Shown here in pieces: positions 1-64,000 of a stretch of DNA of 64,000 bases. The translations under genes were made by a program, and so were the position numbers. The notes under the pieces were generated by a model. It did no database searches, had not been told where the DNA came from, and saw only the letters and a program-made list of their open reading frames with translations. Numbering within the stretch: position 1 is the first letter of the stretch; each line of letters opens with the position of its first letter. Source of the stretch: a bacterium. GTDB taxonomy: Bacteria; Krumholzibacteriota; Krumholzibacteriia; LZORAL124-64-63. The stretch spans positions 5,257 to 69,256 of the forward strand of contig JBDRBC010000187.1 in NCBI GenBank assembly GCA_043823125.1. The letters are read 5' to 3'.

Positions 1-888
1 ATCCTGGCCGAAGACGAGGAAAGCCGCCGTAAGGCACTGGCCCATATCCTGCCGCTGCAGCAGGAAGACTTCGAGGGCATCTTCGAGGCCATGGACGGGT
101 TGCCGGTGACGATCCGCTTGCTCGATCCGCCTCTGCACGAGTTTCTGCCGCAGGAGACCGACGAGATCGAGGCCCTGGCGGCCGAGATGGACGTCAAACC
201 CGAAACGCTGCACCGCAAGGTGGCCGCCCTCCACGAGATGAACCCGATGCTGGGACACCGTGGTTGCCGTCTGGGCCTGACCTACCCGGAGATCTACGAG
301 ACCCAGGCCGAGGCCATCATCAGGGCGGCTCTGGTGGTGAAAGCCAAGGGATGCGATGTCCAGCCGGAGATCATGATTCCGCTCACCGGTACCGTCCGTG
401 AGATGTCCGATACCAGGAAACTGTGCGTCTCGGTGGCCGAGCGAGTTATGAAAGAGGCCAACGCCCAGGTCGATTATATGGTCGGGACGATGATCGAGAT
501 TCCCCGAGCCGCGCTGTTGGCCGACAAGGTGGCGGAGTACGCCGAGTTCTTCAGCTTCGGCACCAACGATCTGACCCAGATGACCTTCGGCTACAGTCGT
601 GACGACGCGGGTGTGTTCCTGCCGCAGTACGTTGCCGAAGGCATCTTGCCGGCCGATCCGTTCCAGGAGCTGGATCAAGAGGGTGTGGGGCAGTTGGTGG
701 AGATGGCCTGTCGTCTGGGGCGCGAAGCCCGCCCCGATCTGCATCTCGGCATCTGTGGCGAACACGGCGGCGAGCCAAAATCCATCGCTTTCTGTCACAA
801 AGTGGGCCTCGACTATGTGAGCTGCTCACCATTCCGGGTACCCATCGCCAGGTTGGCCGCGGCGCAGATCGCCATCCTGAGCAAGTAG
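1..888 (+). CDS. ppdK: Pyruvate, phosphate dikinase, C-terminal portion (5' end lies outside the window; the reading frame is open from base 1)
   Basis: Translation carries the PEP-utilizing-enzyme C-terminal motifs (TNDLTQMTFGYSRDD...GICGEHGG...VSCSPFRVPIARLAAAQ). The frame of the 91..888 ORF stays open back to nt 1 (ILAEDEESRRKALAHILPLQ...). Confidence 0.85.
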   Translation: MLAEDEESRRKALAHILPLQQEDFEGIFEAMDGLPVTIRLLDPPLHEFLPQETDEIEALAAEMDVKPETLHRKVAALHEMNPMLGHRGCRLGLTYPEIYETQAEAIIRAALVVKAKGCDVQPEIMIPLTGTVREMSDTRKLCVSVAERVMKEANAQVDYMVGTMIEIPRAALLADKVAEYAEFFSFGTNDLTQMTFGYSRDDAGVFLPQYVAEGILPADPFQELDQEGVGQLVEMACRLGREARPDLHLGICGEHGGEPKSIAFCHKVGLDYVSCSPFRVPIARLAAAQIAILSK

Positions 889-949
889 ACGGGAGCATAA
901 CCCGCTGGCTGGGTAGCCGGTCCGGTTCTGACGGGATGAGGACGGGGAG

Positions 950-1477
950 ATGATACTGAAGGGTCTGCTCGGGTCGTTCACGGTGGTTGACGTATTCCAG
1001 TTCCTGGCACTGGCCAAGGTGACCGGTCTCCTGATCATCGACACCGTGAACGACCGGGCTTGGATCTACTTTCACAAGGGTGAGCTGATCTATGCCCGTC
1101 GGCAGGGGCCGACGGAAAGGCTTGGGGATCGCCTGTTGCGGCTCGGCATCATCAGCGAGTCACAGCTCGCCGGTGTCGATCTGCGGAACAATCTGGAATC
1201 CGGCAAGAAAAGGATCGGCCAGATCCTCGTGGACGCGGGTTCCCTGGATCAGGAATCGTTACAGAAAGTAGTCCGGAATCAGATTCAGGAAGTCGTCACT
1301 GATATCATCGCCTTCGAGAGCGGTGAGTTTCGGTTCTACGAGGACCGTCTCCCCCACGAGGAAGATATTCTGCTGGATGTAAGCCTCGATCTCCTGCTTC
1401 TGGAAGGTATGAAACGTCTCGATGAAATCCGGATGCCACACCGGAACGCAGACGATCCGGAGGGTGAGCCGGTTTGA
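950..1477 (+). CDS. DUF4388 domain protein
   Basis: N-terminal LKGLLGSFTVVDVFQFLALAKVTGLLIID...GELIYA matches the DUF4388 pattern (LkG.L..f.l.dvlQ.l....kTG.L.v...g.i.f..G.iv.A). A GAGGA SD sits about 7 nt upstream of the ATG. Confidence 0.6.
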   Translation: MILKGLLGSFTVVDVFQFLALAKVTGLLIIDTVNDRAWIYFHKGELIYARRQGPTERLGDRLLRLGIISESQLAGVDLRNNLESGKKRIGQILVDAGSLDQESLQKVVRNQIQEVVTDIIAFESGEFRFYEDRLPHEEDILLDVSLDLLLLEGMKRLDEIRMPHRNADDPEGEPV

Positions 1478-1639
1478 CCTTTCTCTGACATCGCTGCCCT
1501 ATCCGGAGCGGCGACGGTCCTGGTTGACGGCAGATGACCCGTTCCCCCGCGTCCGGTCTGGCGGCCGGACGAACATGAATCAGCTCCGTTGGCGCCGTCC
1601 CGTATCAGGGCGGGACGTCTCAACCCGGGGGAGGTACAG

Positions 1640-3955
1640 GTGCAGATCCAGTGGTCCATACCCGGCTGGGGTTGGTTGCTGCTGTTGACCGCCGCGGTGG
1701 CGGGGTTGGTCTGGACGCGTCGTCAGTATCGTTTAAGTGAACCAGCCATCGGTCGGCGACTTCGCTTCTGGCTCGTTGGCTTGCGATTCCTCGCCTTGAT
1801 CTGTCTGCTGCTGGCCATCGCCCGCCCTCTGCTTCACCAAATTCGTCACGAGAGCCGGATCGCCGAGGTTGTGATTCTCGTGGAGGATTCTGCCAGCATG
1901 GCTCTGGCCACGGAGACGGACAGCACTTCGCGCTGGGAACGGGCTCGCGAACTCGTTGCCCGCGCTGATTCCCTGCTGCAACAACGAGATATCCCGGTGC
2001 ATTGTACCTGGCTGCGGGGCAATGGGCTGACCCCGTCACAACCGTTCACTTTGCCCGCCGCCACACCACCGCCTCCGGTCGCGGTGGGTAGTGACCATGC
2101 CGTGCTCGTTCGAGAGGTGACCAATCGCTGGGCCGAACGCCCGCTGCGCGGCCTGATCCTGCTGACTGACGGTAATGACACGGCGGAACAACGTGGACCG
2201 GGCGCTTCAGCCACGAATCTCGGTTCGACCGCATTACTGGCTCTCGGTCTGGGCGACCCCACCGGGCCCGCGGACCGTTTCATTCAAGACCTGCGGTATC
2301 CGGACACCGCCTTTGCGGGTGATGAGGTCGTGGTGGAGGTAAGCGTTGCCAGCCGTTTCCCGGAGGCGATGGCCACCGGTGAAGTGGTGGTTCGGCTCCT
2401 GGCTGGAGAAGAGGTGGTTGCCAGGGCGAGTGCGCCGCCGGAAACGGGTAGCGGGATCACCCGTCTCGAACTGACTGTGGCTCCGGAGAGTCCCGGGCTC
2501 CAGGTGTACGAGCTGGAGGTGGCGCCTCTCGACAACGAACGTTACCTCAGCAACAACCGTGCGTCAGTGGCCGTTAACGTGAGGAAGGAACGGGCACGCC
2601 TGCTCCTGCTCGCCGGCCGCCCGCACTGGGACCTCCGGTTTCTCGCCCAGGCCGCTCGCCACGAGGAGCGTCTGCAGGTGGACGTCGTCTATCTCGGACA
2701 GTCCGGTCTTGTTCTTGCTGATAGCAGCACCAGCCCTACCTGGTCACCGCCCGGTGATGTGGCGGGTTGGAGTCAATGGGATGGGATCGTCCTGTTCGGT
2801 TGGACCGATCTGCGCGAGCGGATAGACTGGGGGACCTTCTCTCAAGCCGTGCGCGCTGGCCGCGGTCTCCTTGTGTTGCCGGATGGCACATTCGCGCACG
2901 GTGGGGCAGAGGTAGAGCAGCGGGTTGAACAGATGACCTCGCCCCTGGCAGAGTTGCTGCCGGTAAGGCTCGACCTAGCCTTGTGGGAGGCGAATAGCTG
3001 GTTCGGTCGGGGCACGGCCGTCGGCGGTCGACATCCCCTGTTGGCCGGGGTCACGTATCAGGTGACTCCTGGCAATGAGTTCGGCTCTGGCCGGCTGCCC
3101 CCGCTGATGGAGGTGGCCAGCGTCACCCTGCGGCCTGACGCCATCCAGTTGCTGACCGCGGCACCGCAACGGGCCGAAAACGAGCAGCGGTCTTCCCGGG
3201 AATCGGAGCACCCGCTGCTGGTACTGGGACAGGCAGGACAAGGGAACATCGCCTGGTTTGGCGGACGCCAGCTCTGGGAACTGGCGTTCTGGGAACCTTC
3301 CCTGCAGCGGAACGATCTCGAGGAGCAGCCGGCTCGCCGCTTGCTACGCAATCTCCTCCTCTGGACGGCCAAGGGGGAAGAGGATTCCGGACTGACCCTG
3401 GTGGGGCACCGCACGGTCTATCGCGAAGGCGAACGGATCCGACTCGAAGCCCAGTGGCGTGATCTGCGCGGTACCCCGGTGACGGATCGAGCGTTGGCTC
3501 TGGAACTGGCGCCGATGACACCGGAGTCCAGGTTGCCGATCCGCACCTATTCCATGGATCCGCTACCGGGACATCCCGGACATGCCGAGGTCCTCCTGCC
3601 ACCCGTGCCGCCGGGACAATATCGTGTCCGCCCGCGGGCGGCGGACGATGAACAAATCGAGGGCCGTGAAGCAGCACTGGTTGTGACCCCGCACAGCCTG
3701 GAGGCGACCCAGGTCAGGCAAGACAGTCGTTTCCTGCGGCAGCTCGCCAGCGGTTTGGGGGGGAGTTATGCCTCCGGCAACAGTGACGCAACGGATGATC
3801 GGTTGGTACAGTTCTGTGAGGATCTCGATCTGGCGGGGGATGTGCTGACGTTGAACTCCCGCCGGGCTGTCTGGTCGGGCTGGCCCCTGTTGACCGTGGC
3901 CTCGCTGTTGCTTGGCGCAGAATGGGTACTCCGGCGTCGTCACGGTCTGTTGTAA
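1640..3955 (+). CDS. Membrane-anchored von Willebrand factor A (vWA) domain protein (BatA-like architecture: N-terminal TM pair, vWA/MIDAS, large extracytoplasmic region, C-terminal TM)
   Basis: GTG at 1640 lies 7 nt after GGGGGAG. Hydrophobic N-terminus (WGWLLLLTAAVAGLVW, LRFLALICLLLAIARPLL); DxSxS MIDAS-like motif (ILVEDSASM) and LLTDGNDT; C-terminal hydrophobic helix (WPLLTVASLLLGAEWVL). Family assignment is from motif recall only. Confidence 0.5.
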   Translation: MQIQWSIPGWGWLLLLTAAVAGLVWTRRQYRLSEPAIGRRLRFWLVGLRFLALICLLLAIARPLLHQIRHESRIAEVVILVEDSASMALATETDSTSRWERARELVARADSLLQQRDIPVHCTWLRGNGLTPSQPFTLPAATPPPPVAVGSDHAVLVREVTNRWAERPLRGLILLTDGNDTAEQRGPGASATNLGSTALLALGLGDPTGPADRFIQDLRYPDTAFAGDEVVVEVSVASRFPEAMATGEVVVRLLAGEEVVARASAPPETGSGITRLELTVAPESPGLQVYELEVAPLDNERYLSNNRASVAVNVRKERARLLLLAGRPHWDLRFLAQAARHEERLQVDVVYLGQSGLVLADSSTSPTWSPPGDVAGWSQWDGIVLFGWTDLRERIDWGTFSQAVRAGRGLLVLPDGTFAHGGAEVEQRVEQMTSPLAELLPVRLDLALWEANSWFGRGTAVGGRHPLLAGVTYQVTPGNEFGSGRLPPLMEVASVTLRPDAIQLLTAAPQRAENEQRSSRESEHPLLVLGQAGQGNIAWFGGRQLWELAFWEPSLQRNDLEEQPARRLLRNLLLWTAKGEEDSGLTLVGHRTVYREGERIRLEAQWRDLRGTPVTDRALALELAPMTPESRLPIRTYSMDPLPGHPGHAEVLLPPVPPGQYRVRPRAADDEQIEGREAALVVTPHSLEATQVRQDSRFLRQLASGLGGSYASGNSDATDDRLVQFCEDLDLAGDVLTLNSRRAVWSGWPLLTVASLLLGAEWVLRRRHGLL

Positions 3956-4095
3956 GCACCACCGGCTTTCGGCGCCACGGCGAACTGTTGCCGCCCTCCT
4001 TTCGCTTCTTCCCTCCCTGATGTCGATGACCACGAGGCAGGGTCGGTCGACAGCTCTCCTGCCTGTGCAGTCCCTCCCGGATAGGTATTGGATCC

Positions 4096-5871
4096 ATGTT
4101 CTTCGGATCACCGCAGTGGATTGGGGCGGTGTACCCTCGGGGTTACTGGGGCGGATTGTTGATGACTCTCGTGTTGACACTCCCGGTGGCACCGCTGTAC
4201 GCGAGCGAACTGGTGCTGAACGAAATCCTCTACGATCCGATGGGCGCCGATGGTGGCCAGGAATTCGTGGAGCTGTTCTGGGGGGGGACGACAGCGCACT
4301 GTCTGGAGGGAGTCCGGCTCGAGTTCGCCAACGGATCAGCGGCGCCGGAGTGGCAGTTGCGCTGGACCGGGACAGTGCGGGACACCATCCAGCCGGGCGG
4401 ATTCTTTCTCATCGTCGACACGGGCTGGGAATCGGTCGTGCCGCTGGATGTGGAAGTTTCCCTCGCCCTGCAAAATGGCCCGGATGCAGTGAGACTGACC
4501 GGCCCGACGTTGAGTCAGGATGTGCTGGGTTACGGCGATCTGGCGGACAGTACATTGTACGAGGGAGAGCCGCACCCCGATGTCGCTTCGGGTTACTCGG
4601 TGGCGCGACGTCCCGACGGATTCGATAGTGACAACAACCTGCAGGATTGGGTGGCGCTGGCTGATCCGACCCCGGGTTCGCGAAATTTCCAGCTCCTGGC
4701 GGGGCGGGTCAGTCGTTTCGAAGCGTGTCCAGCTTCGCTCCCGGTCCCGAGTTCTCCGGTGGAGTTGCGTTGCGAACTGTACAATTGCGGTCTGGTGGAA
4801 ATTGCCGCCGGGACCGTCTCTCTGCTGGTGACGGAGACCGGTGAATCAATCCCCGCCTGGCTCGACCAGCTTCCCCCCGGACAAGGCCAGTGGTTGCAGT
4901 ACGCCTGGACGCCCCTTGCGGTTGGCCGGTACCGATTGGAACTGGAGCTCACTACCCTGGCCGGTGAAAACCCCTGGCGACTGCCAGCAGGAAGATTCCA
5001 GGTGGGGATCACCGGGCCTTATCTGAACGAGGTCATGGCGGCACCTGCCAGCACCAGCTGCGAGTGGGTGGAGATCGGGAACGCCGGCCCGGTGTCGGTG
5101 GCGCTGGACAGCCTGCAAATCCGGGATGAAGACGGTGACTGGCGGATCTTACCGTGCTTTCAGCTTGCACCTGATCAATTCGTGGTGCTCGTGCAAGACC
5201 GCGACCGATTCCTGGGCTGGTGGGAAGGATTGGTCACGGACGGCGCTGCAGCGCCGTGCGGCAATGAGGCGCCGGTGACAGGTTCGCTGTTGCTGGGAGG
5301 TTGGCCCTCCCTCAATAACAGCGCACCGGACAGTCGGCAGTTTGCTGACAGGCTTTATCTTGGCGATTCCCGCGGTGTTGTCCTGGATCAGGTCACCCTC
5401 GGTGAGCAGGAAGCCCTGCCGGTCGGACGCAGTCTGGAGCGAATTGCTCTGGCGCCCAGAGGGGCCCTGGCGAGAAACTGGGGGCCCGCCACCACCGCTC
5501 TGGGAGGGACCCCGGCCTGCGGCAATAGCATCGCCACCCTGCCCGCATCGTCTGCCACCCTCACCCTGATTCCCAATCCTTTTGTTCCTGGCGGTCAGCA
5601 GGACAGTGTCTTGCACATCCAGTTCCAACTCACTGCTGATAGCAATGGCTGGGATGTCCGGGTCTTCGACCTCTGGGGTCGCCTCGTCCGCGATCTCGGT
5701 GGCGATGAGCTCGGAACGGGACCGCGGGATCTACTCTGGGACGGCCGAGACGACCGGGGTGAATTAGTGGAGGTGGGCGCATATATCGTCCTGCTTCGAC
5801 TGTTCGATAGCGATCATGCCACCACGGGAGGAGTCAAACGGCTAGCCGTGGTGCACGATAATTTCCGTTGA
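4096..5871 (+). CDS. Secreted protein with two lamin-tail domains (LTD) and a C-terminal FlgD-Ig-like / T9SS-type sorting domain
   Basis: Signal-peptide-like N-terminus (…RGYWGGLLMTLVLTLPVAPLYA|SE). LTD signatures LVLNEILYDPMGADGGQEFVELFWGG and PYLNEVMAAPASTSCEWVEIGNAG. C-terminus IPNPFVPGGQQDSVLHIQFQL…WDVRVFDLWGRLVRDL…LLWDGRDDRGELVEVGAYIVLLRL is typical of FlgD-Ig/Por-secretion-tail domains. Its stop overlaps the next start (TTGA). Confidence 0.6.
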   Translation: MFFGSPQWIGAVYPRGYWGGLLMTLVLTLPVAPLYASELVLNEILYDPMGADGGQEFVELFWGGTTAHCLEGVRLEFANGSAAPEWQLRWTGTVRDTIQPGGFFLIVDTGWESVVPLDVEVSLALQNGPDAVRLTGPTLSQDVLGYGDLADSTLYEGEPHPDVASGYSVARRPDGFDSDNNLQDWVALADPTPGSRNFQLLAGRVSRFEACPASLPVPSSPVELRCELYNCGLVEIAAGTVSLLVTETGESIPAWLDQLPPGQGQWLQYAWTPLAVGRYRLELELTTLAGENPWRLPAGRFQVGITGPYLNEVMAAPASTSCEWVEIGNAGPVSVALDSLQIRDEDGDWRILPCFQLAPDQFVVLVQDRDRFLGWWEGLVTDGAAAPCGNEAPVTGSLLLGGWPSLNNSAPDSRQFADRLYLGDSRGVVLDQVTLGEQEALPVGRSLERIALAPRGALARNWGPATTALGGTPACGNSIATLPASSATLTLIPNPFVPGGQQDSVLHIQFQLTADSNGWDVRVFDLWGRLVRDLGGDELGTGPRDLLWDGRDDRGELVEVGAYIVLLRLFDSDHATTGGVKRLAVVHDNFR

Positions 5872-6827
5872 ACTCCCGTGTGTTCGGGAACAACTTCCTT
5901 CCTGCCAACATGATATTGCATCGGCTGTATAACGTTTGGGGCCACCAGGCGGATGTCGCTGGATTTCCAGGTCGTCACTGGTTGTTCACCCGAGGGCGTT
6001 CCGGGTTGTACCACGCGACTCTCGCCGGGATGGTCTGGATCCTCACTACTTGCTGCCCGGCCATCGGCTGTGCTGGTGGACTTCGTGATCTTCAAGACGG
6101 CTGGCTGGTGCCAGTGGCCGCGACAGCCCGCATGCTCGGCGATCGGTCCGGGGATAGTGTCAGCGACCTGCCGGATCGGGGTCTCTGGGTGGCGTGTGGT
6201 CGGTCCAGCCTGTACGGCATGCCGGAACTCCCGTTACGACGACTGGCGCTCGGTGCGCTGTTCCCGCGGTTTGCACTTTCGGCTGCGTGGCAGCGGCTCG
6301 GAGATGATCTCTACCGCGAGGATACCATTCGGGGGCGTTTGGAGGTGGGGAGACACTGGCGCGGGGTGTTGGAGGGAGGATACGACCGGATCGAACTGGC
6401 GGCGGTAAGTAAACGATCTATCCCCCGACTGCAGCTCACCCTGCTGATGCCGTTGACCGGCCGAATCCGATTCGTGTGGACCGTACCGCTTCCGGTCAAC
6501 TCGGAGCCGCCCGTCGAGCGAGAACTGTCCCGCTGGCTGGAACTGCACGGCCGGGGACAACAACTATGCTGGTGCCTGGCGTTGGATCGGTCGGGTATGA
6601 GAGTGCCGGCCTTGCAGTTCGCTGTGTTGGCCAGGGTGGCGAATGGCGTCGGCTTCGGTGTGCGCGCGGAACCGGCCACCGGCAGTTTGGGTGGATCCAC
6701 TGTCTGGCTGCGGGGGGACGGAACCGCTGGGTCCTGGCTGGTGCGAACCTCTCATGTGATGCATCCGGATCTGGGCTTGACCCATCGCTGGTATCTCGCC
6801 TGGGGAAATGTGGGGGCAGCCTGGTGA
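5868..6827 (+). CDS. Hypothetical protein (319 aa), translationally coupled to both neighbours
   Basis: Long ORF in a coding-like high-GC3 frame. TTG start overlaps the upstream stop (TTGA at 5868-5871); its stop overlaps the downstream GTG (GTGA at 6824-6827). No recognisable motifs; the protein ends in ...GAAW. Confidence 0.4.
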   Translation: MNSRVFGNNFLPANMILHRLYNVWGHQADVAGFPGRHWLFTRGRSGLYHATLAGMVWILTTCCPAIGCAGGLRDLQDGWLVPVAATARMLGDRSGDSVSDLPDRGLWVACGRSSLYGMPELPLRRLALGALFPRFALSAAWQRLGDDLYREDTIRGRLEVGRHWRGVLEGGYDRIELAAVSKRSIPRLQLTLLMPLTGRIRFVWTVPLPVNSEPPVERELSRWLELHGRGQQLCWCLALDRSGMRVPALQFAVLARVANGVGFGVRAEPATGSLGGSTVWLRGDGTAGSWLVRTSHVMHPDLGLTHRWYLAWGNVGAAW

Positions 6828-8512
6828 ACTGGCGAAAGACAACTTCCGCTGCCGCATGGAGCTTTGGGCTGTTGATCTGTACCTGGATCGTGATAAGCAA
6901 CGGTACGGTGGTTCTGGCTCAGGCCGAGGAAATGGCAGTGCCGGATTCGACGTCCGGTGACGAACTCACCGGGTATCCATGGCTCGACGCCGAGGCAACA
7001 GCTTCCTTACTGGTGGATGTGGTCCAAAACGAAACAGGATTGACGGAGGCCGACTGGGAACGACTCGGACTGCTGGAACTCGTGGCCCGAGACAGTGCCA
7101 CGACACAGGCGTCAGCGGCGTTATCTCGGCGGGGCGGACAAGCGGCCTACCGGCTCTACTGCCGGGACGGGACTGCCGGATCACGCCTCGGCTGGGTCCG
7201 TTTTTCACATGGACCGTGGAGTGGTGCTGGCCGGACCAGGCTCGACCTGGAAAACCGTCGTCAGCGCGGAGGGTATCTGGCCTGGGTACAGGATAGCGTG
7301 CGGATCCGGCTCGGCGGAACCGGTTTGCAGCACGGCCTGGGTTTACTCTTCGCGGCGCCCGGTCGCTGGCGAAGTCGATCGGCCACCGCACGGCTGGCCA
7401 GTGGTGGGACCGGGGCAGTGGCCTACAGCGGGACCGACGATCCACGGGCGGTCTGGGGGATAGCGACGGAGCTGCATCTTGCCGACTGGCGGCTGACGAC
7501 CTTGTGGGGGCGACCGGACGGGAGGTCCGCCGATGAGGCGGAATCGATCCAGTTGATCCAGCTGTCGCGCTTCTTGACCGAGGGGGAGGTGAGTGTCGCC
7601 GCGGGTCGCCGAGGCGTGGCCCAGGGTATCAGCCTGGCTTTCCGTTCCCAACCGGAGTGGGGTGAACTGCGTCTGGAAACCGCTTGCTGGCGCCAGGAGG
7701 CGACGAAACCGCTGGCGTCCGCGGCAGCGGTGAACCTGCGGTTCGTGGCCAAGCGCTGGCAACTGGAGGGGCAAATCAGTTCAGCTTGTTCCGGGCAGAC
7801 ACCGTTTCTGGGGCAACGCCCGGCGGCGTTGCCGGCCTGGTGGGGTTGGGGATGGTTGCTGCGGGGAGAGATTCGGCTGGACCGGAGCAGTCGGGTCCAG
7901 GCGCTGGTGGGCCGAGGCGTGGAACGAGAGCCCACGGCAAACGGGCCGCGCTCGCGCGAGAGTCACCGGCTCGAACTGGTTCTGGTCACCCGACTCCGTC
8001 CTGGCGTCCGTTTGCTGGCGCGCGTCCGGTGGCAAGGCCGCGGGGACCGGGGTTGGCAACAACGCTCCCCCTGGTTGCCGCCAGCGCTTTACGCTGATTC
8101 GTCGCGTCGACTCATGGTCATGGATCTCGAACGCACCTGGCCGCAACTCCGGCTGCTCGTGTCCGTGCGAGATCAGGGCCAGCAGGAGGCGACCGAGATT
8201 CCGTTGGGTACGACCAGTCGCCATTTGTTGACGTGTTCCCTCGTCTGGAAGGCCAATGAAAGCTGGCGGTGGCGTTTCGGTCGGGGGTGGGCTTGGGGAG
8301 CGCCGCTGGATTTGTTGACGGTTGCGGTTCCGGCGCCCGGCATTGTCACTCCACGCCACTGGGGCGGTTGGGACAGCGAGACCAGTCTCGGCTGCGAGTG
8401 TCGCTGGCGGGATATACTATGGCAAGGTGGGGTCGCTTTTCGCGAAGCGCGTCTCGATTCGGACCTGCCGGATCGCTGCGAGTTCTGGGGACGGACGGGA
8501 GTCGCCTGGTAA
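6824..8512 (+). CDS. Putative secreted / outer-membrane beta-barrel-like protein (563 aa)
   Basis: The in-frame GTG at 6824 gives a signal-peptide-like N-terminus (VNWRKTTSAAAWSFGLLICTWIVISNGTVVLAQA|EE). Trp/Arg-rich with alternating hydrophobic stretches and a C-terminal aromatic residue (…GRTGVAW). The 5' part of the track ORF (6476-6823) overlaps the preceding gene and is not considered coding. Confidence 0.45.
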   Translation: MNWRKTTSAAAWSFGLLICTWIVISNGTVVLAQAEEMAVPDSTSGDELTGYPWLDAEATASLLVDVVQNETGLTEADWERLGLLELVARDSATTQASAALSRRGGQAAYRLYCRDGTAGSRLGWVRFSHGPWSGAGRTRLDLENRRQRGGYLAWVQDSVRIRLGGTGLQHGLGLLFAAPGRWRSRSATARLASGGTGAVAYSGTDDPRAVWGIATELHLADWRLTTLWGRPDGRSADEAESIQLIQLSRFLTEGEVSVAAGRRGVAQGISLAFRSQPEWGELRLETACWRQEATKPLASAAAVNLRFVAKRWQLEGQISSACSGQTPFLGQRPAALPAWWGWGWLLRGEIRLDRSSRVQALVGRGVEREPTANGPRSRESHRLELVLVTRLRPGVRLLARVRWQGRGDRGWQQRSPWLPPALYADSSRRLMVMDLERTWPQLRLLVSVRDQGQQEATEIPLGTTSRHLLTCSLVWKANESWRWRFGRGWAWGAPLDLLTVAVPAPGIVTPRHWGGWDSETSLGCECRWRDILWQGGVAFREARLDSDLPDRCEFWGRTGVAW

Positions 8513-8617
8513 TAAACGCGGACTCAACTTCTCGCGCGGTTCACCGAAATCAAGGGAGGTGTTGTCCATCCAGTTTTAACCTGAATTGCCAGCAGTCGGT
8601 ACTGGGATTATTACTCT

Positions 8618-10261
8618 ATGCCCACGGTGATCTCACAACCACTCCTTTGGGATTCGCTCAAAATCAAGGGTGGGAATCCGCCGCCTGCCTCGATCCTCGC
8701 CGGGCTCACGCAGCTGGCCGAGGCCACGGACTCCCTGCCCGAACGATCACACAATCTGTACACCCTGTTGCGCAAGCAGCTCGGTCAGGCCCAGCTCGCA
8801 GACTGGTTGCGCGGGATCCAGCATCTCGCTTGCGGCGGTGATTCGACGGGGGCGAGGTTGCTGGCAGCATTTCTGGAGGCCAATACACCCGGCGCCCGTC
8901 TGATCCCACGGATCAGTACGTTCGCCAGTAGCCGGCGGCTGTTTCTGGACTGTGCAGCCCTGACAGCCCCGGATCCGGAACTCGGGGCCTGGCGAGATCG
9001 ATTCAAGCAGCTGCAAAGAACGGTCCTCGATCTGGATCTGGCCCAGCCCACGGAAACCGCGGCTGGTCTGGAAATGCCTGATAGACCGGACAGGCCGGGT
9101 CGGGAACCTCCGTTTCCCCAACTTCGACGCTGTCTGCGTTATCTCGTGTCGGCTGTGTACCGCAACGAGACCATGGCGGAAAATGATCGTGAGCTGCTGG
9201 TGGCGCTGACTCGGTTGGAGGCCGATGCCTACGAGGAGCGCATCTCGCGACTGGCCGGCCAGGTGAATCCGTACCGAGCCACCGCCGTGACCCGGGTCTT
9301 GCCGTTATTGAGTCAGGCGGATACGGATGTACGTGATCTGTACGAGTTCATCGGCTGGATCGAGGCGGGAGACATCGAGCAAGCCTTCCACCAGCGTCGA
9401 CCGCGTCTCTACGAGGTGCTCGAACCGAACGAACGCACCAGGCTGCTGACACTGTTGAAGCAGGAGCCGGATCTGGAACTGCTGGCGCAAATCTTGGAAT
9501 CGCTGCTGGAGCGGGCGGTGCCTGTCTCGTTGCTGGCGGGGCACTTGGCGCATCTGCTGGCCTTGACGCACGAACTGTGTCGACACGGTGTCAGGAAGCA
9601 CGACCTGGACCTGCTCACGGCAACCGTGGTAGCCCAGCAGTTCAGCCTTGAAGGTGAGCTGCGGTTACTACTGGACAGCAAAACCCACTATGCCATCGCC
9701 CAGATCATGGCCGAGCCGCGGCCCGACGGTCCCCTGGCCCACTGGCCACTGGACGGGTTTCAGTTGCTGGCGGACGAGCTGGTGCTCCCGGCGTCGCGGG
9801 CAGGTGAGGCGGGTCGGAACTGGCCGGATGACTTGCCGTCCCGTGGCGAGGGCGACAGTGTTCATCCGGTGCGGGAAACGCCGCCGGCCGAGCAGGAGGC
9901 TTCCATCAAGAAGCTGGTTTTGAACAATCTCGGATCCGTGAGCGTTTTGATCGGTTTCCTCCGCAATCCCAAGATCGTCGGGGTGCCGGGACTGGTGGCC
10001 GAAGTGGCAGCTCGGTGTCGCAGTCTGATGGTACTCGACGTCATCGCCACCGACCGCACTCTGTACACCGGATTCGCCAACCGGGAGGTCCCGCTGACGC
10101 TCCTGCGCAGTCCGTGCAACATCTCCATCAAAAAACTCCGCAAGTTCATCCAGGTGAAATACGTGAACAAGGTGGACCTGAAACGGATGGCCAATGACAA
10201 GGCGGGGATCCGGGATGAGGTGGTCAAGGAGATCGACCGCTATCTTCGAACGCTCGTCTGA
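8618..10261 (+). CDS. Hypothetical protein (547 aa), predicted mainly alpha-helical, no recognisable domain
   Basis: Long ORF with coding-like codon usage; ATG at 8618; no motif I can assign. Confidence 0.4.
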   Translation: MPTVISQPLLWDSLKIKGGNPPPASILAGLTQLAEATDSLPERSHNLYTLLRKQLGQAQLADWLRGIQHLACGGDSTGARLLAAFLEANTPGARLIPRISTFASSRRLFLDCAALTAPDPELGAWRDRFKQLQRTVLDLDLAQPTETAAGLEMPDRPDRPGREPPFPQLRRCLRYLVSAVYRNETMAENDRELLVALTRLEADAYEERISRLAGQVNPYRATAVTRVLPLLSQADTDVRDLYEFIGWIEAGDIEQAFHQRRPRLYEVLEPNERTRLLTLLKQEPDLELLAQILESLLERAVPVSLLAGHLAHLLALTHELCRHGVRKHDLDLLTATVVAQQFSLEGELRLLLDSKTHYAIAQIMAEPRPDGPLAHWPLDGFQLLADELVLPASRAGEAGRNWPDDLPSRGEGDSVHPVRETPPAEQEASIKKLVLNNLGSVSVLIGFLRNPKIVGVPGLVAEVAARCRSLMVLDVIATDRTLYTGFANREVPLTLLRSPCNISIKKLRKFIQVKYVNKVDLKRMANDKAGIRDEVVKEIDRYLRTLV

Positions 10262-10422
10262 CCTTCCCCCTAAAATCGCTGGAATATCGGCCTGAAACTC
10301 CCATTCGAAACGATTTACTACACTTGACTTGCTCCAGGCTCCTGCCTACGTTTGAGCCTGGTCAGCTACTCGCAACCTGTCGGCTGCGACCGGAAAATGA
10401 CTTTGAATCAAGGAGTAACTCT

Positions 10423-11586
10423 ATGCTAGCCAAGAGGATGTCGAGACTGGGGACCGAGACGGCATTCGTCGTGCTGGCGCGCGCCAAGGAACTCGAAGCC
10501 GCCGGCAAAGATGTGGTGCACCTGGAGATCGGGGAACCCGATTTCGATACGCCACCCAATATCATCGCGAAAGCGGTCGAGGCGCTCAACTCAGGCTATA
10601 CCCATTATGGACCGGCCGCCGGCCTCCCGGAAGTGCGTCGGGTGTTTGCCGAGTACATAGCGCGGGATCGTGGCATCGCCATCGGGCCCGAAAACGTTGT
10701 CGTGACGCCTGGCGGCAAGCCGATCATATTTTTCCCGCTGCTGGCCCTGGTGGATCCGGGAGACGAGGTTGTCTACCCCAATCCCGGTTTCCCCATCTAC
10801 GAATCGGTGATCAATTTCCTCGGCGCCAAGGCGGTGCCGTTAAAGCTGGCGGAAGAGCAGAACTTCTCGTTCTCCATCGATGACCTGACCAGTCTGGTGA
10901 GTGATCGCACCCGGTTGCTGATCATCAATTCGCCGCAGAACCCCACCGGCGGCGTACTTTCCGCCGACGATCTGGACGCCATCGCCGAGCTGGCGGTGAA
11001 GCACGACTTCTGGGTCCTGTCCGACGAGATCTACAGCAAGATCGTATACGAGGGCAAACACGAGTCCATCTCCACCCGACCCGGGATGCTGGAACGGACC
11101 ATCATTCTCGAAGGCCATTCCAAGACCTACGCCATGACCGGCTGGCGACTCGGCTACGGTATCATGCCGGCGATACTGGCCGAGGCGGTGGCCAAGTTGC
11201 AGACGAACTGTACCAGTTGTACGGCCGCCTTCACCCAGATCGCTGGTGCCGAGGCGCTCACCGGACCGCAGGACACCGCCCGGGCCATGGTGGCAGAATT
11301 CCGGATCCGCCGCGACTTGCTGGTGGACGGTCTGAACGCCATCGAGGGCATCACTTGCTTGAAGCCGAACGGTGCTTTTTACGTCTTCCCGAACATCAGC
11401 GCCCTCGGTTTGACCAGCAAGGCAGCGGAAACGCGATTGCTGGAGGACTTCGGCGTGGCGGCCTTGGCGGGCACCTCGTTTGGTGCCTTCGGTGAGGGAT
11501 ATCTCCGCTTCAGTTACGCCAACAGCCAGGAGAACATCCGCAAAGCTCTGGAACGGGTGGCCGAATTCGCCGCCGCGGTACGCTAG
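10423..11586 (+). CDS. Pyridoxal-phosphate-dependent aminotransferase, class I (aspartate/aromatic aminotransferase-like)
   Basis: ATG at 10423 preceded by AAGGAG. Protein (MLAKRMSRLGTETAFVVLARAKELEAAGKDVVHLEIGEPDFDTP…NPTGGV…SKTYAMTGWRLGY) matches the class-I aminotransferase fold and the PLP-lysine region. Confidence 0.8.
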   Translation: MLAKRMSRLGTETAFVVLARAKELEAAGKDVVHLEIGEPDFDTPPNIIAKAVEALNSGYTHYGPAAGLPEVRRVFAEYIARDRGIAIGPENVVVTPGGKPIIFFPLLALVDPGDEVVYPNPGFPIYESVINFLGAKAVPLKLAEEQNFSFSIDDLTSLVSDRTRLLIINSPQNPTGGVLSADDLDAIAELAVKHDFWVLSDEIYSKIVYEGKHESISTRPGMLERTIILEGHSKTYAMTGWRLGYGIMPAILAEAVAKLQTNCTSCTAAFTQIAGAEALTGPQDTARAMVAEFRIRRDLLVDGLNAIEGITCLKPNGAFYVFPNISALGLTSKAAETRLLEDFGVAALAGTSFGAFGEGYLRFSYANSQENIRKALERVAEFAAAVR

Positions 11587-11652
11587 GTACAGCATCAGGT
11601 TGTGGAAACGCCGGCCCGTCAGGGCCGGCTTCATTTGCTACCAGAGGTCAGC

Positions 11653-12639
11653 ATGCAGCAATCGAACGAGGTATTAGTATCGCGTCGCATGATCATCGCC
11701 CTGGGTGGAAACGCCATCATCCCGGCCGGGCTCAAGGGGACTTTCGACGAGCAGGTCCAGGTGACGCGCAGTTCCATGGAACAGGTGGCAAGTCTGGCTG
11801 CTGACGGCCATCAGCTCGTGCTGACCCACGGGAACGGTCCGGTGGTGGGCAACATAGTCCTGCGGTGCGAGGCCGGTATGGCTATGCACGGGATCCCGCC
11901 CATGCCGCTCCATGTCTGCGGCGCCGATTCGCAAGGTGGCATCGGCTACATGCTCCAGCAATCCCTGCAGAACAGTCTACACGCTCGTAATCTGCAACGG
12001 CCCGTAGCGTCGCTGATTACCCAGGTGATCGTCTCGGAAGACGATCCGGCATTCCAGACGCCCACCAAACCGATCGGACCGTTCTACAGTGCGGAACAGG
12101 CCAAACGGTTGCGTCAGGAAAACGGCTGGTCCGTCGTCGAGGATGCCAACCGGGGGTACCGCCGGGTGGTGCCGAGTCCCCAGCCCCAGAAGGTCGTGGA
12201 GTGGGAAGCCATCAAGGCCATGACCAAGGCAGGCATCATCACCATCGCGGTGGGTGGGGGCGGCATCCCGGTGACGTGCGATGCCAATGGCGAGTTGCGG
12301 GGGATCGATGCCGTCATTGACAAGGATCGGGCCTCGGCCCTCCTGGGCAGGCTCATCAATGCCGATACCTTCGTGATCATCACCTCCGTGGATCGGGTGT
12401 ATCTCGATTTCGGCAAGCCGGAAGCGAGGCCGCTGTCGGAACTGGACAGCGCCACGGCTGCCCGGTATCTGGAATCAGGTGAATTCCCCACCGGGAGCAT
12501 GGGACCCAAGATCGAATCGGCGCTGGCCTTCCTGGCCGGCGGTGGTCGCGAAGTGATCATCACCGGTCCGGACACGATTCTCGCCGCGTTACGCGGAGAA
12601 GCGGGCACCAGGATCGTGGCGACCACGGCCGCCGACTGA
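11653..12639 (+). CDS. arcC: Carbamate kinase
   Basis: MQQSNEVLVSRRMIIALGGNAI…LVLTHGNGPVVGN…IAVGGGGIPV are carbamate-kinase hallmarks. ATG 11653 with GAGG upstream. Confidence 0.8.
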   Translation: MQQSNEVLVSRRMIIALGGNAIIPAGLKGTFDEQVQVTRSSMEQVASLAADGHQLVLTHGNGPVVGNIVLRCEAGMAMHGIPPMPLHVCGADSQGGIGYMLQQSLQNSLHARNLQRPVASLITQVIVSEDDPAFQTPTKPIGPFYSAEQAKRLRQENGWSVVEDANRGYRRVVPSPQPQKVVEWEAIKAMTKAGIITIAVGGGGIPVTCDANGELRGIDAVIDKDRASALLGRLINADTFVIITSVDRVYLDFGKPEARPLSELDSATAARYLESGEFPTGSMGPKIESALAFLAGGGREVIITGPDTILAALRGEAGTRIVATTAAD

Positions 12640-12777
12640 ACTGATTCCCGGAACCGGTTTCCTTAACTCGACGAGTGCTGGTTTCTGCCGTTCCTTTGCT
12701 GCCTCTCTGCCGCCGTTTTCCGTTGTCCGTGAATTCCGGGTGCGGTATCGTTGCCGACATCTTCGAGAGGAGTTGTT

Positions 12778-14112
12778 TTGTTTCCGAAAGTTCTGGTGAT
12801 CGGATCGGGGGGCCGTGAACACGCGCTGGTGAAACAGCTGGCCCTCTCACCCCAGGCGCCGATCCTGTACGCGCTGCCGGGCAATCCAGGCACGGCCGCG
12901 TGCGCCACCAACCTGTCCGTTTCCGTCACCGACATCACCGCCGTCGTGGCCTGTTGTCTGGACCACCAGATCGACCTCGTGGTCATCGGTCCGGAGGATC
13001 CCCTCATTGCGGGAATGGCCGATGGCTTGCGCGAGGCGGGGATTGCGGTGTTCGGCCCCGACGCCAGCGGCGCTCGGCTGGAGGGGGACAAGGAATTCGC
13101 CAAGGAAGTGATGGCGGCGGCCGGCGTGCCGACGGCGGCCTATCGCGCCTTCAGTGATCGATCCGCGGCAGTGGATTCGCTGGCTGGGACCGTGTTTCCG
13201 GTGGTGGTCAAGGCGTGTGGCGCCGCCCAGGGCAAGGGGGTCGCGGTCTGTGCCGATCGTCAGGAAGCAGTGGCGTTCATCGATGACTGCTTGCTGGACC
13301 AGCGGTTCGGCGCTGCCGGGGGGCGGATCATCATCGAAACCTGTCTCACCGGTCCCGAGCTGTCCGTCCTGGCGATCACCGACGGCAAGACCGCAGCATT
13401 GCTGGCGCCGTCGCGGGATCACAAACGTATCGGCGAGGGCGACGTGGGGCCCAACACCGGTGGCATGGGCGCTTTCGCGCCGGTGCTACTGGACGCGGAG
13501 CTGGCCGGTCGGATCGAGGGTGAGATCGTGCAACCGATCCTGGCCGAACTCGCCAAGCGTGAGATGGACTATCGTGGTGTGTTGTATGCCGGTCTCATGC
13601 TGACCCCGAGCGGCCCCCAGGTACTCGAATTCAACTGTCGGTTCGGCGACCCCGAGACCCAGGTGGTGTTGCCGTTGCTGAACTGTGATTTCCTGGCGCT
13701 TCTCCAGGCCGCCGCCGCTGGCAGTCTGGCCGAGTTCTTGGCCGAGGTGACGCCGGCGCCGGAACCAGCGCCGACGGTCTGGCCTGGAAGTGGACTCACT
13801 GACTGGGAGCGACACTGCATCGTGGTGGTGGGCGCCGCTGACGGGTATCCCGGTGGGTATGCCAAGGGAGTACCCCTAATACTACCGGCGGACGAACCGG
13901 AACGAGCCTGGACCATCCAGGCCGGAACCGCCCTGCATGACGGGACGCTGGTCACCAACGGCGGTCGGGTTCTGGGCGCCGTGGGCGCGGCTGCGACCTT
14001 GCCGGCTGCCCGGGAGGCCGCTTACGACCTGCTGGAACGAATCAAATGCACAGGGCTGGTGTACCGGCGGGATATCGCCGCCACGAAACGAACTACGGAA
14101 GGATCGGATTGA
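12778..14112 (+). CDS. purD: Phosphoribosylamine--glycine ligase
   Basis: (M)FPKVLVIGSGGREHALV… N-terminus and ATP-grasp body. TTG at 12778 lies 7 nt after GAGGAG; GTG 12772 or TTG 12751 are alternative starts. Stop TGA overlaps the purE ATG (TGATG). Confidence 0.85.
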   Translation: MFPKVLVIGSGGREHALVKQLALSPQAPILYALPGNPGTAACATNLSVSVTDITAVVACCLDHQIDLVVIGPEDPLIAGMADGLREAGIAVFGPDASGARLEGDKEFAKEVMAAAGVPTAAYRAFSDRSAAVDSLAGTVFPVVVKACGAAQGKGVAVCADRQEAVAFIDDCLLDQRFGAAGGRIIIETCLTGPELSVLAITDGKTAALLAPSRDHKRIGEGDVGPNTGGMGAFAPVLLDAELAGRIEGEIVQPILAELAKREMDYRGVLYAGLMLTPSGPQVLEFNCRFGDPETQVVLPLLNCDFLALLQAAAAGSLAEFLAEVTPAPEPAPTVWPGSGLTDWERHCIVVVGAADGYPGGYAKGVPLILPADEPERAWTIQAGTALHDGTLVTNGGRVLGAVGAAATLPAAREAAYDLLERIKCTGLVYRRDIAATKRTTEGSD

Positions 14113-14615
14113 TGGCAGCGAAAAAAACAACCAGGAAAGCGGCAAGCAAGACCTGTGACGTGCTGGTCCTGCTGGGCAGCGCTTCCGATTTACCGGTGGT
14201 CGAAAAAATGCCGCCACTTTTGGAGCGGTTCGGCCTCAGCCATCAAGTAGAGATCGCTTCGGCGCACCGACAGCCGGAACGATTACGACGATTGGTGGCC
14301 AAGCACGAACGAGGCGGCACGTCGATTTTCATCGCGGTGGCTGGCATGGCGGCCCATCTCCCGGGAGTAGTGGCCTCGTTGACCTCGCGACCGGTCATCG
14401 GTGTTCCGGTGGCTTCGGGACCGCTGGGCGGAGTCGATGCATTGCTTTCCATGGTGCAGATGCCGCCCGGTGTACCGGTGGCCACCGTGGCAGTGGGCAG
14501 TGCCGGAGCGCGTAATGCCGCCGTTCTGGCCGCCCGGATTCTGGCCTTGAGCAGCAGGACAGTGGCCGAACGGCTCGACGAATACCGCCGGGAGCTGGCC
14601 CGGGGTGGAAAGTAG
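14112..14615 (+). CDS. purE: N5-carboxyaminoimidazole ribonucleotide mutase
   Basis: MAAKKTTRK…VLVLLGSASDLPV…IAVAGMAAHLPGVVAS…PVIGVPV typical PurE/class-I CAIR mutase. Confidence 0.85.
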   Translation: MAAKKTTRKAASKTCDVLVLLGSASDLPVVEKMPPLLERFGLSHQVEIASAHRQPERLRRLVAKHERGGTSIFIAVAGMAAHLPGVVASLTSRPVIGVPVASGPLGGVDALLSMVQMPPGVPVATVAVGSAGARNAAVLAARILALSSRTVAERLDEYRRELARGGK

Positions 14616-15225
14616 GTGCCCGGTGCGGATGCTGACGACCCCGGACGCTGCCATCCAGATGCTGGTGGAGGCGGGGATCGTGCTCTTGCCCACCGATACC
14701 GTACCGGGGTTGCACTGCCGTGCCGACTCATCTCAAGCCATAACTCGACTCGGTATAATCAAGGGGCGAGACGCCACCAAACCGTATGTGCTGCTGTGCG
14801 AGTCCATAAACCAGGTGTTGGATCTGGCCGACAATCCAGATGATTCGGTAATTGATTATATGGAAAAGTGTTGGCCGGGCCCGTTGACTGCAATTGTTAT
14901 GGCGGGGACGGCCGCTTCGGCCTTGCCCCAGGCGAAAAACGGCAGCCTGGCGCTCAGGGTGCCGGCTCCGGTATGGCTCCGGGGACTCGTGGCCGCGGTG
15001 GGTTGTCCTCTCATCTCCACCAGCGCCAACGAGGCCGGCAACAAACCCTGTCGCCAGCTTGCTGAGGCGCGTGACCTGTTCGCGGACCGGTTGGATGGCG
15101 CCGTCAGCGATACGGTTTTTCCGTCGGCGGAGCAGACGGGCCAGCCATCCAGTTTGCTGGATCTGACCGGCTGGCCGCCTCGCCTCTTGCGGCCAGGCGG
15201 TGAACCACCGCCTCCCTGGTCGTGA
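14605..15225 (+). CDS. tsaC: L-threonylcarbamoyladenylate synthase (YrdC/Sua5/TsaC family)
   Basis: LLPTDTVPGLHCRADSSQAITRLGIIKGRDATKPYVLLC…LISTSANEAGNKP matches YrdC-domain motifs. Start is uncertain (GTG 14605 or ATG 14629). Confidence 0.7.
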   Translation: MESRCPVRMLTTPDAAIQMLVEAGIVLLPTDTVPGLHCRADSSQAITRLGIIKGRDATKPYVLLCESINQVLDLADNPDDSVIDYMEKCWPGPLTAIVMAGTAASALPQAKNGSLALRVPAPVWLRGLVAAVGCPLISTSANEAGNKPCRQLAEARDLFADRLDGAVSDTVFPSAEQTGQPSSLLDLTGWPPRLLRPGGEPPPPWS

Positions 15226-15344
15226 GTGGACACCGTCCGGGTCGACCGGAGGTATCGAGAGCCGGCTAGATTGCTTAATTCTCAAGAAGTTAGGGCCTTG
15301 CCGGCCTTGACGCCGATACGTGGAGTTCCTACCTTGCGGAGACC

Positions 15345-15860
15345 ATGACGGACAGCAAGACAGACAATTCGTTGACCGTGCTTTTCCTCTGTACGGGCAA
15401 TACCTGCCGCAGCCCCCTGGCTGCGGCGCTGGCGCAACGGAAGTTCGGCGCTGGTGGGTTCCAGGCCGTATCGGCCGGAATACGCGCCGTTCCGGGACAA
15501 TCCGCATCATCCGGGTCCGTGCTGTTGGCGCAGGAGTACGGGGTTTCGCTCACCGAACACGTTTCCCGGATGCTGACCCCGGAGCTGACGAGGCAGGTCC
15601 ACTGGATCATCGGCATGACCCGATCCCACGTGGCCCAGCTCAAACGGCTACTGACCGACAATCCGGTCAAGATCGGTCTGCTGGCTCTGCCGGGAGTGGA
15701 TCTGGCCCGGGCGGATCGCACACCGGACGTGGAAGAAGTTTTGGATCCGTTCGGCGGAGACGCCGACACGTATCAGCGTATGGCCTCGCAGCTGGATCAT
15801 TTCCTGGACGGTTGGCGCGACACCTTCACGACGACCTCGGCGCCGGAAGAGGAGAGATGA
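15345..15860 (+). CDS. Low-molecular-weight protein-tyrosine phosphatase / ArsC-like
   Basis: CX5R P-loop in VLFLCTGNTCRSPLAAAL; size 171 aa; 4-nt overlap (ATGA) with rpiB. Confidence 0.7.
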   Translation: MTDSKTDNSLTVLFLCTGNTCRSPLAAALAQRKFGAGGFQAVSAGIRAVPGQSASSGSVLLAQEYGVSLTEHVSRMLTPELTRQVHWIIGMTRSHVAQLKRLLTDNPVKIGLLALPGVDLARADRTPDVEEVLDPFGGDADTYQRMASQLDHFLDGWRDTFTTTSAPEEER

Positions 15861-16306
15861 TGAAGATTGCCATCGGATCGGATCATCGTGGCTTCGAGCA
15901 CAAGGCGTGGTTGATCGAAGAGATGCAGGCACTCGGGCACAGCGTGGTCGATTTCGGCTGTGACGGTCCCGAATCGGCTGACTATCCCGATCACGCCATC
16001 GCCGTGGGGGAAGCCGTGGCGAGTGGCCGGTGCGACCGTGGTGTCCTGATCTGCGGATCGGGCATCGGAGTGAGTATCGCCGCCAACAAGGTGGCCGGGA
16101 TTCGCGCGTCGTTCTGTGTCGATGCCGAAGCAGCGCAGATGACTCGCCAGCACAACGACAGCAATGTCATCTGCCTGAGCGGTGACCGGACGGGAGTGAC
16201 CGAGGCCGGAGCACTGGTGACGATCTGGTTGACGACCGAGTTCGAGGGCGGTCGGCACGGACGACGGGTCCAGAAGATCCTGGATTACGAGGAGAAACAC
16301 GCTTGA
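15857..16306 (+). CDS. rpiB: Ribose-5-phosphate isomerase B
   Basis: [16 protein letters not shown]…[16 protein letters not shown]…NVICLSGD are RpiB/LacAB family motifs. GGAGAG SD. The 5' part of the 15320..16306 track ORF overlaps the PTP gene and is not coding. Confidence 0.8.
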
Positions 16307-16358
16307 ATTCACTCCGGCGGCTAACGGAACCAGCCTCCGGACTGGAAAGGGTCAACCC

Positions 16359-17603
16359 ATGAATGAAGAACTGTACCGGGTCGATGCGGAAATCGCCGAC
16401 GTCCTGACCAACGAACTGGATCGCCAGCGGGGCACACTGGAGATGATCGCCAGCGAGAACTTCACCAGTCGCGCCGTCCTGGAGGCTATGGGCAGCGTGT
16501 TGACCAACAAGTACGCCGAGGGGTATCCCAATAAACGGTACTACGGCGGCTGTGAACATGTGGACACCGGGGAGATCCTGGCGAAGAAACGTGCTTGCGA
16601 ACTGTTCGGGGCCGATCGCGCCAACGTCCAGCCACATTCCGGCTCCACCGCCAACATGTCGGCCTATCTCGCTTTCATGCAGCCAGGGGACAAGATTCTC
16701 GGGCTCTCTCTTTCCCACGGTGGACATCTGACCCACGGCCACCCGGTGAACTTCTCGGGGCTTTTGTTCCAGGCCAGCCATTACGAGGTGGACCGCGAAA
16801 CGGAGACCATCGATTACGACCGGCTCCGGGAACAGGCCCTCGCCGAGCGCCCCCAGGTGATCGTGGGCGGCGCCAGCGCCTATCCTCGCTTCTGGGACTA
16901 CGAGCGGCTGCGCTCCATCGCCGACGAATGCGAAGCCATCCTGATCTTCGACATGGCGCATATCGCCGGCCTGGTGGCTGGCGGGGTCCATCCCAGCCCG
17001 GTCCCGTACAGCGACGCCGTGACTTCCACCACCCACAAGACCTTACGTGGACCACGCGGCGGCTTGATCCTCTGCAAGAAGGAACACTTCAAAGCCATTC
17101 AAAAGATGAACTTTCCGGGGATTCAGGGCGGTCCGTTCATGCACCTCATTGCCGCCAAGGCGGTCTGCTTTCACGAGGCGTCACAGGACTCCTTCAAGGT
17201 GTACGCCCGACAGGTGGTGGACAATGCCCAGGTCCTGGCCAGCAAGCTGCTCGAACACGGATTCCACCTGGTGAGCGGCGGGACTGACAATCACCTGTTG
17301 CTGATCAACGTGGCCAGCAAGGGACTCACCGGTAAGGACATGGAGGAACTCCTGGACCGGGTCGGCATCACCGTCAACAAGAACACGGTGCCGTTTGATC
17401 AGGAGAGTCCGTTTGTCACCAGCGGTGTGAGGATCGGCACACCGGCCCTTACGACCCGCGGCATGGGACCGGACGAGATGCGGATCATCGGCGACATCAT
17501 CGCCGCGGCGGTCGAAGTGCGCGAGAACGAAGCGGCCCTGGCGGAACTTCGCGGCCAGAGCGGGGAACTCTGCCGGTCGTTCCCACTCTATCCAGAACTA
17601 TAA
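16359..17603 (+). CDS. glyA: Serine hydroxymethyltransferase
   Basis: [31 protein letters not shown]…[12 protein letters not shown] canonical SHMT. Confidence 0.9.
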
Positions 17604-17652
17604 CGGTTGGCGTCCCGATCAGGCTCGGGTCGCCTGTGTTGACGGAGACGAG

Positions 17653-18120
17653 ATGCGGTGCCCCTCTTGTGGCCAGGAAGATGACAAGGTCATCGATTCA
17701 CGTTCGGTCCGTGACGGCAGGGCGGTCCGCCGCCGGCGCGAGTGTCTGGGCTGTGGCGAACGGTTCACCACCTATGAAGCCTTCGAAACCAAACCGGTAC
17801 TGGTTTTCAAACGTGATGGCCGGCGGGTGGCGTACGATCGCGACAAAGTGCTGGCGGGTATCGCCAAGGCGTGCGAGAAACGCCCCGTGGCCTTGGAGGA
17901 GATCGAAAACATCGTCGAGGCCATCGAGTTGAAGCTGGCGGGGATACCGACCCCGGAAGCCTCCACCCAAACCATCGGCAAGCTGATCCTGCAATCCCTG
18001 CGTGAAGTGGACGAGGTGGCGTATATCCGTTTCGCCTCCGTGTATCACTCTTTTCAGAACGTGGACGAATTTCTGGACGAGCTGCGCGGTCTGCAGATCG
18101 ATAAGGAAAAACAACCATGA
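17653..18120 (+). CDS. nrdR: Transcriptional repressor NrdR
   Basis: MRCPSCGQEDDKVIDSR…RRRECLGCGERFTTYE zinc ribbon plus ATP-cone. Confidence 0.85.
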   Translation: MRCPSCGQEDDKVIDSRSVRDGRAVRRRRECLGCGERFTTYEAFETKPVLVFKRDGRRVAYDRDKVLAGIAKACEKRPVALEEIENIVEAIELKLAGIPTPEASTQTIGKLILQSLREVDEVAYIRFASVYHSFQNVDEFLDELRGLQIDKEKQP

Positions 18121-19028
18121 GGCGCGAAGATCAGGATCGGCAGCTCGGTCCCTCCGAGACTCCGGGCGACAACCAGCCCGCGCCGGTGGTTGACGGGTCC
18201 ATGTCCTGGATCGATCACCTGGAGGAACTGCGCTCGACGTTGATCGGGTCCGTGGCGGCGGCGTTTCTGGGCACCATCGGCTGCTGGTTCGTCTCCCGAC
18301 CATTGCTGGACATGCTGGTGGCGCCCATCCTCGAGGCGGCCGAAGGGGTGTATTTCCACACGCCCATCGAAGCGTTCATGACCCGACTGAAGCTCGCCGC
18401 CATCTGTGGTCTCTTCCTGGTGCTCCCGTACATCTTCTTCCGTCTCTACGGTTTCATCCTGCCGGGACTCTATGCCAAGGAACGCAAGGTCATCACGCCG
18501 CTGCTGGTCAGTTCGACAGCGCTGTTCTACCTCGGGGTGGGGTTCGCCTACCTGGTGGTGATCCCGCAGGTCGTCACCTTCATGCTCTCCTTCGGCACCG
18601 AGATCATGCAGCCACTCATCGGCATCGGGCCGTACTTCGCCTTTGTCGCCCGGCTCTGCCTCGCCTTCGGTATCATGTTCGAGCTGCCGCTGGTCGTGCT
18701 CTTCCTGAGTTCCATCGGGCTGGTGAATCCGCGGATGCTGCTCCGGACCTGGCGATACGCCTTGATCATCATCGTTGTGTTCGCCGCCGTGCTCACGCCG
18801 CCGGATGTCTTTTCGCAGCTCATGATGGCCGGACCGGTGATGCTCCTGTACATTGGCTCCGTGTTGATAGCCATGGTCGTCACCAGGCGGAAGGAGCGGT
18901 CAAGTCAGCAGGACGAGGACGAGGACGAAGCCGAGGACGACCCGGATGTAACAGCCACCGCTGAGGCCAGCGAGCCGCCAGATGACCGGAATGAAAACCG
19001 GACTCCTGAAACGCGAGATGATGATTGA
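18117..19028 (+). CDS. tatC: Twin-arginine translocase subunit TatC (with an acidic C-terminal tail)
   Basis: …IDHLEELRSTLIGS… and six predicted TM segments typical of TatC. ATG 18117 overlaps the nrdR stop (ATGA); an alternative start is ATG 18201 (MSWIDHLEELR). Tail QQDEDEDEAEDDPDV… is low complexity. Confidence 0.8.
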   Translation: MRREDQDRQLGPSETPGDNQPAPVVDGSMSWIDHLEELRSTLIGSVAAAFLGTIGCWFVSRPLLDMLVAPILEAAEGVYFHTPIEAFMTRLKLAAICGLFLVLPYIFFRLYGFILPGLYAKERKVITPLLVSSTALFYLGVGFAYLVVIPQVVTFMLSFGTEIMQPLIGIGPYFAFVARLCLAFGIMFELPLVVLFLSSIGLVNPRMLLRTWRYALIIIVVFAAVLTPPDVFSQLMMAGPVMLLYIGSVLIAMVVTRRKERSSQQDEDEDEAEDDPDVTATAEASEPPDDRNENRTPETRDDD

Positions 19029-19089
19029 CAGGAGCCCGGAGGCGAAATACTTGTCAGGGGACGTCTCGTGAGACTTCAACTGGAGATGG

Positions 19090-20100
19090 ATGCCCATGTC
19101 GCTGCGTGATAGTGAACGGTTCAAGCTGATCACCCTGCAGCACAAGATCGGTTCGGCCCTGCGGATATTCGAGCAGGAATTCGCCGCCGTGACCGATGCG
19201 AGAACCGACCTGACCCGGGAGATCTGCGCCCACATTCGCAAGGGCAAGAGCAAGCGGTTCCGGCCCACCTTGCTCCTGTTGAGCGCCAAGAGCGACGAAG
19301 GGATCGATCCCCGCGCCATCACCGCCGCGGCCTGTGTGGAGCTGTTCCACACCGCCACCCTCATCCACGACGATTTCATCGATGCCTCCCTGACCCGACG
19401 CGGCCTGCCGACGATCAACGAGACCTGGGGCGGGCCGGCGGCGCTGATCATGGGCGACTACCTGTACAGCAAGGCATTGAATATCCTGTGCGAGCACAAC
19501 CTGGATCAGGCAGTGAAACTGCTGGCCCAATCCACGGTGCTCATGAGCGAAGCGGAGATGCTGCAGCTCGAGCTGAAATACAATCTCTTCATCACCGAGG
19601 AGCAGTACCTCCGGATCATCCATCAGAAGACCGCCACCCTCATCGAGATCTCGTGCCAGATCGGGGCCTCCTTCAATCCAATGGTCAACGGCCAGGAGGA
19701 GAATTTCGCCTCTTTTGGCCGCAAGATCGGGCTTGTCTTCCAGATCACGGACGATATCTTCGACTACCTCGGCGACGAGCGTCGGCTCGGTAAACCGACT
19801 GGACAGGACTGGGAGGAGGGGCGGATCACTCTCCCGTTGATCGCCGCGCTCCGGCAGGCGCCCGCCGCGGATCAGGAACCGTTGGCCGCCCTGGCCGTGT
19901 CTCGCCAGAGCCAGGAACGAGCCGAGTGCTGGCCCGGGGTGAAACAATTCGTCATGGACCATGGTGGCGTGGACTACGCTTTCGCCAAGGCGCGCCAGTA
20001 CGGCGAGGAAGCCAAGGAAGCACTGGTGCCGGTGGCGCCCGGTACCCAGAAAGACCTGCTGGCCGAGGCTGTCGAGTACGTCATCAACCGTCTCAACTAA
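19090..20100 (+). CDS. Polyprenyl diphosphate synthase (IspB-like trans-prenyltransferase)
   Basis: Two DDxxD motifs (LIHDDFIDAS, ITDDIFDY) and the KRFRP region. Confidence 0.8.
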   Translation: MPMSLRDSERFKLITLQHKIGSALRIFEQEFAAVTDARTDLTREICAHIRKGKSKRFRPTLLLLSAKSDEGIDPRAITAAACVELFHTATLIHDDFIDASLTRRGLPTINETWGGPAALIMGDYLYSKALNILCEHNLDQAVKLLAQSTVLMSEAEMLQLELKYNLFITEEQYLRIIHQKTATLIEISCQIGASFNPMVNGQEENFASFGRKIGLVFQITDDIFDYLGDERRLGKPTGQDWEEGRITLPLIAALRQAPAADQEPLAALAVSRQSQERAECWPGVKQFVMDHGGVDYAFAKARQYGEEAKEALVPVAPGTQKDLLAEAVEYVINRLN

Positions 20101-20126
20101 CCGCCGTAATCGGTCGTTTGGATGTC

Positions 20127-20600
20127 ATGGAATCTCCCTGGGACGAGCTGGAAACAGCATCTGCTTTTTTGCTGGCCGAGTCGGCCGCCCACTGGATCTT
20201 CACCAAGAGGGGCGAGGACGTCCTGCTGCTCGACCTGCGTGGACGTTCGGATGTCTGCGATTTCTTCATCATCTGTAGCGGGAATTCCGATGTCCAGGTC
20301 AAGGCCATCAGCTCCGCGGTCCGGGACGGTCTGTTCGAGCAGGGCCAGAAGCCGCTCAGCGTGGAGGGCCAGATCGAGGCCCGCTGGGTATTGCTGGATT
20401 ACGTGGATGTCATCATCCATGTCTTCCAGCCGGAGGTGCGGCAGTACTACCTCCTGGAGCGTCTCTGGGGCGACGCGCCGCAACTCGCCTTGCCAGAGGA
20501 TCACTTTGCCACCGCCGAATTCCGGGATCGCCACCCGGAGCTGTCAGGAGCCGGCACGAACGTGGATTCGACCCCCAACCGAGAACCGGATTCGTCATGA
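20127..20600 (+). CDS. rsfS: Ribosomal silencing factor RsfS (Iojap), with a ~40 aa C-terminal extension
   Basis: MESPWDELETASAFLLAESAAH…DVLLLDLRGRSDVCDFFIICSG…VLLDYVDVIIHVFQPEVRQYY…LWGDAP matches RsfS. The 5' part of the track ORF (19926-20126) overlaps the upstream gene. Confidence 0.75.
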   Translation: MESPWDELETASAFLLAESAAHWIFTKRGEDVLLLDLRGRSDVCDFFIICSGNSDVQVKAISSAVRDGLFEQGQKPLSVEGQIEARWVLLDYVDVIIHVFQPEVRQYYLLERLWGDAPQLALPEDHFATAEFRDRHPELSGAGTNVDSTPNREPDSS

Positions 20601-22342
20601 TCGAAAGCATCGTCAGAAACGGACTCGTCGCTGCCCTGGAACGGCTCGGGCTCTTCGAGGGTGACGTCGTCATCAATCTGGAAAAGCCGCGTGAGCGTTC
20701 CCACGGCGATCTCAGCTCGAATCTCGCCATGATGCTGGCCAAGCGATTGCGGCGGAAGCCGCGGGAACTGGCGGGGGAGCTGGCGGCTGGACTCACCCTC
20801 GACAGGGACATCGTGGAGTCGGTAGAGATCGCCGGCGCCGGTTTCATCAATTTCCGTCTGGCGCGGCCGTATCAGTTGAGAATCCTGCTCGACATCTGGC
20901 ATGGCGAAGGGGCCATGGCCGAGATCCGGAGCGGGGCCGGTAAACGCATTAACGTGGAGTACATCAGCTCCAATCCCACCGGGCCGTTGAACGTGGTCTC
21001 CGCCCGGGCCGGCGCCTTCGGGTCCACCCTGGTGCGACTCCTGGATGCCATCGGGTACGACGCCCACGGCGAGTATTACGTCAACGACGCCGGCGGGCAG
21101 ATCAAGCTGCTCGGGGAGAGCTTGCGCGCCCACTACCTGCAGCTGCGGGGTGAAGACGAGCCGTTGCCGGAGGGGGGCTACCTCGGGCGCTATCTCGAGA
21201 TCATGGCTGGCGAATTGCTGGAACAGGACAGCCGCGCCATTCAGGCCGCCGCCACCGCCTTCGACGACGAGAGTTTTCAGCGGATCACGGCCCCGGAAGG
21301 TAATGCCGAGGACTGGCGGCAGCTGCCGCGGGACGAGTCGGTGCATTGCTTCGCCAAGTACGCCCTCATGAAGATCCTGAGCTGGCAGCGGGAGACCTGC
21401 CGTCGGTTCGGCCTCCGGTTCGACACCTGGTACTTCGAATCGGAACTGCACGAGACCAAACGGATCGAACGGGCTCTGGATCAGCTGCGCAAGCGAGACG
21501 CGGTGTACGAGCTGGACGGCGCCGTCTGGTTCAAGTCCACGGATCACGGCGACGAGAAGGACCGGGTCCTGGTCCGGTCCGACGGCGAGCCGACCTACTT
21601 CCTGGCCGACATCGCCTACCACTATCACAAGTTCCAGCGCGGCTTCGAGCACGCCATCGATTTTCTCGGGCCCGATCATCACGGGTACATCGTCCGGATG
21701 CAGGGCGCCATGGAAGCCATCGGGGCGCCCAAGGACTGGCTCGAGATCCAGATCCTGCAGCAGGTCAATTTCTTCGAGCAGGGCCGCCCGGTGGACATGT
21801 CCAAGCGGAAGGGCCGGTTCGTGACCATGGATGCCCTCTGCGACGAGGTCGGCGCCGACGTGGCCAAGTACATCTTCTTGACCCGCAAGCCCAACTCCCA
21901 TCTGGATTTCGACCTCGATCTGGCCCGGACCCAGTCCCGCGAAAATCCGGTCTATTATGTGAAGTACGCCCACGCACGGATCTGCACCGTGTTGAACCAC
22001 GCGGTCGACGCTGGCATTGATCCCGGTGAGCCGGATCCGGAGGTGCTGGCGACTCTGGAACAACCGGCCGAGTGGGACCTGATCCGGGAGCTGATCTGGC
22101 TGCCGCAGGTTGTGGTCTCGTCAGCACAAACGCGGGAGCCCCATCACCTCACCGGTTTCGTCTCAGAAGTCGCGAAGCGGTTTCACAAGTTTTATGACAA
22201 CGATCAGTGCAAGATCATCAGCGACGACGAGTCGACCACCCGGGCGCGGTTGCAGCTCTGTCTGGCCACGCGGCGCGTACTGGCGTACGTGATGGAGCTG
22301 ATCGGGGTTGACGCTCCCGAACGGATGATCGAAAAGGAGTGA
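20597..22342 (+). CDS. argS: Arginine--tRNA ligase
   Basis: HIGH-like region SNPTGPLNV…, class-I ArgS body and a DALR anticodon-binding C-terminus; 581 aa. Confidence 0.9.
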   Translation: MIESIVRNGLVAALERLGLFEGDVVINLEKPRERSHGDLSSNLAMMLAKRLRRKPRELAGELAAGLTLDRDIVESVEIAGAGFINFRLARPYQLRILLDIWHGEGAMAEIRSGAGKRINVEYISSNPTGPLNVVSARAGAFGSTLVRLLDAIGYDAHGEYYVNDAGGQIKLLGESLRAHYLQLRGEDEPLPEGGYLGRYLEIMAGELLEQDSRAIQAAATAFDDESFQRITAPEGNAEDWRQLPRDESVHCFAKYALMKILSWQRETCRRFGLRFDTWYFESELHETKRIERALDQLRKRDAVYELDGAVWFKSTDHGDEKDRVLVRSDGEPTYFLADIAYHYHKFQRGFEHAIDFLGPDHHGYIVRMQGAMEAIGAPKDWLEIQILQQVNFFEQGRPVDMSKRKGRFVTMDALCDEVGADVAKYIFLTRKPNSHLDFDLDLARTQSRENPVYYVKYAHARICTVLNHAVDAGIDPGEPDPEVLATLEQPAEWDLIRELIWLPQVVVSSAQTREPHHLTGFVSEVAKRFHKFYDNDQCKIISDDESTTRARLQLCLATRRVLAYVMELIGVDAPERMIEKE

Positions 22343-22343
22343 C

Positions 22344-23252
22344 ATGTCGATACTCGTGGTGGGATCAGTGGCGTACGACACCATCGAGACCCCGCGCGAG
22401 AAGCGCGAGCGGATCCTGGGCGGCAGCGCGAGTTTCTTTTCCCTGGCGGCCACCCGGTTCGCCCCGGTGCGAGCCGTCGGTGTGGTGGGCGACGATTTCC
22501 GTCAATCGGATCTGGACCTGCTGGCCGCAGCGGGCATCGACATCAGCGGCATCCAGCGCGTCGCCGGTGCCACGTTCTTCTGGGCCGGACGCTACCATGA
22601 CGACCTCATCGAGCGAGACACCCTGACCACGGAACTGGGGGTCTTCGCCGACTTCCGCCCGGAGATTCCGGAAACCTGGCGGGACAGTCCGTATCTCTTT
22701 CTGGCCAACATCCAGCCCGATCTCCAGGGGCACGTGCTCGACGCCATGTCGGCACCGAAACTGGTGGTGCTCGACACCATGAATCTCTGGATCGAAACCA
22801 CCCGGGACGCCTTGCTGCAGGTACTGGGGCGGGTGCACGTCCTGATGGTCAACGACAGCGAGGCGCGGATGCTCAGTGGCGAATACAGCCTCGCCCGGGC
22901 CGCCGCGGTCCTGCAGCAACTGGGACCCACCTGGGTCGTGATCAAGAAGGGGGAGCACGGTGCGCTGCTCTTCGGGCGGGATTCAGTACTGGCCGTACCC
23001 GGTATCTTGTTGCCCGAGGTGGTGGATCCCACCGGGGCGGGGGATACTTTCGCCGGCGGATTCGTCGGCAGTCTGGCGGCGGCGGGAGCCGACAGCTCCT
23101 CCGCCGATCCCGTTTTCCGGCAGGCTATGCTGGATGGCACCGTGACCGCCAGTTTCTGTCCGGAGTGCTTCAGCGTCGACGGACTGCGTTTGCTCGACGA
23201 GTCGGAATACCAGAATCGCCTGGCTAACCTGCGGGCGATGATGATACCTTGA
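22344..23252 (+). CDS. PfkB-family carbohydrate/nucleoside kinase
   Basis: N-terminal GG motif region (VVGSVAYD…) and C-terminal DTxGAGD motif (VVDPTGAGDTFAGGF). Confidence 0.75.
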   Translation: MSILVVGSVAYDTIETPREKRERILGGSASFFSLAATRFAPVRAVGVVGDDFRQSDLDLLAAAGIDISGIQRVAGATFFWAGRYHDDLIERDTLTTELGVFADFRPEIPETWRDSPYLFLANIQPDLQGHVLDAMSAPKLVVLDTMNLWIETTRDALLQVLGRVHVLMVNDSEARMLSGEYSLARAAAVLQQLGPTWVVIKKGEHGALLFGRDSVLAVPGILLPEVVDPTGAGDTFAGGFVGSLAAAGADSSSADPVFRQAMLDGTVTASFCPECFSVDGLRLLDESEYQNRLANLRAMMIP

Positions 23253-23295
23253 TACCCCACCGGAGACTTGTGTCGAGGGAGCGAATTTACAGGCG

Positions 23296-23324
23296 TTGTC
23301 AGATCCAATCTGATTTGCTATGAT
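23296..23324 (+). promoter_or_regulatory. Putative sigma70-type promoter (TTGTCA-17-TATGAT) in a lower-GC spacer upstream of the 23389 gene
   Basis: Read directly: ttgtca gatccaatctgatttgc tatgat, about 65 nt upstream of the TTG start and its AGGAAGGAG SD. Confidence 0.35.
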
Positions 23325-23388
23325 CGCTTTTGCTTAATCATATGCGAGTTTCCGAATTCGACAGCTGATTTTAGGAAGGAGCTGCTGC

Positions 23389-24156
23389 TTGGAATGGGAA
23401 CCGAATGAGCGAGACGCCTGGGTTGCCGACGCCGAGCGCTGGATCATACAGATACCTGGTGTCCGCCAGTGCAAGATCGATCTGGACAACGCGGGCGAGG
23501 TGACCGGGGTCCATGTGGTCACCGGGATGGAGCGCGAACCGCGACACATCGTCCGGGATGTCGAGGGATTGCTCAAGGCCAGGCTCGATTGCAACGTGTA
23601 CTATAAAAAGATCGGCGTGGTTCAAGTCGTTGACAACGGCGTTGAATCAGGGCAAGATCCGTTGGCTTTCACACCCGGAGAATTGGCGGAATTGCCAGAC
23701 GGTCTCGGGGTGGAATTGAACGATGCCGTGTTGCTGGAGGAAGTGGCGCCGCCACGTATCCAGTGCAACGGGGTCGGGGTGTTGACAACGGACACCACCA
23801 TTCGCGCCGAGGTCAATCTCCAGGTGGGACTGGTGGAGGCGCGGGGTATCGCCGAAGGGCCCAATCATGTGGGCGGCGATCTCGGTCTCATCGCCAAGGC
23901 GGCTGTCACGGCCCTGGGCGAATTGCTGGCCGAGCCCGTCCTGCTGCATCTCTCCGAGGTCCGTCTGGAGCAGGCTGCCGGCGAGTCCATCGTGCTGGCC
24001 GCCGTGGAGTTGGTGGAGGGCAGACGTTCCGAGCGGTTGTTCGGGACCTGTCCGGCGGCACACAACCGCCAGCAAGCAGTGGCGTATGCCATACTGGACG
24101 CCCTCAACCGGCGTCTGGCGTTGATGGAATTCAAAACGGGGGAGGACACCGACTGA
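23389..24156 (+). CDS. Hypothetical protein (255 aa) in a lower-GC island
   Basis: TTG start 7 nt after AGGAAGGAG; coding-like frame; no domain recognised. Confidence 0.45.
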   Translation: MEWEPNERDAWVADAERWIIQIPGVRQCKIDLDNAGEVTGVHVVTGMEREPRHIVRDVEGLLKARLDCNVYYKKIGVVQVVDNGVESGQDPLAFTPGELAELPDGLGVELNDAVLLEEVAPPRIQCNGVGVLTTDTTIRAEVNLQVGLVEARGIAEGPNHVGGDLGLIAKAAVTALGELLAEPVLLHLSEVRLEQAAGESIVLAAVELVEGRRSERLFGTCPAAHNRQQAVAYAILDALNRRLALMEFKTGEDTD

Positions 24157-24286
24157 TCCCGTTCTGGTTCGATACGGAACCGGCACATGCTCAAATTACC
24201 GAGCGGAGCTGAACAACTGAGCGGAGCGGCCTCTACTGTCTTTTGTCGGGCAGTAAATACAGAGTTCGGTAAGGAGGTGCTGCTCT

Positions 24287-24331
24287 ATGCTTGATTGGCT
24301 TTTAGGGCTTTTCAATAAGTTTGAGTGGTAA
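24287..24331 (+). CDS. Candidate small protein (14 aa, MLDWLLGLFNKFEW) with a strong Shine-Dalgarno
   Basis: TAAGGAGGTG 7 nt upstream of ATG 24287; TAA at 24329. The leader (aggaggtgctgctct) resembles the leader of the 23389 gene (aggagctgctgctt). Too short for the ORF track. Confidence 0.25.
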   Translation: MLDWLLGLFNKFEW

Positions 24332-24334
24332 TCC

Positions 24335-24364
24335 TTGAGCTTCCCTGCCGGTTCCGCTTATATT
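24335..24364 (+). promoter_or_regulatory. Putative sigma70-type promoter (TTGAGC-18-TATATT) followed by a ~175-nt leader before the HD-GYP gene
   Basis: Read directly from the sequence. A leader this long suggests a 5'-UTR regulatory element, but no known motif was recognised. Confidence 0.3.
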
Positions 24365-24539
24365 TTTCCCGCCTTGGCCGATATCTAAAGCAGTGGAAAG
24401 ATTCGAGGTACGGTACTCCTGTCAGGGAGGAGACGGACCGTTGCCTCTGGTTCAGTACCGCCCGACTGTCGGGTAGGGTAGTGTCGCCAATCGAGCTGCC
24501 GCCGCCCAGGCTTCGCAGGAGGCGAAAGAGGATGATCCC

Positions 24540-25913
24540 GTGAGTTCAGGTTCCAGGCGTCAAAGCGGGTTGTTCTACCTGGTTTACGGCCTGTCACTCG
24601 TGGCCGGCGTTCTCATGTTGGGCTACCTGTTCTGGTACCATCTTCCCCGGGAAATCGGTCATCTCGAAACCGCCGAAGCGTTGCTGCATGGCAACTTCTG
24701 GTCCGTCATCCAGACGTCGGATATCGACTGGTTGGCGCTGGCCCTGTTTTTCCTGTTCCTGGTCTTCGCCGATACCAAGCTCACCGCCGGCGTGGTCGGT
24801 GGCGGCAAGGTGCACTCCTCCAAGTCCATCGTCCTGTCGTTGATCGCGCTGTTCGGCCCGGCCACTGCCGCCTGCATGGAGGCGCTCTCTTCCCTGGTGC
24901 GCGGATTCGTACTGCGCAACATGGAGCCGCGCAAGGCGCTGTTCAACGCATCCATGCTGGCGTTCTCCGCCGGGGCCGCCGGTCTCGTCTACCAGGCCTT
25001 GCCGTGGTCGGAGCAATTCAGCGGTCCCGGGTTCCTGTTCCCGCTCCTGGCGGCGTTGTTCGTCCACTCCGTGGTCAACACCTTGATGATCGCGATCATC
25101 ATGAGCCTGGATGCCAAGGTGCCGATCCAGCAGGTCTACCGGCGGAACTTCAAGTCCACCGGTATGGAGCGTTACCTGGACGCGCCGTTCGCGGCCATCG
25201 TCATCCTGCTGTTTCTGCAGGCCGGCAGCTGGACCTTGTTGATCTACCTGTTCATGATCATGGTGATCAACCGGAGCTTCAAGCTGTACCAGCGCATGCG
25301 GGAAGCGCACATCAACTCCATCGCCGCTCTGACCACCGCCCTGGAGGCGGACGAGCCGTACACCCACGGTCACAGCTACCGGGTTTCCAAGTACGCCATC
25401 CAGGTGGGGCGCGCCATGGGGCTGCCGGATCGTGATCTCGAGGTGCTGGAGTACGGCGGGCTGCTGCACGACATCGGCAAGATCGCCATCTCCAACGACA
25501 TCATCTGCAAGCCGGGTCGGCTGACCGACGATGAATTTTCCACGGTCAAGACCCACCCCACCATCGGCGCCGACATCGTGGAGCAGATCAGTTTTCTGCA
25601 CGAGGCGTCCGATCTGGTGCGGCATCACCATGAACGCCCCGACGGCAAGGGCTACCCGCACGGCCTGCGTAGGGAGGAGATCAGCACCGGCTGCCACATC
25701 CTCAACGCCTGCGACGCCTTCGACGCCATGACCAGCGATCGACCGTACCGCCCCGCCTTCACCCTGGAGAAGGCCATCGAGGAGCTGGTTCGTTTCCGCG
25801 ACACCCAGTTCGATCCCAGGGTGGTGGACACGGTCCTGAAGTTGTATCGTAAGGGCGAATTCAGGATCATCGACACTCTCGAGGGCTTGAATCTCGAGAT
25901 CCGAGTCCGGTAA
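24540..25913 (+). CDS. Membrane-anchored HD-GYP domain protein (putative c-di-GMP phosphodiesterase)
   Basis: N-terminal multi-TM domain. C-terminal HD-GYP signature …HGHSYRVSKYA…GGLLHDIGKIAI…HHERPDGKGYPHGL. GTG 24540 with AAGAGG SD. Confidence 0.75.
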   Translation: MSSGSRRQSGLFYLVYGLSLVAGVLMLGYLFWYHLPREIGHLETAEALLHGNFWSVIQTSDIDWLALALFFLFLVFADTKLTAGVVGGGKVHSSKSIVLSLIALFGPATAACMEALSSLVRGFVLRNMEPRKALFNASMLAFSAGAAGLVYQALPWSEQFSGPGFLFPLLAALFVHSVVNTLMIAIIMSLDAKVPIQQVYRRNFKSTGMERYLDAPFAAIVILLFLQAGSWTLLIYLFMIMVINRSFKLYQRMREAHINSIAALTTALEADEPYTHGHSYRVSKYAIQVGRAMGLPDRDLEVLEYGGLLHDIGKIAISNDIICKPGRLTDDEFSTVKTHPTIGADIVEQISFLHEASDLVRHHHERPDGKGYPHGLRREEISTGCHILNACDAFDAMTSDRPYRPAFTLEKAIEELVRFRDTQFDPRVVDTVLKLYRKGEFRIIDTLEGLNLEIRVR

Positions 25914-25976
25914 TCTACCAGCGACCACCGCCGACGCTTTTCCGACGGAGGCTTTCTCCGCCACCGGGGAGTGAAC

Positions 25977-26990
25977 ATGAAGTATGCCGACAGTGGTGTA
26001 GATATCGATGCCGCCCAGCGGGCGCTGGCCGACGCCAAGCAGAGTGTTCGTTCCACCTGGGACGAGCGGGTGCTGAGTGACGTGGGCGTCTTCGGTGACC
26101 TGTTCCGCCCCGGTCCGGGTGAACCGCTGCTGGTGTCCAGCGTGGATGGCGTTGGCACCAAGGTGAAGGTCGCCTCTCTGGTGGGCCGTTTCGACAGCGT
26201 GGGCCAGGACATCGTCAACCACTGCGTGGACGACATCCTGGTGCAGGGGGCGGAGCCGCTCTTTTTCCTGGACTACTTCGCCACCGCCAAGCTCGAGGAG
26301 GACGTGCTGCCCGCCGTCATCGCGGGGCTGGCCGCCGCCTGCCGCGAGAACGGCTGCGCCCTGCTGGGCGGTGAGACGGCGGAGATGCCCGGTGTCTACG
26401 TACCCGGCGACTTCGACCTGGCGGGTTGTATCGTGGGGCGCGTGGCGGAAGAGCATCTCATCGACGGCTCGGCCATCGAGGCTGGTGACAAGCTGTGGGG
26501 ACTGCCGAGCAGCGGCCTGCACACCAACGGCTACACCCTGGCGCGGACAGTGCTGCTGGAGAAAGCGGGGTTTGCGGTGGGCGATACGCTTGACGGAATG
26601 GACAGCAGCGTGGGCGACGCTCTGCTGGCGGTGCACCGCAGCTACCTGGCCGACATCCGCTCGCTCTGGGAGGCCTGCGGAAGGGATGTAGTACACGGGC
26701 TGGCCCATATCACCGGCGGCGGGTTCTACGACAACGTGCCCAGGATCGTACCCGCGGGGCTGGTGGCGCGCATCGAGACCGCGGCCTGGCCGGTGCCGCG
26801 CCTGTTCTCGCTCATCGGCGAGTTGGGGGAGGTGTCGCCGGAGGAGATGTACCGGGTGTTCAACATGGGCATCGGGATGGTGGTGTTCTTGCCGGCTGAG
26901 GTGGATCCGACGCAGGTGGCGGGATTGAGGGCCGTACCCATCGGTGAAGTGCTGGCCGGTGAGGGGGCGCGGGTGGAGGTGGTGTTGTAG
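25977..26990 (+). CDS. purM: Phosphoribosylformylglycinamidine cyclo-ligase
   Basis: MKYADSGVDIDAAQRAL…VSSVDGVGTKVK…VNHCVDDILVQGAEPLFFLDYFA canonical PurM. ATG 25977 is 8 nt after GGGGAG (GTG 25971 is an alternative start). Confidence 0.9.
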   Translation: MKYADSGVDIDAAQRALADAKQSVRSTWDERVLSDVGVFGDLFRPGPGEPLLVSSVDGVGTKVKVASLVGRFDSVGQDIVNHCVDDILVQGAEPLFFLDYFATAKLEEDVLPAVIAGLAAACRENGCALLGGETAEMPGVYVPGDFDLAGCIVGRVAEEHLIDGSAIEAGDKLWGLPSSGLHTNGYTLARTVLLEKAGFAVGDTLDGMDSSVGDALLAVHRSYLADIRSLWEACGRDVVHGLAHITGGGFYDNVPRIVPAGLVARIETAAWPVPRLFSLIGELGEVSPEEMYRVFNMGIGMVVFLPAEVDPTQVAGLRAVPIGEVLAGEGARVEVVL

Positions 26991-27350
26991 GTTCGTGACC
27001 GGGGCGCCACTCCTGTTTTTCGTCGCTGGCTGAGCAGTCGCGCGTGGTGCTACCGGCGTTTCGTGTTCCCCCCTCGTGACATCCGGCTACTTCATTCTCC
27101 TGATTGTGATTGATCCGGATTATTACATCCTGGACGCATCAGGTGTCTCGTCAAAGGGGCAGAACGATTCACGCCGAGAGAGTGTACCCGTCAACAGGAT
27201 ACCCAGTTACACTTCCCACTCACAACTCCCCACTCTCCTGGGGACAACTCCCGCCAGCGGTCTACAAACTGCTCACCGCCACGGTATCCCGGAGTCCATC
27301 GCCCGGCGCTGCACTCCACGGTTTGCGTTGGCTGCCAGGGGAAGGGAGTC

Positions 27351-29072
27351 GTGGTGGCGGATTGGCGGGTCTGGGAGGAAGAGATACGGACTTTCCCGTT
27401 CGGCGGCGAGAGCGCGGTGATCTGGGTGGTCCGGTGCGATGACCGTGCCGCCAATGGCCCGTTGCGTCTGGTGTTCAGCTACTCCTGGCAACCACAGCGC
27501 TCGCCGCGGAACGGTTCATGGCCGACGCCGCCGACCGTGCCGCCGCTTGGACGTCTGTTGCGGACCATCACCAGTGGCGAGTCACAGCAGCTCGTCTGGC
27601 CCTCGCGACCGCCGGCGGCTCGGGTGACGTCGCCACCCCGCCTCACCGACAGTAGTGTTTCCGGGCACTCCCAGGATAAACCTCAGGACAGAACCCAGGA
27701 CAGAACTCAGGACAGACCCGTGCCGCCGCACCACCTGAACTGCGGCATCCCCGAGTACCAGCTCTGGCTGGAACCGCTCCTGAACGAGCAGGGAAATCAA
27801 GACGATCAGGAGCGATCGGGCGCCCTCGCACTCTGGTACGACAATACTCCACCGTGGGGGGAGGCGGTGCGGCTCTGGGGCAACCGCTTCATCGCCCGTA
27901 TCGGGCCCCTGCTTTCCGAGTTGCCCGCCTGGCCGGGCAGGCTGGGCGCTGGTTACCCGACTCACGGTGGTCTCGGCCCGGAACAACCCGGACAGCTCTG
28001 TCTGTTCGATCCCGCTAAGTTGCCGACGGCGGAGCCCCCGGCTCGCCCACGAAACAACGTCCCTGCTGGTATCCCGTTACCACGACCGGTCTTCGTGCCC
28101 GGTGTCCCTGGCGCGGTGGGGATATCACGCGAATTGCTGACCTGCTGCGCCGCCATCGAGAAGGTGGCGACCAGCGGCGTCAACGTGTTGCTGTACGGTG
28201 AAAGCGGCACTGGCAAGGAAATCATCGCCCACGCCATTCATCAGAGCAGCGGCCGGAGGTCCGGGCCGTTCGTGGGGCAAAACTGTGCTGCGCTGCCAGA
28301 ATCGTTATTCGAGAGCGAGCTGTTCGGCCACCGCGCCGGCGCCTTCACCGGCGCCAGCGGCGACAAGAAGGGCCTGCTCGAGGCGGCCAGCGGCGGGACC
28401 TTTTTCCTGGACGAGATCGGTGACATGCCGCTGCCGTTGCAGATCAAGCTGCTGCGGGTGATGCAGGAACGACGAGTGCGCCGTATCGGTGAACTGGAGA
28501 GTCGGTCGGTGGATCTGCGATTCGTGGCGGCCACCCACAAGGACCTGGATCGGGAGATCACCACCGGTCGGTTCCGGCTCGATCTCTACTATCGGCTCAA
28601 GGTGATCCGGCTGGTGATTCCGCCGTTACGGCAACGACCCGAGGACATTGCCCATCTGCTGGCGTATTTCCTGCGCCGGCACGGGGGAGACCGGACCGGG
28701 CGACGTATCACCGAATCGGCGCTGGCGGCGCTGCAATCGTACCGCTGGCCGGGCAACGTCCGGGAACTGGAGAACGAGGTGAGCCGATTGCTGGCGCTGT
28801 ATCCAGACGAACGACTCATCCGTCTGAAGCACCTCTCCTGCGAGGTCCAGGCCGCCGCAGGCTGGTCGGTGGATCCGGGCGACCTCGGTACCTTACGCAG
28901 TCTCGACGAGGCCAATCAGTTGCTCGAGCGGTATCTGATCCGCAAGGCCATCGCGGCGGCAGGGGGACGCAAGGCGGCGGCGGCCCGCAAGCTCGGGCTC
29001 TCACGACAAGGGTTGTACAAGAAGATCCAGCGATACGGCATGGGCGACCTGATCGGTCAGGGGGGAAAGTGA
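27351..29072 (+). CDS. Sigma-54-dependent transcriptional activator (bEBP) with an atypical ~250-aa N-terminal region
   Basis: Central AAA+ sigma-54 interaction domain (LLYGESGTGKEIIAHAIH…GAFTGA…GGTFFLDEIGDMPLPLQIKLLRVMQER…RLDLYYRL) and C-terminal Fis-type HTH (AAARKLGLSRQGLYKKIQRYG). The N-terminal region has no receiver/GAF/PAS signature and contains a QDKPQDRTQDRTQDRP repeat. Confidence 0.75.
   Translation: MVADWRVWEEEIRTFPFGGESAVIWVVRCDDRAANGPLRLVFSYSWQPQRSPRNGSWPTPPTVPPLGRLLRTITSGESQQLVWPSRPPAARVTSPPRLTDSSVSGHSQDKPQDRTQDRTQDRPVPPHHLNCGIPEYQLWLEPLLNEQGNQDDQERSGALALWYDNTPPWGEAVRLWGNRFIARIGPLLSELPAWPGRLGAGYPTHGGLGPEQPGQLCLFDPAKLPTAEPPARPRNNVPAGIPLPRPVFVPGVPGAVGISRELLTCCAAIEKVATSGVNVLLYGESGTGKEIIAHAIHQSSGRRSGPFVGQNCAALPESLFESELFGHRAGAFTGASGDKKGLLEAASGGTFFLDEIGDMPLPLQIKLLRVMQERRVRRIGELESRSVDLRFVAATHKDLDREITTGRFRLDLYYRLKVIRLVIPPLRQRPEDIAHLLAYFLRRHGGDRTGRRITESALAALQSYRWPGNVRELENEVSRLLALYPDERLIRLKHLSCEVQAAAGWSVDPGDLGTLRSLDEANQLLERYLIRKAIAAAGGRKAAAARKLGLSRQGLYKKIQRYGMGDLIGQGGK
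27672..27719 (+). repeat. In-frame 12-bp tandem repeat x4 (caggaYaRaMcY) inside the sigma-54 activator gene
   Basis: caggataaacct caggacagaacc caggacagaact caggacagaccc, encoding QDKP-QDRT-QDRT-QDRP. Confidence 0.6.
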
Positions 29073-29139
29073 GCGGGGGTAGGCAAAATTAAACATCCAG
29101 GTTGGCCAGCAGCGAATGGAGTTGGTCCAGGGGTGGCGA

Positions 29140-29439
29140 TCAGTCGTCCTTTTCTACCTTTGCCTGCCCGCCAGCCGCCGAGGACATCTGGAAACGTGCA
29201 AGGAGTTCCGCGATCCGCTCCCGGGCCTGGACCACCCGCACCCCGACGGGAAAATCCAGGATCTCCTCGGCGAGGAAGGTGACCGCCTCGCGCCGTCTGC
29301 CGGCCCAGACCACCAAGGAATAGAGACCAAGTGGTTTTCGCGGTGTACCGCCCACCCATTTCTGGCAGGTGATGTCCAGGTTGACGCCGGTTGCCTGTTC
29401 CTTGATGCACTGCTCGATCCCGGCGGCGCCGTTGACCAT
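29140..29439 (-). CDS. Candidate small hypothetical protein (~99 aa), convergent with the sigma-54 activator gene
   Basis: High-GC3 codon usage from ATG (29439) to TGA (29140): MVNGAAGIEQCIKEQATGVNLDITCQKWVGGTPRKPL…AELLARFQ…. The upstream part of the track ORF (to 29595) has poor codon usage. No family recognised. Confidence 0.3.
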   Translation of the reverse strand: MVNGAAGIEQCIKEQATGVNLDITCQKWVGGTPRKPLGLYSLVVWAGRRREAVTFLAEEILDFPVGVRVVQARERIAELLARFQMSSAAGGQAKVEKDD

Positions 29440-29701
29440 GTCGTCCTGAACCGTGTGGATCCGTTTCCGCTCCTGCTGGTTGTCGTTCACGCCATCCCTT
29501 ATCGGTTGCTGTTCGTGGTTCGATCCGGGCCAGTCGTCTTTTGGGGGCAAGAATATTAATCGCCGGACCACCGAATTCGCGCCGACGAGTGGCACCGAAG
29601 CTGGATAGTCCAGGTAGTGAACGAGTTGCTGTTGATAACAATGAACATGCCCGGGTTTGGTTGCAGGTTATATGTCGATTGCCTCATTTTTCTGAGGCTG
29701 G

Positions 29702-31435
29702 TTGGTTTGGTTCGCCGGTTTCACCTGTCAGAAGGGCGAGAACCTCTCGACAGGCGCTTTTTCCGGCGTTATGGTGCTCTGCATGTCGAATCAGAAAACC
29801 ATGACCGAACCGTTTGATCGTCCCTGGTGGATGGCGCCCCCGGCCGAGAGCTGGGCTATTCTGGCCGGGATCATGATGACCACCGCCATGCCGCCCTTCA
29901 ACAGCACCGGCTGGCTCGCTCCGCTGGCCCTGGCCATCTTGTTCCACGCCTTGCTTGATGCTCCTCGGCCCGCCCGGGCAGCCTGGCTGTTCGGGTTGGC
30001 GCACCAGACCACGTTGCTGTACTGGATGTTCTTGCTGGTGCCGGCATCGTCCATTCCCTACCGCTGGCTGGTGCCGGTCCAGGCCTCGGCCACCATCCTG
30101 TACGTCTCCCTGTTCTACGTGGTATTCGGATGGGCCTTTCGCCTCTTACGGCAAGGACGGGGACGGACCGTCGCCCTGTTGCTCGTCCCGTTGCTCTGGA
30201 TCGCCATGGAGGCCTGGCGGGGGATGGGTGAACTCGGCTTCCCGTGGTGCCTCTCCGGCGCCGCCTGGATCCGCACGCCACTGCTGCCACTGGCTGCCAC
30301 CAGCGGCGAGATCGGGCTTGGCGCGGCGACGGCTTTCACCGGGGCAGCCCTGGTCGTGGCAGTGGACCGGTATCGGGGATGGCGTGAAAGAACCGTCGGC
30401 AACCACTCCTGGCGACTGGTCTTGATCGGCGCCACCGCGCTGCTCTGGATCGGGCTCGTGGCGGGTGCCTCCTGGCGTGCGGCGCCCAAACTGCCTGAAT
30501 CGAGTCCTGCCGCCGCGCTGGACAGCGTGCCGCCACTGGTACCGCGGCAGACGCCGGTACGTATCGCCGCCGTCCAGGCGGATGTCTCCCTGGATTACAA
30601 GTGGCGCCAGGGAAGCATCGATTCCACCCGGATCCCTTACGGTCATCTGACACGAGCGGCCGCTCAGCGGGGCGCCGAATTCGTGGTCTGGGCCGAGACG
30701 GCGGTGCCGGCCTACCTGATGGTCAACCAACCGGGTTTGCTAGAATGGCTGAGTCAGCTGGTCATCGACGAAAAGATTTTTCTGTACACGGGATTCCCCG
30801 ACGCCCGGATGGGACTGGCCGGGGTCCAGCTTCGCTACAACTCCTCCGGTCTTTTCGGCCCCCCGTACGGCTTTCGACTGGACGGGTACGACAAGCACCA
30901 TCTGCTGCCCATCGGCGAGAGCATGCCGTTTGCGCGGTACGTGAAATTCCTGGCCGCCATCGACGTGGGCCAGGCGGAGTGGTGTCCCGGCAGCCGTCCG
31001 GGTCCGATCTCGGTGCCAGCCGACGAGGGCGTTTTCAGTTTCGCGGGGCTCATCTGTTTCGAGTCCATCTTCAGTGATCTGGCGCGGCAGGCGGTGCGGA
31101 ACGGCGCCCAGTTCCTGGTCAACATCACCAACGACGGCTGGTTCGGGCAGTCGGCCGGTCCGCGCCAACACGCCGACCTGTCACGATTCCGGGCCGCCGA
31201 GTGCGGGGTGCCGGTGGTGCGGTGCGCCAACAACGGGATCAGCTTCATCACCGATGCCAAGGGACATATTCTGGATCGAGCAGATCTCGGCGTGCGTGCG
31301 GTGGTGCGCGCTGACGTGAAACCCGGTGGCGGCGGCACGCTGTTCATCCAGCGAGGCGCCTGGCCGCTCGGCATATTCCTCGGTCTGTGGCTGGTGACCA
31401 GCCTGTTGCTCGGGCGCAGGGAGAGGCCGGAATGA
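29702..31435 (+). CDS. lnt: Apolipoprotein N-acyltransferase
   Basis: N-terminal multi-TM region plus C-terminal CN-hydrolase domain (IAAVQADVSLDYKW…ETAVPAYL…ICFESIF…VNITNDGWFG…). Start uncertain (TTG 29702, ATG 29771, 29783 or 29801). Confidence 0.8.
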   Translation: MVWFAGFTCQKGENLSTGAFSGVMVLCMSNQKTMTEPFDRPWWMAPPAESWAILAGIMMTTAMPPFNSTGWLAPLALAILFHALLDAPRPARAAWLFGLAHQTTLLYWMFLLVPASSIPYRWLVPVQASATILYVSLFYVVFGWAFRLLRQGRGRTVALLLVPLLWIAMEAWRGMGELGFPWCLSGAAWIRTPLLPLAATSGEIGLGAATAFTGAALVVAVDRYRGWRERTVGNHSWRLVLIGATALLWIGLVAGASWRAAPKLPESSPAAALDSVPPLVPRQTPVRIAAVQADVSLDYKWRQGSIDSTRIPYGHLTRAAAQRGAEFVVWAETAVPAYLMVNQPGLLEWLSQLVIDEKIFLYTGFPDARMGLAGVQLRYNSSGLFGPPYGFRLDGYDKHHLLPIGESMPFARYVKFLAAIDVGQAEWCPGSRPGPISVPADEGVFSFAGLICFESIFSDLARQAVRNGAQFLVNITNDGWFGQSAGPRQHADLSRFRAAECGVPVVRCANNGISFITDAKGHILDRADLGVRAVVRADVKPGGGGTLFIQRGAWPLGIFLGLWLVTSLLLGRRERPE

Positions 31436-31953
31436 AATCATTCCGGGGCCCTTTCCCTTACTGCCCATTCTGTCGCACGGTCATGGGACCACAAGAAGAA
31501 TACGGCCGAGAGCGGCCCACCTGTTCCGAATGCGGGTACATCCAGTACTTGAATCCGGCGCCGGCCGCAGCAGTGATCATCCGACGTGGGGAAAAGATCT
31601 GTCTGGTCCAGCGGAAGTATCCGCCGAGACAGGGCATGTGGACCTTGCCGGCCGGTTTCATGGAGTACGATGAGACCATCCAGCAGACAGCCATCCGCGA
31701 GGCCGCCGAGGAGACGAACCTCACGGTAGCCATCACCGAACTCTTCGCCGTTTACACCGGCCGGTTGCCGCCCGATCTGCCCGTCGTGCTCACGGTCTTT
31801 CGGGCCGAGGAACAAACCGGAGATCTACACGCCGGTGATGATGCGGCAGCGGCTGGATTCTTCGACCTGGACCATTTGCCGGGGGAGATCGCCTTCGGGT
31901 CACATCGCAAAGTTCTCGCGGCACTACGTGAGGAAGCAGCCGATCGGGAATAG
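31432..31953 (+). CDS. NUDIX hydrolase with an N-terminal zinc-ribbon
   Basis: CPFC…CSECG zinc ribbon. Nudix box GMWTLPAGFMEYDETIQQTAIREAAEETNL. ATG overlaps the lnt stop (ATGA). Confidence 0.75.
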   Translation: MKSFRGPFPYCPFCRTVMGPQEEYGRERPTCSECGYIQYLNPAPAAAVIIRRGEKICLVQRKYPPRQGMWTLPAGFMEYDETIQQTAIREAAEETNLTVAITELFAVYTGRLPPDLPVVLTVFRAEEQTGDLHAGDDAAAAGFFDLDHLPGEIAFGSHRKVLAALREEAADRE

Positions 31954-31981
31954 GACAGTTCCGGTGGGAGGTCGGAAAACC

Positions 31982-32578
31982 ATGCATCTCGAAGTAATCC
32001 CCGTGGCGGTCCTGCTCTCCGGCAGCGGCCGAACCCTGGAGAATTTCCTCCAGCGGATCGAGGCAGGCAGTCTCCCGATCCGGGTGGTGGCGGTGGTTTC
32101 CAGCAAACCAGGAGTGCGTGGACTCGCCATTGCCGAGGCTGCCGGTATCCCCAACCAGATCTTTCGCCGCAAGGACCACCCCGACAAGGACACCCACAAC
32201 GCCGCCATCAATGCGTGGCTGATGCCGTTTCAACCACGCATGATTCTTCTGGCCGGCTACCTTTGCTACTACATCCGGCCTGACCAATTCGGCGGCCCCA
32301 TCCTCAACATCCACCCAGCCCTGCTACCCAAATACGGCGGCAGAGGTTATTACGGCGACAAGGTTCACGCCGCGGTCCTCGCGGCAGGAGACCAGGAAAG
32401 CGGCTGCACCGTCCACCACGTTGACGACATCTACGACCACGGCAACATCATCGCCCAGCGTAAGGTCCCCGTCCTCCCCGGCGACGACGTCCACACCCTC
32501 GCCGACCGGGTCTTCGCCGCCGAGTGCGAACTCTACCCAGAAGTGATAACCAACCTGGCCCGCTCCCTCACTGACTGA
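31982..32578 (+). CDS. purN: Phosphoribosylglycinamide formyltransferase
   Basis: MHLEVIPVAVLLSGSGRTL…ILLAGYLCYY…NIHPALLPKYGGRGYYG…H… PurN motifs. GGGAGG SD. Confidence 0.85.
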   Translation: MHLEVIPVAVLLSGSGRTLENFLQRIEAGSLPIRVVAVVSSKPGVRGLAIAEAAGIPNQIFRRKDHPDKDTHNAAINAWLMPFQPRMILLAGYLCYYIRPDQFGGPILNIHPALLPKYGGRGYYGDKVHAAVLAAGDQESGCTVHHVDDIYDHGNIIAQRKVPVLPGDDVHTLADRVFAAECELYPEVITNLARSLTD

Positions 32579-32603
32579 TCCCTCAAACGGGTAGAAGTGC
32601 CGC

Positions 32604-32699
32604 GAGCGACAACAATCACCCCTGCATACCCCCATCCACTCTCTTAGGCTCCGCGATGCGTTCGCGGATGGGGGAATGCAGGGGCGTTTGTTGTCGCTC
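32604..32699. repeat. Long palindromic element, copy 1: ~32-bp near-perfect inverted-repeat arms (3 mismatches) around a conserved 32-nt core (32636-32667, ccactctcttaggctccgcgatgcgttcgcgg), sitting between convergent purN and nfnB
   Basis: gagcgacaacaatcacccctgcatacccccat…cc-actctcttaggct-ccgcgatgcgttcgcgg-…atgggggaatgcaggggcgtttgttgtcgctc. The core contains an inner hairpin CCGCGA-tgcgt-TCGCGG. The same core (31/32 identical) recurs at 36137-36168 within completely different arms. Confidence 0.6.
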
Positions 32700-32709
32700 T
32701 GGCTACCGT

Positions 32710-34191
32710 CTACTTCTGCGGGGATTCCGGTGAGGAAACCATTTCAGGCTGGGTATGCCCGGTAGTGAGAAAGTGGTGCATGGAAGTAGCGGCGACCCGC
32801 CCAGCGCCCATGGCGAGGATAACGGTAGCGCCACCGGTGACGATATCGCCACCAGCCCAGACGTTATCCAGACAGGTATGCATGGTGTTTTCTTCACGTA
32901 CCAGAATGGTGCCACGCCGGGCGTCGCAGTCGAGTTCGGGGCAGTCGGCTGTGAGCAACGGGTTGGGCCCCTGACCGATGGCCACCACGACAGCATCCAC
33001 GTCAAACACCTTGAACCTGCCCTCGATGGGGACCGGCCGGCGGCGACCGCTGGCGTCCGGTTCACCCAGTTCCATTTCTTGGCACTTGATGCCGACAACG
33101 GCGCCGTTTTCGCCCAGGATCTCGATGGGAGAGTGGAGGAGGTTGAAGTCGATGTACTCCTCTTCGGCGTGATGAATTTCCTCGCTCCGGGCCGGCATCT
33201 CCGCATGGGTGCGCCGGTAGATGAGGTGGACCTTTTCGGGCTGCAGACGCTTGGCCGTGCGAGCCGAGTCCATGGCCACGTTGCCGCCACCGATGACGGC
33301 GATCCGCTTCATGTTCTTGACCGGCGTGTCGGCCCCACCGGGAAACTTGTAGCCGCCCATCAAGTTGACCCGGGTCAGGAATTCGTTGGCGCTGTACACA
33401 CCGTTGAGATTCTCGCCCGGGATGCCGAGGAACCACGGCAGACCGGCGCCGGTGCCGATGAACACGGCATCGAACCGCTCGCGGATGGAATTGAGCGATT
33501 CGGCTTTGCCCACCGGATAGTTCATGACGAACTCGACGCCGAGCTGCTTCAATCCGTCGATCTCCTCCACGAGGATCTTCTTGGGCAGCCTGAATTCCGG
33601 GATGCCGTAGAACAACACGCCGCCCGGCCGGTGCAACGCCTCGAATACGGTCACCGCGTGGCCGCGCTGAGCCAGATCGCTGGCGCAGGTCAAGCCGGCG
33701 GGACCGGAGCCGATGACGGCGACCTTCTTGCCGGTGGGCGGATCGCACCTTGGCAGCACGGTCACATCGTTTTCCATGGCCCAGTCGCCGATGAAGCGTT
33801 CGACCCGACCGATGGCGCCAGGCTCACGCCCCTTGTCCGGCTTGTTGAGCGTGCAGACCAGTTCGCACTGGTCCTCCTGCGGACAGACCCGGCCGCAGAT
33901 GGCGGGCAAGAAGTTCTTCTCCTTGACCTTGCGCAGTGCGCCCTCGAAATCGCCGTCACCCACCAGTTGCATGAAGGCCGGGATGTCGATGCCCACCGGG
34001 CAGCCGGCGCTGCACGGCTCCTTCTTGCACTGGATGCAGCGCCTGGCCTCGCCCTGTGCCTCTTCCCCGGAATAGCCGAGCGGGACCTCGTTGAAGTTGT
34101 CCACGCGATCCTCGGGTTTCTGCTCGCGCATCTTGGTCTTGGTCTTGGACTTGTTGATGTTGCGCTTTGGCTTCTTGGCTGCGTCGGACAT
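32710..34191 (-). CDS. nfnB: NADH-dependent reduced ferredoxin:NADP+ oxidoreductase subunit B (glutamate synthase small-chain-like; SudA/NfnB family)
   Basis: ATG at 34191 (AGGAGA SD) gives MSDAAKKPKRNINKSKTKTKMREQKPEDRVDNFNEVPLGY…RCIQCKKEPCSAGCPV…ICGRVCPQ…VAVIGSGPAGL…IGGGNVAMD, i.e. two Fe-S Cys motifs plus FAD/NAD(P) Rossmann folds. The 5' 294 nt of the track ORF (to 34485) overlaps nfnA in another frame and is not coding. Confidence 0.8.
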   Translation of the reverse strand: MSDAAKKPKRNINKSKTKTKMREQKPEDRVDNFNEVPLGYSGEEAQGEARRCIQCKKEPCSAGCPVGIDIPAFMQLVGDGDFEGALRKVKEKNFLPAICGRVCPQEDQCELVCTLNKPDKGREPGAIGRVERFIGDWAMENDVTVLPRCDPPTGKKVAVIGSGPAGLTCASDLAQRGHAVTVFEALHRPGGVLFYGIPEFRLPKKILVEEIDGLKQLGVEFVMNYPVGKAESLNSIRERFDAVFIGTGAGLPWFLGIPGENLNGVYSANEFLTRVNLMGGYKFPGGADTPVKNMKRIAVIGGGNVAMDSARTAKRLQPEKVHLIYRRTHAEMPARSEEIHHAEEEYIDFNLLHSPIEILGENGAVVGIKCQEMELGEPDASGRRRPVPIEGRFKVFDVDAVVVAIGQGPNPLLTADCPELDCDARRGTILVREENTMHTCLDNVWAGGDIVTGGATVILAMGAGRVAATSMHHFLTTGHTQPEMVSSPESPQK

Positions 34192-34208
34192 GCCGTTCTC
34201 CTGGGCGA

Positions 34209-35075
34209 TCACTCGCCGGAATCGAGTTTGGCCGCGGCCGCATCGAGCTTGCACCGGTGTGAATGCTCGAACGACTTTTTCTCTTCTGGCTGATAAAAAG
34301 AGAGCCGATTGATCAGTTCGTCGAAGTCCACCAGGTGGCCGTCGAACTCGGGTCCCTCCACACAGGCGAAACGGGTCTTGCCGCCCACCGAGACTCGGCA
34401 GGCGCCACACATGCCGGTACCGTCGATCATGATCGGATTGAGCGACGCCTGGGTCGGGATACCGTAGGGACGGGTGGTCTCGCACACGAACTTCATCATG
34501 ATCACCGGACCGATACAGATCACCTCGTCTATCTGTTCACCGCCGTCGATCAGCTCTTTCAAGGCGTGGGTAACCAGACCCTCGCGGCCGTGAGAGCCGT
34601 CGTCGGTGGTGACGATGGTCTGGTCGCATAGCGCGCTGATCTCGTCTTCGAGAATGAGCAACTCCTTGGTACGGGCGCCGATGATGGCGATGACCTTGTT
34701 GCCGGCTTCCTGCAAGGCCTGAACCTCGGGCCAGACCACGGCGTTTCCGATGCCGCCACCGACACAGACCACCGTCTTCCCGGTGGGGATCTCGGTGGGT
34801 TTGCCCAGGGGTCCGGCCAGATCCGTGATCTCGTCGCCCACGGCCAGCTTGGCCAGGTCGGCAGTGGTCTTGCCCACTTCCTGGACCACCAGGGTGATGG
34901 TGCCGGTCTCGACATTCCGATTGGCGATGGTCAACGGGATCCGCTCACCCCACTCACTGACGCGCAGGATGATGAACTGCCCGGCCAGTCCCCGCTCGGC
35001 GATATGCGGCGCCTCGATCTCGTAGAGCACGGTCTGCGGCGCCAGTTCCTTTTTCACGACGATCTTGTTGCCCAC
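34209..35075 (-). CDS. nfnA: NADH-dependent reduced ferredoxin:NADP+ oxidoreductase subunit A (ferredoxin-NADP reductase-like; SudB/NfnA family)
   Basis: GTG (35075) 8 nt after AAGGAG gives (M)GNKIVVKKELAPQTVLYEIEAP…RIPLTIAN…VVCVGGGIGNA…GMCGACRV…FACVEGPEFDGHLVDFDEL (FNR-like with 2Fe-2S Cys motif). The upstream part of the track ORF (to 35339) is R/P-rich and lacks an RBS. Overlaps nfnB by 21 nt. Confidence 0.75.
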   Translation of the reverse strand: MGNKIVVKKELAPQTVLYEIEAPHIAERGLAGQFIILRVSEWGERIPLTIANRNVETGTITLVVQEVGKTTADLAKLAVGDEITDLAGPLGKPTEIPTGKTVVCVGGGIGNAVVWPEVQALQEAGNKVIAIIGARTKELLILEDEISALCDQTIVTTDDGSHGREGLVTHALKELIDGGEQIDEVICIGPVIMMKFVCETTRPYGIPTQASLNPIMIDGTGMCGACRVSVGGKTRFACVEGPEFDGHLVDFDELINRLSFYQPEEKKSFEHSHRCKLDAAAAKLDSGE

Positions 35076-35544
35076 GACGGTGGCTCCTTGTGCTAAGGCG
35101 CTGGCTTGGACGTGGGAATGGGGGGAGTGATCCCACGTGTTGTTACTCGGCGCAAAGGTAAAAAACAAGGCGGGTAAAAACAAAAAAATTAAAGGGCCAA
35201 ACGCCTGCCGGATCGATCGGGACGTCCGGGGGGGACGGCCGTCGTCCGATCTACAGCGCCGCAGCGCCGCCGGTCTCAGGGTTGGCCCTTTTCGAGGCAA
35301 AATGCAATGTCTGCTCGGTCTTGAAGGTAAAGTCAGCAATATGTATGCCTTGGCCGATCAATCTCGGGATTCCGCTGCGAGAAAGCATTCGTCGGTCTCC
35401 AACGGGGCGAGATCGTTCGTGGAGCTGTGAGGAACCGTTCGTTGTCGCCAGTGACCGTCTTGACCAACTCGAGATTCCCCCCTATGGTGTTGGCGAATTG
35501 CAAGCTTGTCGGACAGCAACCATCAACCGTGATCTGGGGCTGAA

Positions 35545-36099
35545 ATGGAGAAATTGATCCACGGGATTTTGCAGACCATCGGCGAGGATCCCGCACGGGA
35601 AGGTCTGATCAAGACCCCCGAGCGGGTAGCTCGAGCTTACGAGTTCCTCACTTCCGGGTACCGGGTCGATGTGGATACTCTCGTGCAGGGCGCCCTGTTC
35701 CAGGCCGAGGGCAGGGAGATGGTGCTCGTCAACGATATCGACTTCTACAGCCTGTGTGAACATCACATGTTGCCGTTCTTCGGCAAGGCGCATGTGGCCT
35801 ACATCCCCAATGATAAGATCGTCGGACTCTCCAAGATCGCCCGGGTGGTGGAAGCGTTCGCCCGGCGGTTGCAGGTCCAGGAGCGGATGACGGTTCAGAT
35901 CGCCGACTGCCTGCAACGGAATCTCGATGCGGCCGGTGTGGCGGTGGTGCTCCACGCTCAGCATCTCTGCATGATGATGCGGGGGATCCAGAAGCAGAAC
36001 AGCTTCGCGGTTACCAGCGAGATGGTGGGAGTGTTTCGGGAGAATGCCAAGACTCGGGGGGAGTTTTTGACCCTCATTCAAGAGAAGGCCTGGAACTGA
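35545..36099 (+). CDS. folE: GTP cyclohydrolase I
   Basis: …[23 protein letters not shown]…[14 protein letters not shown]… canonical FolE. Confidence 0.9.
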
Positions 36100-36112
36100 G
36101 AGTACTTGGGCC

Positions 36113-36192
36113 GTGCGCCTGTGGTGACACACCTGTCCACTCACTTAGGCTCCGCGATGCGTTCGCGGACAGGTGTGTCACCACAGGCGCAC
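36113..36192. repeat. Long palindromic element, copy 2: perfect 24-bp inverted-repeat arms around the same conserved 32-nt core (36137-36168, ccactcacttaggctccgcgatgcgttcgcgg), sitting between convergent folE and trxB
   Basis: gtgcgcctgtggtgacacacctgtcc-actcacttaggct-ccgcgatgcgttcgcgg-acaggtgtgtcaccacaggcgcac. The arms are unrelated to copy 1; the core differs at 1 of 32 positions. Confidence 0.6.
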
Positions 36193-36268
36193 TGCGTTGT
36201 ACCCTGATCGGCGGCTTGGGGATTTCCTGACCACCAACGTGGTGCTCTGATCGGCGGCCGCAGGATTG

Positions 36269-37210
36269 CTACCCGCCCTGGGCTCCTAACCACCGTTCGG
36301 TTTCTATGGCGGACATGCAGCCGGTGCCGGCGGCGGTTATGGCCTGGCGGTAGACGTGGTCCTGGACGTCGCCGCAGGCGAAGACCCCTTCGATGTTGGT
36401 GGCGCTGCTGTCGGGTTTGGTGATGAGGTAGCCGTTTTCATCCATGTCGAGCTGTCCGGCCAGGAACCCCGTGTTGGGGGTGTGGCCGATGGCGATGAAA
36501 CAGCCGGTCACCGGAAGGTCGTGTTCGCTGCCGTCCTGAGTGTCGGTGAGGACGAGATTGTTCAAGAGCCCGTTCTCGTCACCTTCGTACTGCTTGATGA
36601 CCTTGTTCCAGGCGATAGCGATCTTCGGATTTTCGAGAGCACGCTGCTGCATGATCCGTGATCCACGGAGTTCATCCCGACGGTGAATGATGGTGACCTT
36701 GGTGGCGAAGTTGGTGAGGTAGGTCGCCTCCTCGAGGGCCGTGTCGCCTCCGCCCACCACGGCGATTTCCTGGTCGCGGTAGAAGAATCCGTCACAAGTG
36801 GCGCAGGCCGAGAGCCCCTTGCCGTGAAACGACTCCTCGTCGGGAAGGTTCAGCCAGCGCGCGGTGGAGCCGGTGGCGATGATCACGGCCTCGGCCTGGA
36901 GGACCTCGGAATCCGTGGTCACCATGAAGGGGCGTTGGGACAGGTCGACCTGTTGCACCGACTGGGGGAGGATCCTGGTACCGAACCGTTCCGCCTGAGC
37001 ACGCATCCGGTCCATCAGCTCCGGTCCCTGAATACCTTCGGGAAAACCGGGATAGTTCTCGACTTCGGTGGTGATGGTGAGTTGGCCGCCTGGCTGGCTG
37101 CCCTCGCACAGCACGTTGGATATATTGGCCCGGCCGAGATAGATGGCCGCCGTATAGCCTGCCGGCCCGGATCCGATGATGATCACTTTCTCGTTGCTGT
37201 TGTTGTTCAT
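36269..37210 (-). CDS. trxB: Thioredoxin-disulfide reductase
   Basis: [16 protein letters not shown]…CATCDGFF…[13 protein letters not shown]… canonical TrxB with the CATC redox motif. Confidence 0.9.
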
Positions 37211-37508
37211 GGTACCTCCTCTAAATTCAATGGGTTACACCCTGAACGTTCATGTGGAACAACAGGTCTATGGATAACGCGAGAGGCGATCGGTGTCAAC
37301 CTTCGGATGCCGGGGTGGATCCGAATCGTGGTTTGGCTGGCTGTTCTCCTTGACTGACGGACGTATCGGTGTTATTTATAGCCGCTTGTGAATGTGTTCA
37401 TGGCGAGGCGAGTAAGCCTGGGGCCACTTCGAGGCGATTTGAGCGTGAGTTGGCCGATCGCGTAGGGTCCTCAGGGATACTGCCGTTTTATGTGTACGGA
37501 GTAGAGCG

Positions 37509-37823
37509 ATGTACGCAGTTGTCAAGATCAAGAATCAGCAGTTCAAGGTCGAGCCCAAAGCGCGGATCTCGGTGCCGTTACTCGACAACGAAGTCGGGGC
37601 CACCGTGACCTTCGACGAGGTACTCATCGTCGGTGACGGCGAAGAAGTGACCGTGGGCGCTCCGACCATCGATGGTTGTTCGGTTTCGGCCGAGGTCGTT
37701 CGGCACGGACTGGAACGTAAGGTGGTCGTCTTCAAGAAGAAGCGTCGGAAGAATTATCGGCGCAAGAAGGGGCATCGCCAGCATTTCACCGAGATCTTGA
37801 TCAAGGAGATCGTCAGCAATTGA
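37509..37823 (+). CDS. rplU: 50S ribosomal protein L21
   Basis: MYAVVKIKNQQFKVEPKARISVP… canonical L21. Confidence 0.9.
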   Translation: MYAVVKIKNQQFKVEPKARISVPLLDNEVGATVTFDEVLIVGDGEEVTVGAPTIDGCSVSAEVVRHGLERKVVVFKKKRRKNYRRKKGHRQHFTEILIKEIVSN

Positions 37824-37864
37824 GCCCGGGTTCGCCCGCGGGCGATGTGTGAGGAGATACGGTC

Positions 37865-38119
37865 ATGGCGCATAAAAAAGCTGGTGGTAGTTCACGCAAC
37901 GGCAGGGACAGCAAAGGCCAGCGTCTCGGCGTGAAGCGGTTCGGTGGCGAGGCGGTGACTGCGGGCACCATCATCGTGCGGCAGCGGGGAACTCGGATCC
38001 ATCCCGGACGCAATGTCGGTCGCGGCAATGACGACACGCTCTTCGCGAAGACCGACGGCAAGGTGACCTTCGAGGATTTCGGAAAGAAACGGAAGCGGGT
38101 CTGTGTATTGCCTGCTTGA
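37865..38119 (+). CDS. rpmA: 50S ribosomal protein L27
   Basis: [24 protein letters not shown]… canonical L27. Confidence 0.9.
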
Positions 38120-38143
38120 ACGAAGCGAAATGATTTTTGGGTG

Positions 38144-38178
38144 AACCCATCCCTGCTCGGGGATGGGTTTCTCTTTTA
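38144..38178 (+). terminator. Rho-independent terminator after rpmA
   Basis: aacccatcccc-tgctc-ggggatgggtt followed by tctcttttat. Confidence 0.6.
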
Positions 38179-38223
38179 TCCAGGAATGGCTCATTGAACT
38201 GATTGGCGAGGGAGCGGACGGTC

Positions 38224-38982
38224 ATGGATACGGTGCTGGCGGTGATTCCGGCTCGTTACGATTCCAGCCGTTTTCCCGGCAAGGCGCTGGCCGATCTCGG
38301 CGGGGCGCCGCTGGTGGTCCGGGTGGCCGAAATGGCGAGCCGGATGCGAGAGGTGGATCGGATTATCGTCGCCACGGACGACAAGCGGATCCAGCAAGCG
38401 GTGGTGGCGGCGGGATTCGACTGCGAGAAAACCGGCAATCACCCCACCGGGACCGACCGGGTTGGCGAAGTGGTGGCCCGGCATCCGGCCGACATCGTCA
38501 TCAACTTGCAGGGTGACGAGCCGTTGCTCGATCCGGCGGACGTTGATCGACTCGTGGTGGCCATGCGCCAAAATCCCGAGGTCGATCTGGGGACCCTGGC
38601 CCATCCGTTCGACAGCCGGGATGAGTGGCTCGATCCCAATAACGTCAAGGTCCTGGTGGACCGGTCCGATCGCGCCCTGTACTTTTCGAGAGCGGCCATA
38701 CCGGGCGCCTTCCCCGGTGCACCAGTGGGTTCGGACAGAGACTCTGGACAGGCTGGTGAACGGCTGGCTTTGCGCCACGTCGGGGTCTACACCTTTCGGG
38801 CTGAGACCTTGAGTCGGATGCTTATCCTGCCGCGATCGCCCCTGGAAAAAGCGGAGGGACTCGAGCAGTTACGCGCCCTGGAAAACGGACTGAAGATCAA
38901 GGTGGTGCGAATAGCGAACCGCCCCATCGGGGTGGACACCGAGGCCGACCTCGAGTCGGTGCGTCGGCTGTGGCAGGCTTGA
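38224..38982 (+). CDS. kdsB: 3-deoxy-manno-octulosonate cytidylyltransferase (CMP-KDO synthetase)
   Basis: [20 protein letters not shown]…NLQGDEPL… canonical KdsB. ATG 38224 after GAGGGAG. Confidence 0.85.
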
Positions 38983-39014
38983 AAGCGTCGCAGCCCGGGA
39001 AGGATGGAACCGGC

Positions 39015-40655
39015 ATGGCCAAGTACGTTTTTGTCACCGGTGGTGTGGTCTCGGCACTCGGCAAGGGAATCGCCAGTGCCTCCCTGGGGTGCCTGCTTAA
39101 GGCGCGGGGGCTGCACGTCATTCTGCAGAAGTTCGATCCCTACCTGAACGTGGACCCGGGCACCATGAGTCCGTACCAGCACGGGGAGGTGTTCGTGCTG
39201 GACGACGGCGCCGAGTGCGATCTCGACCTCGGACACTATGAGCGATTCACGGACACCCAGCTGAGCCAGAACAACAATCTCACCAGCGGCGTGGTCTACG
39301 AGACCATCATCGCCAAGGAGCGCAAGGGCGAGTATCTCGGCCGTACCGTGCAGGTCATCCCGCACGTGACCGACGAGATCAAGCGGCGGATCGTGCTGGC
39401 GGCCGAGGATCCGGCCGTCGACGTGGTGATCACCGAGATCGGCGGCACGGTGGGTGATATCGAATCGTTGCCGTTCATGGAGGCCATCCGGCAGTTCCGT
39501 CTGGAGCGTCCGGTCGCCGACACGGTTTCCGTGCATTTGACCCTGGTGCCGTATATCGAGGCGGCGGGCGAGATCAAGACCAAGCCGACCCAGCATTCGG
39601 TGCGGGAGATTCGCAGCATCGGTATTCAGCCCGACTTCCTCATCTGTCGGGCGCAGGCGGAACTGCCCGCGGACGCGCGGCGCAAGATCGCCCTGTTCTG
39701 CAACTTGCCCCCTGAACATGTCATCGACGGCCAGGACGTGAAATCCATCTACGAGGTGCCGCTCAACTTCCACCATCAGCAGCTCGACGATCTGCTCGTG
39801 GAACGGCTCGGCCTGGAGACCGGGCCGGCCGATCTGCAGGAATGGGAGCGGATGACCCGACTCATTCTCGATCCACCGGACCGGGTGCGGATCGCGGTGG
39901 TCGGGAAATACGTGGAGTTGAAAGACGCCTACAAGAGCATCAACGAATCGTTCGTGCACGCGGGCATCACCAACAGGGTCGGCGTCGACCAGGTCTGGGT
40001 CACCTCGGAAAGTCTCGAGGGGACCGAGGTGGGCGATCAGCGCCTGGCCGAGATCTTTGCCGACTGTCACGGGATTCTCGTGCCCGGAGGATTCGGGGAT
40101 CGCGGTATTCAGGGCAAGATCAACGCGGTACGATATGCTCGCGAAAACAGGATTCCGTATTTCGGCATCTGTCTCGGTCTGCACTGCGCCATGATCGAAT
40201 TCGGTCGCTCTCTGGTCGGTCTCGACATGGCCAACAGCAGTGAATTCGATCCCGACACCCCGCACCCGGTCATCCACCTGATGGCGGAACAGCGGAATGT
40301 GGACGAGATGGGTGGCACCATGCGTCTCGGGGCCTACCCGTGTCACCTCATCCCGGACAGTTTCGCCGCCCACTGTTACGGAGAGACCGAGATCAGCGAG
40401 CGGCATCGGCACCGCTACGAGGTCAACAACCAGTATCGACAGGTTTACGAGGAGGCGGGGATGGTCTTCTCGGGGCTGGCGCCCGACAATTCGCTGGTGG
40501 AGATCCTGGAGTATCCGGACCACCCGTTTTTCATCGCGGTGCAGTTTCATCCCGAACTCAAGTCGCGACCGCACCGGCCGCATCCGTTGTTCCGGGAATT
40601 CGTGGCCGCCGCCGTGGCGCATCAACAGCGGCGTCAGGCGGAAGAGACCAGTTGA
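39015..40655 (+). CDS. pyrG: CTP synthase
   Basis: [19 protein letters not shown]… plus a C-terminal glutamine amidotransferase domain (GICLGLH…). ATG 39015 after GGAAGGA. Confidence 0.9.
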
Positions 40656-40684
40656 CCTCGACCCGCTGGCGAGGAGGATTTGGC

Positions 40685-41590
40685 ATGCCCTCGGTACCAG
40701 GAGATGTTCCCGGCGTTGACGCCGCCCAGTCCGGAAGCAGCGGAACGGCCGGCAGCGCCGCCGCCCCGGTGTCCATCCGGGAGCGTCGGGTCGGGCACGG
40801 GGAACCGTTGTACATCATCGCCGGGCCGTGCGTCCTCGAGGAAGATCACGACGAGATGCTCGCCCTGGCTGGCTCGCTGGCGATGACCTGTCGCGAGCAC
40901 GACCTGGGGTACTGTTTCAAATCGAGTTATCGCAAGGACAACCGGACCAGCGGCGCCTCCTTCCGGGGACCGGGTCTGGAAGCTGGCCTGCGATTGCTGG
41001 AACGAATCGGCAACGAACACGGCGTGCCGGTCCTGACCGATATTCATCATCCGGCCGAAGCCGCCGCGGTGGCGGAAGTGGCGGATGTGCTGCAAGTGCC
41101 GGCATTCCTCTGTCGCCAGACCTCGCTGCTGGAAGCAGCGGCAAAAACCGGTCGGGTGGTCAACGTGAAGAAGGGGCAGTTTCTGGCCGCCGCCGACATG
41201 CGGCATGCTGCCGGCAAACTACGTGCAGCTGGGTGCGCAGATATTCTGTTCACCGAACGTGGCGCTTGTTTCGGTTACCGTGACCTCGTGGTGGACTTCC
41301 GGTCCATCCAGATCATGCGGCAGCTCGGGCACCCGGTCGTTTTCGATGCCACCCATTCGGTCCAGTCCCCGGGCAGCACCGGGGCCGCCACGGGCGGCAA
41401 GCCGGAACTCATCCCGTTACTGGCCCGTTGCGGTGTCGCCGCCGGGGCTGACGCCCTGTTTCTCGAAGTCCATCCCGAGCCGGCGCGCGCCAGGAGTGAC
41501 GCGGCGAGCCAGCTGCCCCTGGCTGCTTTCGCCGCGCTGCTGGACACGATGAGAAAATTCCGTGACCTGTATCTGGAGACCGCGTCATGA
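40685..41590 (+). CDS. kdsA: 3-deoxy-8-phosphooctulonate synthase, with a ~30-aa low-complexity N-terminal extension
   Basis: …LYIIAGPCVLE…GYCFKSSYRKDNRTS…VLTDIHH…KKGQFL…ILFTERG… KdsA/DAHP-synthase-I fold. ATG 40685 is 7 nt after GAGGAGG; the upstream part of the track ORF overlaps pyrG. Confidence 0.85.
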   Translation: MPSVPGDVPGVDAAQSGSSGTAGSAAAPVSIRERRVGHGEPLYIIAGPCVLEEDHDEMLALAGSLAMTCREHDLGYCFKSSYRKDNRTSGASFRGPGLEAGLRLLERIGNEHGVPVLTDIHHPAEAAAVAEVADVLQVPAFLCRQTSLLEAAAKTGRVVNVKKGQFLAAADMRHAAGKLRAAGCADILFTERGACFGYRDLVVDFRSIQIMRQLGHPVVFDATHSVQSPGSTGAATGGKPELIPLLARCGVAAGADALFLEVHPEPARARSDAASQLPLAAFAALLDTMRKFRDLYLETAS

Positions 41591-42183
41591 ATAAAGCTGA
41601 CTGGCCACCCCGGACCGCGGAAAACTACTATCAGGAGGCCAGCAATCGGATCGGCGCCGAACTGGCCGACCGTTTCGCGGCCGTAAAGGCGCTGGTCCTG
41701 GATGCCGACGGCGTTTTGACCAACGGCCAGCTTCTGTACGGGCCCTCCGGCGAGGCGCTGAAGGCTTTTCATAGCCGAGATGGCTTGGGCCTTGTCATGA
41801 CAAGAATTGCGGGATTACGTCTGGCCATGTTGACCGGCCGGCCGAGCGAGATCGTGAAGTGCCGGTGCGAGGAGTTGCGCTTCGATACCATCAAGCTGGG
41901 GCGGTTCGACAAACTGCCCGCCCTGGCCGAGATCAGTGCCGAGATCGGGTGTCCACCGGCTGAGATGCTGTACATGGGCGATGACCTGGTGGATCTGCCG
42001 GTGTTGCTCGAAGTCGGTCTGCCCGTGACGGTACCGGAAGCTCCGGTGGAGGTGCGGGAGCACTGCGTTTATGTGACCACTGCCAACGGGGGCGAGGGCG
42101 CCGTGCGGGAAGTCACGGATCTGGTTCTCAAATGTCAGCGACTCTATGCCACCGCCCTGGAACGTCTGGCCCAGAAAGCCTAG
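41587..42183 (+). CDS. kdsC: KDO 8-phosphate phosphatase (HAD-IIIA)
   Basis: LVLDADGVLTNGQLLY…LKAFHSRDGLGL…YMGDDLVDLPVL… YrbI family. ATGA overlap with kdsA. Confidence 0.75.
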   Translation: MNKADWPPRTAENYYQEASNRIGAELADRFAAVKALVLDADGVLTNGQLLYGPSGEALKAFHSRDGLGLVMTRIAGLRLAMLTGRPSEIVKCRCEELRFDTIKLGRFDKLPALAEISAEIGCPPAEMLYMGDDLVDLPVLLEVGLPVTVPEAPVEVREHCVYVTTANGGEGAVREVTDLVLKCQRLYATALERLAQKA

Positions 42184-42206
42184 CACAAACGACCTGGAGG
42201 TACGGG

Positions 42207-43208
42207 GTGAATAGCCGTCCCCTGGAAATGTCCGACGCAGAGATCATGGCCCTGGGCCGGGAGACCTTCACCGCCGAAGCGGCCGCTGTACTGCAGGTGG
42301 GCGAGACACTCGACGAGGATTTCGTGCGGGCGGTCCGCAAAATCGTGAGTTGCCAGGGTCGGGTGCTGGTCACCGGGCTGGGAAAGTCGGGGATCATCGC
42401 TCGCAAGATCGCCGCCACTCTCACCTCAACCGGGACCCCGAGTCATTTCATCCATCCGGTAGAGGCGTATCACGGTGATCTGGGTATCGTGCGCGGCGGG
42501 GACATCCTCATCGCCATCTCGCATAGCGGCAACAATCCCGAGGTCAACAGCTTGCTGACGTCGTGCCGGCGAGCCGGCATGACCTGCATCGCCATCTGCG
42601 GCAACCGGCAGTCCAGCCTGGCGGTCAACAGTGATCTTCTGCTCCACTGTCCGGTGCAGAAGGAAGTGTGTCCCCTGGACCTGACGCCCACCACCAGCGC
42701 GACAGCAGCGGTGGTCATGGGCGATGCCCTCATCGTCGCCCTGCTGAGGTTGAGAGGTTTCGATCGGGACGATTTCGCCGCCAACCATCCCCGCGGCGTG
42801 CTGGGACGCTCCTTGTTGCTGCGGGTGGCTGAATTGATGCACCGGGAAAACGAACTCCCGGTGGTCACCCACCGGATGACCCTGCGGGAGTCATTGCCAG
42901 AAATCGTCGACAAGCAACTCGGCGGTACCTGTGTGGTGGACGATGACGGAATCCTGGCTGGTGTCTGCGTGGATGGTGACGTCAAGCGGATCCTGCTTGC
43001 CCGAGACGACGCCCTCGAACGCCCCATCACCGAAGCCATGAATCGTGAACCGAGCACCGTGGGGCCGAACGTGCTGGCGGCCACGGCCCTGCGGATGATG
43101 GAGGAGCGGCCAGAGGGACCGATCACCTTGTTGATCGTGGTGGACGACTCTCGGCGCCCCGTCGGTCTGCTCCACATTCATGACCTTCTGCGTGCCGGTC
43201 TTTTCTAG
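42207..43208 (+). CDS. kdsD: Arabinose-5-phosphate isomerase (SIS + tandem CBS; KpsF/GutQ family)
   Basis: SIS motif VLVTGLGKSGIIARKIAATLTSTGTPS…ISHSGNNPEV plus two CBS domains. GTG 42207 is 6 nt after GGAGG (ATG 42228 is an alternative start). Confidence 0.8.
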   Translation: MNSRPLEMSDAEIMALGRETFTAEAAAVLQVGETLDEDFVRAVRKIVSCQGRVLVTGLGKSGIIARKIAATLTSTGTPSHFIHPVEAYHGDLGIVRGGDILIAISHSGNNPEVNSLLTSCRRAGMTCIAICGNRQSSLAVNSDLLLHCPVQKEVCPLDLTPTTSATAAVVMGDALIVALLRLRGFDRDDFAANHPRGVLGRSLLLRVAELMHRENELPVVTHRMTLRESLPEIVDKQLGGTCVVDDDGILAGVCVDGDVKRILLARDDALERPITEAMNREPSTVGPNVLAATALRMMEERPEGPITLLIVVDDSRRPVGLLHIHDLLRAGLF

Positions 43209-43222
43209 CTTATCTTGTTACG

Positions 43223-44236
43223 GTGAACAGCATTGAGTGGCTGGCACATAACGTGCTTATGATTGTGCTTGCGGTCTGCCCCTCCCTTTGCGAATGTCAT
43301 CCCGTGAAACGCCGCACCACCATACCATCAAGCTCGGATCGGGAGCCGGTTCCGCCGCTGTGGCGGCGTCTTCGCCGACGGGTGTATTTCGGCTTGGCGG
43401 CCTCGACGTTGGCGGCCGTCCGACAGACACCGGCCTCGGTTGGCGCCCGGACCTGTCAGCTCCTGGCCCACGTAGCGACGGTCTGTCGGCCTCGGGAACG
43501 GCGACGGGCTCGCGCCAATCTGGCCCTCGCGTTTCCGGACCTGTCCCGGCAGGAACGTGAGCAACTGCTGCGACGGAGCGTGGCTGCCCTCGGTCGTAAT
43601 CTGTTCACCACGCTCACGGTGGAGCGGATGGCGGCGCGGAATTTCGACTCGGTTGACGAAGACGGGGCCTTGGCCGCCATCGCGGAACTGCGTACCTCCG
43701 GTCGCGGGGTTCTGATCCTCACGGGGCACTTCGGGTGCTGGGAGTTGCTGGGGGCGTTTCTGGCGGCGCGTCTGGGTGGCCTGGGTGTGGTTACCGGAAC
43801 CATCCACAACCCGTCGGTCGATCGTCTGGTCCAGCAGCAACGTCGTCAGCTCGGCATGACGCCGTTGCCACGCGATGGGGGCGCGTCGCCTCTGCTCGGG
43901 ATGTTGCAGCAGGGGGGGGTCGTGGCCGTCTTGCTGGATCAGCACACAAGAGTGCCCAACGTGCCGGTGCCGTTTTTCGGCCGGCCGGCTCCCACCACCG
44001 TGGGGTTCGCGAAGCTGGTTCTGCGACGACGGATACCGGTCTTGCCGGTGGCTATCGCAACCGCTGGCGACGGCTTTCGGGTGATCCATCAAGCGACAGT
44101 GGCGGTCAATGATCTCGAAGACAGTGACTCCGGTTGCGACGGTTTGCTGCGACGTTGCAACGAGTCGCTGGAAAATTTCGTGCGCCGGAACCCGGCCGAG
44201 TGGGTCTGGTTTCACGATCGCTGGGCAACGGGGTGA
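43223..44236 (+). CDS. Lipid A biosynthesis lauroyl/myristoyl acyltransferase family (LpxL/HtrB-like LPLAT)
   Basis: …NLALAFPDLSRQEREQLLRRS…ILTGHFGCWELLG…VLLDQHT… HX4D-type acyltransferase motif and family-typical layout. Confidence 0.7.
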   Translation: MNSIEWLAHNVLMIVLAVCPSLCECHPVKRRTTIPSSSDREPVPPLWRRLRRRVYFGLAASTLAAVRQTPASVGARTCQLLAHVATVCRPRERRRARANLALAFPDLSRQEREQLLRRSVAALGRNLFTTLTVERMAARNFDSVDEDGALAAIAELRTSGRGVLILTGHFGCWELLGAFLAARLGGLGVVTGTIHNPSVDRLVQQQRRQLGMTPLPRDGGASPLLGMLQQGGVVAVLLDQHTRVPNVPVPFFGRPAPTTVGFAKLVLRRRIPVLPVAIATAGDGFRVIHQATVAVNDLEDSDSGCDGLLRRCNESLENFVRRNPAEWVWFHDRWATG

Positions 44237-44327
44237 ATCCAGACCGCCCGTGGCCTTCGTGAACGCGGCCGGCGGTCGGTGGTCAGAACCGGTCAACGAA
44301 CAATTCAGTTTCGAGGGGTCGCTGCCG

Positions 44328-44938
44328 ATGATTACTACAATGTTCCAACGACTATTGATCCGACCTCTGCCCACATCTGGTTCAGGTGCGACCACTTGCT
44401 GGGCGATTGGATTCGTCCTGCTGATCCTCGTGGTCGGTGCGGGCTGTATCGAAACCGAAGAAACTCCGCAACCGGCCAGTGACGAAGTGATTCCCGATCA
44501 GGAGATCTACGACTACGAACTCATCGAATCCAACGACGGGGTCAAGGATTGGATTCTCGTCAGTCAGCGCATGGAAAGATTCGCTGATCGGGAAGACGTG
44601 GAGCTCTACGAGGTCACCATGGATTTCTACAAAAACGGGGTGTACTTCTCGACCTTGACCTCCCGACGCGGTCGCGCCAATGTCAGGAGCAAGAATCTGT
44701 TCGCCTGGGGCGAGGTCGTGGTGGTGACCGAGGACGGGCGGCGCCTGGAGACAGAGGAACTGCATTACAAGGATGCAGCCGAACGGATTCACAACGACGT
44801 CTACAACCGTTTCAGCTGGGGAGAGGACGTGATGACGGGATACGGGCTGGAGGCAACACCGGACTTGGAGTACCTTGAGATCAAGGAACATGTGAACGCG
44901 GAGATCGAAGACGAGAATCATGCCGAGGGTGAAACCGA

Positions 44939-44942
<4 letters not shown>
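44328..44942 (+). CDS. lptC: LptC-like periplasmic LPS-export protein (N-terminal anchor)
   Basis: MITTMFQRLLIRPL… TM anchor followed by an OstA-like beta-rich domain. Sits immediately upstream of lptB as in canonical lptC-lptA-lptB loci. Sequence similarity itself is weak. Confidence 0.5.
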
Positions 44943-45697
<755 letters not shown>

Positions 45698-45754
45698 GCG
45701 GGCTGCCGCGGCGGAGGGGACCCGTTTTCGGGTGGTCAAAGGAGCGACCGGACA

Positions 45755-47170
45755 ATGGACATCAGACTGGGCTTGCATCAAGGCCTCCACCTGAAGCAGC
45801 AGCTGGTCATGACCCAGCGGTTGCAGCAGGCGCTGAAGCTGTTGCAGGTGCCGACACTGGAACTGGAGCAGATTCTGCGTCAGGAGTTGCAAGGCAACCC
45901 CCTGCTCGAGGAAGTTGATCCCAACGAAGATGCGGAAGAGGAAGCCGGACAGGATGCGGAAGCCGCTCCCTCCAGCGAAGCAGTAGCGAGTGACAATTCC
46001 GTCGATTGGGACGAGTATTTCAAGGACGGTTTTCGGACCGCCGCCAACGAGCAGGAATTCGAGGACGAGGATCTCCTGGAAAAACCGCCGGTCTTTGTAC
46101 CCAGCGGACAGCAGGCGCTCTCCGAGCAGCTCATGCTCACGGTGGCCGATGCCGCGGATCGGAAGATCGGCGAGTACATCATCGGCTGTCTCAACGAGGA
46201 CGGGTATCTGGCTTGCTCCCTGGAGGAGATCGCCGGTTTTTTCGAAGTCGATGTGGAGACGGTCGACCGGGTACTGGAGATCATCCAGGAATTCGATCCG
46301 GCCGGGGTCGGTGCCCGTGATCTGCGGGAGTGTCTGCTCCTGCAGCTCAAGGCCAAGAAAGCCAGCGATTCCTTGCAAGCGTACGTCATCAAGAATCACT
46401 TCGAAGCTTTGAAGACCCGCAAGTTCGGTGACATCGCTCGTGAGATGAAGATCACGCCCAAAGCGGTGCAGGAGATCGCCGAAAGCATCGGTGAGCTCGA
46501 TCCCAAACCCGGACTGTCCACGGGCGGGGGTGGTGCGCGCGCCATCGTGCCGGATCTCGTGGTGTTGAAGGTCGATGAAGAGAAAAATTATGTGGTCTAC
46601 TTGAACGACGGGAATCTGCCGCGGCTACGGGTGAGCCAGGCGTATGAATCCCATCTGGATAGTGGTGAACGAGACCGCGATACCGTCCAGTTCATCGACG
46701 AGAAGAAGCGTTATGCAGAGTGGATCATCAAAACCATCGAACAGCGGAGGCGAACCATGATCAAGGTCATGGAAGCCATCGTGGACGAACAACGCGAATT
46801 CTTCGAACACGGGGCCATCGCTCTGCGCCCGCTGACATTACAGCAGGTGGCGAGTCGTATCGGCATGCACGAGTCCACCGTCTCCCGGGTGACCCGACAG
46901 AAATACGTGCAGACACCCCGCGGCGTCTTCCCGCTGAAGTACTTTTTCTCGGCGGGGCTCGACACCCAGGGCGGGGAAGAAGTGGCCGCCAAGGCGGTCA
47001 AGTTGATGATCAAGGAGATCGTGGAAGGTGAGGACCAGGCCCGACCTCTTTCCGATAAGAAGATCGTGGATATTCTCGAGGCCAAGGGATTGATAATCGC
47101 CCGGCGGACCGTGGCCAAGTATCGAGAGCAGCTCAGCATACTCAATGCGCGGATGCGCAAGCAGTTCTGA
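45755..47170 (+). CDS. rpoN: RNA polymerase sigma-54 factor
   Basis: MDIRLGLHQGLHLKQQLVMTQRLQQALKLLQ… region I and the C-terminal RpoN box ARRTVAKYRE. Confidence 0.9.
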   Translation: MDIRLGLHQGLHLKQQLVMTQRLQQALKLLQVPTLELEQILRQELQGNPLLEEVDPNEDAEEEAGQDAEAAPSSEAVASDNSVDWDEYFKDGFRTAANEQEFEDEDLLEKPPVFVPSGQQALSEQLMLTVADAADRKIGEYIIGCLNEDGYLACSLEEIAGFFEVDVETVDRVLEIIQEFDPAGVGARDLRECLLLQLKAKKASDSLQAYVIKNHFEALKTRKFGDIAREMKITPKAVQEIAESIGELDPKPGLSTGGGGARAIVPDLVVLKVDEEKNYVVYLNDGNLPRLRVSQAYESHLDSGERDRDTVQFIDEKKRYAEWIIKTIEQRRRTMIKVMEAIVDEQREFFEHGAIALRPLTLQQVASRIGMHESTVSRVTRQKYVQTPRGVFPLKYFFSAGLDTQGGEEVAAKAVKLMIKEIVEGEDQARPLSDKKIVDILEAKGLIIARRTVAKYREQLSILNARMRKQF

Positions 47171-47229
47171 CCGAGTTGCTGAACCAGTCGGGAGCGTGAC
47201 GACAGAAACCATCTGCCAAGGAGAACGAC

Positions 47230-47766
47230 ATGCAAGTGGAAGTGTTGAGCCGCCACTTCAGTTTGGGTGATGCCCAGAAAGAATACATCACGGGTGAGCT
47301 GGAAAAGCTGGAACGTTTCAGCCCCCGCGCGCCGGTCAGCGCCAAGATGACCTTGACGCGTCAGAAGGATCAATTCACGGCCGACCTCGCCTTCTTTCTC
47401 AAGAGTGGTGATTTCCGGGCCACGGAGACCGGCAATGGGCCGAAGCGGGCCACCGACGCCGTCATCGAGAACCTCAAGACCCAACTCCGCCGCTACAAGG
47501 GCAAGATCACCGGTCGTCCCAAGGGCCAGGAAGGCGGTCTGGGGCGGGCACTGGTCGATCGTGAGGAACAGATGGATACCGATCTCGGTGTGGTGCGCCC
47601 CGAGACATTCGCTCTGGTGGATATGAGTGTCGACGATGCCATGGAGGCGTTCGGTTCAGCGGAACATCCTTTCCTCGTCTTCCGGAATAGCGCCACCGAG
47701 GAAGTCAACGTGGTCTACCGGCGGGAAGATGGGGACTTGGGACTGCTGGAACCGAGCAAGGACTAG
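47230..47766 (+). CDS. hpf: Ribosome hibernation-promoting factor (long form)
   Basis: MQVEVLSRHFSLGDAQKEYI… YfiA/HPF fold plus a C-terminal dimerisation extension; AAGGAG SD; the conserved rpoN-hpf linkage. Confidence 0.85.
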   Translation: MQVEVLSRHFSLGDAQKEYITGELEKLERFSPRAPVSAKMTLTRQKDQFTADLAFFLKSGDFRATETGNGPKRATDAVIENLKTQLRRYKGKITGRPKGQEGGLGRALVDREEQMDTDLGVVRPETFALVDMSVDDAMEAFGSAEHPFLVFRNSATEEVNVVYRREDGDLGLLEPSKD

Positions 47767-47798
47767 GCGGCCGTTGGCTGACGGCGTCAGGTGGTAGC

Positions 47799-48764
47799 AT
47801 GTCGACATTGACCCTCGCCAAGGTGTATGAGGATCTCCAGATACCGCTCGCCCTCGAGCTGCTGGACACCGATGTGGACCTGAATGTCCAGGTGACCGCC
47901 CGGGACGTGCACCGTCCCGGCATGGCCTTGATGGGCTTCACGGCCAACTTCTTGCCCGGGCGGCTCCAGGTCATGGGCGAGTCCGAGATGGCCTATCTCG
48001 CCTCTCTCTCACCGGCGGAGCAGGCCACGGCATTCGCCAGGGTGCTGGAACTGGACGCGCCGGCCTGTTTCATCTCCCAGAGTCTCGATGCGCCGGCGAC
48101 CATCCTGAATTTCGTCAACGAACACCGGGTGCCGCTCTTCCGGTCGTCGCTGCCAGCTGTGGATTTCATCACCGAGCTGTCCCACTATCTCGAGCACCAG
48201 TTCGCTCCCCGTACCGATCTGCACGGGACCCTGGTGGATGTGTACGGCGTAGGCATGCTGTTCACGGGACGGAGCGGGATCGGCAAGAGTGAATGCGCCC
48301 TCGACCTGGTGGAACGGGGGCACCGGCTGGTGGCCGACGATATCGTGGAGGTCACCAAAACCGGCGAGGACATCATCGTCGGTAGCCACCGCAAGATCCT
48401 CCGCCACAACATCGAGATCCGAGGCGTCGGCGTCATCGACGTCCAGTCGATCTACGGCGTACGCGCCATTCGTATGCAGAAACGGATCGAGCTGGAAGTC
48501 CGGTTGCAGGACTGGGACGATCGTGAGGATTACGAGCGTCTAGGGCTGGAACAGCAGACCACCGCCATTCTGGGCGTCTCCATTCCCAGCGTGGTCGTGC
48601 CGTTGTTTCCCGGCAAGAATATCACCGTCATCTCCGAGGTCATCGCCCTCGATTTCATGTTGAAATTCTACGGATATGACGCCGCGCAGGTGCTCAACCA
48701 GCGGATTCTGGAATCCATGGGGCAGAGCGAACAGATTCGTTACTTCCAACGGGACAAGGAGTGA
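47799..48764 (+). CDS. hprK: HPr kinase/phosphorylase
   Basis: Walker A GRSGIGKSECALDLV and the HprK signature …EIRGVGVID…. Confidence 0.85.
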   Translation: MSTLTLAKVYEDLQIPLALELLDTDVDLNVQVTARDVHRPGMALMGFTANFLPGRLQVMGESEMAYLASLSPAEQATAFARVLELDAPACFISQSLDAPATILNFVNEHRVPLFRSSLPAVDFITELSHYLEHQFAPRTDLHGTLVDVYGVGMLFTGRSGIGKSECALDLVERGHRLVADDIVEVTKTGEDIIVGSHRKILRHNIEIRGVGVIDVQSIYGVRAIRMQKRIELEVRLQDWDDREDYERLGLEQQTTAILGVSIPSVVVPLFPGKNITVISEVIALDFMLKFYGYDAAQVLNQRILESMGQSEQIRYFQRDKE

Positions 48765-48774
48765 GGCGACCAGC

Positions 48775-49188
48775 ATGGTGCAAGGGCTGGTGATCACCCA
48801 CGGAAAACTGGGCAGTGAGCTGATCAAGGTCGTCGGTCAAGTCATGGGGATGGTGGGTGATCTCACCGATCTTTCCAACGAGGGCCTGTCGGCATTGACC
48901 TTGCAGACGGAAATCGCCTGCTGGCTCGACCGTGCCGAGGTGACTGCAGCGGGCGCGATCCTGTTCATCGACGATTTTGGCGGGAGCTGCGCCAGCAGCG
49001 CCCAGCTCGCCTGTGGCGAACAGTCGCAGGTGGTGATCCTGAGCGGCGTGAACCTGGCCATGCTACTCGCCTTCGTGTCGTGGCGTGAATCCCTGCCACT
49101 GCCCGAACTGTCTCAGCGGCTGGTGGAGAAGGGGCGCTCGGCCATCGTGCGCATCGGTCAGACCGGGAGGCCCGAGCCGAATTCATGA
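48775..49188 (+). CDS. PTS EIIA component, mannose/fructose/sorbose family
   Basis: MVQGLVITHGKLGSELIKVV… EIIA-Man-like with a His in the VITHG context. The 5' part of the track ORF overlaps hprK. Confidence 0.65.
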   Translation: MVQGLVITHGKLGSELIKVVGQVMGMVGDLTDLSNEGLSALTLQTEIACWLDRAEVTAAGAILFIDDFGGSCASSAQLACGEQSQVVILSGVNLAMLLAFVSWRESLPLPELSQRLVEKGRSAIVRIGQTGRPEPNS

Positions 49189-49691
49189 AGATCACCCTCG
49201 CCCTGATAGACGACCGCTTCATTCACGGCCAGGTCACCGCCGGCTGGTGCCAGATACTCCAACCGGACCATCTGCTCCTGTCGAATAACGAGATAGCTGC
49301 CGATCCCTGGCAGTGTCGTGTCTACAGCAGTTCCGTGCCGCCCGAGATTCGGGTATCTATTCAGAATACCAGTGAAACGGCTGTGTATCTGCACCAGCCA
49401 CCCGCCACGACAACCGCCACCGAAGACGTCATTCTGATCACCGGGAATCCTCAGGACATGCTGTTCCTCCATCGGTACGGGGTGGCGCTCACCGAGATCA
49501 ACGTAGGGGGCATGCATTACGCGCCCGGTAAACTGGAAGTGCTGCCGTTCGTTTATCTCGATCGTCAGGATATCGCCAGCATGCGCTCGCTGCTGGCTGC
49601 CGGCGCGAAGCTGTCGGCGCGGCAGGTGCCAGGAGCCAAGGAGACGGTGATCGATCCGGAGATGCTGGTGAAACTGGAGGCGCGACTGTGA
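49185..49691 (+). CDS. PTS EIIB component, mannose/sorbose family
   Basis: MKITLALIDDRFIHGQVTAGW… is the phospho-His motif of PTSIIB_sorb. Confidence 0.7.
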   Translation: MKITLALIDDRFIHGQVTAGWCQILQPDHLLLSNNEIAADPWQCRVYSSSVPPEIRVSIQNTSETAVYLHQPPATTTATEDVILITGNPQDMLFLHRYGVALTEINVGGMHYAPGKLEVLPFVYLDRQDIASMRSLLAAGAKLSARQVPGAKETVIDPEMLVKLEARL

Positions 49692-50446
49692 TCTGCTGGG
49701 CAGTGCTGTCGGTGGGAGGGGACGGGCTATTGCTGGGCCCTCTGCTGTCGCTGGCGTTGCTGGGGGCCGTCCTGACCCTGGACGATACTGCTCTGGCCCA
49801 GACCTGGTTGAGTCAACCGTTGCCGGCGGCCCTGCTCGCCGGGATGGTGTGTGGCGCGCCGTTGACCGGATTGATGCTCGGAATACCGTTCCAGCTCGTG
49901 ACCCTCGGCAATCTGCCCGTGGGACAGTCTTTTTTCAGCGACAAGGTCAGTGCGGTGGTCGCCGGGGTTGGCGCCGCAGCCCTGTCCGGTCAAACACTGT
50001 CCTTCTGGCCCGGTGCAACCACAATGACCGGCGCTAGCGGGATGTTGGGCTGGATCCTGCTGGCCATGGTTCTGTGCAGTTTCGCGGGTCACTGGAGTAT
50101 CCAGCTCGAAAGGCGGGCCTTCGTCGTTTGGATGCAGGAAGGGCACCGCAGCCTGCGCGATGGGAAATTGCGCCGGTTCGATCTGATCCTGCTCCGGTGC
50201 CTGGCCACCACGGCATTACGCGGATTCGGTCTGAGTCTGCTCTGGCTCTGCGTGTTGGTCCTGGTCTGGATCCCGGTGTACCAGCAGCTCCCCTCTCGCC
50301 TGCAGGATGCCCTGGCTATCATGCCCATGCTGGTACCGCCCCTGGCGGTTGGCATCTTGCTCAATCTGTACGGTGCCAAACGGAATTGGGTCTGGATGTT
50401 CGGTGGGTTCTTGCTGGCGTTCGGGTTGATCCGGTTTCTTGTGTGA
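49688..50446 (+). CDS. PTS EIIC component, mannose/sorbose family (membrane)
   Basis: Polytopic membrane protein of about 250 aa lying between IIB and IID, with an ATGA overlap. Confidence 0.6.
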   Translation: MICWAVLSVGGDGLLLGPLLSLALLGAVLTLDDTALAQTWLSQPLPAALLAGMVCGAPLTGLMLGIPFQLVTLGNLPVGQSFFSDKVSAVVAGVGAAALSGQTLSFWPGATTMTGASGMLGWILLAMVLCSFAGHWSIQLERRAFVVWMQEGHRSLRDGKLRRFDLILLRCLATTALRGFGLSLLWLCVLVLVWIPVYQQLPSRLQDALAIMPMLVPPLAVGILLNLYGAKRNWVWMFGGFLLAFGLIRFLV

Positions 50447-50480
50447 GTGTAGTAAGCTGTAATCAGGATATGAGATAGCA

Positions 50481-51281
50481 ATGAAGCCTTCGGAAGACAA
50501 ACCGTCCCGGCCGCCCGAGCATTTGTCACCTGACCACTTGCCGGCGACGGTGCTGGGGGAGATCTGGGTCCGGTCCCTGGCTATTCAGGCGGGGTGGAAT
50601 CCCCAGCGGATGCAGAATCTGGGGCTCCTGACGACACTGCTGCCGTGGTTGCGCCGAAGAACCCCCGGGTTGCAAGGACGGCGATTTTTCTGTCGTCGAC
50701 ATTTCGAGCTGTTCAACACCAATCCGTATCTCGCCAACTTCATTGTGGGCGGGCTGTTACGGCTGGAGGAGGAACGGCGTGACGCTGACCGGGGCCAGTC
50801 GGCTCAGATCAAGATGGTCAAGAACAGCCTGGCTCGAAGTTTTGCGTCGCTGGGGGATCAGTTCTTCTGGTTGGGACTGCAACCAGCGCTCCTGTTGCTG
50901 GCCTGTCTGCTGGGATTCTGGTGGGGCATCTGGCCGGGACTGCTGGTTATCGTGGTTTTCGCCTTGTCACAGCTCGAGTTACGGCGACGATCCCTGGCCA
51001 TCGGTTATCGGCTGGGACTGGATATCGTCGATGTCCTGGACCATCCAGGATGGCACCACTGCATCCGCCAGGCCAAAAGAGTGTCCTTGGTCCTGGTGGG
51101 AAGCTTCATGGGATGTTATCTTGCGCGGCTGTTCAACTCCGGTCCACATCTGCCGATACTTCTGGTACTGGTGAGTGTGCCGTTGGCAGTTGGTCTACCA
51201 GCCCTGTGGCGTTTACGTTTCGCAGGGGAAGGGTGGTTCATGTTGGCGCTACCACTTGCTCTCGTACTGACATACTTGTAA
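50481..51281 (+). CDS. PTS EIID component, mannose/sorbose family (membrane)
   Basis: …NTNPYLANFIVGGLLRLEE… is an EIID-Man hallmark region; C-terminal TM helices. Confidence 0.65.
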   Translation: MKPSEDKPSRPPEHLSPDHLPATVLGEIWVRSLAIQAGWNPQRMQNLGLLTTLLPWLRRRTPGLQGRRFFCRRHFELFNTNPYLANFIVGGLLRLEEERRDADRGQSAQIKMVKNSLARSFASLGDQFFWLGLQPALLLLACLLGFWWGIWPGLLVIVVFALSQLELRRRSLAIGYRLGLDIVDVLDHPGWHHCIRQAKRVSLVLVGSFMGCYLARLFNSGPHLPILLVLVSVPLAVGLPALWRLRFAGEGWFMLALPLALVLTYL

Positions 51282-51330
51282 GGTGTTAGGTCAACCGGGG
51301 CATCTTCCGGGAAAACAAGGATAGAGACTC

Positions 51331-51609
51331 TTGCAGATCGCCAAAGCAACCGTTTCAGATCCTGTCGGCTTCCACTTACGGGCCGCCGGCCGGATCGTCA
51401 AGCTGACCAAGAACTTCAGCTCAGAGGTCACCATTCGTTACCAGGGACGGTCCGCCAATGCCAAGAGCATCATGGGACTGGCCAGCCTGGCGGCTGAATT
51501 CGGGGGCCAGGTGGAGATCGAGGTGGATGGTACGGATGAATCCAGTGCGTTGCAGGCAATCGTGCAGCTGATCGAAGTCGAATTGGCACTCCCGGAAAAA
51601 GCTGGCTAG
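51331..51609 (+). CDS. ptsH: Phosphocarrier protein HPr
   Basis: …GFHLRAAGRIV… has the His15 context, and …KSIMGLASL… the Ser46 context; 92 aa; TTG start. Confidence 0.75.
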   Translation: MQIAKATVSDPVGFHLRAAGRIVKLTKNFSSEVTIRYQGRSANAKSIMGLASLAAEFGGQVEIEVDGTDESSALQAIVQLIEVELALPEKAG

Positions 51610-51612
51610 ACG

Positions 51613-53370
51613 ATGTTTACTGTTCAGGGCATACCCGCCTCTCCCGGTTTCGCTGTCGGTCCGCTGTACGGGATCCGCAAGGAGTCTCTGGTGGCGCCGC
51701 GGAGGGCAATCGAAGCCTCCGAGGTGGCGGTGGAGACCAAGCGTTTCGAGCGGGCCGTTGCCCGGGCCAAGATCGAGATCCAGGTGCTGATCGATCAACT
51801 CGACCACGACCTGGGGCCGGAGGAGGCCGAGATCTTCTCCAGCCAGCTCCTGATTCTCGAGGACGAACTCACCTGGGACAAGACCCTCGCCATCATCCGG
51901 GCGGAGCATATGAACGCCGAGGCCGCCTTCGCGCGGGCCATCGCCGACATCGTCATGCAGTTCCACGATATCAAGGATCCCACCTTCCGGGACCGCATCA
52001 TCGATCTGCGTGACGTGGAGGAACGGGTGTTGATGGCGCTGCTCGAGCGCGAGACCTTGCCCGTCCGGGGACCGACCAAACCGAGCGTGGTCGCAGCGCG
52101 TAATTTGACCCCTTCCGATACGGCGATCATCGGTCGCGAGAACGTTCTGGCCTTCGTGCTGGATGAAGGGGGACAGACGAGCCACGTGGCGATTCTTGCC
52201 CGCTCCATCGGGGTGCCGGCGGTGGTGGGGTTGCGCGATCTGAGCGGTCAGCTCACCGAGGGCAAGCTGGTGGCGGTGGACGGCAACGAGGGCCAGGTCA
52301 TCCTCGATCCCGACCGGGAAACCCACCAGTACTTCCTGACGCGCAGCAACGAGCAGGTGACGGTGAATCGTCATCTGGAGCAGTTACGCGATCTGGACGC
52401 CGTGACTCCCGACGGCCACCGGGTGCGGTTGATGGCCAACGTCGAGTTGCCCATCGAGCTGGACGAGATCCTGGCGCGCGGCGCCGAGGGCATCGGACTG
52501 TTGCGCACCGAGTATCTCTACTTCCAGCACGGGAGTATCCCGTCCGAAGAGGAACAGGTAGTGGCCTATACCGACGTCCTCCAGCGCATGAACGGTAAAC
52601 CGGTGGTGTTCCGCACTCTCGACGTGGGCGGCGACAAGGTGTCTGATTATCTCGGCGCCAAACGCGAGTACAATCCGTTTCTCGGCTGGCGCGGCATCCG
52701 TTTCTGTCTGGCCAATCGTACCCTCTTCAAAAACCAGGTTCGCGCCATCTACCGAGCTGCCGTGACGGGACCGGTCAAGATCATGTTTCCCATGATCACC
52801 GGGGTGGAGGAGTTACGTGCCGCGCTGGACGTCTGTCTAGAATCACGGTTCGAGCTGCAGCGAGACGGTCTACCGTGCGGCACCGGCGTGCAGCTCGGAA
52901 TCATGGTCGAGACCCCGTCGGCCGCCACCATCGCCGATCTGCTGGCCCAGGAGTGCGATTTCTTCAGTATCGGCACCAACGACCTGATCCAGTATTCCCT
53001 GGCCATGGATCGTGGGAACAGCCGGGTGGCGTATCTTTACCGACCGCTCCATCCGGCCGTCTTGCGGACCCTGCAGCAGATCGTCACCGCTGGGCACGAG
53101 GCAGGGATCTGGGTCAGCATCTGCGGTGAAATGGGTTCCGAGACTCGCTTCGCCGAGGTGCTGCTCGGTCTCGGACTCGATGAGATCAGCTTGCACGGCG
53201 CTGCCTTACCCAAGGTCAAGCAGGTCATTCGCTGGACCGAGTACCAGGAAGCCCGCAACCTGGTGGCCGAGCTGCTGGCGTTGAAGACGGCCGCCGAGGC
53301 CGATGCGTTTCTAGCGCGCTATATCGCTCGTCGCAAGGAACAGCGCGCCCAGAAAGGGACTGGATCATGA
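51613..53370 (+). CDS. ptsI: Phosphoenolpyruvate-protein phosphotransferase (Enzyme I)
   Basis: …GGQTSHVAILARSIGVPAVVG… phospho-His region and a PEP-utilizing C-terminal domain; 585 aa. Confidence 0.9.
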   Translation: MFTVQGIPASPGFAVGPLYGIRKESLVAPRRAIEASEVAVETKRFERAVARAKIEIQVLIDQLDHDLGPEEAEIFSSQLLILEDELTWDKTLAIIRAEHMNAEAAFARAIADIVMQFHDIKDPTFRDRIIDLRDVEERVLMALLERETLPVRGPTKPSVVAARNLTPSDTAIIGRENVLAFVLDEGGQTSHVAILARSIGVPAVVGLRDLSGQLTEGKLVAVDGNEGQVILDPDRETHQYFLTRSNEQVTVNRHLEQLRDLDAVTPDGHRVRLMANVELPIELDEILARGAEGIGLLRTEYLYFQHGSIPSEEEQVVAYTDVLQRMNGKPVVFRTLDVGGDKVSDYLGAKREYNPFLGWRGIRFCLANRTLFKNQVRAIYRAAVTGPVKIMFPMITGVEELRAALDVCLESRFELQRDGLPCGTGVQLGIMVETPSAATIADLLAQECDFFSIGTNDLIQYSLAMDRGNSRVAYLYRPLHPAVLRTLQQIVTAGHEAGIWVSICGEMGSETRFAEVLLGLGLDEISLHGAALPKVKQVIRWTEYQEARNLVAELLALKTAAEADAFLARYIARRKEQRAQKGTGS

Positions 53371-54440
53371 GCGATTCGCCAACCGCCGGGTCCGCCGAGA
53401 TGTTGCAATACATCCGGGCCTTGCCGGACCAGCTCGCTGCCAGCGGCGACTTGCCCGGTCTGGACGGTTTCCAACCGCTGACGCAAACGGTACGACAGAT
53501 CGTCTTGTGCGGCATGGGTGGCTCGGCCATCGCCGGCGATCTGGCGCGGCCGCTATGTGAAAACGCCGGCTTACCGCTCTGGAGTCAGCGTGATTACGGA
53601 CTGCCGAACTGGGTGCAAGACGACACGCTCGTGGTGGTCAGCAGTTATTCGGGTGGCACTGCGGAAACCCTCTCCGCCCTAACCGCAGCCCAGCGGCGGG
53701 GTTGTCCTCTGTTCGCCCTGACCTCGGGGGGGGAGTTGCGGGAACGAGCCCAACGCCCGGTCGGGACCGGTTTTCCCGCGGTGATCTTACCCGGTGGTTT
53801 GCCGCCCCGGGCGTCCCTCGGTTTCGGGCTCGGTGCCCTGTTGCACGGGTTGAGTCGACGGCTGAACAAACCGGATTTACGCGCAGATATCCCCGACGCG
53901 CTGTCCGTGTTGCGGGAGGGAAACGAACTCTACGATCCCGGTGATTCCGCTGCCACGCAACCGGTCGACAACCCAGCGGCGGCGGTGGCGACGGACTGTC
54001 TGCACCGCTTCCTCGTGATCTACTCTGCCTCGCCGGAGTCCCACGGCCCCGGCGGGCGTTTGCGGGCCCAGGTGAACGAGAACGCCAAGTCGCCTGCTGG
54101 TAGTTATCAATTTCCCGAACTGGATCACAACGATATCATGGGCTGGGATCTATCACCGGCGCAGCGTGAATATTTCGGTCTGCTCCTGTTGCGAAGTCAG
54201 GACGAGGATCCGCGAAATTCCCAACGGGTTTCCGTGACCGTCGATCTGCTTGCCAGCGAGTTTGCGGTTGTGAACGCGGTTCACGCCCGTGGCGCCACCA
54301 GCCTGGGCCGCATCATGTCCCTGGTTCAGTTCGGCGACTATCTTTCCTGGTACCTGGCCAGGGAGCGTGGCGTCGATCCCATGCCGGTCCACCGCATCGA
54401 CCTTCTGAAGCAACAACTGCAGAAAGGGTCTGAGGTATGA
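53367..54440 (+). CDS. Bifunctional phosphoglucose/phosphomannose isomerase family (SIS)
   Basis: …LCGMGGSAIAGDL…VVVSSYSGGTAETL… twin SIS layout typical of archaeal/bacterial PGI/PMI. Confidence 0.7.
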   Translation: MSDSPTAGSAEMLQYIRALPDQLAASGDLPGLDGFQPLTQTVRQIVLCGMGGSAIAGDLARPLCENAGLPLWSQRDYGLPNWVQDDTLVVVSSYSGGTAETLSALTAAQRRGCPLFALTSGGELRERAQRPVGTGFPAVILPGGLPPRASLGFGLGALLHGLSRRLNKPDLRADIPDALSVLREGNELYDPGDSAATQPVDNPAAAVATDCLHRFLVIYSASPESHGPGGRLRAQVNENAKSPAGSYQFPELDHNDIMGWDLSPAQREYFGLLLLRSQDEDPRNSQRVSVTVDLLASEFAVVNAVHARGATSLGRIMSLVQFGDYLSWYLARERGVDPMPVHRIDLLKQQLQKGSEV

Positions 54441-55405
54441 AAGCCGTCATTCCCGCCGCGGGCATCGGTAAGCGGTTACGACCGCATACACTGAATAAAC
54501 CCAAGGCGCTGTTACCGGTGGCTGGTAAACCAATCATCGGTCATATTGTGGATGATCTCTGCGCTGCCGGCATCGACGAACTCGTGATCATCATCGGGTA
54601 CATGGGTGCCGCTGTGCGGAAATGGTTTGCTGCCGCCGGTCCCGATGTCCCGGTGACTTTCGTTGTACAGCGTGAACGACTAGGCCTGGGGCACGCCATC
54701 TGGACCGCTCGAGATGCTCTCGGTGACGAGCCGTTCTTCTGTATTCTGGGCGACACGATTCTGAAAGCGGATTACAGTGCCCTGGTTCATGGCGAGACGA
54801 ACTTGATCGGGGTCTGCGCGGTTGATGATCCGAGGCGTTTCGGGGTCGTCGATACGGATAGGGATTGCATCACGGCCTTTGTGGAGAAGCCCGATGTGCC
54901 CCCGACCAATCTGGCCATCGTTGGCGCGTATCTCTTCCGGGATGGAGCTGAGCTGTGGCGTTCCCTCGATCACTTGATCAACCAGGATATCCGCACCAAG
55001 GGAGAATACCAGTTAACGGACGCGCTGCAGCTCATGGTCAACGCCGGGATACCGTTCACGGCGGTGCCGGTGGACGGTTGGTACGATTGTGGGAAACCCG
55101 AGACCTGGCTCGAGACCAACCGGGTCCTGCTCGATAAAGCCGAAAGAACCGGAGCGTCACCGGGAGTGACTGCTCCGTGTGCCGTTGCTCCGGATGCGAC
55201 CTTGGTCGAATCCCGGATCGGGCCGCACGTGACCATCGGCTCTGGCACCACCATCACCCATTGCGAACTGGCGGATTGTGTCATCGGCGCCGGATCGCAC
55301 CTGGAAAATTGTCGCTTGACCGGTTCCCTGATCGGGGAGCGCTGTCAGGTCAACAATGTGGTTGGCCAGGTGAATGTCGGCGATTTCGCCGAGTTGAGAC
55401 TGTAA
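54437..55405 (+). CDS. Sugar-1-phosphate nucleotidyltransferase with C-terminal left-handed beta-helix (GlmU/RmlA/ManC-like)
   Basis: MKAVIPAAGIGKRLRPHTLNKPKALLPVAGKPII… NTP_transferase signature plus hexapeptide repeats. Confidence 0.7.
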   Translation: MKAVIPAAGIGKRLRPHTLNKPKALLPVAGKPIIGHIVDDLCAAGIDELVIIIGYMGAAVRKWFAAAGPDVPVTFVVQRERLGLGHAIWTARDALGDEPFFCILGDTILKADYSALVHGETNLIGVCAVDDPRRFGVVDTDRDCITAFVEKPDVPPTNLAIVGAYLFRDGAELWRSLDHLINQDIRTKGEYQLTDALQLMVNAGIPFTAVPVDGWYDCGKPETWLETNRVLLDKAERTGASPGVTAPCAVAPDATLVESRIGPHVTIGSGTTITHCELADCVIGAGSHLENCRLTGSLIGERCQVNNVVGQVNVGDFAELRL

Positions 55406-55492
55406 GGCTCAGGCGGACGGTTGGGAAACCGGTACCGGTTGTACCCAACGGATTCGCGCACACCAGCAATACGTAGCACGGGAGGAAGATCC

Positions 55493-56638
55493 ATGGCCGA
55501 GCGCCATTTATTCACCAGTGAATCCGTGACTGAAGGGCATCCCGACAAGGTGGCGGATCAGATCTCCGATGCCGTCGTCGACGAGATCCTCAGGGCGGAC
55601 CCGTGGGGACGAGTGGCGTGTGAGACACTCGTTACCACCGGTATCGCTCTGGTCGCGGGCGAGATTTCCACGCAGACCTATGTCGATATTCCGCGGTTGG
55701 TCCGGGATACCATTCAGAAGATCGGTTACACCTCGGCCGAATTCGGGTTCGACTACGCGACCTGCGCGGTCTTGACAGCCATCGATGAACAGTCAGCGGA
55801 TATCTATCAAGGTGTGAAGACCGGGGGCGCCGGGGACCAGGGGTTGATGTTCGGGTATGCGTGTCGGGAAACCGATGTGCTCATGCCGCTGCCCATTCAC
55901 ATGGCGCACCGGCTCGCCCGACAACTGGCGACCATGCGCAAGGAAGGTGTGCTGCCGTGGGTGCGACCGGACGGCAAGACCCAGGTCACCATCGTCTACG
56001 AAAATGATCAGCCGGTGGCGGTGGATACCGTGGTTGTTTCGACGCAGCACGACGCCGAGGTTTCCAATGAAGACATCCACGAAGGGATTCTGACCCACGT
56101 CGTCGAACCGGTGCTCGCCCAGTTCCCCGTGGATCATGCCGGTTTCAAGCACCATATCAATCCCACCGGTCGTTTTGTCACCGGTGGCCCACTCGGCGAT
56201 TGCGGTCTCACCGGCCGCAAGATCATCGTCGACACCTACGGCGGCGCCGCTGCCCACGGTGGCGGTTGCTTCTCGGGCAAGGACGCCACCAAAGTGGACC
56301 GTTCCGCCAGTTATGCCGCCCGGCACGTGGCGAAGAACATTGTGGCCGCGGAACTCGCTGAGCGGTGTCAGGTGCAGGTGGCCTACGCAATCGGGGTGGC
56401 CGAGCCAGTCTCCGTGAACGTCAACACCTACGGCACTGGCAAGGCGGCCGATTCCCGTATCACGGCGGCGGTTCGAGAGGTGTTCGACTTGACTCCGCTG
56501 GGGATCATCGAACATCTCGATTTGCGGCGGCCGATCTTCAGCCCCACTGCGGCTTACGGCCACTTCGGTCGCGACGAAGATAGCTTCACCTGGGAACGAA
56601 CCGACATGGCCGACAAGCTGTCCGCGGCGGTGAGCTGA
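55493..56638 (+). CDS. metK: S-adenosylmethionine synthase
   Basis: [30 protein letters not shown]…GGGAFSGKD… canonical MetK. GGGAGGAAG SD. Confidence 0.9.
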
Positions 56639-56705
56639 CCCCCGGTTCGGTGTCGCTGTATTCTCCGGTGAGAACCTCGGTACCGGGTGAGTACTCGGCG
56701 GGGAT

Positions 56706-56746
56706 AACCGCGAAAAAAATGACGGCGGAGCTAGGTGGCTCCGCCG
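56706..56746 (-). terminator. Putative Rho-independent terminator for the minus-strand PKD lipoprotein gene (hairpin cggcggagc-tagg-tggctccgccg followed on the minus strand by a T7 run)
   Basis: Plus strand reads gaaaaaaatgacggcggagctaggtggctccgccg, so on the minus strand the hairpin is followed by tcatttttttc. Confidence 0.4.
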
Positions 56747-56800
56747 ATTACGCATACCCGATATCCTGCGAAAACTTTCTGCTGAAACAGCGGACCCGAT

Positions 56801-57490
56801 TTACGGCTCTTCCGGTTCTTCCTCGAGCAGGGTGACGTCGAGATACAATGTATCCTTGCGCACGATATCCAGAGCGACATCCTCCAGGGTGACGATCACC
56901 TCGTGTACCGCTGTGCTGTCAGTGGCATAGACATGTCTCGGGGCGCGTCCCTTGTACACGGTGTTGTCGGCGTCATCCATATACCAGTTGTAGGTGAACC
57001 GCCCATAATCACCTGTCAGGGGATCGAACCCACACGCCTCAGCAAAGACATTGAATTGGATGGTGTCCGCGCTGGTGGCCATGTCTTCAGGATCGGATTC
57101 AGCCCAGATGCTCAAGGTATCACTCCGGACGACGACGATCACCGTATCGCGGGCCGTATCACCATCCTTGTCCTTGACCGTGACGACGACATCGTAGGTA
57201 CCGGGATTGTTGTAGGTGTGATACACGATGCTGCTGCCGCTGGTGGTCGTGTCGTCACCGAAATTCCAGTCGATGTCCAGATAGAGATTGGCACCCGTTG
57301 GATTGTCGAGCGCGTCGCCACCGCTGGCGATGGCGTAGAACTCCACCTGGAACGGGAGAACCCCGCAAGCGCCATTGGTGCCATTGGTGCTCACGCGGGT
57401 GAAGTACGGGGCTCGGTTCTCCTCCTTGCAGCCGATCATCACAACCGTGATCAGAGAGAACAACAGAAAGACAACACCGATCTTACGCAT
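56801..57490 (-). CDS. PKD-domain lipoprotein
   Basis: MRKIGVVFLLFSLITVVMIGC (lipobox IGC) followed by a PKD-like fold (…YHTYNNPGTYDVVVTVKD…). The 5' 54 nt of the track ORF precede the lipoprotein signal peptide. Confidence 0.6.
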   Translation of the reverse strand: MRKIGVVFLLFSLITVVMIGCKEENRAPYFTRVSTNGTNGACGVLPFQVEFYAIASGGDALDNPTGANLYLDIDWNFGDDTTTSGSSIVYHTYNNPGTYDVVVTVKDKDGDTARDTVIVVVRSDTLSIWAESDPEDMATSADTIQFNVFAEACGFDPLTGDYGRFTYNWYMDDADNTVYKGRAPRHVYATDSTAVHEVIVTLEDVALDIVRKDTLYLDVTLLEEEPEEP

Positions 57491-57665
57491 GGTGGTCACT
57501 AGCTCCATTGTGAGATGGGGTGGAGCAAGATCGACACAGGCCAACCCGAATCAGCCCGGCGACCTTATTCACAATCAAACATAAACCTAGGGCAGAGGCG
57601 GCATGGAGTCCAGAGAAAAGCCGACCGTGGTCAACACGGGACAAAGGTGGGGAGTGTTCAGCCCA

Positions 57666-58739
57666 CTAGCGGTGGCTGCGCAGATGGAGTGTCCAGCCGA
57701 TGAGGGCATAGAGGACGTTGCCGGCCCACGCCGCGGGTACGGGGGGAAGGGCGCCGCTATGACCGAGGGCGCGTCCAAAATTCATGCAGAGATAGTATCC
57801 GAAACTGATCAGCACGGTGAGTCCGAATCCGGAGGCGATGGTGGTCTTGCGCGGCCCTGACGCCAGCAAGATGCCCATGAAGACAACGATGATGTGGACC
57901 ACGGGAAAAGCGAGCAGGAACTGGATGTCCACCGCCCCCTGCGTGGCGTCGCCGCCACTTCGGCTCACCAGGTCGATATGCCGCCGAAGCTGGGTGATGT
58001 TCATATCTTCCGGCCTGACCCGTTCCTGACTCAAGGTCTCGGGAGTGAGGGAGAGTCCTGGCAGGACGAGTTCCGTGAACGGGGTCACTTGCTCCGTGTC
58101 GGCGCTGAACTGACGCCGGGTTCCCTCGTGGAGAAGCCAGGCGCTCCCGGTCCACTGGGCGCTGGCGGCGTCGATCCTCGCGGTGACCTGGAATTCGTCG
58201 GTGGTCACCACGCGTAAATTGGTGATTTGTCCGGTGTCGGCCTCGTAGGATTCGATGTGATACATCCGTCCATCTTCGCCAGTCAGGGCGATGTTACTGG
58301 TGGGGCGGATCCGCTCCGGTTGCCGATGGATCTCCACGTCCCATACGCGGGCGCGACCGATGTTGGCCTCCGGGAGAACATACTCGCGCCAGGTGAGGGC
58401 CAGCAGGGCTGTGATCACGGCGGTCAGGATGAGTGGCTGGGTCACTTGCAACAGGGAACGGCCGGCGGCGAAAAGGGCAGACAATTCGTTGTATCGCGCC
58501 ATGCTGCCCACCGTGAAGAGTGTGGCCATCAACATGGAGATGGGTAGCACGATGTCGATGATCCAGGCGGTCTTGTACAGATAGTACCGCCCGATCATGG
58601 AGAACGTCGCCTGGTTATCGAGAAAACTGCCGATGTTCTCGAGTAGATCCACCAGCGTGAACAGGATGATGGCGCCAGCCATGGTATAACCGAGAATCCG
58701 TAAAAAGGAGGACATGAGCAGCCGGTGAACCAGGACCAT
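57666..58739 (-). CDS. lptG: LptG/LptF-family LPS export permease (YjgP/YjgQ)
   Basis: MVLVHRLLMSSFLRILGYTMAGAIILFTLVDLLENIG… N-terminal TM bundle, periplasmic beta-jellyroll, C-terminal TMs. Adjacent to a paralogue. Confidence 0.7.
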   Translation of the reverse strand: MVLVHRLLMSSFLRILGYTMAGAIILFTLVDLLENIGSFLDNQATFSMIGRYYLYKTAWIIDIVLPISMLMATLFTVGSMARYNELSALFAAGRSLLQVTQPLILTAVITALLALTWREYVLPEANIGRARVWDVEIHRQPERIRPTSNIALTGEDGRMYHIESYEADTGQITNLRVVTTDEFQVTARIDAASAQWTGSAWLLHEGTRRQFSADTEQVTPFTELVLPGLSLTPETLSQERVRPEDMNITQLRRHIDLVSRSGGDATQGAVDIQFLLAFPVVHIIVVFMGILLASGPRKTTIASGFGLTVLISFGYYLCMNFGRALGHSGALPPVPAAWAGNVLYALIGWTLHLRSHR

Positions 58740-58740
58740 G

Positions 58741-60144
58741 TCACACCTTTCCTTCGCTATCAGTCTGAACCGGTTTGGGCTTGAGAGTGAACCTGAACAG
58801 GGTCGATTCGCGCACGGTCCGCACAAAGACCGGGATCCCGATGATGGTCAAGGTGACATTGGCCAACCACATTGCGATGAGTGGATCCAGCCGCCCCCGA
58901 TCCGAGAACTTCTCGCCACCCACCAAAAACAGGTAGTAGATCAGATAGACTGCCAGCGCCAAACTGACCGAGATCCCACGACCGCTACGAGCCGTGGTCA
59001 CGGCCATGGGTATGCCGAGCAAGACAAATACGACGCAGGCCATGGGAATAGCGAATTTCTTGTGAAACTCCACCAGATACCGATTCTCCTTGGCCACGTA
59101 GTTCAACCGTAACTTATCTTGGTACCGTGCCTGGTTGGCCGCCAGTTCGACCTTCTGCCGGCTGGCGAGGAACTTCGATTGTCGGTACGCCTTGGTGCGC
59201 TGACCGGTGAAGCTATTCTGGCGTCCGATCATGGGCAGCCGTTCCACAGCGTCCAGCAAGCGCCATTGACGCTCCAGCAGCTTGGCGGTCAGATCGGCGG
59301 TGTTATCCTGGACGCTGTTCTGCCTTTCCTGTTCGAGGTGAGCCGCCTGCCGCAAGTCGTGGAGGTTCATTTCGCGGTCACTACGGGCGGTACGGTCGGA
59401 TTTCTGGAAATCGCGCTCGAGGTTCTTCAAGAAAAGATTGTGCTGGGTGAAACGGATGACCTGATACTTGGCGAGATCACCGTCTTCCGGGAACTCGTGG
59501 GTTTCCCCGTTGTGGAGTTCGATGAGCATGGCATCGCTCTCGTGCCGGGGGATGATGAGACCCCATTCGGCAGTGGTCAACCGCGGCGAACTATCCTTGG
59601 CGCCATCCTTCTCGAAGATGGTAACTCCGCGGATTTCACCGGTCCGGTCGTCCTTTTCCCGCACATGAATTGTCAACTCGTCATTCATCTCGGTGAACAT
59701 CTGCTCTCGAATTTCGATCATCGGCCTTTTACGGTTGATGTCGTACAAGAGGTTGGCTAGCCTGTGGTTCGATTCCGGGAAGATGTAGTGGTTGTATGCG
59801 GTCAGGCCGAGCCCGATGACCCCGGCGCCGAATAGCAGCGGTACCAGGATGGAATAGAGGCCGATCCCGCTGGCCTTCATGGCGGTAATCTCATGATCGG
59901 CCGCCAGTTGGCCGATTCCCATGAGGACGCCGAGCAGTACAGCCATTGGTACGGATAATGCAAAGGTGTGGCCGAGGCTGAGGGCGAGGACCTCGGTGGC
60001 CATTAAAAAAGGGACTCCCTTGCCCACAAAGAGGTCGATGTATCGATAGAGGACCTCGATCATCAACACAAAGGTGATCACAAAAAGGCCGAAGCAGAAC
60101 GGCCCAAGGACAGTTCTCAGTAAGTGCTTGTAGATCAGATACAT
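58741..60144 (-). CDS. lptF: LptF/LptG-family LPS export permease (YjgP/YjgQ)
   Basis: MYLIYKHLLRTVLGPFCFGLFVITFVLMIEVLYRYIDLFV… same architecture; its stop lies 1 nt from the lptG start. Confidence 0.7.
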   Translation of the reverse strand: MYLIYKHLLRTVLGPFCFGLFVITFVLMIEVLYRYIDLFVGKGVPFLMATEVLALSLGHTFALSVPMAVLLGVLMGIGQLAADHEITAMKASGIGLYSILVPLLFGAGVIGLGLTAYNHYIFPESNHRLANLLYDINRKRPMIEIREQMFTEMNDELTIHVREKDDRTGEIRGVTIFEKDGAKDSSPRLTTAEWGLIIPRHESDAMLIELHNGETHEFPEDGDLAKYQVIRFTQHNLFLKNLERDFQKSDRTARSDREMNLHDLRQAAHLEQERQNSVQDNTADLTAKLLERQWRLLDAVERLPMIGRQNSFTGQRTKAYRQSKFLASRQKVELAANQARYQDKLRLNYVAKENRYLVEFHKKFAIPMACVVFVLLGIPMAVTTARSGRGISVSLALAVYLIYYLFLVGGEKFSDRGRLDPLIAMWLANVTLTIIGIPVFVRTVRESTLFRFTLKPKPVQTDSEGKV

Positions 60145-60557
60145 CGCGATCTCCAGGGCTTACTGTTTTTGCCGTCTCTCGGCGGGTTCGTTGCCGCTCT
60201 GGACCGCAAGGTAAGCTTCGGAGTTTCTATCCGGGCGATCTGTTCGTTCCCTACCGGATCGACACCGGGTGACGTGTCGTGCGGGCTCCGTACGACCAGT
60301 CTCGGAGTCAGCTTGACCAATTTCGTGGACGGGACCACCACCCTCACGAGTGGCGGCCGTCGGTAGTGTAGCCTCGATTCACCCGCGGGGACAATGGTGG
60401 AAAACACGATCAGTCTACCTCACATCGTCGGCCAGGAGACCAGAAGGTGAGTCGCGAGTTGTTTGTCTGTCCAGCTTCTCTGCGGACTCTCGACCATGAT
60501 CGGCCGCCCCCTGGCAATATTTGCACCGTTTCTCACGCTCCTATCTACCGTGTCAAG

Positions 60558-63500
60558 ATGGCCTGCTTGTTCCTGCTGCTGTTGCTGTGCTCGAGCCCGG
60601 TTTTAGCTGATCCCGAGTATGGCGACCTGGTGCTTCCCGGATTCGACCCGGTGCTGCGAGCCACCCGCGATCCCCGTTTGCTTGGCGTGCAGCGGCTGCT
60701 CATCCGGGAACGGATGCTGGCTCAGGGTATCGATCCCCAACGCAGTAAGGCCTCGCCTGATCTCCATAGCCTTGTGCAACATCGCCTGATCGAGAATTCC
60801 CGTGTCGATCTGCGTCGTCTGGTCACCGTGAAAGAAGTCAGCGGCACGACCGGACTGGTGACGGTATTCCAATACCCTGAATATTTCTATCTGTTCCAGA
60901 CCCCCGAGGACTTGCCCGGCGGATTCGTCTATTATCCGCCACGGCCGGTAGACGCCCCCGAGGTGGAACTTTTCCTGGACGACATCGATTCGGCTCGCGA
61001 GCGTGGCTTCGCCCTGGACCAGGTGCAGACTCGCCTTTCGTTGCTCGGCGCCGGCGGTGGCACTGGCCGGGGTGGCGCCGGTGATGGTCTCCTCAATCTC
61101 ACCATTCCCATCAAGTTGCCCCGCACCCTGGAAAAGATCATCGGCCGCGGGGAAAAAACCAACATCAAGATCACCGGCCGCGAGCACATCGCAATCTTTG
61201 GCGAGAGTACGGTGAGCAACAGGTTCATCCCCAACGAGCGCGTGAAGAGCCAGAGTCTGTTCCCGACCCTCGAAATGGAGCAGCAGCTGCAGATCAACCT
61301 CTCGGGTACCATCGGCGAGAAGATCCACATCGAGGTGGACCACAACAGCGAGGTCATCGGGCCAGAGGCCACCAAGATCCGGCTGATGTACCAGGGGCTC
61401 GAGGACGAGATCATCCAGACCATCGAGACCGGCGATGTCGGTCTGACCCTGCCGGGGAGCCAGCTCCTCGGCTACAGCTCCAACAAGTCGGGACTGTTCG
61501 GCATCAAGGTCACCGGTCAGGTGGGGCGGGCGGACTGGACGGTGGTGGCCAGCAAGCAGAAGGCCGAAAGCGCCGCCAAGTCGTTCAACAGCCGGGGCGG
61601 CGAAGTCGCCGATCACACCATCCAGGCGTCCAACTACGTCAACAATCGCTTCTTCCGCCTCGATCTGCCGCCGCCGCCCTCCGGGCAAGAACCCATCCGC
61701 TACGGGTACCTGACGCCGGATGCCCCCGGTCGTCCTCAGGGGGCCCAAATCGATATCGCGTCGGTGAAAGTATTCCAGTTTCTCGGCGGTGGCATCGCCC
61801 AACTCAACGACATCAACTATGTGGCGGCCTACCGCGATACCACTGGGCTGTGGGGCGATTACACTGTGGCCGATACCCCGGTGGCCCTCGGGGACCGCTG
61901 GCGGGAGGTGGATATCGCCCAGCCTTTGCGGGACGAGTCGGGTAACCTCATCGCCATCGATCTCGGCCGGCAATACAACACCGATGACGAGCTGGCGGTG
62001 ATCTACGATGTGGTCGATGCAAACGGCGAGCTCCTGTATCGGGTCGGCGACCGGCCGGGTCGGGACGAGGGCCAACGTATCGAGGCGGAAGGCGACGGGA
62101 TCCTGTACTACCGCATGAAGCTGCTGAAGCCGAAGTGGTCCAAGGCCGACGCCCATACCTGGCAGTACGTCCTGCGCAACATCTACTCGCTCGGCGGCGC
62201 CAACATCGACTTCGACTCCTTCGACCTGCGGATCGAACTCAACGACCAGGCCCTCGACCACCCGGAACGGGACAGCAACGGCCTCGACTGGATCCGGATC
62301 TTCGGCCTGGATCGAACCGATCCCCAGGGCGACGGAGGGCCGGACGGCATCGTTGATAAAGAGGACCAGTACGTCATCAATCTCAATGCCGGTCTTTTGA
62401 TCTTTCCCATCGACGTGCCGTTCCCGTTCAACGCCGACCGGGAGGTATACGAGTTCTTCGCCGATTCGGATACCTTCGACTGGGACGCATCGTTACTCGA
62501 GAGAAACCTCATTGCCGCAATCTACAGCCATGAGACCCCGACCGCGGATTACAACCAGCACAGCCGTTTCAGCTTCGTGGCGTCCCACGCTGCGGCCGCC
62601 AGCAGCTTCAACCTGGGGGTCTCGAACATCGAGGAGGATTCGGAAACCGTCACCCTCGACGGCCGGACCCTGCAACGTGACGTGGACTACGATATCGATT
62701 ACATGTTCGGCCAGATCACCTTGAAGGGGGACGCCGCCGCCGGCCTCACCGGCGATTCCCAGGTCCAGGTGAATTACCAGTACGCCCCGTTCTTCGGCGG
62801 TGGCAAGAGCAGCCTGGTCGGTTTCAACATGGGGTACGAACTCGGCCGGGACAGCCGACTCTCCACGACCTGGCTCTACGAGAGCAACCAGATCGTCGGC
62901 CACAAGGCGAAACTCGGCGAGGAGCCGAGCCGGACCCTCGTCGGCAACGTCAACCTGCAGCACACCTTCAAACCGTATTTCCTGACCCATGCCGCCAACT
63001 TCCTCAGCCGACACGATTCGGAGAAGGAGAGCACGCTGCGGTTCAACGGCGAGCTGGCGATCAGTGTCCCCAATCCCAATACCCGCGACGAGGCCTACCT
63101 GGAGGATTTCGAAGGCATCGACGCCTCCGATATCCTCACCTTGAGTAGACTGAGCTGGTGGTGGGCAAGCGCCCCGGTGCCGGGCGAGGACCCCGATTAC
63201 GTCGCCGACACGGGAGACACGCGACTCTTCACTCCCGAGGATCGGGTGCCCGATATCCGCTGGTACATTCCCAAAGACCGGGTCCAGCGCTGGTACCTCA
63301 ATCCGGATCTGGTGGAACGGGAACGGCAGGAGACCCAGCAGGCATTGACCGTCCGCATGGTGGCCGACGATCCGGACACCCCGGAGCAGGAGACCTGGCA
63401 GGCCGAGAGCTGGGGAGGGATCATGCGCGGACTGGGGCGAATCGGGCTGAATCTCACCAAGACCCAGTTCGTCGAGTTCTGGGTCAACGACGGCACCCCC

Positions 63501-64000
63501 GAGATGGAGAATCGGCGCGGCACCTTGCATTTCGATTTCGGCTTCATCAGTGAGGATTTCTATTGGCCCGAGAATGACCAGGGAGAGTTGCAGATCGGGG
63601 ACTGGCAATTCGAGGACGCCAGCCGCGATGGCATATTCACCAACGTGGACGAGGATACCGGCCTCGACGGCGTCTTCAATGGTGACGACGAGTATGGCGC
63701 CGAGTACGAGAACGGATCAAATCCATATCCGCGAATCAACGGCACCGAACTCAACAACCGCGAGGACAGCGAGGACCTGGACGGCGATACCAGCTTCGAC
63801 CGCGAGAACGGGTACTTCTCCATCAGCATCGATCTGAAGGAGACCGCGCCGCTGGTAGACGTGGTGCGAGACTATTCCGGTGATGACGTGAATGAGCTCA
63901 TCGATGCGAACATCGCCTGGCGGAAGTATCGAGTGCGGTTGGGCGATATCCTGGTCATCGCGCCGCCGAGTGGTGTTACGCCGCAGATCAGCTCCATCAC
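60558..64000 (+). CDS. sprA: Cell-surface protein SprA-like (T9SS translocon family), 5' portion; the ORF runs off the window end
   Basis: Hand translation from ATG 60558 gives signal peptide MACLFLLLLLCSSPVLA, then …KITGREHIAIFGESTVSNRFIPNERVKSQSLFPTLEMEQQLQINLSGTIGEKIHIEVDHNSEV…, which matches my recollection of the SprA N-terminal signature. No stop was met in any stretch I translated by hand (60558-~61680 and 63900-64000) and no stop-bounded + ORF appears in the track here, so the track shows only its long antisense ORFs. Confidence 0.6.
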   Translation, partial: MACLFLLLLLCSSPVLADPEYGDLVLPGFDPVLRATRDPRLLGVQRLLIRERMLAQGIDPQRSKASPDLHSLVQHRLIENSRVDLRRLVTVKEVSGTTGLVTVFQYPEYFYLFQTPEDLPGGFVYYPPRPVDAPEVELFLDDIDSARERGFALDQVQTRLSLLGAGGGTGRGGAGDGLLNLTIPIKLPRTLEKIIGRGEKTNIKITGREHIAIFGESTVSNRFIPNERVKSQSLFPTLEMEQQLQINLSGTIGEKIHIEVDHNSEVIGPEATKIRLMYQGLEDEIIQTIETGDVGLTLPGSQLLGYSSNKSGLFGIKVTGQVGRADWTVVASKQKAESAAKSFNSRGGEVADHTIQASNYVNNRFFRLDLPPPPSGQEPIRYGYLTPDAPGRPQGAQIDIASVKVFQFLGGGIAQLNDINYVAAYRDTTGLWGDYTVADTPVALGDRWREVDIAQPLRDESGNLIAIDLGRQYNTDDELAVIYDVVDANGELLYRVGDRPGRDEGQRIEAEGDGILYYRMKLLKPKWSKADAHTWQYVLRNIYSLGGANIDFDSFDLRIELNDQALDHPERDSNGLDWIRIFGLDRTDPQGDGGPDGIVDKEDQYVINLNAGLLIFPIDVPFPFNADREVYEFFADSDTFDWDASLLERNLIAAIYSHETPTADYNQHSRFSFVASHAAAASSFNLGVSNIEEDSETVTLDGRTLQRDVDYDIDYMFGQITLKGDAAAGLTGDSQVQVNYQYAPFFGGGKSSLVGFNMGYELGRDSRLSTTWLYESNQIVGHKAKLGEEPSRTLVGNVNLQHTFKPYFLTHAANFLSRHDSEKESTLRFNGELAISVPNPNTRDEAYLEDFEGIDASDILTLSRLSWWWASAPVPGEDPDYVADTGDTRLFTPEDRVPDIRWYIPKDRVQRWYLNPDLVERERQETQQALTVRMVADDPDTPEQETWQAESWGGIMRGLGRIGLNLTKTQFVEFWVNDGTPEMENRRGTLHFDFGFISEDFYWPENDQGELQIGDWQFEDASRDGIFTNVDEDTGLDGVFNGDDEYGAEYENGSNPYPRINGTELNNREDSEDLDGDTSFDRENGYFSISIDLKETAPLVDVVRDYSGDDVNELIDANIAWRKYRVRLGDILVIAPPSGVTPQISSI

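Follow-up and report, generated by a model that had tools for sequence, protein, structure and literature searches.

The Krumholzibacteriota have, to our knowledge, no cultured members and, for this reason, almost nothing is known of their cell envelope. Against this background, the DNA analyzed here, a stretch of 64,000 nucleotides from a member of this phylum (hereafter, the window), raises a question: do the six open reading frames that lie, all on one strand, between the 3' end of ppdK (91-888) and an aminotransferase gene make up a single envelope unit and, if so, what might such a unit do? The genes, the domains assigned to them and a gene for SprA, the translocon of type IX secretion (T9SS), are located where the preliminary description had placed them:

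950..1477, + strand: W1, DUF4388/PATAN-domain protein of 175 aa (PF14332)
1640..3955, + strand: W2, BatA-like inner-membrane protein of ~771 aa (orthologue profile against the PDB)
4096..5871, + strand: W3, secreted all-beta protein of 591 aa (LTD and FlgD_ig matches, orthologue alignment)
5868..5871, + strand: TTGA, overlap of the W3 stop codon with the W4 start codon (direct reading)
5868..6827, + strand: W4, predicted 14-stranded outer-membrane beta-barrel of 319 aa (AlphaFold2)
6824..6827, + strand: GTGA, overlap of the W4 stop codon with the W5 start codon (direct reading)
6824..8512, + strand: W5, predicted large outer-membrane beta-barrel of 562 aa (AlphaFold2)
8618..10261, + strand: W6, 547-aa protein without a signal peptide (open reading frame; no family match)
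60558..64000, + strand: gene for the SprA/Sov T9SS translocon, 5' part; the gene continues beyond the window end (TIGR04189)

The base composition of the cluster is that of its flanks, and the intergenic gaps between W2 and W3 and between W5 and W6 measure ~100-140 nt. Neither W2-W6 nor the W3 tail occurs a second time within the window; an Rfam scan gave no match, and a scan for promoters and terminators yielded signals no more than in shuffled sequence.

A conserved core of four genes

The best reading of the comparative data is that the core of the locus is smaller than six genes and consists of W2-W3-W4-W5, a vertically inherited envelope operon that is found throughout the Krumholzibacteriota. 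These four genes follow each other in the same order at all of the ~19 Krumholzibacteriota loci with enough sequence, and the gene set is single-copy, phylum-wide and conserved in its core-genome position. The comparison of neighborhoods bears out the proposal that W3, which encodes the LTD protein, and the two genes after it are conserved together and coupled in translation: the 4-nt overlaps between W3 and W4 and between W4 and W5 recur at nearly all related loci and persist despite protein identities of 25-45%. W4 and W5 show 25-38% identity versus 60-85% for the flanks, among which ppdK, the aminotransferase gene, an AA kinase gene and purD are also syntenic at most loci. At two loci, L014 and L021, the flanks differ and the upstream ppdK has been lost; there, too, W2 through W6 are kept. 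An apparent fusion of ppdK with W2 at six loci was rejected as an artefact of tblastn alignments that ran past the end of ppdK; translation shows the ppdK stop codon, and W2 begins a few codons behind it.

The two other genes lie outside this core, and the original view of all six genes as one unit has to be abandoned. W1 matches DUF4388 (PF14332) with an E-value of 1.4e-28 (99.8 bits; Pfam cut-off 25), and shows a match to an MshEN-like c-di-GMP motif that stays below threshold (33.6 bits versus a cut-off of 38). The gene is restricted to the window and loci L001, L003 and L023, and is an accessory, sub-clade-specific insertion between ppdK and W2. W6, the C-terminal ~120 aa of which are strongly conserved, is usually present and has no match in Pfam, NCBIfam or the PDB; a 16-sequence set, too, gave none in Pfam or the PDB. 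It is absent from 3 of the 8 loci that were found independently of it (L025, L027 and L028), where the aminotransferase gene comes directly after W5.

The LTD protein and its C-terminal tail

W3 starts with a signal peptide, which the alignment shows in its orthologues as well, followed by a first lamin-tail domain (LTD1, ~4207-4695), a central CARDB-like Ig domain, LTD2 (~5008-5505) and a FlgD-Ig-type C-terminal domain (~5557-5868). Two stretches match the LTD model (PF00932; E 4.9e-15, 56.3 bits, Pfam cut-off 34.3), and the FlgD_ig match at residues 502-564 of 591 falls just under the 27-bit cut-off (26.0 bits). Among the 13 orthologues, LTD is detected in all, FlgD_ig in 11 and CARDB in 2. 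LTDs are known from extracellular nucleases, for example ExeM (PMC6085458). W3 shares this secreted domain with ExeM and Xds but, unlike these enzymes, comprises beta-sandwich modules only and lacks a nuclease domain.

The tail of W3 had been described as a FlgD-Ig or T9SS-type C-terminal domain (CTD), and this description survives in part. The domain is located at the extreme C-terminus and, in nearly every orthologue, the match of an HMM of the W3 tail ends 0-6 residues before the stop codon. The same HMM matches, 9-17 residues from the C-terminus, a protein encoded upstream of ppdK at 6 of 7 loci (BNR/Sortilin-like where annotated), as would be expected of a shared sorting signal. The C-terminal region of the PorU model is weakly matched by 5 of the 13 W3 orthologues. 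However, the window protein gives no match to TIGR04183 at E<=0.1, and only a single one of the 13 orthologues does so (E 0.047); for type B CTDs, one of the 13 matches CHU_C (E 0.06), and an NCBIfam scan of the orthologues recovered no match to TIGR04131. The tail can be said to resemble T9SS sorting domains, but, given that it fails TIGR04183, we do not claim membership in that family.

Two predicted outer-membrane barrels

A signal peptide and a barrel had been anticipated for the protein encoded from 6824, W5; the signal peptide was found, and AlphaFold2 modeling gives a barrel for W5 and W4 alike. Signal peptides are present in both families. The W4 model (28 sequences) has a pLDDT of 79.6, rising to ~90 in the mature part, and a pTM of 0.73; it contains 14 strands, with the barrel spanning aa 105-313 (nt 6180-6806) and the signal-peptide core near aa 50-70, ahead of which the window protein has an unusual extension of ~50 aa. 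Six W4 sequences that begin at the overlap are identical to independently called proteins. In the model, short N-terminal helices (aa 75-91) precede the barrel and could form a FadL-type hatch. The motifs conserved in the family, GGLRDLxDGWL, LYGxPELP, WxRLGxDLxRED and SHxxHPxLGxTHR, map to turns whose predicted position, judging from strand order and the alignment, is on the outward side, suggestive of a docking rim. No sequence match to W4 was obtained in Pfam, NCBIfam or the PDB; in particular, the PorP/SprF, PorV and PorQ models gave none (12 sequences against Pfam and 28 against NCBIfam, both at E<=1). In the PDB fold search, OmpG and Omp33 are the best matches, FadL chains rank 8, 15, 25 and 44 with TM-scores of 0.35-0.40, and no PorV chain appears in the top 50.

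W5 is modeled as a barrel of ~24 strands (103 sequences; pLDDT 87.3, pTM 0.84), in which the signal peptide is followed by an N-terminal helical domain (aa 45-99) and the strands (aa 104-561; nt 7133-8506). An exhaustive search of representatives defined a family of 163 representatives at 50% clustering, and W5 has no match by sequence in Pfam, NCBIfam or the PDB. The query TM-scores of its PDB fold matches, which include the FimD and PapC ushers, TonB-dependent transporters, LptD and AlgE, reach 0.49 at most. The possibility that W4 and W5 are paralogues was rejected, the hhalign probability being 0.6%.

Both partners of the LTD protein end in tryptophan in the window, as had been pointed out. 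A C-terminal aromatic residue is conserved in W5 (13 of 14 sequences) but less so in W4 (6 of 11), where the terminal tryptophan is partly forced by the overlap, TGGTGA.

A BatA-like protein in an unusual neighborhood

W2 opens with two N-terminal TM helices, after which come a vWA, an Ig-like and a GATase1-like domain, then additional Ig/MG2-like domains and, at the C-terminus, a TM helix that ends in EWxLRRRHGLL; the orthologue alignment makes GTG at 1640 the most likely start codon. The assignment of a MIDAS-containing vWA domain holds at the level of the family: a profile of 12 orthologues matches the BatA/BatB vWA structures 4jdu (4.1e-6) and 3ibs (1.6e-5), along with 3rht (1.2e-11; GATase1-like) and 4rck (2.3e-6), and the (E/D)xSxS, T/S and D positions of the metal-site pattern (E/D)xSxS...T/S...D are conserved in the orthologue alignment. 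The window protein taken alone gives no match to a vWA model in Pfam or NCBIfam, and its metal site reads ExSxS instead of DxSxS, the first residue being Glu in most members. GATase1_like (PF07090) is matched by one of the 12 orthologues (2.9e-5).

In its two N-terminal TM helices, MIDAS-like vWA domain and GATase1-like domain, W2 is similar to BatA/BatB, the products of MoxR-DUF58 'aerotolerance' operons (4jdu, 3ibs; PMC5700661, PMC3557215), from which it differs in the mostly Glu first residue of the metal site and in gene context, preceding the LTD-barrel trio instead of adjoining MoxR and DUF58. Both the positive-inside rule and the analogy with BB0173 (PMC5700661) predict that the bulk of W2 is periplasmic. 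The family is widespread, with ~70 distant relatives that have no W3-W6 nearby. Motifs that we take to be those of MoxR and/or DUF58 are found near 14 of these ~70, mostly upstream; a PDB sequence search with two neighboring open reading frames from the distant loci gave no match. With such reading frames as tblastn queries, no MoxR or DUF58 gene was detected in the window or at any Krumholzibacteriota locus, and a scan for these motifs was negative for both the window and the metagenome loci L029-L037, which carry W3-W6.

A proposed surface protein with its own barrel

A framework for the locus is offered by type IX secretion, in which proteins with an uncleaved CTD are anchored by PorP/SprF, PorV or PorQ, porU and porV are adjacent, and PorU-PorV as well as PorZ-PorQ are pairs of a CTD protein with a barrel. 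Genes for CTD proteins are also described next to the genes for their own 14-stranded shuttle barrels, as with type B CTD cargo and PorP/SprF (PMC9143113, PMC12618676), so that the statement that the cluster matches no described system was too strong. The likeness consists in a protein that is exported by Sec, ends in an Ig-like domain and is encoded directly upstream of a 14-stranded barrel, which, in our case, is predicted to dock it at the surface, and in the presence of SprA in the genome, where the gene starting at 60558, as previously reported, is SprA-like: it matches TIGR04189 with an E-value of 4.9e-102 (342 bits versus a cut-off of 200).

The order of the genes, their conserved overlaps and domain content, the barrel folds predicted for W4 and W5 and the presence of SprA lead us to infer a secretion route, a set of protein-protein contacts and a possible role for W2. 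W3 would be exported by Sec and then carried across the outer membrane by the SprA translocon, which would recognize the C-terminal domain; W4, its own co-translated barrel, would hold W3 at the cell surface. W5, presumably made in a fixed ratio with W4, would be the third member of the outer-membrane complex, either a platform or a gated pore. With both of its ends anchored in the inner membrane, W2 may touch this complex from the periplasm via the metal site of its vWA domain. This account of a surface protein that the T9SS delivers and that a barrel of its own holds in place, in the manner of the PorP/SprF or PorU-PorV pairs, plus a large barrel that it does not explain, is the one that we favor, albeit tentatively and at somewhat less than an even chance. 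Because the genes are single-copy and phylum-wide, W3-W4 could, instead of being ordinary cargo, belong to the machinery of secretion and attachment, as PorU-PorV and PorZ-PorQ do.

Several observations weigh against this account. Unlike the tails of the known T9SS cargo, that of W3 fails the curated models TIGR04183 and CHU_C; W4, unlike the known shuttles, fails the PorP/SprF, PorV and PorQ models and appears closest in fold to OmpG and Omp33. The known cargo-shuttle pairs have no second barrel, so that W5, ~24-stranded and translationally coupled here, is left unexplained. A further difference is that these pairs come from the Bacteroidota, whereas the present host belongs to the Krumholzibacteriota. 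Finally, W2 is tied to W3-W5 only by adjacency, its relatives elsewhere being found in other contexts; the earlier notion of 'vWA-dependent assembly' thus derives from gene position only, LTD and barrel genes being missing from the vicinity of the ~70 distant family members.

Competing explanations

W4 and W5 might also form an undescribed, Krumholzibacteriota-specific machine of two barrels (14 and ~24 strands) that translocates or displays the LTD protein by itself and is linked, through the periplasm, to a vWA protein of the BatA type that left its usual MoxR operon. This would be a new envelope-spanning system and not a T9SS accessory; we consider it unlikely.

A slightly less probable alternative is that W3 crosses the outer membrane through W5 itself, in the style of an usher or of two-partner secretion, with W4 as an accessory and the T9SS uninvolved. 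The best fold matches of W5 are indeed the 24-stranded ushers FimD and PapC, its most conserved motifs are located in long loops that could gate the lumen, the three genes W3, W4 and W5 are translationally coupled, and the W3 tail fails the curated T9SS model. The resemblance to ushers, however, is generic: the TM-scores are only ~0.45-0.49, no better than those of TonB-dependent transporters (~0.4-0.49 for both groups), and W5 has neither POTRA nor the plug, N-terminal or C-terminal domains of ushers, the Usher/PapC Pfam domains being undetected in W5 and 75 members of its family. Its neighbors are W4 and W6, with no chaperone or pilin genes adjacent. The occurrence of a related tail on the unrelated protein encoded nearby argues for a general sorting signal, and SprA is present.

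It is improbable, in our estimate, that the system serves surface capture and uptake, the LTD protein binding an external polymer, possibly extracellular DNA, that W5 would import. Pairs of a surface-binding protein with a large barrel provide an analogy, in size W5 is comparable to a TonB-dependent transporter, and the ExeM model, representing a nuclease that contains an LTD, is weakly matched by 5 of the 13 W3 orthologues (PMC6085458). Moreover, the W5 orthologue at the divergent locus L014 contains a ComEA-type HHH_3 domain, above threshold at E 6.7e-8, but this protein matches the W5 profile only weakly (18 bits), and HHH_3 is found in none of 75 W5 family representatives and is missing from the window protein. 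W5 also lacks a TonB box and, in Pfam and NCBIfam, shows no match to the TonB_dep_Rec model or a plug domain, its N-terminal domain being short and helical; the cluster has no nuclease domain.

Lower still is the chance that we are dealing with functionally unrelated genes, W2 and W6 above all, that are kept together by regional conservation of gene order: the flanking housekeeping genes are syntenic at most loci, W6 is dispensable, the wider W2 family occurs in other contexts and gaps of 100-140 nt set W2 and W6 apart from the trio, but the W3-W4-W5 overlaps persist at nearly all loci at 25-45% identity, and L014 and L021 preserve W2 through W6 without the upstream ppdK. We give equally little credence to housekeeping biogenesis of the outer membrane (lipid, LPS or protein insertion) that includes the LTD protein by chance, for which the single-copy, phylum-wide, core-genome position, the base composition shared with the flanks and the presence of LptD among the W5 fold matches might speak, inasmuch as the LptD TM-scores are only 0.24-0.27, no LptD, BamA or TamA family match was obtained, and W4 and W5 evolve fast relative to the flanks, which is unusual for core biogenesis factors.

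Implications

The locus adds three new protein families, W4, W5 and W6, the first two of which have confident barrel models and, through a translational coupling that is itself conserved, go with a surface protein of the T9SS type. It also presents a rare case of a BatA-like vWA protein with a fixed set of neighbors that can be tested as its partners. Should W3 indeed be a T9SS-delivered protein that is held by W4, the principle of the dedicated shuttle barrel in type IX secretion would extend beyond the Bacteroidota, and a large partner barrel, without parallel in the known systems, would be added to it.

Gene layout and relatives sampled

An ORF listing of the window bore out the arrangement in the preliminary description, that is, six plus-strand ORFs between the 3' end of ppdK and an aminotransferase gene, two stop/start overlaps, an upstream DUF4388 protein and a distal SprA-like gene, in a metagenome-assembled genome (NCBI locus tag ABIF77_06095).

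Features of the cluster and of the SprA-like gene
91-888, 3' end of ppdK, 5' flank of W1-W6
950-1477, plus strand, W1, 175 aa, DUF4388 protein (E 1.4e-28)
1640-3955, plus strand, W2, about 771 aa, BatA-like vWA membrane protein
4096-5871, plus strand, W3, 591 aa, twin-LTD secreted protein
5868-5871, TTGA overlap of W3 and W4
5868-6827, plus strand, W4, 319 aa, predicted outer-membrane beta-barrel
6824-6827, GTGA overlap of W4 and W5
6824-8512, plus strand, W5, 562 aa, predicted outer-membrane beta-barrel
8618-10261, plus strand, W6, 547 aa
60558 onward, SprA ORF (TIGR04189, 342 bits against a cut-off of 200)

The longest W2 ORF begins at 1589, and the orthologue alignment favours GTG 1640 as its start. 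The base composition of W1-W6 equals that of the flanks, an Rfam search of the window gave no match, and the window proteins W2, W4, W5 and W6 have no meaningful Pfam or NCBIfam match. W1 weakly resembles the MshEN-related cyclic-di-GMP-binding motif at aa 57-111, below threshold (33.6 bits against 38). Elsewhere in the window (27351-29072, 29702-31435 and 51613-56638), there are genes for a sigma-54-dependent activator, the apolipoprotein N-acyltransferase Lnt, PTS enzyme I, phosphoglucose/phosphomannose isomerase, a sugar-1-phosphate nucleotidyltransferase and MetK.

With W6 as seed, a genome scan yielded 19 loci, among which every phylum- or class-level label is Krumholzibacteriota. Three loci (L003, L008 and L016) are titled 'uncultured Fibrobacteraceae', labels that look wrong, and bear a Krumholzibacteriota-type cluster and flanks, the truncated L008 retaining W5 and W6 only. 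An exhaustive HMMER search with the W5 profile gave 163 representatives at 50% clustering, for 8 of which gene neighbourhoods were recovered (7 with DNA), and seeding a metagenome scan with W2 brought in 80 further loci. Artefacts of assembly or frameshift are apparent in L001 (W5 split at about 9965), in L020 (throughout) and in L027, where W3 is interrupted and has been annotated erroneously on the other strand (6359-8315).

Predicted products: a secreted protein and two unrelated barrels

The two LTD stretches ascribed to W3 are present (E 4.9e-15). In the alignment, all orthologues share a signal peptide leading directly into LTD1, a central Ig-like domain, LTD2 and a C-terminal domain of ~100 aa that ends K-x-L-x-V-V-R; LTD is matched by 13/13 and CARDB, in the central domain, by 2/13. 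The proposed T9SS-type tail fared unevenly: FlgD_ig is matched by 11 of the 13 orthologues (26.0 bits against a cut-off of 27 in the window protein) and the C-terminal region of the PorU model, weakly, by five, but TIGR04183 is touched by just one, as is CHU_C. The tail thus has no certified place in the type A or the type B CTD family. Nevertheless, it behaves like a shared C-terminal sorting signal, because the protein encoded upstream of ppdK ends in a weakly related domain: seven loci give a match of the W3-tail HMM to it (E 2e-5 to 2e-3), which in six cases lies 9-17 residues from the C-terminus. Where annotated (L023, L024 and L028), this protein is BNR/Sortilin-like. Its gene lies at 1-510 in L005, 1-558 in L013, 3-992 in L024 and 1-1449 in L028, among others, and the window's equivalent falls beyond the window's 5' end.

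Both downstream partners were described as ending in Trp, as outer-membrane barrels do; AlphaFold2 models give a barrel for each, and the shared ending held up only in part. The W4 model (28 sequences; pLDDT 79.6, about 90 in the mature part; pTM 0.73) has short helices at aa 75-91 followed by 14 strands at aa 105-313, and its closest solved folds are the 14-stranded OmpG and Omp33, with FadL lower. There are no PorV chains among the top 50 structure matches, and none of the 28 members matches the PorP/SprF, PorV or PorQ models. The termini of outer-membrane barrels are generally periplasmic; given this orientation, we infer that several conserved motifs (LYGxPELP, WxRLGxDLxRED, DRxGxGxP, DPATGSxG and SHxxHPxLGxTHR) lie at outward-facing turns of the model, which suggests a docking rim. 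W4 orthologues carry a normal signal peptide beginning at the overlap start codon. The window and L001 proteins have an extra ~50 residues ahead of the hydrophobic core (window 5868-6030), absent from the other orthologues, so that the window start is uncertain and could be TTG 5868, ATG 5910 or ATG 6030. The terminal Trp occurs in only 6/11 W4 orthologues and results in part from the TGGTGA overlap.

For W5, the signal peptide and barrel previously proposed were recovered: a signal peptide is found in all orthologues, the final residue is aromatic in 13/14, and the model (103 sequences; pLDDT 87.3, pTM 0.84) comprises a lower-confidence helical domain (aa 45-99) followed by about 24 strands up to aa 561. 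The fold matches are generic large barrels, namely FimD/PapC, TonB-dependent transporters, LptD and AlgE, at query TM-scores of 0.49 or less. The weightiest rival explanation for the cluster is that W5 is an autonomous translocon, followed by a capture-and-uptake system and, third, by housekeeping outer-membrane biogenesis. The most conserved motifs of W5 (HGxGLLxAxPGR, RPAxLxGWxGxGW, WSxRxPWLPP and AWGDxxDLVSAxxPxPGxVxPRHWGxW) sit in loops rather than in membrane strands. A kinship of W4 and W5 was rejected, their sequences being unrelated. The positional orthologue of W5 in L014 (8173-9822) has a ComEA-type HHH_3 domain above threshold (aa 58-116, E 6.7e-8), found in 0/75 W5 family representatives; the window segment YPWLDAEATASLL... 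may be a decayed remnant of such a domain.

A conserved core of four genes

Mapping with tblastn and HMMs showed the order W2-W3-W4-W5 in every locus with enough sequence, usually as ppdK-W2-W3-W4-W5-W6-(aminotransferase)-AA kinase-purD. L014 and L021, the most divergent of the genomes, retain W2-W3, W4-like, W5-like and W6 genes with no ppdK upstream, which makes W2-W5 a unit beyond regional synteny. The six genes are not one module. W1 occurs in the window, L001, L003 and L023 only (in the window's sub-clade, the DUF4388 gene is inserted between ppdK and W2, window 888-1640), and W6 is missing from L025, L027 and L028, where the aminotransferase directly follows W5; W6 had seemed universal because the genome scan was seeded with it. 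Without W1, W2 begins a few codons past the ppdK stop in most Krumholzibacteriota loci (L005, L007, L009, L011, L013, L015 and L016) and, in L027 and L028, at a distance of 2 nt, so that ppdK, a gene of central metabolism, and the envelope gene W2 may be co-transcribed.

The co-conservation of the coupled trio is borne out: the W3-W4-W5 order is kept and both 4-nt overlaps recur in nearly all loci, and six overlap-start W4 sequences are identical to independently called proteins. This coupling is retained at 25-45% identity of W4 and W5 across the phylum, compared with 60-85% for the flanking enzymes, which argues for a fixed-ratio complex. Mere synteny, the rival with least weight, is unlikely for this trio and plausible for W2 and W6.

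The vWA protein with TM helices at both ends is borne out by its orthologues. A profile of 12 W2 orthologues matches the GATase1-like structure 3rht (1.2e-11), 4rck (2.3e-6) and BatA/BatB vWA domains (4jdu, 4.1e-6; 3ibs, 1.6e-5), and in their alignment two TM helices at the N-terminus precede the motif (E/D)xSxS...T/S...D, and a single one at the C-terminus ends EWxLRRRHGLL. From the charge distribution, the large domain is predicted to be periplasmic, as was demonstrated experimentally for the BatA-like BB0173 (PMC5700661). W2 relatives are widespread, encoded in at least 335 metagenome stretches, and none of about 70 distant members has W3-W6 genes nearby. Upstream, these distant members commonly have another BatA-type vWA protein and a membrane protein of ~1170 aa as neighbours; 14 distant loci show, on the same strand and mostly upstream, motifs that we take to be those of MoxR and/or DUF58. 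The window and the Krumholzibacteriota loci lack all of these neighbours, so that the tie of W2 to W3-W5, one of adjacency alone, is specific to this lineage. The distant metagenome locus L073 has two full-length W2-like genes on the same strand, about 2 kb apart (3696-6179 and 8232-10499). W6 lacks a signal peptide, and no homology was detected for it.

Possible relation to type IX secretion

The observations in the preliminary description are thus confirmed and its interpretation is partly supported. Its view that no described system matches holds for family membership, which fails for W3 and W4 at the sequence level, but not for the arrangement. In porU-porV, a CTD protein is likewise combined with a barrel. 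Type B CTD proteins paired with PorP/SprF show the same arrangement (PMC9143113, PMC12618676), and it is this T9SS cargo-shuttle logic, the closest known, that the W3-W4 pair follows. Our preferred reading, held tentatively and as somewhat short of probable, is that W3 would be a surface protein of the T9SS type that docks on a 14-stranded barrel of its own, the co-translated W4, with W5 as a third partner in the outer membrane, its role unexplained by the model, and W2 as a possible contact from the periplasm.

Follow-up and report, generated by a model that had tools for sequence, protein, structure and literature searches.

The locus considered here raises the question of how two long palindromes with unrelated arms came to share a nearly identical apex, and what that apex may be for. 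The window analysed is a 64-kb stretch of bacterial DNA in which the two elements occupy neighbouring convergent junctions 3.5 kb apart. The first (E1, 32604–32699) lies between purN, encoding a formyltransferase, and nfnB, encoding a GltD-like NADPH oxidoreductase that is 81% identical to its best database homologue. The second (E2, 36110–36195) is flanked by folE (GTP cyclohydrolase I) and trxB (thioredoxin reductase). The initial annotation had reported two giant palindromes, each between convergent genes; both were recovered as inverted repeats, and Pfam matches and synteny agree with the convergent arrangement purN(+)/E1/nfnB(−) and folE(+)/E2/trxB(−). The coordinates are collected in Table 1.

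Table 1. Features of the purN–nfnB and folE–trxB junctions (positions in the 64-kb window).
Feature	Position	Strand	Remarks
purN	31835..32578	+	Pfam Formyl_trans_N, 1.2e-39; synteny with relatives; start codon uncertain
E1 left arm	32604..32637	.	34 nt; inverted repeat, 91% complementary to 32666-32699; unrelated to E2 arms
E1 shared apical block	32635..32668	+	TCC + 28-nt loop + GGA; 33/34 identical to 36136-36169
E1 inner hairpin	32650..32668	+	TCCGCGA-TGCGT-TCGCGGA; folds alone, -11.4 kcal/mol
E1 right arm	32666..32699	.	34 nt; inverted-repeat partner of 32604-32637
nfnB	32710..34191	-	Converges on E1; Pfam Fer4_20 and Pyr_redox_2
folE	35545..36099	+	Pfam GTP_cyclohydroI, 2.8e-76
E2 left arm	36110..36138	.	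29 nt, 26 bp perfect; inverted repeat, 97% complementary
E2 apical block kept in L050	36124..36180	+	Inner arm + loop + inner arm; 45/56 identical to L050 7898-7955(-)
E2 shared apical block	36136..36169	+	34 nt; 33/34 identical to 32635-32668
E2 inner hairpin	36151..36169	+	Same sequence as E1 inner hairpin
E2 right arm	36167..36195	.	29 nt; inverted-repeat partner of 36110-36138
trxB	36269..37210	-	Converges on E2; Pfam Pyr_redox_2, 1.2e-53; 100% identical to NCBI MAG protein P0241

The arms had been described as self-complementary and mutually unrelated, which measurement bears out. Those of E1 span 34 nt with three mismatches (T·T, A·C and A·A on the plus strand, left versus right arm), those of E2 span 29 nt with 26 bp of perfect pairing, and the similarity between E1 and E2 arms is not significant. 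No match to either set of arms was found elsewhere in the 64-kb window, where the other hairpins with a stem of at least 12 bp amount to a handful, none exceeding 13 bp. Both stems are almost entirely Watson–Crick paired, with very few G·U pairs. In each element 28 nt separate the arms, and this loop, bordered by TCC on the left and GGA on the right, forms a shared block composed of TCC + ACTC[T/A]CTTAGGCTCCGCGATGCGTTCGC + GGA. The near-identity of a core given earlier as 32 nt with 31 matching positions thus stands, and that figure is slightly conservative because the shared block extends over 34 nt with 33 matches. The inner hairpin attributed to the core is likewise present, with a stem of 7 bp instead of 6 bp; pairing of its terminal GGA is in competition with the pairs that close the outer stem, and in the minimum-free-energy structure of E1 the inner hairpin is stacked onto that stem while 15 nt remain bulged on the 5′ side. 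That E1 and E2 are long palindromes sharing an apex on different stems is a confirmed observation. Its origin in an assembly or library artefact, or in chance similarity, is extremely improbable. The source is a metagenome-assembled genome, and hairpin-adapter chimeras can give an arm–adapter–arm layout; however, neither element lies at a sequence end, the genes around both are intact and syntenic, the arms are short, an orthologous element occurs in an independent assembly (L050, described below) and none of 100 shuffles yielded a match to the core, which excludes chance. The core is also not known to match SMRTbell or Nextera adapter sequences.

The elements do not belong to any of the established classes considered. 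As the initial annotation had argued, they are not MITEs or insertion sequences, since the outer ends are unrelated between the copies and only the middle is common, nor are they integron attC sites, as R″/R′ boxes (RYYYAAC ... GTTRRRY) are absent from both and the pattern of conservation is reversed. Sites of the attC type are also imperfect palindromes at gene 3′ ends and are recognized by structure, not sequence, but they retain their outer R/L boxes around a variable middle, whereas E1 and E2 retain the middle and no integrase was seen. The REP/BIME repeats of enterobacteria, with their RAYT enzymes, come closer: these short intergenic repeats are likewise structured, cluster where genes converge and are thought to stabilize 3′ ends, and the core of E1 and E2 similarly combines a single-stranded tail with a small hairpin. 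REP stems, however, are conserved and carry a 5′ GTAG, occur in hundreds of copies and are accompanied by a RAYT gene, whereas the big stems of E1 and E2 are copy-specific, the core occurs twice in 64 kb, no GTAG lies in or beside the shared block, and no Y1 (RAYT) transposase was found among the 36 Pfam-scanned ORFs of the window or the called genes at the relatives' loci; REP identity was rejected for want of GTAG. A tRNA identity did not fit either. At the gathering threshold, Rfam release 15 gave no match in the window, and relaxed thresholds returned only generic miRNA-precursor hairpin models scoring far below threshold. The exact core was absent, outside the window, from the genome, viral, plasmid and phage collections searched, and its single metagenome match is a chance match.

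Whichever strand is folded, both elements have predicted free energies of −64 to −70 kcal/mol (z-scores of −8 to −11). The preferred strand is inconsistent, being the minus strand in E1 and E2 and the folE sense in the L050 element. They resemble bidirectional intrinsic terminators in their position between convergent genes and in their symmetric GC-rich hairpin, which can fold on both strands. They differ in their stems of 29–34 bp (34 in E1 and 29 in E2, versus approximately 5–15 bp), in their loop of 28 nt (versus 3–8 nt) and in the lack of a T-run: inspection of the flanks (TGGCTACCG / GCGGCACTT for E1 and TGCGTTGTA / GGCCCAAGT for E2) revealed none beside the stem on either side. Identity as intrinsic (Rho-independent) terminators was rejected on these grounds, and a consensus scan for such terminators called neither element. 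Normal terminators of the source genome have stems of approximately 9 bp (window 56718–56750), and ordinary terminators with A/T-runs occupy these spacers in the relatives L003, L035 and L044. E1 and E2 probably act as 3′-end hairpins; the bidirectional transcription stop that the initial annotation ascribed to both is a putative role.

The folE–trxB junction of one relative, L050, whose housekeeping proteins are 76–80% identical to those of the window, retains the central part of E2 in the same orientation relative to folE. The alignment score is 55, whereas 1000 shuffles reached no more than 26, and identity is 80% over 56 nt. Because 45 of the 56 positions match, selection on the E2 apex is supported. 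Conservation extends to the inner arms, hence the stems do not vary freely between orthologues; of the earlier proposal of a selected loop on freely varying stems, the first part is upheld for E2 and the second is not. Conservation of the loop together with the inner arms points to a sequence-specific function, which a plain 3′-end hairpin would not explain. The structure of the inner hairpin is not conserved in L050. With nhmmer, a joint profile of E2, L050 and E1 gave E = 5.6e-18 for E2, 1.4e-16 for the L050 stretch and 1.9e-9 for the E1 block, values that are not an independent test as all three are members of the profile; applied to the relatives, it found no locus besides those from which it was made. 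In L004, L010, L013, L018, L035 and L050, a long, large-looped hairpin adjoins the folE stop codon, and its presence varies between close relatives. The cores of L018 and L035 are clearly homologous (score 37, p = 0.000) and lie in opposite orientations to folE. The elements of L018, L035 and L004 escape the profile, and they are linked to the window core only by a 9-nt motif and the shared architecture (p of about 0.02 for the alignment of the window and L018 cores).

At the purN–nfnB junction the situation is different. A counterpart of the E1 core was never found in the nfnB–purN spacers of approximately 20 relatives, which contain plain hairpins or an unrelated conserved element instead, so that by this comparison E1 is lineage-specific. 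Turnover of the palindromes is fast: of two relatives whose NfnB proteins are 94% identical, L018 has nested palindromes and L044, at that place, only a plain terminator of 12 bp. The unrelated element of this neighbouring spacer is a second conserved core, termed family B, whose flanks are invariably long arms of unrelated sequence, a pattern suggestive of selection for a helix around the core. The two window cores might alternatively be old paralogues whose identity is kept by short-patch gene conversion (concerted evolution) while their arms evolve independently. Copies are indeed close together, at 3.5 kb in the window and 0.6–0.9 kb in L004, and the three mismatches already present in the E1 arms indicate that E1 is not brand new. 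This explanation is nevertheless quite improbable, given that no core-like sequence occurs at the purN–nfnB spacer in any relative and that homologous recombination would act poorly on a 34-nt tract whose flanks share no homology.

The conservation in L050 could also be taken to indicate a structured RNA family, in which E1 and E2 would be 3′-UTR elements or processed small RNAs with their function in the loop; the stems would be selected for pairing only, perhaps to offer RNase III a processing stalk or to block exonucleases, and the copies would have arisen by ordinary duplication, their stems drifting by compensatory change. Such a family would account for the retained E2 apex, for the consistent enclosure of the family B core in long unrelated arms and for the arm mismatches in L050, which are G·U pairs in the folE sense and leave that strand 10 kcal/mol more stable. 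We consider it unlikely, since arms that share nothing and cores that differ at one of 34 positions form a pattern that gradual divergence cannot yield. The nearly pure Watson–Crick stems, the lack of an Rfam match, the lack of structural conservation of the inner hairpin in L050 and the flipped orientation of the core between L018 and L035 also weigh against it.

The arms of the relatives show how such palindromes may arise. In L018, one arm (7931–7950) comprises the last five trxB codons and the stop codon, and its inverted copy adjoins the folE stop; the arms at 8069–8088 in L039 and at 7969–7984 in L050 include the folE stop, and in each case the inverted copy lies upstream. Because the relatives' arms hold inverted trxB or folE stop-codon regions, we infer that the arms were made by inverted duplication. 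The inverted copying of flanks that had been suggested as an insertion mechanism is therefore directly visible in these relatives; it looks like a general property of palindromes in the clade, through replication template switching, and not like an activity of the core. The arms of E1 and E2 themselves may have originated in the same way. As described in published work on template switching, this process can create perfect stems in a single event, repair stems, expand arms and invert spacers (PMC8794818, PMC8604942, PMC13100816, PMC5941160). The present elements resemble the hairpins described there (Monttinen & Loytynoja, 2022, PMC8794818; PMC8604942; PMC13100816) in their near-perfect arms (91% complementary in E1 and 97% in E2), in the arms of relatives that are inverted copies of the ancestral flank including coding ends, in a spacer that is inverted between relatives (L018 and L035) and in their fast turnover. 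They differ in that two separate palindromes, E1 and E2, share one non-palindromic loop, which requires an extra step outside the standard short-range model: either some form of mobility or a template switch whose donor lies at a distance of 3.5 kb.

The reading that we favour, with a probability of about 0.4, is that E2 is an ancient folE-3′ hairpin whose loop was recently copied, via TCC/GGA microhomology, into a neighbouring palindrome to give E1. E2 would represent, in this genome, a long hairpin that is old, confined to the lineage and placed directly behind folE in an uncultured Krumholzibacteriota-like group; its central ~56 nt (the inner arms and the 28-nt loop) would be maintained by selection and its outer arms would be local DNA. 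During template switching a polymerase would briefly copy the nascent or complementary strand, producing an inverted copy of the flank, and the same process would homogenize the arms and could flip the spacer. E1 would be a separate long palindrome, located at the neighbouring convergent junction and bearing a recent copy of the E2 apex only. Within-genome sharing of one apex by unlike arms is seen again in L004, in support of this reading. The loop would have been inserted through the 3-bp microhomologies into a palindromic hairpin, similar to a terminator, that was already present, between its two halves (..ATCC|GGAT..), most likely in one templated event that needs no dedicated transposase. 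The earlier idea of a mobile or templated core that homes into the apex of an existing palindrome survives for E1 in its templated form, which suits the absence of an orthologue and the TCC/GGA borders; we infer the copying step itself, its direction from E2 to E1 and the prior existence of a palindrome at E1. A template switch over 3.5 kb with 3-bp microhomologies would be unusual, and the 3.5-kb spacing of the two copies argues only weakly for local copying. The missing T-runs, the short stems of normal terminators in this genome, the signs of a sequence-specific function in L050, the inconsistent strand preference and the failure of the profile to detect the L018, L035 and L004 elements also count against this reading. 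Transcripts of all four converging genes would fold into hairpins of about −64 to −70 kcal/mol that may block read-through or protect 3′ ends, and the conserved loop is presumably a contact for some protein or RNA; all functions ascribed to E1 and E2 here are putative. The sharing of one copied apex is curious, yet looks like a product of known mutational processes. If this reading is true, the locus is a clean natural example of very long hairpins being made and remodelled by template switching where genes converge, and of a functional loop moving from hairpin to hairpin without a transposase. The folE-3′ element is conserved and unannotated in a phylum known only from metagenomes, and together with the family B core it is a candidate new regulatory RNA.

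The alternative form of the extra step is mobility. Palindromic units of enterobacteria receive IS1397 and ISKpn1 in their loops, single-stranded DNA is the target of IS200/IS605 elements and group IIC introns insert at terminators. Hairpins between genes can thus be entered at their apex or foot; the insertion sequences and introns that do so are kilobase-sized and bring their own enzyme, whereas the piece shared by E1 and E2 is 28 nt long and non-coding. The 28–34-nt core could be a miniature mobile element of REP/IS200-like layout, with a single-stranded 5′ tail and a small hairpin, which an enzyme acting in trans inserts 3′ of TCC in a single-stranded palindrome apex, the arms being the two halves of the target. 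We regard this as doubtful. It would explain the sharp, identical TCC|...|GGA junctions, the tail-plus-hairpin layout, the variable presence among close relatives and the near-identical cores on unrelated arms, a pattern that L004 repeats with a core of its own. The two window copies, however, are adjacent, none occurs in the 20 kb recovered from an 86%-identical relative (window positions 43.6–63.4 kb), no transposase was seen in the annotated parts of the window or among the genes called at the relatives' loci, GTAG is lacking and the exact core is absent from all collections searched; moreover, vertical retention of the E2 apex and inner arms in L050 is unexpected for a recent insertion. 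A 28-nt core that spreads into single-stranded apices as an ultra-small non-autonomous element or templated module with a putative sequence-specific site for a trans factor is similarly unlikely. Should copies of the core prove to be scattered over the genome, no smaller mobile element that targets apices would have been described. In L004, one apex is found on different arms in three copies within 1.7 kb; this suggests that each genome may have a core of its own as a loop cassette, which, if true, would constitute a modular system for 3′-end hairpins in an uncultured phylum.

Two long hairpins, E1 and E2, occupy convergent junctions 3.5 kb apart, the gene order from Pfam and synteny being purN(+)-E1-nfnB(-)-nfnA(-) followed by folE(+)-E2-trxB(-). 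In both, the arms are 28 nt apart, and this 28-nt core lies within a shared block of sequence TCC-ACTC[T/A]CTTAGGCTCCGCGATGCGTTCGC-GGA (see the table). The block contains an inner hairpin (TCCGCGA-TGCGT-TCGCGGA; 7 bp stem, 5-nt loop), which in the minimum-free-energy fold is stacked on the outer stem with a 5' bulge of 15 nt. Whichever strand is folded, the full elements reach -64 to -70 kcal/mol, with z-scores between -8 and -11. No significant similarity exists between the arms of E1 and those of E2, and neither arm matches the rest of the window or approximately 600 kb of sequence from relatives; a role of the arms as guides or spacers was rejected on the latter ground. The evidence is strongly against a chance origin: in addition to the folding energies and z-scores given above, the core occurs in none of the window shuffles, the 64 kb hold just five further hairpins whose stems reach 12 bp (none exceeds 13 bp), and the core pair is the sole high-identity dispersed repeat of the window. 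The initial annotation had described two long palindromes with unrelated arms and a near-identical apex at convergent junctions, and the coordinates, the alignment and the Pfam and synteny assignments confirm this real and striking feature. On its right, E2 is abutted in the trxB 3' region by a tandem duplication of 43-nt period (36195-36224 and 36238-36267; 77% identical, with CTGATCGGCGGC in both units), which suggests replication slippage beside the palindrome.

Coordinates of hairpin arms, the shared block and family B sites in the window and at loci of related genomes (L handles)
Feature	Coordinates	Length	Remarks
E1 arms	32604-32637 + 32666-32699	34 nt each	91% complementary
E2 arms	36110-36138 + 36167-36195	29 nt each	97% complementary
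Shared block	32635-32668 = 36136-36169	34 nt	33/34 identical
L018 arm	7931-7950		last five trxB codons + stop; perfect inverted copy abuts folE stop
L039 arm	8069-8088		folE stop + last codons; inverted copy upstream
L050 arm	7969-7984		folE stop + last codons; inverted copy upstream
Family B, L018	11663-11805		
Family B, L044	~3697-3835		
Family B, L004	~11450-11570		
Family B, L039	11460-11585 (-)		
Family B, L003	~1845-1990		
Family B, L036	~11525-11770		two units

E1 and E2 fit no catalogued family. Exact or near-exact searches with the core pattern CTTAGGCTCCGCGANNNNNTCGCGG (the core is also written ACTCNCTTAGGCTCCGCGATGCGTTCGC) gave no match in 185,579 species genomes or in viral contigs; the single match in metagenomes, on an AT-rich soil contig and without arms, is a chance one. 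Searches by blastn yielded no match of E1 to plasmids or of E2 to phages, and no tRNA or tmRNA genes were found. The Rfam search proposed in the initial annotation returned no specific family, with nothing in the window at gathering thresholds and only generic long-hairpin (miRNA-precursor) models, far under their cut-offs, at relaxed ones. A consensus terminator scan called neither element, and a T-run is absent at both. The earlier exclusion of a MITE, an IS or an attC site holds, as the middle of E1 and E2 is conserved and the ends are unique, the opposite of the pattern in those elements; REP elements have GTAG, which E1 and E2 lack. Several candidates were dropped by eye, namely an attC site, anti-Shine-Dalgarno mimicry by the CU-rich loop (CCUCC is absent), a dif/Xer site (the elements are GC-rich, in two direct copies 3.5 kb apart) and a CsrA site (+ strand without GGA). 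A SMRTbell or Nextera adapter artefact was likewise dropped, the resemblance being just 7 nt.

The origin of the arms can be followed in relatives. Those found through NfnB (74-81% identity) are Krumholzibacteriota-type MAGs that retain the gene order trxB> <folE nfnA> nfnB> <purN. In three relatives (L018, L039 and L050) the palindrome arms run into coding sequence. Conservation of the C-terminus (..PWN*/..AWN*) marks the gene ends as ancestral, which leaves the opposite arm as the inverted duplicate; this is direct evidence that gene ends have been duplicated in inverted form in the clade. The nested or extended palindromes that contain inverted trxB or folE stop regions span L018 7931-8094, L039 7940-8088 and L050 7868-7984, those of L018 and L039 being nested. 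Palindromes vary among close relatives: L044, whose NfnB is 94% identical to that of L018, carries an ordinary 12-bp terminator with a T-run at the corresponding position. Between L018 and L035, the orientation of the homologous core is reversed. Published work describes replication template switching as making a perfect stem in one event, and also as repairing and expanding arms and inverting the spacer (PMC8794818; PMC8604942, PMC13100816, PMC5941160), and the observations in the relatives match these signatures. Most of the oddity, the unrelated perfect arms, is probably explained by a mutational mechanism that is already known, and what remains new is a conserved, putatively transplanted apex. 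The earlier proposal that flanking DNA is copied as an inverted repeat is supported by the arms of L018, L039 and L050, though as a mutational tendency common to these spacers, not as an activity of the core. Very long loop-less palindromes without any core also exist in the clade, as at L011 12051-12110 (60 bp, almost perfect; 28-bp stem, 4-nt loop AGCT).

The apex of E2 has a counterpart behind folE in L050 (PtsI 80% and NfnB 76% identical to the window), where the centre of a long hairpin is identical to E2 at 45/56 positions and is oriented as in the window with respect to folE. The alignment takes in GTGACACACCTG / CAGGTGTGT of the inner arms as well as the loop sequence CTCACTTAG...ATGC.TTCG.GG, and its score is 55, while 1000 shuffles reach at most 26; the nhmmer E value of 1.4e-16 for the L050 stretch restates this alignment, L050 being a member of the profile. 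The outer arms are completely different. Because neutral intergenic DNA would be unalignable at such protein divergence, the E2 apex is under purifying selection, and E2 is best read as an old, selected element. In L004, L010, L013, L018 and L035, too, the folE stop codon is directly adjoined by a long hairpin, with a loop of 18-34 nt. Clear homology links the L018 core to that of L035. These elements were not accepted as proven homologs of the window core and are treated as analogous, since only the 9-nt motif G[GA]CTCC[GA]CG and the architecture are in common, pairwise alignments with the window core are weak (L018, p ~0.02; L035, p 0.06-0.10; L004, not significant) and a profile of E2, L050 and E1 did not recover these elements.

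By the comparison of spacers, E1 is lineage-specific. None of approximately 20 relatives carries the core in the nfnB-purN spacer, which holds either plain hairpins (12-22-bp stems, 3-13-nt loops) or an unrelated conserved element, family B. The likeness of E1 to E2 is limited to the 34-nt block, and the inner arms common to E2 and L050 are missing from E1; it would therefore be the apex alone that was copied to a second palindrome. With one difference in 34 nt, this transfer seems to have been fairly recent.

TCC forms the left boundary of the shared block and GGA the right one, and without the 28 nt both elements would be perfect palindromes (..ATCC/GGAT.. and ..GTCC/GGAC..); a junction lacking the 28 nt would be expected to read ..CCCCCATCC/GGATGGGGG... 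We infer that the apex was copied into E1 from a template: a nascent strand would stall at the apex of a pre-existing purN-nfnB palindrome, use TCC to pair with the E2 loop, exposed at a distance of 3.5 kb, copy the 28 nt and return through GGA, a single templated event being the simplest route. Copies are clustered, two within 3.5 kb in the window and three within 1.7 kb in L004, each genome with its own core; this fits a local process, although the clustering statistics are weak. The main rival, insertion of the core by a dedicated apex-targeting mini-element or apex-homing loop cassette, we consider unlikely. The three L004 hairpins (6383-6468, 7058-7121 and 7999-8082) resemble the window pair in having a common apex (GGCTCCAC..GCCA.TCGCC, specific to that genome) and different outer arms; two of them have a 10-bp apical stem (ACCCCGTCGT) in common as well, one is inverted, and they flank an unknown gene between trxB and folE. 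Two further large-loop hairpins of L050 (6151-6211 and 7805-7860; loops CTTGATCGCTTGG... and CACTTGATTCGTG...) have the word CTTGAT(T)CG in common and may represent another genome-specific shared loop.

Family B has a conserved core of ~80 nt. Its H1 hairpin consists of a stem, a GGA..GRA internal loop and GCC-AGGAG-GGC and is followed by GGAAG; H2 has a variable 12-bp stem and a loop of AGGAG or AGGAA. The outer arms are always 22-35 bp and near-perfect, with genome-dependent sequence (GGGG..core..CCCC). The GGA loops are reminiscent of CsrA-binding small RNAs or Shine-Dalgarno mimics, and Rfam gave nothing at threshold, with weak matches to raiA-hairpin (21.6 bits) and rsmX (14.5 bits). The window lacks family B, and its nfnB-purN spacer is filled by E1. 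Homology with the window core, tried on the basis of the word TCGCGGAGCC common to the core and L004, was rejected as unproven (p < 0.01 in only 1/30 comparisons).

E1 and E2 would be transcribed from all four flanking genes. Their stems are expected to halt read-through or 3' exonucleases, as do the ordinary terminators that relatives carry in these spacers. That the loop and inner arms are conserved in sequence between the window and L050 suggests an additional sequence-specific protein or RNA contact. Counting of G.U pairs, as a test for the strand under selection, gave inconsistent answers.

Another convergent junction, the comparatively AT-rich 437-nt spacer 24157-24593, has no long hairpin; it adjoins a 704-aa ORF (24594-26708, -) without a Pfam match, and Pfam likewise gave none for ORFs 23389-24156 and 26726-27010, nor for the three longest ORFs of 38191-41206 (-; 195, 612 and 190 aa). 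The relatives carry L27, kdsB and pyrG on the opposite strand at the latter position, and these three ORFs probably just shadow genes on the plus strand, which makes calls by longest ORF unreliable in this 62% GC window. A species-level relative in JGI metagenomes (85.6% nucleotide identity) covers 43.6-63.4 kb of the window, and the core is absent from this interval and from the matching part of the relative. A normal terminator of the window's genome is shown there by the hairpin between metK and a PKD gene (56718-56750; L047 13044-13077 in the relative), whose 9-10-bp stem CGGCGGAGC/GCTCCGCCG is kept in both and whose loop is replaced, TAGGTG in the window and AACT in L047.
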